This document shows positions 1 through 29,241 of a DNA stretch of 29,241 nucleotides, in pieces. The DNA is from Candidatus Fermentibacterota bacterium (GTDB lineage Bacteria > JAFGKV01). The notes under the pieces are model-generated. The model did no database searches. It was not told where the DNA came from and was given only the letters and a program-made list of their open reading frames with translations. A program made the translations under genes and the position numbers. Where the stretch lies: NCBI GenBank assembly GCA_016928395.1, contig JAFGKV010000078.1, positions 1 through 29,241 on the forward strand, in the 5' to 3' direction. Position 1 is the stretch's first letter. Every line of letters begins with the position of its first letter.

Positions 1-1236
1 GATGCGGCCAACGCGGCCACCAACGATGTCAGCAATGCCAACTTCACCATTACCGTGCCCAGCGCGTATGCGACCCTTCCGTACAGCACGGGCTTCGAAG
101 GCGGCACCTTTGACCAGTACTGGGTCAACGGCTCCACCACTGACGGCCGGATCCGCCTACTAACCACCAATACGCCGCACAGTGGATCATACCACATGTG
201 CATGGATGATGCCACCAGCGGCGGCTACTCCACGAACGTGGCGCGGCTGCGTCTGAACTTGAGCGGCTACAGCCAGGCGGAGCTGTCGTTCTGGTGGAAG
301 GACTTCGGCGACGAGACCCACACCAGCGACGGGATCTACTTCTCCGACAATGGCGGCAGCAGCTTCGTCAAGGTTCTCAACCTCAATGGCGGCTCGTACA
401 CGAACAATGTCTGGCGCCAGTTCGTCCTGGATGTCGATCAGTTGGCTGCCAGCGCCGGCCTGAGTTTGACGAGCACCTTCATGGTTAAGTTCCAGCAGTA
501 CGATGACTATCCCATGACCACCGACGGCATGGCCTTCGACGACATCAGTGTAACCGGGGACAGCGGCCCATCATACATCACGGTGGAGACCGAGCCGAAC
601 AACAGCTCGTCCGAGGCCAACGGCCCCCTTGGTTCCGGCATTGCGGTCTCCGGCGCCCTCTCGTCCAGCACCGATGACGACTGGTTCTACTTCGATGTAA
701 CCACAGCGGGCACCGTCAATATCTCCCTCTCCATCGGCTCCTCCGCCGATCTGGACTGGTTCCTGTACAACTCCAGCCTGACCGAGGTGGCCCGGGGCTA
801 CTCCACCTCGAATCCCGAGAATGGGAGCTACTCCGCCAGCGTTGGGCGTTACTACCTCCGGGTGGACGGGTATCTGGGTGTCACCAGCTCGTATACCTTG
901 ACCGTGACCGGCGGCGTCGGCGCGGCTCTGGCCTTCTCGCCGCCGAAACCCATGCCGTTGGCATTTGAGCTGTATCAAAATGCGCCCAATCCCCTCACCG
1001 ATGAGACTACCATCAGGTTCGATCTGCCGCAGAAGTCGATGGTACGTCTCTGTGTCTATGACATGACGGGGAGAGAGGTGGCCCGGATAGTAGATCGCAC
1101 CCTCGACGGGGGATGCCATGCGGTGTCGTGGGATCGAAGAGACTCCCATGGCATGCCCGTGGCCTCCGGCAGCTACCTGTTGCGGATCGTCGCAGGAGGT
1201 GAAGCCGCGACCCGTCGGATGATTGTCCTGCGCTGA
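1..1236 (+). CDS. Secreted multidomain protein, 5'-partial (reading frame open from base 1). Carries a MAM-like beta-sandwich (…FDDISV), a bacterial pre-peptidase C-terminal (PPC) domain and a T9SS/FlgD-Ig-like C-terminal sorting domain.
   Basis: Frame 1 is open from nt 1, so the gene starts upstream of the window. PPC hallmarks are present: DDDWFYFDV…DLDWFLY…GRYYLRVDGY…YTLTV. The C-terminus LYQNAPNPLTDETTIRFDLPQKSMVRLCVYDMTGREV…VSWDRRDSHGMPVASGSYLLRI matches the type-A T9SS sorting / FlgD-Ig consensus. Stop codon TGA at 1234-1236. Confidence 0.7.
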   Translation, partial: DAANAATNDVSNANFTITVPSAYATLPYSTGFEGGTFDQYWVNGSTTDGRIRLLTTNTPHSGSYHMCMDDATSGGYSTNVARLRLNLSGYSQAELSFWWKDFGDETHTSDGIYFSDNGGSSFVKVLNLNGGSYTNNVWRQFVLDVDQLAASAGLSLTSTFMVKFQQYDDYPMTTDGMAFDDISVTGDSGPSYITVETEPNNSSSEANGPLGSGIAVSGALSSSTDDDWFYFDVTTAGTVNISLSIGSSADLDWFLYNSSLTEVARGYSTSNPENGSYSASVGRYYLRVDGYLGVTSSYTLTVTGGVGAALAFSPPKPMPLAFELYQNAPNPLTDETTIRFDLPQKSMVRLCVYDMTGREVARIVDRTLDGGCHAVSWDRRDSHGMPVASGSYLLRIVAGGEAATRRMIVLR

Positions 1237-1246
1237 GCTTCCGTAC

Positions 1247-1281
1247 GCACGACCCCGGCTGAGTTCCAGCCGGGGTCGTGC
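1247..1281 (+). terminator. Perfect 15-bp GC-rich hairpin (gcacgaccccggctg / cagccggggtcgtgc, 5-nt loop) 11 nt after the stop of the upstream CDS. Likely an intrinsic terminator or RNA-stability hairpin.
   Basis: The inverted repeat was read directly from the sequence. It has no T-tract, which is common in high-GC genomes. Confidence 0.45.
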
Positions 1282-1332
1282 CTCTGTGGTCACCGCGACT
1301 ACTCTCGCCCATTGAAAACACCGCGGCCTCTC

Positions 1333-1361
1333 TTGACATTTGGCCTCTTGGGTCCTAAAAA
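1333..1361 (+). promoter_or_regulatory. Sigma70-like promoter candidate: TTGACA(1333-1338)-N17-TAAAAA(1356-1361), upstream of the MshEN-DnaA-like gene.
   Basis: Consensus -35 hexamer with 17-bp spacing to an A-rich -10. It would give a leader of about 65 nt to the GTG start at 1435, which is preceded by a GGGAGGGA Shine-Dalgarno motif. Confidence 0.35.
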
Positions 1362-1434
1362 CACCGCTGCGGTGGTCTAGTCGGTCTCGCCGCCGGTTCT
1401 CTTGTTCCCCAGTCGTGCACGGGAGGGATGGGTA

Positions 1435-2631
1435 GTGAAGCAGGAACGGAAACGCCTGGGAACGATGCTGGTGGAAGAGCAGATCATCACCGAGCATCAA
1501 CTCAAGGAAGCACTCCAGCATCAACATAGAACTGGCCAGATCCTCGGCAATGTCCTTGTGGAACTGGGTTTCGTCGAGGAGAGCGTCCTGCTTCCGCTGC
1601 TGGCACGACACTATGCACGTCTGCAGCCGACCCTTGCGGACTGCAAGATCAGCGCAGACATCATCAACCTGATTCCTGCCTCCATGGCCCATGAGTACCA
1701 GGCCATGCCCATCGGCGCCTCCTTCGATCAGGTGACCGTCGCCTTTTCCAACCCCATGAATGACCGCGCTGTGCAGTCCATCTCGGCGTATCTCCGCCGC
1801 AGGGTGAGGCCGGTCCTGTGCCCGCGGGATACGCTGAGCAGGGCCATCATCCTCCATTACGGTGCCGCGGCGGCTGCGGGATCCGTCGTCGCTGCCCCGG
1901 CACCGGTCTTCCCTCAGCCTCCCCCTACGCTGTCCTTCGAGACATTCGTGGTCGGGGATGCCAACAGAGCGATATTCCTTGCGGCCGAGGAGGCCGCGGA
2001 GTATCCCGGTACCACGCGAAACCCCCTGCTTATCTACGGTGAAGTCGGCCATGGCAAGACCCATCTGCTCTGTGCCATCGGCAACCGGGCCCTGGCCCGG
2101 GATCCCTCACGGTGCGTGGCGTGGCTTACCGCAACCGAAGTCGAACACGATCTGACGGAGGCCATTGAGACCAAGTCAGTGGATGGCTTTCACACACGAT
2201 ACCAGCGTGCGGATTTCCTCCTGCTTGATGACATACAGTTCCTTGCCCGCCACCGGGGCGTTCAGCAAGAGTTCGCCAAGCTGTTCCGCCTTCTCTGTGC
2301 CCAGGGCAAGCAGGTCGCGGCAACGAGTGACCGACCTCTGGAGGAGATCGAGGTGCTGCTCGACGAGGTGCGTTCACAATTCTCCACGGGAGCCGCGGTG
2401 TATGTCGGTACCGCCAGTGTTGCTCTGAAGACGGCAATCCTGATGGCAAAGCAGAAACGATCCGAGACCAGGCTACCCGACGCATTGATCGCCGAACTTG
2501 CCCAGGAACTTCCCGACGATATCCGCTATCTGGAGGGCACCCTCCGTAATCTCTCCCTGCGCATAGCCATCAGCGGCGAGACACCCACCATCGAGACGAT
2601 CCGCAAGCACCTGGCGATCATGCGGGCCTGA
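1435..2631 (+). CDS. Fusion protein: N-terminal MshEN/T2SSE_N-type (c-di-GMP-receptor-like) domain, Ala/Pro linker, then a DnaA domain-III AAA+ module. It is Hda-like and has no domain IV.
   Basis: Two tandem 24-residue MshEN-type motifs: RLGTMLVEEQIITEHQLKEALQHQ and ILGNVLVELGFVEESVLLPLLARH. DnaA signatures: FETFVVGDANRAIF…NPLLIYGEVGHGKTHLLCAIGN (Walker A), LLLDDIQFLARHRGVQQEF…GKQVAATSDRPLEEI (Walker B / box VII region) and a sensor-II-like RYLEGTLRNL. The ORF ends where DnaA domain IV would begin. The ORF track starts at TTG 1402. I prefer GTG 1435, which has a GGGAGGGA RBS 6 nt upstream. Confidence 0.75.
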   Translation: MKQERKRLGTMLVEEQIITEHQLKEALQHQHRTGQILGNVLVELGFVEESVLLPLLARHYARLQPTLADCKISADIINLIPASMAHEYQAMPIGASFDQVTVAFSNPMNDRAVQSISAYLRRRVRPVLCPRDTLSRAIILHYGAAAAAGSVVAAPAPVFPQPPPTLSFETFVVGDANRAIFLAAEEAAEYPGTTRNPLLIYGEVGHGKTHLLCAIGNRALARDPSRCVAWLTATEVEHDLTEAIETKSVDGFHTRYQRADFLLLDDIQFLARHRGVQQEFAKLFRLLCAQGKQVAATSDRPLEEIEVLLDEVRSQFSTGAAVYVGTASVALKTAILMAKQKRSETRLPDALIAELAQELPDDIRYLEGTLRNLSLRIAISGETPTIETIRKHLAIMRA

Positions 2632-2671
2632 CCGGTAGCGCGTGACTCAATCAGGAGAAAGGAGCGGGGTC

Positions 2672-4573
2672 ATGACTCATACCCATGCCGACGAGCCCTT
2701 TGTGCCTGCCCATGTCCAAATCCCTGAAATCAGTGCGGCCGCAGTGCTGCTCGGTATTGCGCTTTCGGTCGTCATGGGTGCGGCCAACGCCTATCTGGGA
2801 TTGTATGCCGGCATGACTGTCAGTGCCTCAATTCCTGCCGCAGTAATCAGTATGGCCATACTACGCGGAGTGTTCCGTAGAGGCACTATCCTGGAGAACA
2901 ACATAGTCCAGACCATGGCATCCACGGGCGAGAGCCTGGCGGCGGGCATCGTGTTCACGGTGCCCGCGTTGGTTCTGGTTGGTGCCTGGCAGGACTTCAG
3001 GTTCATCCCCACGACGCTCATCGCATTGCTGGGAGGGTTGCTGGGGATCGTCTTCATGGTGCCCATGCGCCGCGCCCTCATCGTGGAACGCCGTGACCTC
3101 ACCTACCCTGAGGGCCTTGCCTGCGCGGAAGTACTGGTCACAGGGGAGCGCGGCGGCTCCGGCGTGCTCGCGATCGGGCTTGGCATGATCACCGGGACGG
3201 TGTTCAAGATCCTTGTCAGTGGAGTCAGACTGGTCAAGGAGACCGTGGAATCGGCCACCGCTGCCGCGGGCCGAGCCTTGTATATTGGGGCCGATATGAG
3301 CCCTGCCTTGATGGCGGTCGGCTATATCGTAAACCTGCAGGTAGCCGCCCTTATCACCCTCGGCGGGGTCATCGCATGGTGGATCGTCTTGCCGCTCTTG
3401 GGTGGGGTGCCCGCCGGGTCTTCACCGCTGGAAGCAGCGGGGAGTCTGTGGAGCAGCCATATCCGTTTCGTGGGCGTCGGCGCCATGGTGGTGGGGGGCG
3501 TGAGTTCCATCTGGAACGTACGGCAAGGCCTGATCGCGGGGATCACGGGTCTGCGTCGCCCGCGGCCCATTACAGCCGGGGATTCCGCCATTCTGAGAAC
3601 CGAGCAGAATATCCCCCTCTTGGCCCTCATGGCGATCTTCGGCCTGTCCACCGTGGGGACATTCCTGTTCTACGATGCGGTACTCGCCCAGGTCCATCTC
3701 GCGGCAATCATGACCATCATCATGGTTGTCGTTGCATTCCTGTTCGTGGCGGTCGCCACCTACATCGCCGGGCTCGTGGGTTCCTCCAACTCGCCAGTAT
3801 CCGGCATGACCATTTGCGCATTGCTCGTCGCATCCGGCGTGCTGCTGGCCATGGGCATACGGGGTGAGTCCGCCATCCTGGCCAGCTTGTCCGTGGCCGG
3901 CGTGGTCTGCTGTGCCACCTGCACCGCGGGCGATATCGCACAGGACTTGAAGACCGGAGTTCTGGTGGGCGCCACACCGGCAAAGCAGCAGTGGATGGAG
4001 ATGGTCGGCGCGGTCATCCCCGCCTTCTTCTTCGCTCCCGCCCTGTCTCTCCTGCACCACGCCTACGGCATCGGCACCGGCGCTCCGGGCAGTCTCCGGG
4101 CGCCTCAGGCGGTCCTGTTCGCCAGTCTGGTGCAAGGTTTTTTCGGCGACAAAGGCCTTCCGTGGGACATGCTGGGCATCGGAGTGGGAATCGGGGTGGG
4201 CCTCCTGCTGGTCAACTGGATCCTGGGCAGGGCCGGCAGCCCGTTCCGCGCCCACATCATGCCCGTTGCCGTGGGGATCTACCTACCCATGTCGCTGGAT
4301 GTGCCCATTCTGCTGGGAGGGCTCCTTCGCCACATTGTCGGCAAGACCCGCGCTCCTTCCCAGGCAGGGCATGACCGGGGAGTGCTCTTCGGTTCGGGTA
4401 TCATCGCCGGCGAGGCCATCATGGGCATCCTGCTGGCAATACCCATCTGCCTGAAGCCGGGTTTGCTGCCCGATCTTGGAGGCCGAGGCGGCCTCTCCCT
4501 CGCCTTGTTCGCTGCGGTGCTGGTGGGCTACTGGGTCATGGCGAAAGGCTCGAGGGAGCGTCCCGCGGCCTGA
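2672..4573 (+). CDS. OPT-family (oligopeptide transporter superfamily) integral membrane transporter.
   Basis: About 630 aa polytopic membrane protein. N-terminal region LGIALSVVMGAANAYLGLYAGMTVSASIPAAVISMAILRG…TMASTGESLAAGIVFTVPALVL is typical of bacterial OPT proteins. ATG 2672 is preceded by AAAGGAG. It lies 41 nt downstream of the previous gene on the same strand. Confidence 0.8.
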   Translation: MTHTHADEPFVPAHVQIPEISAAAVLLGIALSVVMGAANAYLGLYAGMTVSASIPAAVISMAILRGVFRRGTILENNIVQTMASTGESLAAGIVFTVPALVLVGAWQDFRFIPTTLIALLGGLLGIVFMVPMRRALIVERRDLTYPEGLACAEVLVTGERGGSGVLAIGLGMITGTVFKILVSGVRLVKETVESATAAAGRALYIGADMSPALMAVGYIVNLQVAALITLGGVIAWWIVLPLLGGVPAGSSPLEAAGSLWSSHIRFVGVGAMVVGGVSSIWNVRQGLIAGITGLRRPRPITAGDSAILRTEQNIPLLALMAIFGLSTVGTFLFYDAVLAQVHLAAIMTIIMVVVAFLFVAVATYIAGLVGSSNSPVSGMTICALLVASGVLLAMGIRGESAILASLSVAGVVCCATCTAGDIAQDLKTGVLVGATPAKQQWMEMVGAVIPAFFFAPALSLLHHAYGIGTGAPGSLRAPQAVLFASLVQGFFGDKGLPWDMLGIGVGIGVGLLLVNWILGRAGSPFRAHIMPVAVGIYLPMSLDVPILLGGLLRHIVGKTRAPSQAGHDRGVLFGSGIIAGEAIMGILLAIPICLKPGLLPDLGGRGGLSLALFAAVLVGYWVMAKGSRERPAA

Positions 4574-4808
4574 TGCTGCGCAGGCCTTTCTGTCGGAACC
4601 CAGCGAAACCGGTCACGCGTCATAAGGGTCAGCATGGTCACTGGCCTGGGGCGTGACACGACCGCTCAGGAGAGAGGGTTGTGGAGGGAGTACCGCGTGC
4701 ATCATCGCAGTTCCTCACAGCAGTGGACACGTCTCTGGAGTCTGTCCGTGATACCGTTGATGACGGCGGGGCCCCTCACGGCGTAGGGGTGGCGCACCGG
4801 GCGACCTT

Positions 4809-4867
4809 CCCGGCCCCTCATAGCCTTTGATTCTGAGCGCATTCGAGGGGCCGGGTATCAAGGCTAT
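4809..4867. other. GC-rich structured element in a 570-bp convergent intergenic region. An 11-bp perfect stem (cccggcccctc 4809-4819 / gaggggccggg 4845-4855) has a loop segment atagcctt (4820-4827) that can pair with aaggctat (4860-4867), giving an H-type pseudoknot topology.
   Basis: Complementarity was read directly from the sequence. There is also a direct repeat ggcccctca at about 4770 and 4812. No coding signal is evident. Confidence 0.25.
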
Positions 4868-5145
4868 CATGGCCGCAACGGGTAGCGGTCTCAACTGTCT
4901 CTGAAGCCCAAGGAAGGAAAGACCCATCCTGACTCGCCCGTGCCTGAGAGTTCGTGCAGCGATCGAGGTGACGGTGCCCGCGACACCTGCGGGAGCGGAG
5001 GATGCGGGAGCGTGCTGTGCGAATCGGATTCTTTGATCTGTCAGGAAGAGAGGGCCAGAGCCTCGGCGAACAAATACTCCGCCCCGGGCAGCGCGCAGTG
5101 GGTGAGCCTCATCGAGATCGAGACCACCCAGCGAGCATGCTCCTC

Positions 5146-5562
5146 TTACCGCAGGAGCACCTTGAAAGTCGCCGCGCCCTCCTCGGCACAGAGGAGTTCC
5201 AACGGGCGGACCTCACCCGGGGAGACGAACACCTGTGTCCAATCTACGGTAGCGTCCAGGAGAGAACCCGACGGATCGAAGAATCGGGCCTTGACCTCGA
5301 TCATCTCTTGGGACCGCCCACCGTTGCGAATCCAGACCGTGAGATTCATCCGACCATACGCATTGAGGGCATGTTGGATCTTGGGCACCTCGATCCCCGG
5401 GTGCTGAACGGTCATGACGATCTCGAAGGATGGATCCGCACTCTCCACTCTCACCACTGGAATAGAAGCCGATCCGCCGTCCCAGGTTCGGGTGGCCGAC
5501 GACCCTCGCATGCCCGCGCAGGCGAGGAGACACAGCAGTGCAATGCACGTTGTCCTACCCAT
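5146..5562 (-). CDS. Small lipoprotein (139 aa, lipobox LLAC), last gene of the wzm-wzt unit.
   Basis: Signal peptide MGRTTCIALLCLLAC^AG. A strong AGGAGG lies 6 nt upstream of ATG at 5562. The start overlaps the 3' end of wzt by 8 nt. The ORF-track start at 5631 would lack a signal peptide and overlap wzt more deeply. Confidence 0.6.
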   Translation of the reverse strand: MGRTTCIALLCLLACAGMRGSSATRTWDGGSASIPVVRVESADPSFEIVMTVQHPGIEVPKIQHALNAYGRMNLTVWIRNGGRSQEMIEVKARFFDPSGSLLDATVDWTQVFVSPGEVRPLELLCAEEGAATFKVLLR

Positions 5563-6802
5563 GGGATACCTCCTGCTCTCTGTCAGACGGGGAGAATGAT
5601 TCCTCGTGGCGGTGAAACCAGCTTCCGGCAAGATTCACTACCCCTTCCTTCTCGCGAGTACCTTCCTTGCCCACTCTGAACCGGTACATGGTGTCATGGT
5701 GATCGTAGGGATGCCGGATGCTCTGGTCATATACAGCCGCCGACAGAAAATAGACCCCGGGAAGCAAAGGAAGCCGGTCGACGTGGAACTCGACCGACCC
5801 CGGGCCGGCAACCCTCCCAATATTCAACCCACCCGTGGCCGTATTGGGTCCCGACACGTGTACCCCGTCAAGGCGATGGATGCCAATGCCAAACACCGGA
5901 TGATCAATGGGAACATGGGCGCGATACTCGATTCTCACCGTGAACGGTTTCCCGGTGAGCGGCAGATCCTCCTCGCCACCTTCGCCGTGAATCGCCACGC
6001 CTTGAATCTCGATTTCGCGGCTGCCCCATCTCGTGCCGTGTTCGTCTGGATTCGATACCGTCTGCGATTTGTCAGCAGACGCCATATAGGCATTCACCAC
6101 TGACTCCGCCTTGCCGGAGGCCGCAATGGCACCATGTTCCAGCCAGATGGCGCTATGGCACGTTTGTCGTACCTGCGCCATGTCGTGGGTCACCAGAACC
6201 ACGCATTTCCCCGCGGCCCGTAGTGCGTCGATCTTCTCCAGGCACCGCCGCTGAAACTCTTCATCGCCCACCGCCAGAACCTCATCCACCAGAAGCACCT
6301 CGGGATCTAGGTGGATGGCAATGGAGAACCCCAGGCGCATGAGCATGCCCGACGAGTAGTACTTCAGAGGGCTGTCTATGAACTCACGGACTCCCGAGAA
6401 CGCAACGATCGCGTCGCGCTTTTGGGCAACTTCGGATGGCCCCATTCCTAACAATGCCCCATTTAAGTCAATGTTCTCCAAGCCAGTGAGTTCAGGGTGA
6501 AAACCGGCCGCCAGGTCCAGTAGCGCACCAACCCGTCCCTGGGTCTGAATCGACCCATTGGTGGGCTCCATCACGCCCGCGATGAGACGCAGGAGCGTGC
6601 TCTTCCCCGACCCGTTTGAGCCAAGCACTCCGAAGACTTCTCCTGCATGAACACGGAACGAAACATCCCGCAGCGCCCAGAGTTCATCGACTGTGCCTCC
6701 CCGCCACCTGGTCCGGATGAAGCGTTCCCGCAAACTGGTAGGCCGGTGATGCTCCAACGCGAAACGCTTGGCCACACGGTCTACCACCACGGGGGCCGTC
6801 AT
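5555..6802 (-). CDS. wzt: Polysaccharide ABC exporter ATP-binding protein Wzt, with a C-terminal carbohydrate-binding (Wzt_C-like) domain.
   Basis: Walker A GSNGSGKST, ABC signature YSSGMLMRLGF, Walker B LLVDEVLAVGD and an H-loop VTHDM. A C-terminal beta-rich extension of about 160 aa follows. The ATG overlaps the wzm stop in a tcat/ATGA arrangement at 6799-6802. Confidence 0.85.
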   Translation of the reverse strand: MTAPVVVDRVAKRFALEHHRPTSLRERFIRTRWRGGTVDELWALRDVSFRVHAGEVFGVLGSNGSGKSTLLRLIAGVMEPTNGSIQTQGRVGALLDLAAGFHPELTGLENIDLNGALLGMGPSEVAQKRDAIVAFSGVREFIDSPLKYYSSGMLMRLGFSIAIHLDPEVLLVDEVLAVGDEEFQRRCLEKIDALRAAGKCVVLVTHDMAQVRQTCHSAIWLEHGAIAASGKAESVVNAYMASADKSQTVSNPDEHGTRWGSREIEIQGVAIHGEGGEEDLPLTGKPFTVRIEYRAHVPIDHPVFGIGIHRLDGVHVSGPNTATGGLNIGRVAGPGSVEFHVDRLPLLPGVYFLSAAVYDQSIRHPYDHHDTMYRFRVGKEGTREKEGVVNLAGSWFHRHEESFSPSDREQEVSHG

Positions 6803-7644
6803 AGTTCCTCAAGAAAGAAACGTTGGCGCCAACTGAAGAATCCCCATCCCGCCAGCAGGACAAGACCGGAGAGGGCACAGGCGACCACGCCCCACAGACG
6901 CAGGTCAATGGCTGGAGTGGGAATGTTCATAAGCGCCGAACGATAGACCATCATCAGGGTTGCCATCGGATTCAGGAAGTAGGCGGCTGCCAACGCCCGT
7001 GGAGCGGTATCCAGAATCATGTGGGGTGCGTAGAACACCGGGCAAAGGTAGAACCAGCCGAACAGCACTACTTCCAGAATCACACCGACGTCGCGGGCGT
7101 AGACGTTGGCTGCTGCCACGAACATGGCCAGTCCTGCCAGTAGTGCCACCTGGCAGACTATGGCGCCTGGCAACATGAGGAGGCGAATGCCCGGGGCGAT
7201 GCCTGAGAAGGCGAGGTACCCCAAGAGGGGGATCAGAGCCAGCACGAAGTTGACGCCATTAGAGAGCACTACGGCCAGGGGGAGCACCTCCCGGGGAAAA
7301 GCAACCTTGTGCATCAGGCTGGCAGCATCCACCACGGATCGGACCGACGTCGAAAGACTCGTCGCCACGAATAGCCAAGGAAGATACCCGCAGAGGATAT
7401 AGGCTGGATAGTGGGGAATGCCCTCATTGAACCTGCCCACATAGCTGAACACGACTGCCAGTACCATCATCATCAGAAACGGGTGCAACAGAGACCAGAC
7501 AACACCGAGCACGCTATTCTTGTACCTAGCCTTGAGATCTCGCCGGGCAAGCTGAATCAGAAGATGCCTATAGAGCCAGATCCGAGGCACAGGAAATCCG
7601 CGGTCCGTGCCACCGCTCGGCGAGGGCACACTCACGGGGACCAC
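6799..7644 (-). CDS. wzm: ABC-2 type polysaccharide exporter permease Wzm.
   Basis: N-terminal LIQLARRDLKARYKNSVLGVVWSLLHPFLMMMVLAVVF is the canonical Wzm/KpsM/TagG motif. The rest shows a six-TM hydropathy pattern. Confidence 0.8.
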   Translation of the reverse strand: MVPVSVPSPSGGTDRGFPVPRIWLYRHLLIQLARRDLKARYKNSVLGVVWSLLHPFLMMMVLAVVFSYVGRFNEGIPHYPAYILCGYLPWLFVATSLSTSVRSVVDAASLMHKVAFPREVLPLAVVLSNGVNFVLALIPLLGYLAFSGIAPGIRLLMLPGAIVCQVALLAGLAMFVAAANVYARDVGVILEVVLFGWFYLCPVFYAPHMILDTAPRALAAAYFLNPMATLMMVYRSALMNIPTPAIDLRLWGVVACALSGLVLLAGWGFFSWRQRFFLEEL

Positions 7645-8564
7645 ATGACGACGTTGTTTCCGCCCAGAGCCTTGGCACGGTAGAGCGCGCTGTCCGCACG
7701 CCGGATGAGCGTGTCGGTGACTAAATCATCAGCTGTAGCCGCTGACACAAGACCAAAACTGGCGCTGATCGTCTGTGTGCGGGGAAGCGACGGCACAGCG
7801 AGCTGGGCTATCCGAGTTCGAAGGTTTTCGGCCTTGGACCGCGCTCCGTCTACGCCCGCCAGCGGAAAGACAATGAGGAACTCGTCGCCGCCATAGCGGC
7901 CGACATGATCTGTCTTGCGGCAATTGGCCATGAGAGCCTGGGCGACCTGAACGATGACATCGTCGCCGACCTGGTGCCCAAAGCTGTCGTTGATCTGCTT
8001 GAACCTGTCAAGATCTAGCATGGCACAGGAGAGCGCCGTGCCCTGGCGCACCGCTCGGAGCACTTCCATTGAAAGCTGCTCGACAATCTTGCCGTGGTGG
8101 TGCAGGCCGGTGAGCGAATCCCTGCTGGCCAGATCGGCCAGGCGGGATGTCATCTCCTCCAGCCTTTGGGTAAGTCGGGCCATGCGGAGATTCGTGCCTA
8201 CCCGGGCCATCAGTTCGTCCAGAGAGAATGGTTTTTCCATGTAATCATTCGCGCCCAGGTTCAAACCTTCCACCTTGCTGGCGGCATCTGTACGCATGGC
8301 CGTGAGGAGGATGACGGGCGTATGGAGGAACCGTGCATCCTCCCTCAGTTGGGTCAGGAGGGTGAGCCCGTCGATTTTCGGCAGTTTGATATCCACCACG
8401 AACAGGTCGGGGAGCCAGTCCTCAACCACCGCCGTGGCGCCCTCGGCCGAGTAGGCGGTCTGAACCTCGTATCCTTGTGTCCGTAAGGCAAACTCCAACG
8501 CCCGGCAGATGTTGATGTCATCATCGACGACAAGCACCCTGGCCCCCACATAGTTTGCGTCCAC
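7632..8564 (-). CDS. Response-regulator diguanylate cyclase (REC + GGDEF) with an intact I-site.
   Basis: Receiver: LVVDDDINICRAL…DLFVVDIKLPKIDG…EKPF. GGDEF domain: RDSLTGLHHHG…LDLDRFKQINDSFGHQVGDDVI…RKTDHVGRYGGDEFLIVF, with the RxxD I-site 5 residues before GGDEF. Confidence 0.85.
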   Translation of the reverse strand: MDANYVGARVLVVDDDINICRALEFALRTQGYEVQTAYSAEGATAVVEDWLPDLFVVDIKLPKIDGLTLLTQLREDARFLHTPVILLTAMRTDAASKVEGLNLGANDYMEKPFSLDELMARVGTNLRMARLTQRLEEMTSRLADLASRDSLTGLHHHGKIVEQLSMEVLRAVRQGTALSCAMLDLDRFKQINDSFGHQVGDDVIVQVAQALMANCRKTDHVGRYGGDEFLIVFPLAGVDGARSKAENLRTRIAQLAVPSLPRTQTISASFGLVSAATADDLVTDTLIRRADSALYRAKALGGNNVVMWSP

Positions 8565-8576
8565 CCCGCCCCCCGG

Positions 8577-10010
8577 TCACCCTTCTGCCGATGGATGTTC
8601 GGCGAGCGCGGGAAGCGTGAAAGTGAATACGCACCCTCTGGGGCTATTGTCGTCTACCCAGATCCTCCCACCGTGGCGCGACACAATCTCCTTGCAAATG
8701 GACAAACCCAACCCCGTGCCGGGATGCTTGCCGGTGGTCGCATCACCCAGTTGCTGGAAACGCATGAACACCCGGTGTCGAGACTCCTGGGGGATACCGA
8801 CACCCTGGTCTGCAACCGTGATAGCGACCTCCTCTCCATCCATACGGGATGATACCAGCACCTCGTCACCCGGATGACTGAACTTCACCGCATTGGAAAG
8901 GAGGTTGACCAGAACTTGCTTGATCCGGTCGCGATCAGCAATAACAACCTGAAGCAGCGGTGCCGGCATCACCTTAAGAGTGATCTTTCGCTCCTCCGCC
9001 GAGGGCTTCTGGAGCTCAACCACGTTCCGCACCAGTTCGCCAATATCCAGCTTCTGCAGCCGCCACTCAGTCTGGCCGCTTTCGATCTTGGCAATGTCAA
9101 GCACATCATCTATCAGGCGGGTCAGTCTCTTTGATTCGTCGTTGATGATGCCAAGGAACTCCCGACGCCTCTCGCGCTGGTCATCGTCGAAGGTGAGGAG
9201 CAGTTCAGAAAACGACCTGATGCTCGTGAGCGGAGTCCGCAGCTCGTGCGACACGCTGGAGATGAACTCGTCCTTCGCCGTGTCGAGTTCCTTCAATTCT
9301 TCATAGGCCCGCCGCAGTTCCAGGGTTCTCTCGTGCACCATGGCTTCCAACTGCTTGTTGAAGGAGCCCATTCGATCAGTCAGTTCGATGGCGCGAAACG
9401 ATATTCCCCCCATCTGGGCAATAAGACCGGCCAGCCGAGGTGCATCCCTCGCCTTCGCCGCGATCTGCGCGACGTGGATAACCCCATTCAGCTCTCCTCT
9501 GGATCCGATGGGTGCCCACAAGTCTGGATTTAAAGGATGAATCTCCGCATCGTGGAGGTCCTCCCTGGAAAGCACGGTTCCGGCAACGAGCATCTCACCG
9601 ATACGCCCCTCGGGCAGCCTGATCGGCTCTCTGAGGTCACCAATGCCGGGAGCCCGTGACCACACCGCGCGCAAGTGCGAACCCTCGGCCATCAACACGA
9701 TGGCTTCCTTGGCACCGAGGAGCGCCATGGCGGCATCCCCGACGATCTGGGCCACCTCGTCCCGGCTCTTGCTCTGCGAGAGACGGGACGCCATGGTGGG
9801 CAAGGTCCGCAGGAGTGCGGACACCACTTCCTCTTCGCCCGCCAGCTTCTCCAGCGCTTGAGTGAGTGACTCCTCCAGCTTCTCCGTGGCCGCCGCCTTG
9901 CTCAACGCCATCCTGGTCTTGCGGTCCATCGATGCAGGGAGGAAATAGCGACCGATGAGCACGCCCAAGGCGATGAGACTCAATGAGAAAACTACCGCCG
10001 AAGTAATCAC
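8577..10010 (-). CDS. Membrane-anchored sensor histidine kinase (one N-terminal TM helix, GAF-like sensor, HisKA, HATPase_c).
   Basis: H-box SVSHELRTPLTSI. N/G1/G2 boxes LLSNAVKFS, DQGVGIP, GTGLGLSI. GTG start at 10010 with a GGAGGGGG RBS. It sits directly upstream of the REC-GGDEF gene with a 12-nt gap. Confidence 0.85.
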   Translation of the reverse strand: MITSAVVFSLSLIALGVLIGRYFLPASMDRKTRMALSKAAATEKLEESLTQALEKLAGEEEVVSALLRTLPTMASRLSQSKSRDEVAQIVGDAAMALLGAKEAIVLMAEGSHLRAVWSRAPGIGDLREPIRLPEGRIGEMLVAGTVLSREDLHDAEIHPLNPDLWAPIGSRGELNGVIHVAQIAAKARDAPRLAGLIAQMGGISFRAIELTDRMGSFNKQLEAMVHERTLELRRAYEELKELDTAKDEFISSVSHELRTPLTSIRSFSELLLTFDDDQRERRREFLGIINDESKRLTRLIDDVLDIAKIESGQTEWRLQKLDIGELVRNVVELQKPSAEERKITLKVMPAPLLQVVIADRDRIKQVLVNLLSNAVKFSHPGDEVLVSSRMDGEEVAITVADQGVGIPQESRHRVFMRFQQLGDATTGKHPGTGLGLSICKEIVSRHGGRIWVDDNSPRGCVFTFTLPALAEHPSAEG

Positions 10011-10051
10011 CTTCCCCCTCCTTTTAATGGGTATTCAGGCACATTGTCGAG

Positions 10052-11166
10052 CTAAAGATACCTCTTCCTCGCGCCCGTCTCCAGATTCTCGACCAGGGCC
10101 TTGACATCTTGAGCGCGGTCTCGGGGACACACCAGGATCGCGTCCCCTGACTGCACGACAATCACGTCCTGCATCCCCACCAAGGCCACCAGCAAATCCT
10201 CGGATCGCACTCGGCATCCCGAGCAATCGACTAAGGTCACATCACCGCCGAGTAGGCGGTTGTCGCCGGCGGAAAGCGGCCAGTATCGCGATGCCGCCTC
10301 CCACGAGCCAACGTCATCCCAGCGAAAAGTCGATTCCACCATCGCCATGAGATGACTGTGCTCCATGATTCCGTGGTCCACCGAAACATCGGCCAGCCCT
10401 GAATACACCTCTCGGTGTGCTGCCAAGTCATCGTCGCCAAGCTCGCTCCCGAGGCGGCGCAACACCTCCGCGGTCGCGGGCAGCAAACGGGCTAGCTCGG
10501 CCCAGAGCACGTCCACCTTGGCTACAAACATCCCTGAGTTCCAGAAGTGTTCTCCTGACACGGCCCACTGCCGGGCATGGGCAAGATCCGGCTTCTCATG
10601 AAAGCTCTTGACCTCAAACGCCCGCGGCTGTGCTGCGTCATGCAGCGCGGCGCCGACCCGCATGTACCCGTATCCTGTCTCCGGGCTTGTGGGAACGATG
10701 CCGAAGGCCACCACTCTCCCGGATTCCGCCAGTGCCCATGCCCGATCAAGGCACAGACGAAAACCATCTAGGTCTTCCACCACATGATCCGAGGGGAAGA
10801 AGCCCACGGTGCCGCCTTCTTCACGACGCAGTTGGAGCCATCGCAAAGCCAGCCCGACGCACGCAGCGGTGTTCCTGCCCACGGGCTCTGCCAGTACGTG
10901 ACCCGTGGGCAACTCGGGAAGCTCCGTGCGGACTGCCGATGCCTGTTCCCCGTTGGTCACCACCATCAGATGATCCCACCCCACAACATCGGCGAGACGT
11001 TGCCCTGTCTGGCGTAGCAGCGTGTCCGCCCCGACGACGGGGATAAGATGCTTCGGCCTAGTTCGTCGACTCAGAGGCCAGAAACGTCTTCCCAGGCCTC
11101 CGGCCATGATACAGGCCCAGCGTGAGGGAACGCCATCGAACGGCCTTCGAGCAACCCAATCCCTCT

Positions 11167-11170
<4 letters not shown>
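10052..11170 (-). CDS. manC: Mannose-1-phosphate guanylyltransferase (GDP-mannose pyrophosphorylase; P. aeruginosa WbpW-like).
   Basis: MAGGLGRRFWPLSR…KHLIPV…AEPVGRNTAACVGLA…FPSDHVV…FGIVPTSPETGYGYM. The ATG overlaps the rmd stop in a tcat arrangement at 11167-11170. Confidence 0.85.
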
Positions 11171-13118
<1,948 letters not shown>

Positions 13119-13235
13119 CTAGCCGAGGGTTCCGGAGGGCATCCGCGCTCCGACCCCAAGAAGCCTCCCCTGGCTATGTCACGCAGCCTCACGGTCATGC
13201 CCGTGATCACGTGGCTCAGTCTACTCTCCGCACCT

Positions 13236-15884
13236 TCAGGACAGCGCCTCAAGATACGAGAGAAGCTTGTCGCGCCGCGCCTCGACTTCCTCGGCCCGCG
13301 TCCGTTCGGCTTCGACGACTTCACGGGGTGCGCGCTCCAGGAAATCGGAATTCCCAAGCTTCTGTCTGGCCCGGCGTAGGCTTTGCTCCGTACGATCCAG
13401 GTCCTTTTGAAGCCGGCCCCGTTCCGCCTGAATGTCTACGAGCCCCTCCAGCGGAAGAAAAACCTCCGACACTCCAACCACCGTGCAGGCCGCCGGCTCC
13501 TCGCGTGTGAAGCCCGGTGCGATTCGCAGGGCGCTCACCCGTGCCAGTTCCTGCACGTATCTGAGATTGCGCTCCAGGCACGCCCGCACCTCAGGGGACT
13601 CTGTCTTGACAATCACCGGCGCCAGCTTGCCTGGAGGCACGTTCATTTCCCCCCGTATGGTACGGATGGCCCGAATGATGCCCTGCAGCAGTTCCATGTC
13701 AGCCTCTGCCTGCTCGTCTCGATACAGCGGATTGGCCGCAGGCCAACGGCTGTGCATCGCCATGCCACGACCCGCAAAGCATCGCTGCCAGAGTTCCTCG
13801 GTGATGAAGGGCATGAACGGGTGGAGCATTCTGATGGCCACCGACCAGACGTAGGTGGCCACGCACCGGGCGACCGATCCTTCGGAGGCCTTGCCGCTTA
13901 ACCGTGACTTGATGAGCTCCAGATACCAGTCACAGTAGTCACGCCACACGAAATTATACGCGGCCAACGCCGCATCGTTGAACCGATACCGGTCCAGGCA
14001 GTCAGCAATCTCGACCGTCGCACGCATTGCCCGGGAGAGGATCCAACGGTCCGAGAGATCCAATTCCCCGCTGCTTCGCAGCCGAGTCATCTTGGCCTCG
14101 ACGTCGGGGCAGACGGCCTCGTTCAAGGCCAGCAGACGATAGGCATTCCAGATCTTGTTCGAGAAGTTCCGGCCCATCTCGAACTTGCTGGGCGCGAGGT
14201 TGACATCTTGTCCTTCCGTGGTGAGCATGGCCAGGGAAAATCGGACGGCATCGGCGCTGTACTTGTCGATCATCTCGATGGGATCTATACCGTTTCCCAG
14301 CGACTTGCTCATCCATCGCCCCAGCTCATCCTTGACCATGCCGGTGAAGTAGACATGGGTGAAGGGGATTTGACCGGTAAACTCCAGTGATGCCATCACC
14401 ATCCGGGCGACCCAGAAGAAAATGATATCGTAGGCAGTCACCAGAAGATCGGTGGGGAAAAAACGCTGGTATTCGGCAGTCGTCTCGGGCCATCCCATGG
14501 TCGAAAACGGCCAGAGCCAGCTGGAAAACCACGTATCCAGCACGTCTTCATCTTGCCTGAGAGCGCCTTCACACTTGGGGCAGTAGGTTGGATCCTCCTT
14601 TTCCACCACCACCGCGCCGCATTCATCGCAGTACCATACCGGTATTCGATGGCCCCACCAGAGCTGCCGGGAAATGCACCAGTCGCGGATATTCTCAAGC
14701 CATGCTCGGTACACTGCCACCCACCGTTTGGGCAGCAACGCCGGTTGGCCGGCGTCCAGGGCCGCCAGGGCCGGCTCCGCCAGCGGCTTCATGCGGACAA
14801 ACCACTGATCGGAGAGATAGGGCTCAATAATGGTATTGCAGCGCTGGCAATGGCCCACGCTGTGGCTGTACTTCTCGATCTTGCCGATTCGTTTCTCGGC
14901 TTTCAGGTGCTCGATTACCAGCTCTCGGCAGCGAAACCGATCCATGCCTGCAAACTGGCTTCCGGCAGCAGCAGTCATGGTACCATCTTCCGCCATGACT
15001 ATCACGGCGGGCAGCCCAAGTTCGGCGGCAATGTGGAAGTCGGCGGGATCGTGGGCGGGGGTCACTTTCACCGCACCGGTACCAAACTCCGGATCCACCG
15101 CAGAAGATCCCACCACGGGGATCTCCCTGCCCGCCAACGGGAGTATCACAGTGGCGCCTATCAGGGATCGATATCGCCCATCGTCCGGGTGCACCGCCAC
15201 CGCGGTGTCGCCCAGCATCGTCTCCGGCCTGGTCGTCGCCACCGTAATGGTCTCGGAGCTGCCCTTGACGGGATACTTGATGAACCAGAGATGGCCATCG
15301 GTCTCCTGATGGTCAACTTCCTCATCGCTTATCGCGGTCCGGCAGCGCGGGCACCAGTTCACGATGTACTTGCCCCGATAAATCAGCCCCTTCTCGTAGA
15401 GCCTGACGAAGACCTCCCGCACAGCCCGCGAAAGACCGCTATCCAGGGTGAAGCGCAGGCGATCCCAGTCACATGAGCACCCCAGCCTCTGGAGTTGGTG
15501 AATGATGCGGTTGCCATAGGTATGCTTCCACTCCCACACCTTCTCGATGAACCGCTCCCGGCCAAGCTGGGCTCGGGTTACGCCTTCCTTCGTGAGGTCG
15601 CGTTCCACCACGTTCTGCGTGGCGATGCCTGCATGGTCGGTGCCGGGTATCCAGACCGTGACCTTTCCCTGCATGCGCTGGTACCTGACGGCGATGTCTT
15701 GAATGCCGTTGTTCAGCGCATGGCCCATGTGAAGAGCCCCAGTGATGTTCGGCGGAGGGATTACGATGGAAAACCGAGGACCGGGCTGATCGGTACGCGC
15801 TGCAAAGGCCTTGCCGTCAAGCCATAAGGCAAGAATCCGTTTCTCCACGGACGCGGGATCGTATTGCTTCGGTATGTCATGCAT
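13236..15884 (-). CDS. valS: Valine--tRNA ligase.
   Basis: Class-I HIGH motif PPPNITGALHMGHA, KMSKS motif KSLGN, editing domain and a C-terminal coiled coil. Length 882 aa. Confidence 0.95.
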   Translation of the reverse strand: MHDIPKQYDPASVEKRILALWLDGKAFAARTDQPGPRFSIVIPPPNITGALHMGHALNNGIQDIAVRYQRMQGKVTVWIPGTDHAGIATQNVVERDLTKEGVTRAQLGRERFIEKVWEWKHTYGNRIIHQLQRLGCSCDWDRLRFTLDSGLSRAVREVFVRLYEKGLIYRGKYIVNWCPRCRTAISDEEVDHQETDGHLWFIKYPVKGSSETITVATTRPETMLGDTAVAVHPDDGRYRSLIGATVILPLAGREIPVVGSSAVDPEFGTGAVKVTPAHDPADFHIAAELGLPAVIVMAEDGTMTAAAGSQFAGMDRFRCRELVIEHLKAEKRIGKIEKYSHSVGHCQRCNTIIEPYLSDQWFVRMKPLAEPALAALDAGQPALLPKRWVAVYRAWLENIRDWCISRQLWWGHRIPVWYCDECGAVVVEKEDPTYCPKCEGALRQDEDVLDTWFSSWLWPFSTMGWPETTAEYQRFFPTDLLVTAYDIIFFWVARMVMASLEFTGQIPFTHVYFTGMVKDELGRWMSKSLGNGIDPIEMIDKYSADAVRFSLAMLTTEGQDVNLAPSKFEMGRNFSNKIWNAYRLLALNEAVCPDVEAKMTRLRSSGELDLSDRWILSRAMRATVEIADCLDRYRFNDAALAAYNFVWRDYCDWYLELIKSRLSGKASEGSVARCVATYVWSVAIRMLHPFMPFITEELWQRCFAGRGMAMHSRWPAANPLYRDEQAEADMELLQGIIRAIRTIRGEMNVPPGKLAPVIVKTESPEVRACLERNLRYVQELARVSALRIAPGFTREEPAACTVVGVSEVFLPLEGLVDIQAERGRLQKDLDRTEQSLRRARQKLGNSDFLERAPREVVEAERTRAEEVEARRDKLLSYLEALS

Positions 15885-15980
15885 GGTCTTGTCCGATCCG
15901 TATTGTTCAGGAACTGCGGCTTCCCCGCATGCGACCCTGGTCTAAGTCGTAGGAAAATCGGGGGTAGAGACGAATCGCGC

Positions 15981-16463
15981 TCAACCGACGCCACCGGTCC
16001 GCGAAGAACCGGATGCCACCGCCTTTCCAGACTCGATCATCTCCATCAGCGCGGCACACGCCGCCACATACCCCTGCGCCCCAAGACCCGCCACGATGCC
16101 GCTGCACGCCTGCGCCACGATACTCCTTTGACGAATAGGCTCGCGGGCAAAAATGTTCGTCAGGTGAACCTCCACGGCCACGATACCGCAGCCGCGCACG
16201 GCATCTGCCAAGGCCACGCTGGTGTGGGCGTAGCCGCCCGGATTGATCACCAGGCCATCCGCCCAGCCCATGCTCTGGTGAATGAGGTCAATGATGCCGC
16301 CCTCATGGTTCGTCTGTTCGACTCTCAGCGTCGCCCCGTGACTCTCGGCCCACGCGGCCAGCATCGAGTCTATCTCTGTGAGGGTCAAGGATCCATAGAT
16401 CCCCGTTTCTCGACACCCCAAGAGGTTGAGGTTGGGGCCATGAATGACGAGGATTCGAACCAT
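15981..16463 (-). CDS. aroQ: 3-dehydroquinate dehydratase, type II.
   Basis: MVRILVIHGPNLNLLG…TNHEGGIIDLIHQ…INPGGYAHTSVALADA. Start refined to the MVRIL methionine. Confidence 0.85.
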   Translation of the reverse strand: MVRILVIHGPNLNLLGCRETGIYGSLTLTEIDSMLAAWAESHGATLRVEQTNHEGGIIDLIHQSMGWADGLVINPGGYAHTSVALADAVRGCGIVAVEVHLTNIFAREPIRQRSIVAQACSGIVAGLGAQGYVAACAALMEMIESGKAVASGSSRTGGVG

Positions 16464-16633
16464 CGGCAGTCCCTTCGAGGAGGACACCCATCATGAGCAC
16501 TGGCTGGCTCATGGCCAATCCGCTGAAACCGGCCAAGCTCCATGGAAACACCCTTCACGTCAAGATGCAACCCCTCCGTTCGCGGTTGCGGTCTCGCCGG
16601 GCGTGCGCCCCGACCCCTACAGAATGCCGAAGG

Positions 16634-17845
16634 TCAATGCGCAGGGGTCCCGCCGGGCGGGCCTTCCCGCCATCCGCACGGCGGCTGCGACGGAAGTGTC
16701 CGCAGTGCGGGCCATGTCGCACCATCGTCTGGGCCCGGCAGCATTGCCAGAAGGTGACCGAGACGAAAGAAGAGCAGGCCGCTCTGACCAGCCGCCTCAA
16801 TACAGCCGGGAGAGAACGGAGACAAACCGTACTCCCCAGGGAAGGCATCGGCCTCCATGCCACTCTCATGCACCCTGATCGTACCGGCCCCCATCAGCGG
16901 CCTCCCGAAGAACACCGCCGAAGGGCCGGGGCATCCGGCCCTCCCGGCCTCGGACCGGGCCGAAACCACCCTGGCCTGCCCCATGGTGCTTACGGCCCAC
17001 AGATACGTTCCGGGGTCGAGAGTGAGGGGACGGGCTCGGGAGATTACCACGCGCCGGCTGGACAGGGCATCAAGACGACGCTGCAACAGAAACGGCTCCT
17101 GGTTGAGAAGTGGATCGCCTGGGGCGCCGAAGACGATCCGTCGACCCAGCGCGACGTCCGGGGTGATGGGCAGTTCGCCGGGAAGACCCTTGAGCTGCAA
17201 AGTCGAGGCCTCCAGTGCAGCTTCCCACATGAGTTCCGGTTCGACTGCGGGCTCTGGCACAGGTGGATAGAACAACGCCTCCGGAGGCACGTCGTGGTGA
17301 TCCGAGGGCACACCGCCTCCCGCGAGGTACCAGGCCACCTCAAGCCCCAGGCTGTCCAACGCCGCGGGGTGGGCATTACCGCAGGCCGCGTGGGCCATCT
17401 CATACCATGCCACCCACCGCATGCCTGCCGGGTCAAGCAGCAAGGCAACGGATTCAACGCCGCTGGCGAGGAAACGCACCGACATTCCTCGGAACCCCAC
17501 TGGCCTTGTCCGCTGCGGCGAGACGGACGACCCGCTGACCTCCAGGAGTTCTACAGAGGGGAAGCTGCGGAGAAACCGATTCCACGCATCATTGGGTAGC
17601 GAATCAGGAGCCACTACCCGATAGGCACCAAGAAAGTCCTTCGGTGGTGACCCTATGCCCGAGCCGACGCCCGGCAGCACCAGCCAGCCCTCCTCATCGG
17701 CAAACAGCGACATCAGGGTTCGTTCTACCGCGCGACGCTCCATAGCGGCCAGTTCAGCCTCGATCTGTCCTAACGTCACACCTCGGCCGCCATGACAGGC
17801 CATCGCAACGGTCCCCAGCATTGCTGCGAAGCTCATCCACTTCAT
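16634..17845 (-). CDS. Secreted hypothetical protein (403 aa) with an N-terminal signal peptide and no recognisable domain.
   Basis: MKWMSFAAMLGTVAMACHG signal peptide. GGGAG RBS 6 nt upstream of ATG 17845. Protein-like composition, unlike the Arg-rich antisense ORF. The ORF-track version of 700 aa (to 18736) overlaps trpS and was rejected. Confidence 0.5.
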   Translation of the reverse strand: MKWMSFAAMLGTVAMACHGGRGVTLGQIEAELAAMERRAVERTLMSLFADEEGWLVLPGVGSGIGSPPKDFLGAYRVVAPDSLPNDAWNRFLRSFPSVELLEVSGSSVSPQRTRPVGFRGMSVRFLASGVESVALLLDPAGMRWVAWYEMAHAACGNAHPAALDSLGLEVAWYLAGGGVPSDHHDVPPEALFYPPVPEPAVEPELMWEAALEASTLQLKGLPGELPITPDVALGRRIVFGAPGDPLLNQEPFLLQRRLDALSSRRVVISRARPLTLDPGTYLWAVSTMGQARVVSARSEAGRAGCPGPSAVFFGRPLMGAGTIRVHESGMEADAFPGEYGLSPFSPGCIEAAGQSGLLFFRLGHLLAMLPGPDDGATWPALRTLPSQPPCGWREGPPGGTPAH

Positions 17846-17894
17846 TCTCGTCTCCCGAAGACTGGTTCTCGATGCACGCAGCGCAGGCCATTCG

Positions 17895-17922
17895 TTGACA
17901 GCGGTGGCCTGAGCACTAGGTT
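17895..17922 (+). promoter_or_regulatory. Promoter candidate for trpS: TTGACA(17895-17900)-N16-TAGGTT. An AAGGAGG RBS lies at 17945-17951.
   Basis: Perfect -35 hexamer in the divergent region between the secreted hypothetical and trpS. The -10 is weak. Confidence 0.3.
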
Positions 17923-17956
17923 CGCTTTGATTCTTGTCGACGTCAAGGAGGTTTCT

Positions 17957-18997
17957 GTGACGGCTTCGATTCGCAAGAGGATTCTCACCGGCGACCGTCC
18001 CACCGGCAAGCTCCATCTCGGCCACTATGTGGGGACGCTCATGAACCGGGTCAAGCTCCAGCATGAGTACGAGACCTTCATCCTCATCGCCGATGTGCAG
18101 GCCCTGAGCACCCACTGGGACCGGCCCGAAGTTCTCCGCGAGACGGTGCGGGAGGTCGCTTTGGACTACTTCGCGGTGGGCATCGATCCTGCGGTGAGCA
18201 CCATCTGCGTGCAGAGCATGATCCCGCCCATAGCCGAACTCTCCGTGATCTACGGCCTGTTTACTCGCATGAACAAACTCAGACACAATCCAACCCTGAA
18301 GACCGAGGCGCAAAGCTACGGCTACATGAAGGGCGATGACCTGATGCTGGGATTCGACAAGCTGACCTATGGGTTCTTTGGGTACCCCATCAGTCAGGCA
18401 GCGGATATCACTTTTGTCCGCGCCAATCTGGTTCCCGTCGGCGAGGACCAGGTCCCCCATATCGAACTCTGCCGTGACATCGTGGGATGGTTCAATCAGC
18501 TCTACGGGAGAGGCGCCCAGGTCATCCCCCAACCCGAGGCGTTGGTGGGCGATATACCGAGACTGTCTGGGCTGGACGGCCAGAGCAAGATGGGAAAGAG
18601 CCTGGGAAACGCCGTGTTGATCAGTGACGACGATGCCAGTATCCTGGAGTCGGTCATGCGGGCCGTGACCGACCCGCAGAAGATCAGGCGCAATGATCCG
18701 GGCCACCCTGAAGTCTGCAATGTCTTCGCCTACCATCGGGTGTTCTCGCCTCCCGATGAAGTGGCATGCATCGAACGCGACTGCCGCAGCGGCACTCTGG
18801 GATGCGTCGAGGACAAGCGCCGTTTGGCCCGCACCCTACAGCAGCTCGTGGAGCCGTTCCGTCAGAGGAGGGCGGTGTGGGAGAGCCGGCCAGACGATGT
18901 GACTGACGTTCTAATGAGCGGAACGGCCAGAGCGAGAGCGGAGGGGGAAGAGACTCTGCAGATCGTCCGCCAGGCCATGGGCATCGACTACTGGTAG
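17957..18997 (+). CDS. trpS: Tryptophan--tRNA ligase.
   Basis: ILTGDRPTGKLHLGHYVG (HIGH region), KMGKSLGN (KMSKS). GTG 17957 is preceded by AAGGAGG with a 5-nt spacer, and is in frame with the longer track ORF starting at 17792. Confidence 0.9.
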   Translation: MTASIRKRILTGDRPTGKLHLGHYVGTLMNRVKLQHEYETFILIADVQALSTHWDRPEVLRETVREVALDYFAVGIDPAVSTICVQSMIPPIAELSVIYGLFTRMNKLRHNPTLKTEAQSYGYMKGDDLMLGFDKLTYGFFGYPISQAADITFVRANLVPVGEDQVPHIELCRDIVGWFNQLYGRGAQVIPQPEALVGDIPRLSGLDGQSKMGKSLGNAVLISDDDASILESVMRAVTDPQKIRRNDPGHPEVCNVFAYHRVFSPPDEVACIERDCRSGTLGCVEDKRRLARTLQQLVEPFRQRRAVWESRPDDVTDVLMSGTARARAEGEETLQIVRQAMGIDYW

Positions 18998-19124
18998 CCG
19001 GGCAAACGCTGCACAGGATCAGGGTTCGGGAGAAACGAAAGCGACGAGGCAGGTGGTATATAGCCAGTGAACCGAAGGCCGTGCGCCCTGAACCGCGCAC
19101 CTGCCGCGGAGCGAGCCCACCTCA

Positions 19125-20081
19125 TCACCCTCGAAGGTGCAGATTGATCAGCGGGAGAACCCGCAAGGCCTTCGGATTGTTGCCCGCATGGTTGAAGAGG
19201 CCGATTTGAATCCCCTGGAGCCGCTCCGTGGAGTTCACCAGCCCGATGCTGAGACCCTTGGCCTTCACCGACGCTCTACAGTAGGCGGCAACCGAGACCC
19301 CTGTAATCTCTTCGGCCTGAACGGTGAGAGCTGCCATGCCCACACCGGAGATCTTTCTGCCGCCGGCGCCGAGACCCCCAATGCAGATACCCCGGGTATC
19401 GCCTCCGCCTGCGCCAAGCCCGCCGATGGCGATGCCAGTGATGGAGCTTCCGCCAACCCCGAGCCCTCCGACCAGGAGGCCTGCCATTTCCTGCCCTCCG
19501 ATGCCCGCGCCCCCGACCGCAATGCCCCGGATGACCGAGGCGCCTACGCCCAGTCCGGCTACGAACACACCTCGCAGCTCGGTGCCCCCGACTCCAAGCC
19601 CGCCGATGGCAATGCCCCGAATTTGGTCGGAACCGATACCGACGCCCCCGACCGTAATGCCGGCGAGATCGCGGCCCGCGACGCCAAACGGAGCCGCTAC
19701 CAACCCGGTCATAGACGAACCCGTGATGCCAGCTCCGGCCACAGCAATGCCCGTGAGGTTCTCCGCCGTCATAAGCAGACCTCCAACACCCATGCCTCTC
19801 AGAGTCTGGACACTAGGACCGAACACCCCGAGGGCTATTCCATGGATGCGAGCCCGATGATTGTCTCCGGGCACCCAGACCGTGAGATTAAGACCGTTCA
19901 CCCAGAGAAGGTCCTGATCCCGGGTGTTTATCCGCACGCCGTTGACGCCCGGTGAGTTGCCCAGACTCAGGCCCCACCCTGCGGCGGGAATGGTCACGGC
20001 CCACCCTGGAGAGACCGCGAGGAAGATCATGGCACCAATCAGGAAATTCATGGAACGCAGGGTCGCAAAACTCGGCCTCAT
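19125..20081 (-). CDS. Secreted glycine-rich tandem-repeat protein: about 15 consecutive 15-residue repeats of consensus x-G-h-x-h-G-G-h-G-h-G-G-x-x-h. Function unknown.
   Basis: Signal peptide MRPSFATLRSMNFLIGAMIFLAVSPGWA. GGGAGG RBS upstream of ATG 20081. Example repeats: RGIAIGGLGVGGTEL, RGVFVAGLGVGASVI, RGIAVGGAGIGGQEM, AGLLVGGLGVGGSSI, TGIAIGGLGAGGGDT, RGICIGGLGAGGRKI. Confidence 0.6.
   Translation of the reverse strand: MRPSFATLRSMNFLIGAMIFLAVSPGWAVTIPAAGWGLSLGNSPGVNGVRINTRDQDLLWVNGLNLTVWVPGDNHRARIHGIALGVFGPSVQTLRGMGVGGLLMTAENLTGIAVAGAGITGSSMTGLVAAPFGVAGRDLAGITVGGVGIGSDQIRGIAIGGLGVGGTELRGVFVAGLGVGASVIRGIAVGGAGIGGQEMAGLLVGGLGVGGSSITGIAIGGLGAGGGDTRGICIGGLGAGGRKISGVGMAALTVQAEEITGVSVAAYCRASVKAKGLSIGLVNSTERLQGIQIGLFNHAGNNPKALRVLPLINLHLRG
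19182..19850. repeat. Intragenic 45-bp periodic tandem repeat, about 15 units, encoding the Gly-rich pentadecapeptide repeats.
   Basis: Recurring units on the plus strand such as gcccccgaccgcaatgccccggat / gcccgccgatggcaatgccccgaat / gcccccgaccgtaatgccggcgag, spaced 45 nt apart. Confidence 0.6.
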
Positions 20082-20320
20082 TGCAGTGATCCTCCCACAC
20101 TTCTCACACACCGGTCCCGCTTCTGATACACTGGACACAAGGGACCATTCTACGTCAATTGACCTGGTTCGCCAAGTACTGGCCTAACTGCGACTCTCGA
20201 TCCGCGGCTCAGCTCGGAGGGAGACGGCCGCACGGGCAGTGACTGACCCTTGGGCAACGCCCCTCCCAGGTGCCTGGGATGACGACCTGCGGTGCTGCGA
20301 CACGGCCTGAGAGGTGCGGT

Positions 20321-21244
20321 GTGGGAAAAGCATTCGATTACTCGCCCGCCTCCCGACGTAGCTTTCGTTCCCATGCCCTGCTCATGCTCACCGCCATGAT
20401 CTGGGGCTTTGCGTTCGTCGCGCAGCGCGCCGGGATGACTCACATCGGCCCTTTCACCTTCAATGCTATTCGCTTTGCCCTGGGTGCGGCAGTCCTCTCT
20501 CCGTTCGTTCGGCGGGAGGTTCCCCGGGGTCGGTCCTCTATGGCCGATGCACGGGGCATCTTGATCACAGGTGCATTGCTCTTCCTGGGCGCGTCATCGC
20601 AGCAGGCAGGCCTCGTGTTCACCACTGCAGGCAAGGCCGGTTTCATCACCGGATTGTACGTAGTGCTGGTGCCGCTGATGGCTCTGCCCCTGGGCTACCG
20701 CCCCGGGGTCGCGGCCTGGTGCGGCAGCATACTGGCGACCCTCGGGCTCTACCTTCTCTCCGCGCAACGGGGCCTTTCCTTGGCCCCGGGCGACGGACTC
20801 GTGCTCTTGGGAGCTTTCTGGTGGGCGGCCCATGTACTGGCCATAGGGCATTTTTCTCCACGGATCGGCCCTCTGCGTCTTGCTCGCGCCCAGTTCGCGG
20901 TATGCGCAGCCCTGAGTGCGGCCATCGCCATGGCCGCAGAGAGCCATGGTTTCGGCGGCATCCGGGCCGCCATTCTCCCTCTTCTCTACAGCGGCATCTT
21001 GTCAGTCGGCCTTGGCTACACTCTGCAGGTCGTTGCCCAGGAGCACACTTCCCCATCCCATGCCGCCATCATTCTCAGCCTGGAGTCGGTATTCGCGGCC
21101 GTAGGAGGCTGGGCCGTTCTTGGCGAACGGGCATCGTCACGGCAGGCCGTGGGGTGTGCGGTGATGCTGGCGGGTATGATCTGCTCCCAGATCAGCGTGC
21201 CGAGCACCAGGCACACGCGTGACGGGCCTACTGCCCGAGAATGA
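20321..21244 (+). CDS. EamA/DMT-superfamily transporter (10-TM drug/metabolite exporter family).
   Basis: Two EamA-like halves (…LMLTAMIWGFAFVAQRAG…; …ILSLESVFAAVGGWAVLGE…). The start is uncertain: the ORF track begins at 20270, and GTG 20321 has a GAGAGG RBS. The 3' end overlaps the convergent SPFH gene by 17 nt. Confidence 0.7.
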   Translation: MGKAFDYSPASRRSFRSHALLMLTAMIWGFAFVAQRAGMTHIGPFTFNAIRFALGAAVLSPFVRREVPRGRSSMADARGILITGALLFLGASSQQAGLVFTTAGKAGFITGLYVVLVPLMALPLGYRPGVAAWCGSILATLGLYLLSAQRGLSLAPGDGLVLLGAFWWAAHVLAIGHFSPRIGPLRLARAQFAVCAALSAAIAMAAESHGFGGIRAAILPLLYSGILSVGLGYTLQVVAQEHTSPSHAAIILSLESVFAAVGGWAVLGERASSRQAVGCAVMLAGMICSQISVPSTRHTRDGPTARE

Positions 21245-22034
21245 GCGGCAACCCATCCTTGCCTGCGCCGACCACGACGATCTTCGCATTGGGGCTGGAA
21301 GCCAACTCCTTGGTGGCCTCGATGCCCTTCCATCGTAGAATGAGATCGTTCAGCCCTTTGTTCACGATGGTCTGGTAGTCTGCGATACCCTGGGCTTCAA
21401 TCCGCTTGCGGTCGGCTTCCTGCCGCTCTTTCTCCAAAACGAACTTCATTTGCTCCGCGTGTTGCTCGGCTTCTAGTTTCCGCTCGATGGCGGCCGCCAG
21501 GACGGAGGGAAGCGTGATGCTGCGCAGCAGCAGATTCTCGGACCGTATCCCCCGCTCCAGAAGCCTGGGGGTGAGTATGGTCTTGATCTGGGTGGCGATG
21601 GAGTCGCGAGCCGAGGTGTACAGCGCCTTGGCTTCGTATCCTGAGGTTGTGCCCCGAACCGTAGATCGCAAAAGCGGCGTCACCACAATATCCACATACC
21701 TGGGCCCGATGGTCTTGTACACCGCCGGCGCCTGCGAAGCGTCGAGGCTGAACAGCAGCGAGACATCGATCTTGACCACCAGCCCCTCTTGGGAAGGAAC
21801 ATCCAGGACTTCCTTTGCCTCCTGAGTTCGCACCGAAAGCTTGTGGACCGTGGCCAGTGGGTTCACCATGTGCAGCCCCGCCGGCATGGGTTTCTCCGAG
21901 ACGGTGCCGAACAAGTCCCTGAGGCCGACATGCCCCGCGGGCACGACCACCAGACTTCGGACAAGAACGATCACGGAGACAATCACCACGATTCCCAGGG
22001 GCGCCCCCCTCATCGATCGCGGAATGTAGGCCAT
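21228..22034 (-). CDS. SPFH/band-7 (prohibitin/HflC-like) membrane protein.
   Basis: N-terminal TM IVVIVSVIVLV, then an SPFH core (VVPAGHVGLRDLFG…) and a coiled-coil tail AIERKLEAEQHAEQMKFVLEKERQEADRKRIEAQGIADYQ. GGAGAGGG RBS. Confidence 0.85.
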   Translation of the reverse strand: MAYIPRSMRGAPLGIVVIVSVIVLVRSLVVVPAGHVGLRDLFGTVSEKPMPAGLHMVNPLATVHKLSVRTQEAKEVLDVPSQEGLVVKIDVSLLFSLDASQAPAVYKTIGPRYVDIVVTPLLRSTVRGTTSGYEAKALYTSARDSIATQIKTILTPRLLERGIRSENLLLRSITLPSVLAAAIERKLEAEQHAEQMKFVLEKERQEADRKRIEAQGIADYQTIVNKGLNDLILRWKGIEATKELASSPNAKIVVVGAGKDGLPLILGQ

Positions 22035-22470
22035 TTCTTCCCTCTCCTCTCAGCGGTGAACACACTTTCGCGCGAAACGAATAGTCCGCGTGGGGAACAG
22101 TACCTCACGATTGTGAAGAGCATATGAACCCGAAAGCCTCGGAGGCGGCGGCCCGGGCTCGGCTGCCCGTACGATCGGCGCAGGGTTGACGGTTCAATGC
22201 TCTTTTCTTCCGCTCCGGATCATCCGTCCCCGGACGTCCGCGTCTCACGCTGACTATTGCGCGGACAGGTGCAGGGTGTGCGTGAGACTGTGTGGTTCGG
22301 CCATCCATCGCAACGGTATCATAGCTGAAGCCCCAGCTTACGTATCGAGATCGGGGTCGGCAGCGATACCCCCCCGCCGGCGGGCAAAGTCAGAGCTTTG
22401 CCCCTCCAGGGCAACGGGGCGGTGCAGATCTCCTTTGGAGCACGACTCCGCGCCCGAACCGTGCTCTCCC

Positions 22471-23844
22471 TCACATCCCCGAGATCGACATCTCCGCGAT
22501 TCTGAAGGTCGGCGTGGCGATGGTGCCTGTAATGCGCAGGTCATTTCCCACCATGTCAATCGCCTGGATCATCTCGCGGATGGTCCCTGCGATGCTGATC
22601 CCGCGCACGGGGTAGGCCCGCTCACCATCCTCTATCCAGATACCCATGGCCGCCGAGGAGAATGCGTCGGTGGCCGGGGAGAGGTTGAGCCACCAGCCCG
22701 AAAGGCTGGTCACCAGAAGCCCGCGACCGGTAGCCGCGATGATTGCCTCCGGATCATGCGTTCCTGGCTGCAGTTGAAGATTCGAGAACCCGACATTGGG
22801 AGCCTCGCGGTACGAATCGCGGACCGCATGGCCACCCGGTTCAACCCGTAGTTTCGCCGCACTGTCCCGGTCGGTCAGGTATGCCTCTAACCTTCCTCGG
22901 TCGATCAAGGCCCGGTCTTTGGTGGGCGTCCCTTCCCCGTCGAATGATCGGTGACCGGGGCCCGCCAGGTTGTGGGGCGTGTCGCGGATCGTCACCAGAG
23001 ACGAGGCAACCGCATCTCCCAGGCGATCGGCGAAGTAGGATCGTCCCTGGACCACATGGTCACCCCGCAACGCCGCAGAAAGCCAGACCAAGAGTGGCCA
23101 CCCGATCCAGGGAGGGAAGATCACGGGGACGCGAGCGGAGACGACCGGCCTGGCTCCCAAGAGCATGGCTGCCCGCTCCCCCGCCGCAGCGCCGACCCAT
23201 TCCGCTTCGGGAAGGCTGCCCCGGCTTGGCGCGCTTACGTAGCAGGCGCCTGTGGCGCTCTGCCCATCACGCTCCGCAATGGCCTCCGCTTCGATGGTGA
23301 TCGAGCATGACGGCTCTTTCAGCGCCAGGCCCAGGGAGTTGGCCAGCGCGACAAGTCCGTTTGTCTGGGTCCACTTCACGGAAACCGTCTCGCTCACCCC
23401 CTTCACCGCCGCCATGGCCCGCTCGGCAGCCACAAGCCACGACGTGGGTTCCGTCAGCGACTGTTCCGCCAGGCCGGGATCCTGGTGGGCATGAGGGGCC
23501 ACGGCCACTGCGGCCGCCAGAGCGAATGGTTCCTCGACGGGCGGCAGAGCGCGGGCGATCTCCACCGCCTTGGCCGCCAGTGCTGCCAGGGCCGAATCCG
23601 AGAGGTCGGTGGTGTGCACGAGCGCGCGCCGGTTGCCGCTTTGCACCCGAAGTCCCAGGCCGCGGGTCAGGGCCTGCTGAAGATGCTCGACGTCGCCATG
23701 ACGAACTTCGATCTGAAGTTCTGATGCGGTCTGCGCATACGCATCGGCGGCATCCGCGCCGGAGTCGATGGCGGCACGAACGGCCCGGATGGCCGCAGCG
23801 AGGGGGTCCGTGTTCACTGCTGCTCGATGCGGTGGTGTCGTCAT
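22471..23844 (-). CDS. pmbA: PmbA/TldE-family protein, the non-catalytic partner of the TldD metalloprotease. It has no signal peptide.
   Basis: TldD/PmbA fold without an HExxxH motif. The ATG overlaps the tldD stop in a tcat arrangement at 23841-23844. The ORF-track start at 23940 would overlap tldD by 100 nt. Confidence 0.8.
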   Translation of the reverse strand: MTTPPHRAAVNTDPLAAAIRAVRAAIDSGADAADAYAQTASELQIEVRHGDVEHLQQALTRGLGLRVQSGNRRALVHTTDLSDSALAALAAKAVEIARALPPVEEPFALAAAVAVAPHAHQDPGLAEQSLTEPTSWLVAAERAMAAVKGVSETVSVKWTQTNGLVALANSLGLALKEPSCSITIEAEAIAERDGQSATGACYVSAPSRGSLPEAEWVGAAAGERAAMLLGARPVVSARVPVIFPPWIGWPLLVWLSAALRGDHVVQGRSYFADRLGDAVASSLVTIRDTPHNLAGPGHRSFDGEGTPTKDRALIDRGRLEAYLTDRDSAAKLRVEPGGHAVRDSYREAPNVGFSNLQLQPGTHDPEAIIAATGRGLLVTSLSGWWLNLSPATDAFSSAAMGIWIEDGERAYPVRGISIAGTIREMIQAIDMVGNDLRITGTIATPTFRIAEMSISGM

Positions 23845-25334
23845 GCCGTGCCTCCCACGGTGATACGGGAAATCCGAAGTGTCGGGCATGCACTGGTAAC
23901 CGGTGCCGATTGGTTTCCCTTGCCGCAGGTCCCCGGCCATGACCCGAAGTCCGCGCCGACTCGATCGATCCGCTCCAAGACTTCGATCCCGGAGCCCACC
24001 AGAGTGGCGCCCCGAATTGGCGCCGTGACCACGCCATTCTCGATGAGGTAGGCTTCAATCAACCCGAAGGTGAACTGGCCACTGGCGGTGTCCACCTCGC
24101 CTCCGCCAAAGGCTGCGGCATACACCCCTCGATCCGTGCGCTTCACGATGTCTGCCGGATCCTCATCGCCCGAGGCCAGAAAGGTATTGCTCATGCGGAC
24201 CAGCGGCGGGAATCTGAACGACTCTCGGCGACCATTGCCCGTGGAGCGGCTTCCCATGGCATGCGCAGACCTGCGATCATGGAGATACCCGGTCAGAATC
24301 CCCCGATCCACCAGGAGTGTGCGAGCAGCCGGGGTGCCTTCATCGTCGACATTGTAGCTTCCCCTCTCCCCTTCCAGGGTAGCGTCGTCGTAGATGGTCA
24401 CCAGCTTCGACGCCACCGTCTGGCCCATGCGGCCCGCGAAGATGGAGGCATTCCGCATGACCGCGTCGGCTTCGAGCCCATGACCAATGGCTTCGTGGAA
24501 CATGACACCTCCCCCCGCGGCCACTACGACGGACATCTCACCGGTGGGCGCGGGCACGGCATCCAGCATACGCATCGCCTGAAGTGCCGCCTCCCGCCCG
24601 ATCTGCTCGGGCGTCTCCCTGTCGAATAGCTCCATGCCTGCTCGACGTGACGCCCGCTGAAGGCCCTCGGCGCTTCGACCGCTTCGAGAGGCCGTGGCGG
24701 TAGCGCGGATGGAGATCATGGGGAGCATGTCCTGCAGCACCTGGCCCGTGGACGTGGCGATGAGCATGTGCTGCACCTCATCGTGGTAGCTGACGACCAC
24801 TTGCTGCACGGCCGGGTCCACCGCCCGGGCGGCGCGGTCAACCCGTTCCATGAGCGATACCTTGTCGCGTATGGGGGCACGCTCCAGGTGGTCGCGCATG
24901 GGCACCCGCGAGAAAACAGCCACGCGGCCCAGCCCCCGGGGTAGACCCGCAGGCCCCGCAGCGATGGATGCCGCGACCTCGGCGATGGGTATCAGGGCCT
25001 CCTGATCGAGGGTTTCCGCAAAACCGTAGCCGGTCTTCTCGCCATGCAGAGTCCGCACTCCCCCACCCTGCTCGACTCCATATTCCAGTGAGCGGATCTC
25101 ACTGCTGCTCATGGTGATGCGGGTGACCGCCCGAGACTCGATGTAGACATCGGCATACCAGCCGCCCCGCGCGAGCGCTCGGATCAACACCGGGGCCAAC
25201 TCCTCGTCATCGGGAAACGCCACACTGCCCGGTATGGGCTCCTCTTCCCGCCCCCACGCTCCCATGGGCGCGGCGATGAGGACTGCGGATGTCCCCTTCA
25301 GGAACGTACGCCGCGACATTCTCCATGGAACCAT
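23841..25334 (-). CDS. tldD: TldD-family zinc metalloprotease with a twin-arginine (Tat) signal peptide.
   Basis: MVPWRMSRRTFLKGTSAVLIAAPMGAWG carries an S-R-R-x-F-L-K Tat motif. Catalytic HEAIGHGLEAD (HExxxH). GAGGAG RBS 6 nt upstream of ATG 25334. Confidence 0.85.
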   Translation of the reverse strand: MVPWRMSRRTFLKGTSAVLIAAPMGAWGREEEPIPGSVAFPDDEELAPVLIRALARGGWYADVYIESRAVTRITMSSSEIRSLEYGVEQGGGVRTLHGEKTGYGFAETLDQEALIPIAEVAASIAAGPAGLPRGLGRVAVFSRVPMRDHLERAPIRDKVSLMERVDRAARAVDPAVQQVVVSYHDEVQHMLIATSTGQVLQDMLPMISIRATATASRSGRSAEGLQRASRRAGMELFDRETPEQIGREAALQAMRMLDAVPAPTGEMSVVVAAGGGVMFHEAIGHGLEADAVMRNASIFAGRMGQTVASKLVTIYDDATLEGERGSYNVDDEGTPAARTLLVDRGILTGYLHDRRSAHAMGSRSTGNGRRESFRFPPLVRMSNTFLASGDEDPADIVKRTDRGVYAAAFGGGEVDTASGQFTFGLIEAYLIENGVVTAPIRGATLVGSGIEVLERIDRVGADFGSWPGTCGKGNQSAPVTSACPTLRISRITVGGTA

Positions 25335-25730
25335 CACAGACTCCTCTCGCTCTGCAACGGCGCATTGCCCGCGCCACCGCCGAACACACCGATGTAACGA
25401 CAACGTGCCAAGATGTGATCGCGCTTCACCGCCGGCAAGACGCGGCTGGCCCCCTGAACACCTTCCAGTCGACGGTTCACGGTTGGCAGCACGGCTTCCG
25501 CTGGAAGCTTTCAACGATCGGCTCGCGGCCTTGGGCATCTCTCCCCAGGCCTATGGGCACAGGGAAGTCAGACTACGTGAACAGTCGCCACAACGCATTC
25601 CGCACTCGCAAGGTTGTATGAAGGCTGCCCCACACTGCACGCCTGACTTGATCTTCTGCCGCGGGGCGCCATGTTACGGCGTCGTGGAAGAGCTGCCCAG
25701 TGCGAAAACCCTGTCCATGGGAGGTTCCTG

Positions 25731-28700
25731 ATGCGCCGCTGCCTGATGATCGCATTGCTCCTGGTACCCGTGGTGGCCAATGCCAACGCCTACCACACTA
25801 TCACCGTTGACGGGAATCTTTCCGAGTGGGATACCGCTGGCGAGAAGTGGACAACCTCCACCCTCGGCAAGTACGGCTACATCACCTGGGACGCCGACTC
25901 CCTCTACATCGGTTTCGAAGGCATCAACATAGGCGACCACGGAGGCTACAACCAGGCCCTCTTCGCTGCCATCGACATCGATCCCATGCCCGGGCTTTCC
26001 GAGGGCGCCGGAGACTCCACCCTCCCGTATGAGCAGTACTATGCAGGGTCGACAGTCAATCTGCCGTTCAATGCCGACTTCCTATACTCCGCCAAGGCCT
26101 CGGCCGGCGCGCCTGAGAAGCATGTCTGGCAGCACGATGGCTCTTCCTGGTTTCGCGACGGCGCGGGCGGCACTTCCGACCTCCGAAGCGAGATTCACGT
26201 CGCGTGGTCAACGTCATACTTCGAGATGGCCATACCCCGCTCTCATTTCGCCTACGGCTCCCACATCCACATGGTCATGTACGCCAAGGACCTGAGTTCG
26301 AATTCAGGGTGGGGGTGGCTCTATGCGGGAGTGCCGGACAACGGCACCAGCGACGGCAACAATGACAAAACCTTCAGTCACTTCTACGGCTTCCGCCTGG
26401 GTCCCGATATCCGCCCCAACGACGGCATCTTCTACGACGCGGCTCAGGGCAGCGTGTTCTGGACCGGCGATCCCCCAGGACCCAACGACACGGTTGAGAT
26501 TCTCATCCGTGACTGCACCCAGGGCGGCAATCTCCATTGGGGTGTGAACAACGATGATGGCACCTGGACGCAGCCCATCGCCGCCTACTGGCCGGCGGGC
26601 AGTTCGGCGTCAGGCACGGGGGCCGTCGAAAGCCCGCTGACCGGCCCCGATGGGAGTGGTGAGTGTACCATCAGTGTGGGTCCTTTCAACACCGGAGAGC
26701 AGTTGGTGCTGACCGTTGATTTCGTCATTCACTGGGATGATGACACGTGGGACAACAACGGCGGCCTCGACTACCAGATCGCCCTCTGGCTGGTGCCGAG
26801 GGCCGGCGAGCCAACCGCCACGCTCTCCTATCCGCCGTCTGATACCTCGTTCGTGCAGGGCGACACGGTGAGCGTTGCCTGGTCCAGCACCGGCGCGACG
26901 CAGACCACCCTGTGGCTCGACGGCGTCGACGTAGCCACCTCATCACCCTATGAATGGTATACGGAGACCGACTCTCTGGGGCGGCATCTGCTGGTAGTGG
27001 AAGCGCAGAACGCCGGTGGCGCGGTGGCCTTTGACTACGGCTACGCCTGGGTCACGCCCACGGTTGAGGAAGAGGAGCCGCCCGCAGGTGCCTCACCGGG
27101 TGCGTATGACAACGGTGACGGCACGGTCACCTTCATGCTCTGGGCGCCCGGCAAGCACTTCGTGACCCTACCCGGCGACTTCAATTCGTGGGACAGCGAT
27201 GCCACCTTGCTCAAGGTCTACGCTGATAGCGTGTGGTGGACGACCCTCTCGTTGTCCAATGGCACCTACGAATACCGTTTCCTGGTGGACGGAATTCTCC
27301 CCATCGCCGACCCGTATTCCCGTCAGCTCAACTGGACCAGCGGTGGTTCCCAGTCAGGTGATTGGCGCATCGCCAAGTCGGTGATCGAAGTGGGCGCTGC
27401 GCAGTTCGCGTGGACCGACGGGTCGTGGACAGCGCCTGCGCCTGAAGACATGATCATCTACGAGACCCACCTGGGCGACTTTTCCGAGAGCGGCGACTTC
27501 GCGGGTCTGGAGGCCCGTCTCCCCTACCTTGCCTCTCTGGGCATCAATGCCGTGGAGATCATGCCCTGCTACGAATTCCCCGGCGGCATCAGTTGGGGCT
27601 ACAATCCCGCCTACTTTATGGCGCCCGAGGCGGTGTACGGTACGCCCGAAGACCTGAAGAGCCTGGTGGATACGGCGCACTCCTACGGTATCGCCATCCT
27701 CATCGACATGGTATTCAACCATCTCGACGCCTCTGCATCGCTCTATCGCCTCTACGGCACCGACTGGGATGCCAGCCCCTGGTTCCACGCCATGACAAAC
27801 CCGTGGGGCTTCCCGGATCTAAATCACTGGAGCGACGGGACCAAGCAGCTCACCAAGGATGTGCTGGAAATCTGGATGGATGAGTATCACGTAGACGGGT
27901 TCCGCTACGACGCCACCACGTTCATCGGATGGGATGGCGTGGGTGACGATACGGGCAACGGTATCGGCTACTTCACCTACGTGGCGTGGGATCACAACAA
28001 CGATGTCTACCAGGTGCTGGAGCACCTCCCCCAGGATCCTGCGGTTGTGGCGGGCACCAAGGCGACCTCGGGCTGGCATGATACCTTCCATGATCAGATG
28101 AAGGCCAATCTGCGGGAAGGCCAGTTCGAGGGGTCGTCCTATGGCAACATGACGGTCACGGGCCAGGCTATTCACTATGCCGGCGATGGGTTCGCCGATG
28201 AGTCGGAGGTGGTGAACTACACCGAGAGCCACGACGAGCAGCGCATCATCTGGGAGGCCCAGACCAATCCGACCATCGACTATGCGCTGGCGGTGAAGAA
28301 ATCGAGGTTGGGAGCCGCCATCCTGTTTGCCTCGACGGGCACACCCATGATGTACCACGGCCAGGAGTTCGGTGAAGACACGGAACGTACCATCGACCCC
28401 AATCCCCTGCACTGGGAGTATCTCGAACAGCCAGTGGGCGCCTCGCTCTTCCAGCTCTACTCACGCCTGATCTGGCTCAGGAAGAACTACCCGTCGCTCA
28501 CCAGCGGGAACCTGTTCACGACTTTGCAGGACGACGCCAACCACACCATCTCATTCTGGCGGTGGACCGATGCGGGAACCGACTCGGTGGTGGTAGTCGC
28601 CAACTTCGATCGCAGCGCCAAGGCTGTCAGCGTCGCCTTCCCGGTCACGGGCACCTGGTACGAGTTCCTGGGAGATTCGACCGTATCGGTGGGGTCATCA

Positions 28701-29144
28701 CCCCGTGTGGTGACCATCCCCGGCTCGGAAGCGCGAATCTACTGCCGCAACAAACGCTGGACCTGGGATTCCGTGCCGCCGGCGGCACCTGCGACGGTGA
28801 CGCTGACTCCAGGCACGGGGTCGATCACCATCTCGTGGTCTGCCGTGACCACCGACAGCCTCGGGCAACCGGAGAATGTTGCCTACTACGAAATCTTTCG
28901 CAGCACAGAGGCCTACTTCGATGCCGAGAGCCAGACATTCTTCGCTTCGGCCAGCGGCACGACCTACGTCGACAACTCACCGCCCGCAGGCAAGGTATTC
29001 TACCGCGTTCTCGCCTGGGATACATCGGGAAACCGCGGCGCATCATCCGTTGCCGAAGGCTGTTTCGACTTCTCCACCGGCGGCTCTGCCCAAGGCTCCT
29101 CCGCGTCCTTGGGTGGGCGATCCCGGCTGGGTCTGTTCAGATAG
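25731..29144 (+). CDS. Secreted multidomain GH13-family alpha-glucan-active enzyme (1137 aa). Domains: signal peptide, about 430 aa of N-terminal beta-sandwich/putative starch-binding modules, CBM48, (beta/alpha)8 catalytic domain, C-terminal FN3-like domain.
   Basis: Signal peptide MRRCLMIALLLVPVVANANA. GGGAGG RBS. CBM48: VTFMLWAPGKHFVTLPGDFNSWD…YEYRFLVDG. GH13 regions: I AILIDMVFNHL, II VDGFRYDAT (nucleophile Asp), IV NYTESHDEQ. The C-terminus has an FN3-like domain. Confidence 0.85.
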   Translation: MRRCLMIALLLVPVVANANAYHTITVDGNLSEWDTAGEKWTTSTLGKYGYITWDADSLYIGFEGINIGDHGGYNQALFAAIDIDPMPGLSEGAGDSTLPYEQYYAGSTVNLPFNADFLYSAKASAGAPEKHVWQHDGSSWFRDGAGGTSDLRSEIHVAWSTSYFEMAIPRSHFAYGSHIHMVMYAKDLSSNSGWGWLYAGVPDNGTSDGNNDKTFSHFYGFRLGPDIRPNDGIFYDAAQGSVFWTGDPPGPNDTVEILIRDCTQGGNLHWGVNNDDGTWTQPIAAYWPAGSSASGTGAVESPLTGPDGSGECTISVGPFNTGEQLVLTVDFVIHWDDDTWDNNGGLDYQIALWLVPRAGEPTATLSYPPSDTSFVQGDTVSVAWSSTGATQTTLWLDGVDVATSSPYEWYTETDSLGRHLLVVEAQNAGGAVAFDYGYAWVTPTVEEEEPPAGASPGAYDNGDGTVTFMLWAPGKHFVTLPGDFNSWDSDATLLKVYADSVWWTTLSLSNGTYEYRFLVDGILPIADPYSRQLNWTSGGSQSGDWRIAKSVIEVGAAQFAWTDGSWTAPAPEDMIIYETHLGDFSESGDFAGLEARLPYLASLGINAVEIMPCYEFPGGISWGYNPAYFMAPEAVYGTPEDLKSLVDTAHSYGIAILIDMVFNHLDASASLYRLYGTDWDASPWFHAMTNPWGFPDLNHWSDGTKQLTKDVLEIWMDEYHVDGFRYDATTFIGWDGVGDDTGNGIGYFTYVAWDHNNDVYQVLEHLPQDPAVVAGTKATSGWHDTFHDQMKANLREGQFEGSSYGNMTVTGQAIHYAGDGFADESEVVNYTESHDEQRIIWEAQTNPTIDYALAVKKSRLGAAILFASTGTPMMYHGQEFGEDTERTIDPNPLHWEYLEQPVGASLFQLYSRLIWLRKNYPSLTSGNLFTTLQDDANHTISFWRWTDAGTDSVVVVANFDRSAKAVSVAFPVTGTWYEFLGDSTVSVGSSPRVVTIPGSEARIYCRNKRWTWDSVPPAAPATVTLTPGTGSITISWSAVTTDSLGQPENVAYYEIFRSTEAYFDAESQTFFASASGTTYVDNSPPAGKVFYRVLAWDTSGNRGASSVAEGCFDFSTGGSAQGSSASLGGRSRLGLFR

Positions 29145-29149
29145 CACAA

Positions 29150-29182
29150 GGTTCTGAGGGGCGGATTCCGCCCCTCAGAACC
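29150..29182 (+). terminator. Perfect 15-bp hairpin (ggttctgaggggcgg / ccgcccctcagaacc) 6 nt after the GH13 stop, a likely terminator. A second 9-bp hairpin lies at 29201-29226.
   Basis: Inverted repeats read directly from the sequence. Confidence 0.45.
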
Positions 29183-29241
29183 AGACCAGTAGCAGCGTAG
29201 GTTGGGTTAGCGCAGCGTAACCCAACATGCCCGATCACTCA

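Follow-up and report, generated by a model that had tools for sequence, protein, structure and literature searches.

An MshEN domain joined to a DnaA domain III module in Candidatus Fermentibacterota: a candidate c-di-GMP-gated adaptor

Effectors of c-di-GMP are under-counted, and MshEN is among the few portable high-affinity receptor modules for this second messenger. In MshE, PilB and PilF GSPII-B (PDB 5HTL; PMC5013675, PMC11731258), a pair of 24-residue motifs with a spacer of 5 residues between them is followed by a T2SSE_N1-type subdomain, and the output of these proteins is a T2SSE hexameric ATPase. The protein described here shares the 24+5+24 layout and the subdomain with them, whereas its output is a DnaA-type AAA+ module; its sequence matches in the PDB were MshE, PilB and PilF for the N-terminal part and DnaA domain III for the C-terminal part. 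NfrB and other non-T2SSE MshEN fusions (PMC8669469; PMC5013675 Supplementary Table 4) also join a portable c-di-GMP input to an unrelated output, as the present fusion does, but their outputs are a glycosyltransferase, REC, CheX, a kinase and the like, and a DnaA-type AAA+ output is undescribed among them. The architectures catalogued in a 2016 survey of MshEN do not include MshEN with DnaA domain III (DnaA-III), and the literature we searched gave no description of this combination or of DnaA-like proteins in pilus clusters, and no direct link from c-di-GMP to DnaA. Here MshEN is coupled to an output that had not been described, namely the part of the replication initiator that oligomerises in an ATP-dependent way.

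The window, meaning the whole stretch of DNA analyzed (29,241 nt), carries the fusion gene near its left end. The open reading frame extends mechanically over 1402-2631 (+) and encodes 409 aa; GTG at 1435 is the likely start codon, and the resulting 398-aa protein is the same in length and sequence as NCBI protein P0001, named "ATP-binding protein [Candidatus Fermentibacteria bacterium]". Residue numbers from profile searches refer to the 409-aa frame, and those of motifs and single residues (G9, K208, Q315, etc.) to the 398-aa protein. The peptides quoted in the first-pass annotation were all checked by translation. The gene, its upstream signals and its N-terminal half comprise the following features.

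1247..1281, + strand: perfect 13-bp hairpin directly after the stop of the upstream secreted-protein gene (read from the sequence)
1421..1427, + strand: Shine-Dalgarno-like GGGAGGG, 7 nt before the GTG start of the fusion gene
1435..2631, + strand: coding sequence of the MshEN-DnaA-III fusion, 398 aa (ORF, Pfam and NCBIfam profiles, NCBI protein, relatives)
1453..1524, + strand: MshEN motif I, residues 7-30, RLGTMLVEEQIITEHQLKEALQHQ (translation, clade alignment)
1525..1539, + strand: 5-residue spacer HRTGQ between the MshEN motifs (translation)
1540..1611, + strand: MshEN motif II, residues 36-59, ILGNVLVELGFVEESVLLPLLARH (translation, clade alignment)
1633..1872, + strand: C-terminal MshEN subdomain of the T2SSE_N1 type (Pfam PF05157; AlphaFold2 block-mean pLDDT 83-89)

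The hairpin, which has no U-tract and was not called in the terminator scan, probably marks the end of the transcription unit of the secreted-protein gene. Scanning upstream of the fusion gene returned no match to a sigma-70 promoter, and the terminator calls of the scan were at chance level; an Rfam search of the entire window yielded no riboswitch and no other RNA.

The N-terminal part was recognized as MshEN by Pfam PF05157 (55.4 bits against a cut-off of 23.1, E 6e-15) and by NCBIfam NF053729, "c-di-GMP_motif" (63.9 bits against 38, residues 18-69 in ORF numbering), in agreement with the first-pass annotation, which had read two 24-residue MshEN motifs there. The tandem motif (R/K/L)LGxxhhxxGhhxxxxLxxxLxxQ with its 5-aa spacer, a length equal to that in Vibrio cholerae MshE (PMC5013675), is present with three deviations (Q10, initial I and final H). 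Motif I is conserved across the clade at R/K7, L8, G9, L12, V13, L23, L27 and Q30, but its position 10 is Q where the published motif has Gly, a glycine absent from 20 of the 24 clade members. Motif II retains G38, L41, V42, G45, L52 and L56; it opens with a hydrophobic residue rather than Arg (I in the fusion, I/M/V across the clade) and ends with His instead of Gln.

These data were compared with the mutational analysis of V. cholerae MshE, which is 35% identical to the MshEN part of the fusion and in which mutating G11, G40 or L10, L25, L29, L39, L54 and L58 abolished c-di-GMP binding or weakened it more than 10-fold (PMC5013675). The counterparts of these critical residues are invariant or nearly so: G9, G38, L8, L23, L27 and L56 are the same in all 24 clade members, L37 and L52 in 23/24 each, and among 213 fusion proteins G9 was retained in 209 and G38 in 207. 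Conservation in MshEN_N was higher at motif positions than elsewhere (16/22 versus 8/33, p = 5e-4). Thus the c-di-GMP-contacting residues are well kept, as had been claimed, and judging from this conservation the domain is most likely a receptor for a single c-di-GMP molecule. The lack of Gly10 in motif I and the final His of motif II imply that the affinity could be reduced or gone.

Docking on a platform protein, GspL or one of the PilM type, is known for the N1 domain of GspE/XpsE, and one could likewise regard the MshEN part as a protein-docking module only, which takes no c-di-GMP and makes the fusion an ATP-dependent scaffold. XpsE and PilF GSPII-A, whose MshEN domains do not bind c-di-GMP (PMC5013675; PMC11731258), are precedents, and the missing Gly10 and the final His of motif II fit this explanation. 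We consider it improbable, as the glycines and the Leu cluster critical for binding are kept, unlike in PilB encoded at the same loci, where one of these residues is missing (see below), and NF053729 scored far above its cut-off. Moreover, the polar residues that are replaced in the fusion alter the affinity of MshE less than fivefold (PMC5013675), and a hydrophobic residue at the opening of motif II, which the fusion has in common with PilF GSPII-B, raises the c-di-GMP affinity of the latter, a 6 nM binder (L196; PMC11731258).

The C-terminal half carries the features listed here.

1873..1896, + strand: core of a disordered, Ala/Pro-rich linker, residues 147-154, pLDDT <50 (AlphaFold2, translation)
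1921..2628, + strand: DnaA domain III, AAA+ core with initiator-specific helix pair and lid (Pfam, NCBIfam, Foldseek)
2038..2061, + strand: Walker A GEVGHGKT; G202, G205, G207 and K208 invariant in the clade (translation, alignment)
2218..2232, + strand: Walker B LLLDD; D265 and D266 invariant (translation, alignment)
2323..2337, + strand: sensor I TSDRP; D299, R300 and P301 invariant (translation, alignment)
2362..2382, + strand: box VII DEVRSQF; both canonical arginines lost (translation, alignment)
2518..2538, + strand: sensor II DIRYLEG; R364 invariant (translation, alignment)

The linker occupies the place of DnaA domain II, and what follows is DnaA domain III, as the first-pass annotation had stated. 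Pfam Bac_DnaA (PF00308) scored 143.3 bits (E 1e-41), and superposition of the AlphaFold2 model (pLDDT 86) on domain III of Bacillus subtilis DnaA (8bv3_A) with Foldseek gave an rmsd of 1.5 Å and a TM score of 0.93. Compared with the known structures of this domain (8BV3/8BTG from B. subtilis, 2Z4R from Thermotoga maritima and 2HCB/3R8F from Aquifex aeolicus), the fusion has the same AAA+ fold, helix pair and lid, with 32-35% identity and rmsd values of 1.5-1.8 Å, and it matches their Walker A (GxxGxGKTHL), Walker B (LLxDDIQF), TSDRP and sensor II arginine; its identity to canonical DnaA is ~35-40%. The TIGR00362 DnaA model was matched at 206.9 bits, short of the 343.9 that it requires, over profile positions 106-335 of 437. 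Since this match stops 5 residues from the C terminus, domain IV is absent and the protein ends where that domain would begin, again as claimed; the Pfam search gave no match to PF11638 or PF08299, the profiles of DnaA domains I and IV.

With Walker A, Walker B, sensor I and sensor II intact, ATP binding is still possible. In box VII, by contrast with canonical DnaA, E311 stands at Escherichia coli R281 and Q315 at R285, the arginine finger: both arginines are present in 91/91 canonical DnaA sequences and lost in 21/23 clade members, in which the finger position is Q, H or D and the R281 equivalent E or D. Likewise, the B-motif lysine that contacts ssDNA is basic in 5/23 clade members versus 84/91 DnaA sequences, with flanking arginines common near the lost lysine in the clade. 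The DnaA initiator has domains I and IV and an origin-type gene context, none of which the fusion has. Given the loss of both box VII arginines, the ssDNA-contact lysine and domain IV, we concluded that the fusion cannot be an initiator. An invariant arginine, R313, lies between E311 and Q315, aligned with E. coli K283, and it might be a displaced arginine finger, which would undo the argument that the protein cannot donate one.

Hda/HdaA, the RIDA regulator, carries an N-terminal beta-clamp-binding motif and stimulates the hydrolysis of DnaA-ATP via its arginine finger. Both Hda and the fusion are DnaA-family AAA+ proteins lacking the DNA-binding domain IV, and the fusion had been proposed to be an Hda-type regulator. 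This assignment failed: of the curated Hda profiles (TIGR03420 and the PRK08084/PRK08903 models), TIGR03420 scored 64.4 bits where 194.8 are required, no clamp-binding motif of the QL[SP]LPL or QFxLPL type was found in any of the 23 clade members, in which MshEN makes up the N terminus, and Foldseek superposition on Hda gave 4.3-5.3 Å at 19% identity. Having no arginine finger, the fusion cannot stimulate hydrolysis in the manner of Hda.

Two further identities, named in advance as possible refutations of the domain reading, were discarded. A match to IstB_IS21 was obtained at 26.5 bits, just over its cut-off of 24.1, compared with 143.3 bits for Bac_DnaA; the NCBIfam models for IstB, DnaC and DnaI without exception fell far under their cut-offs (NF038214, 47.7 versus 200), and no transposase was seen among the neighbors in the window. 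A truncated dnaA does not account for 23 relatives from independent assemblies (38-91% identity), all of which have MshEN plus DnaA-III, end shortly after the lid and carry no domain IV. An artefact, whether a dnaA cut short or wrongly assembled or an ATPase of the IstB/DnaC type taken for DnaA, is therefore very improbable, despite the marginal IstB_IS21 score and the label "chromosomal replication initiator protein DnaA" that JGI gives to relatives, and the N terminus is MshEN rather than DnaA domain I.

As to the extent of the family, whose defining traits are an MshEN domain at the N terminus that keeps the glycine in each motif, a linker that varies, and DnaA-III plus lid without domain IV, the fusion belongs to it together with 100 or more clusters at 50% identity (96 MshEN-DnaA-III and 4 MshEN-DnaA-III-DnaA-III), counted among the best 150 cluster representatives. 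The proposal that the family was undescribed held for the searched literature, but the architecture is common in databases, where it occurs in Candidatus Hydrogenedentota and Fermentibacterota. A family of this size in two poorly studied phyla suggests that DnaA-III, headed by MshEN or REC as the input, has found a second use outside replication as a general module for signal output or assembly. Core members stand at the heads of pilus clusters and have canonical box VII arginines, whereas the clade of the window protein is a dispersed sub-clade that is not at the head of pilB-pilT-pilS-pilR and has lost both. That the Fermentibacteria and Hydrogenedentota fusions arose once is only moderately supported, by neighbor-joining bootstrap (~85%) and by D362 in sensor II, which is common to the window clade and the Hydrogenedentota fusions where canonical DnaA has Asn; similarity of the MshEN parts is neutral on this point, and extending the pilus link to the window clade is for these reasons uncertain.

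That link is seen in the gene order of the core family. The fusion gene lies directly 5' of pilB-pilT-pilS-pilR in 6/6 Hydrogenedentota-type loci, with unrelated genes further upstream, and the order in Fermentibacteria locus L006 is pilD, three fusion genes, an MshEN-only gene and pilB; one contig bears up to three or four paralogues. The MshEN-DnaA-III paralogues of pilus clusters include a protein of 1993 aa. In 7/7 loci the neighboring PilB lacks the motif II glycine that is critical for c-di-GMP, while the fusions retain it. These findings resemble the FimX(-PilZ)-PilB system (PMC8389850, PMC5595344), in which a separate c-di-GMP receptor controls the pilus extension ATPase: the PilB adjacent to the pilus-linked fusions is predicted to be non-sensing in all seven loci, and a separate receptor keeps the site. 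FimX, however, has a degenerate EAL domain as its sensor and lacks an ATPase module, whereas the fusion combines MshEN with AAA+; the fusion-PilB pairing, suggested by gene order and motifs, is putative, and the window copy is not beside pilB. Loss of the glycine in PilB and its retention in the neighbor suggest that sensing may have been handed over, an alternative to FimX for the control of pilus dynamics.

The window gene itself sits in different surroundings, between the secreted-protein gene and a transporter gene.

2642..4573, + strand: gene for an oligopeptide transporter of the OPT family, 10 bp past the fusion gene on the same strand
7632..8564, - strand: REC-GGDEF diguanylate cyclase with intact GGDEF and an RKTD I-site (sequence; context only)

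The cyclase said to lie about 5 kb away is real, and with its intact GGDEF it indicates that the organism makes c-di-GMP. A functional tie between it and the fusion was rejected, as it belongs to a separate minus-strand operon for polysaccharide export with genes for a histidine kinase and a Wzm/Wzt exporter. The OPT gene is probably co-transcribed with the fusion gene. The 29 kb of the window contain neither a pilus gene nor a second DnaA-III gene.

Such surroundings raise an explanation in which the window clade serves a separate purpose, neither in pili nor in replication, for example c-di-GMP control of the OPT transporter or of metabolism, with the AAA+ part as a monomeric or dimeric ATP switch. 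The OPT gene follows at 10 bp in the window and at the same distance in a relative that is 82% identical, the window is free of pilus genes, and a module that has lost the ssDNA-contact lysine together with both inter-protomer arginines would suit a non-oligomeric switch. We regard this explanation as unlikely, though the least so of the alternatives, because the adjacency to OPT was confirmed in the loci of these two genomes only and relatives at 58-64% identity have other neighbors. Repeated adjacency to DnaA-III paralogues in the clade argues for co-function with those instead: its loci contain a tandem fusion copy with a DnaA-III-only gene and a TPR gene, or a DnaA-III-only and TPR-like pair alone, or an adjoining REC-DnaA-III gene, and both the REC-DnaA-III protein and the DnaA-III-only protein of locus L001 have the same finger-less box VII as the window clade.

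Taken together, the explanation that we favor, at a probability of roughly 0.4, is that the fusion acts as a c-di-GMP-gated, ATP-loaded adaptor docking on a DnaA-family partner that bears an arginine finger; here we infer ligand binding, docking and partner alike, whereas the identity of the domains, the state of the motifs, the size of the family and the patterns of gene order are shown by the data. The fusion would be a cytoplasmic signaling protein, a compact and dispersed paralogue within the large MshEN-DnaA-III family. Binding of c-di-GMP to MshEN would alter the way in which the AAA+ module, tethered and loaded with ATP, engages the partner, whose finger the window protein would take at its own ATP site, so as to become a terminal or capping subunit that does not propagate the assembly. 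The likeliest partners would be its own paralogues, namely the MshEN-DnaA-III proteins of pilus clusters, REC-DnaA-III or DnaA-III-only proteins, and the output would go to pilus or surface behavior rather than to oriC. Against this adaptor stand the absence of a pilus or DnaA-III gene within 29 kb, with the OPT transporter as the only conserved neighbor, and the fact that finger-less AAA+ domains can also be monomeric switches that need no partner.

The first-pass annotation had instead suggested that the fusion gates replication initiation. So framed, it would be a c-di-GMP-controlled replication regulator that co-assembles with DnaA and either promotes hydrolysis like Hda or, at high or low c-di-GMP, caps and poisons the filament at oriC. 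The output is clearly DnaA domain III (~35-40% identity, rmsd 1.5 Å), the ATP site that would accept the arginine finger of DnaA is intact, a filament cap is expected to look like a DnaA without finger and domain IV, and swappable heads (MshEN, REC) on one module would suit a regulatory decoy. Nevertheless, we consider such a regulator doubtful. Its Hda-like variant is excluded by the missing clamp motif and finger and by the TIGR03420 score (64 versus 195 bits); in ~15 family loci examined, we found no dnaA, dnaN, recF, gyrB or origin near the fusion genes, the window gene included, which is outside an rpmH-dnaA-dnaN/recF-gyrB context, whereas a full-length canonical DnaA used for comparison (P0033) is encoded in an rpmH-dnaA-recF-dciA-gyrB locus. 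Gene order across the family speaks for type IV pili, and three or four paralogues on one contig would be odd for a dedicated regulator of the initiator. For direct control of replication by the fusion, the argument thus remains one of homology. A broader version, in which finger-less DnaA-III modules with MshEN, REC or no head would all be decoys capping the oriC filament of DnaA, so that signals veto or license replication in Fermentibacterota, appears slightly less probable still. If DnaA were the target, the fusion would provide a direct second-messenger brake on replication initiation.

When metagenome contigs were scanned with an alignment of the Hydrogenedentota group, generic DnaA peptide patterns were caught, and the 80 loci obtained were mostly canonical dnaA, of no use for statistics on gene order. 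The fusion proteins are small and soluble-looking, which makes in vitro work possible although the organisms are uncultured.

The gene under study occupies window 1435-2631 (+), with GTG 1435, 7 bases past GGGAGGG (1421-1427), as its likely start codon, and the 398-aa product from this codon is identical to P0001, an NCBI entry named 'ATP-binding protein [Candidatus Fermentibacteria bacterium]'. Profile matches were numbered on the enclosing open reading frame and are listed below.

Profile matches of the window gene
Window 1402-2631, forward strand: mechanical open reading frame, 409 aa
Residues 18-69: NCBIfam NF053729 'c-di-GMP_motif', 63.9 bits (cut-off 38)
Residues 78-157: Pfam MshEN PF05157, E 6e-15
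Residues 177-332: Pfam Bac_DnaA PF00308, E 1e-41
Profile positions 106-335 of 437: TIGR00362 DnaA, 206.9 bits

The TIGR00362 alignment spans exactly domain III plus the lid and stops 5 residues short of the protein's end, and no NCBIfam model spans the full-length protein. Every peptide quoted in the first-pass annotation was recovered by translating the gene, and these profiles confirmed the fusion of MshEN to DnaA domain III (DnaA-III) that it had described.

The closest solved structure for the N-terminal half was V. cholerae MshE with c-di-GMP (5HTL); the ungapped alignment paired R7-L8-G9 with R9-L10-G11 and I36-L37-G38 with R38-L39-G40, and the spacer between the two motifs is 5 residues in both proteins. 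Binding by V. cholerae MshE depends critically on the Leu cluster and on the glycine at position 3 of each motif: G11L and G40I bind c-di-GMP poorly if at all and loss of any conserved hydrophobic residue lowers affinity more than 10-fold, while the polar residues R9, D12, and Q32 have effects below fivefold (PMC5013675). Among the compact relatives of the window protein (the window's clade, n=24), G9, G38, L8, L23, L27, and L56 are invariant, and L37 and L52 are each retained in 23/24; conservation of at least 90% was found at 16/22 motif positions versus 8/33 in the rest of the subdomain (p = 5e-4). The clade departs from the published motif at three positions: motif I lacks Gly at position 10, and motif II opens with I/M/V in place of Arg and closes with His in place of Gln. 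A hydrophobic opening of motif II also occurs in Thermus PilF GSPII-B, where L196 contributes to a Kd of 6 nM and L196R binds fourfold more weakly (PMC11731258). Since the critical residues are kept and the change at the motif II start is the one that raises affinity in PilF GSPII-B, the window protein is likely to bind c-di-GMP.

The C-terminal half proved to be DnaA-type, not the Hda-type module proposed in the first-pass annotation. It superimposed on B. subtilis DnaA domain III with an rmsd of 1.5 A (TM 0.93, 34% identity) versus 4.3-5.3 A (19% identity) for Hda structures, scored 64.4 bits against TIGR03420 (Hda; cut-off 194.8), and a clamp-binding motif was found in 0/23 clade members. 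Because the clade shows no variation in Walker A, Walker B, sensor I, or the sensor II arginine, ATP binding is predicted to be intact. Canonical DnaA box VII reads R-L-x-S-R-F, and both E. coli R281 and the R285 finger are present in 91/91 DnaA sequences; the window protein reads D-E-V-R-S-Q-F, with E/D and Q/H/D at the equivalent positions in 21/23 clade members, and R313, between the two, is the sole invariant arginine there. Thus, the module is probably competent to load ATP and to accept a neighbour's arginine finger, and, judged from box VII, is unable to give one in the canonical way. The position assigned to the lysine that we take to contact ssDNA in DnaA (E. coli K243, Aquifex K188) is basic in 84/91 DnaA sequences versus 5/23 clade members. 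The Hda mechanism (RIDA) relies on Hda's arginine finger. With no canonical finger and no DNA-binding domain IV, an initiator role and the Hda mechanism are therefore both excluded for the window protein, and the Hda-like control of replication that headed the first-pass annotation is not favoured by the evidence.

The compact ~400-aa form comprises about 25 clusters (90% identity) from Fermentibacteria or 'Eisenbacteria' MAGs. A search with P0026, a longer relative, revealed many MshEN-linker-DnaA-III proteins of 490-920 aa; among the matches listed, all 120 that span both halves have this architecture, and the named ones are from Candidatus Hydrogenedentes/Hydrogenedentota and carry no label beyond 'DnaA/Hda family protein' or 'ATP-binding protein'. 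The motifs of this group are near-perfect (RLGxxLxEEGLI...Q, a 5-aa spacer, and F[IL]GxxLVxLGY...LVKQ), and motif II opens with a hydrophobic residue, as in the window's clade. We further searched 1.84 billion cluster representatives (50% identity) exhaustively with a profile and tallied the architectures of the best 150.

Architectures among the best 150 cluster representatives
MshEN-DnaA-III: 96
MshEN-DnaA-III-DnaA-III: 4
Tandem DnaA-III-DnaA-III without MshEN: 37
Single DnaA-III: 7
Multi-MshEN: 6

Among the MshEN-DnaA-III representatives in this tally, both box VII arginines are present in 78 and one in 17, and both are lost only in the representative of the window's clade. The tandem proteins (P0242-P0251 and others) are ~650 aa and have neither MshEN nor domain IV; P0392 and P0407, labelled Gemmatimonadota, are similar domain-IV-less DnaA proteins of ~640-656 aa, and in several of them one box VII is degenerate and the other intact.

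The outputs of MshEN fusions catalogued in 2016 included T2SSE, glycosyltransferase, REC, HD-GYP, CheA, CheX, cyclase, kinase, AAA_31, and peptidase M23, and DnaA was not among them (PMC5013675). Our full-text literature search found no paper on the MshEN-DnaA combination or on a DnaA-like protein in pilus clusters. The statement that this is not a described family therefore stood as far as the literature searched, while the 96 and 4 representatives show that the protein is not a one-off. MshEN-DnaA-III is a new architecture of two well-known modules and not a categorically new one.

The six Hydrogenedentota-type loci examined come from separate samples, and their upstream genes are unrelated; in 6/6 the fusion gene lies directly upstream (gap about 30-340 bp) of pilB (MshEN+T2SSE), pilT, pilS, and pilR on one strand, with pilC also present in two. 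A type IV pilus-type cluster at L006:3397-19244 (Fermentibacteria MAG CSMAG_2897, JAUXFG010000024.1) runs pilD, a 983-aa MshEN-...-DnaA-III protein, an MshEN-only protein, a compact MshEN-DnaA-III protein, a 1993-aa protein, TonB_C, and pilB, with pilD and pilB at its ends. The 1993-aa protein is MshEN-DnaA-III-...-DnaA-III, with one MshEN and two canonical box VII motifs, and a second contig of the same MAG (L005) encodes an orthologue 64% identical to the window protein.

pilB genes adjoining fusion genes
L049:6530-8248
L051:6372-8099
L052:4867-6594
L133:10345-12075
L134:10658-12379
L135:9765-11513
L006:17451-19244

In 7/7 of these PilBs the motif II glycine (V. cholerae G40) is replaced by P, A, S, or T, and in 3/7 the motif I glycine is lost too; about 97% of the fusion proteins (n=213) keep both. 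These PilBs are thus predicted not to sense c-di-GMP. The simplest reading would be that the fusion protein next door has taken over sensing for the pilus motor from PilB, much as FimX acts for PilB in Pseudomonas and Xanthomonas (PMC5595344, PMC8389850).

Neighbour-joining analysis of AAA+ domains, canonical DnaA included, placed Fermentibacteria and Hydrogenedentota fusions each in a clade of their own (91% and 86.5% bootstrap); in about 85% of replicates the two together, with or without a DnaA-III-only protein, were separated from canonical DnaA. Both groups have Asp at position 362, which is Asn in 81/91 DnaA sequences. However, identity between the groups (33%) is not above that to DnaA (35-40%), and their MshEN domains did not group to the exclusion of PilB. 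A single ancient fusion event is plausible but unproven, and the pilus link is therefore only partly transferable to the window gene.

The window's clade is scattered, away from pilus genes, and the 29-kb window contains no pilus genes, replication genes, or second DnaA-III gene. The one conserved neighbour of the window gene, 10 bp downstream, encodes an OPT transporter, and an 82%-identical relative has the same adjacency. More distant members (58-64% identity) occur in three settings: a tandem pair ~3 kb downstream of DnaA-III-only and TPR genes, themselves after a sigma-54 response regulator (L001); a single copy in the same kind of neighbourhood (L143); and a gene two genes downstream of a REC-DnaA-III fusion (L144). 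The first two share a conserved trio (L001:2945-7079, L143:4392-8325) 3-5 kb upstream of the MshEN-DnaA-III gene(s), consisting of the sigma-54 response regulator, a DnaA-III-only protein of 255-276 aa with diverged sensor I and no canonical finger, and a 410-aa protein, whose TPR repeats were confirmed by Pfam for the L001 copy. The REC-DnaA-III protein (L144:7817-8989; P0372-P0389) is about 390 aa and forms its own small family of ~18 clusters, of which we found no description. Its box VII (DMMRSLF) and that of the L001 DnaA-III-only protein (SLRELF) have lost both canonical arginines and kept the middle one, as in the window protein. By these motifs, Fermentibacteria have several kinds of finger-less DnaA-III module, which differ in the head they carry (a c-di-GMP receptor, a phospho-receiver, or no head at all), and their frequent encoding together supports the idea that they cooperate or act on a common partner.

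We propose, with a probability of roughly 40%, that a flexible linker ties a c-di-GMP receptor to an ATP-loaded DnaA-type module, which would dock on or cap a DnaA-family partner that carries an arginine finger, and that c-di-GMP would alter access to the docking surface. The more likely partner, though at well below even odds, would be a finger-bearing paralogue from within the family, which would make pilus or surface behaviour the more likely output. An independent switch function, for example one linked to the OPT operon, is rated somewhat lower, and the initiator DnaA as partner lower still. The sequences themselves show domain identity, motif state, family size, and gene order; binding of c-di-GMP and of ATP, docking, and the choice of partner are predictions. 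DnaA domain III as a signalling output, and in pilus clusters, would surprise a specialist in c-di-GMP or replication. The function is putative and the source organisms are uncultured, but the proteins are amenable to in vitro work.

Other features of the window were as follows.

Window 55-1236, forward strand: secreted-type protein with PPC pre-peptidase and FlgD-Ig-like domains, plus a weak hit, under the cut-off, to the T9SS C-terminal sorting domain (Por_Secre_tail), features that fit an FCB-group-like organism
Window 1247-1281: perfect 13-bp GC-rich hairpin right after the stop codon of the gene upstream of the fusion gene, with no U-tract
Window 5555-13082, reverse strand: polysaccharide-export block with a Wzt-type ABC ATPase (Wzt_C), Wzm permease, REC-GGDEF cyclase (GGDEF intact, RKTD I-site), histidine kinase, mannose-1-phosphate guanylyltransferase, and two GDP-mannose dehydratase/epimerase genes
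Window 22471-25538, reverse strand: two adjoining, ordinary-looking PmbA/TldD-family metallopeptidase genes
Window 25671-29144, forward strand: ordinary-looking gene for a 1157-aa alpha-amylase/CBM48 protein, after the PmbA/TldD pair
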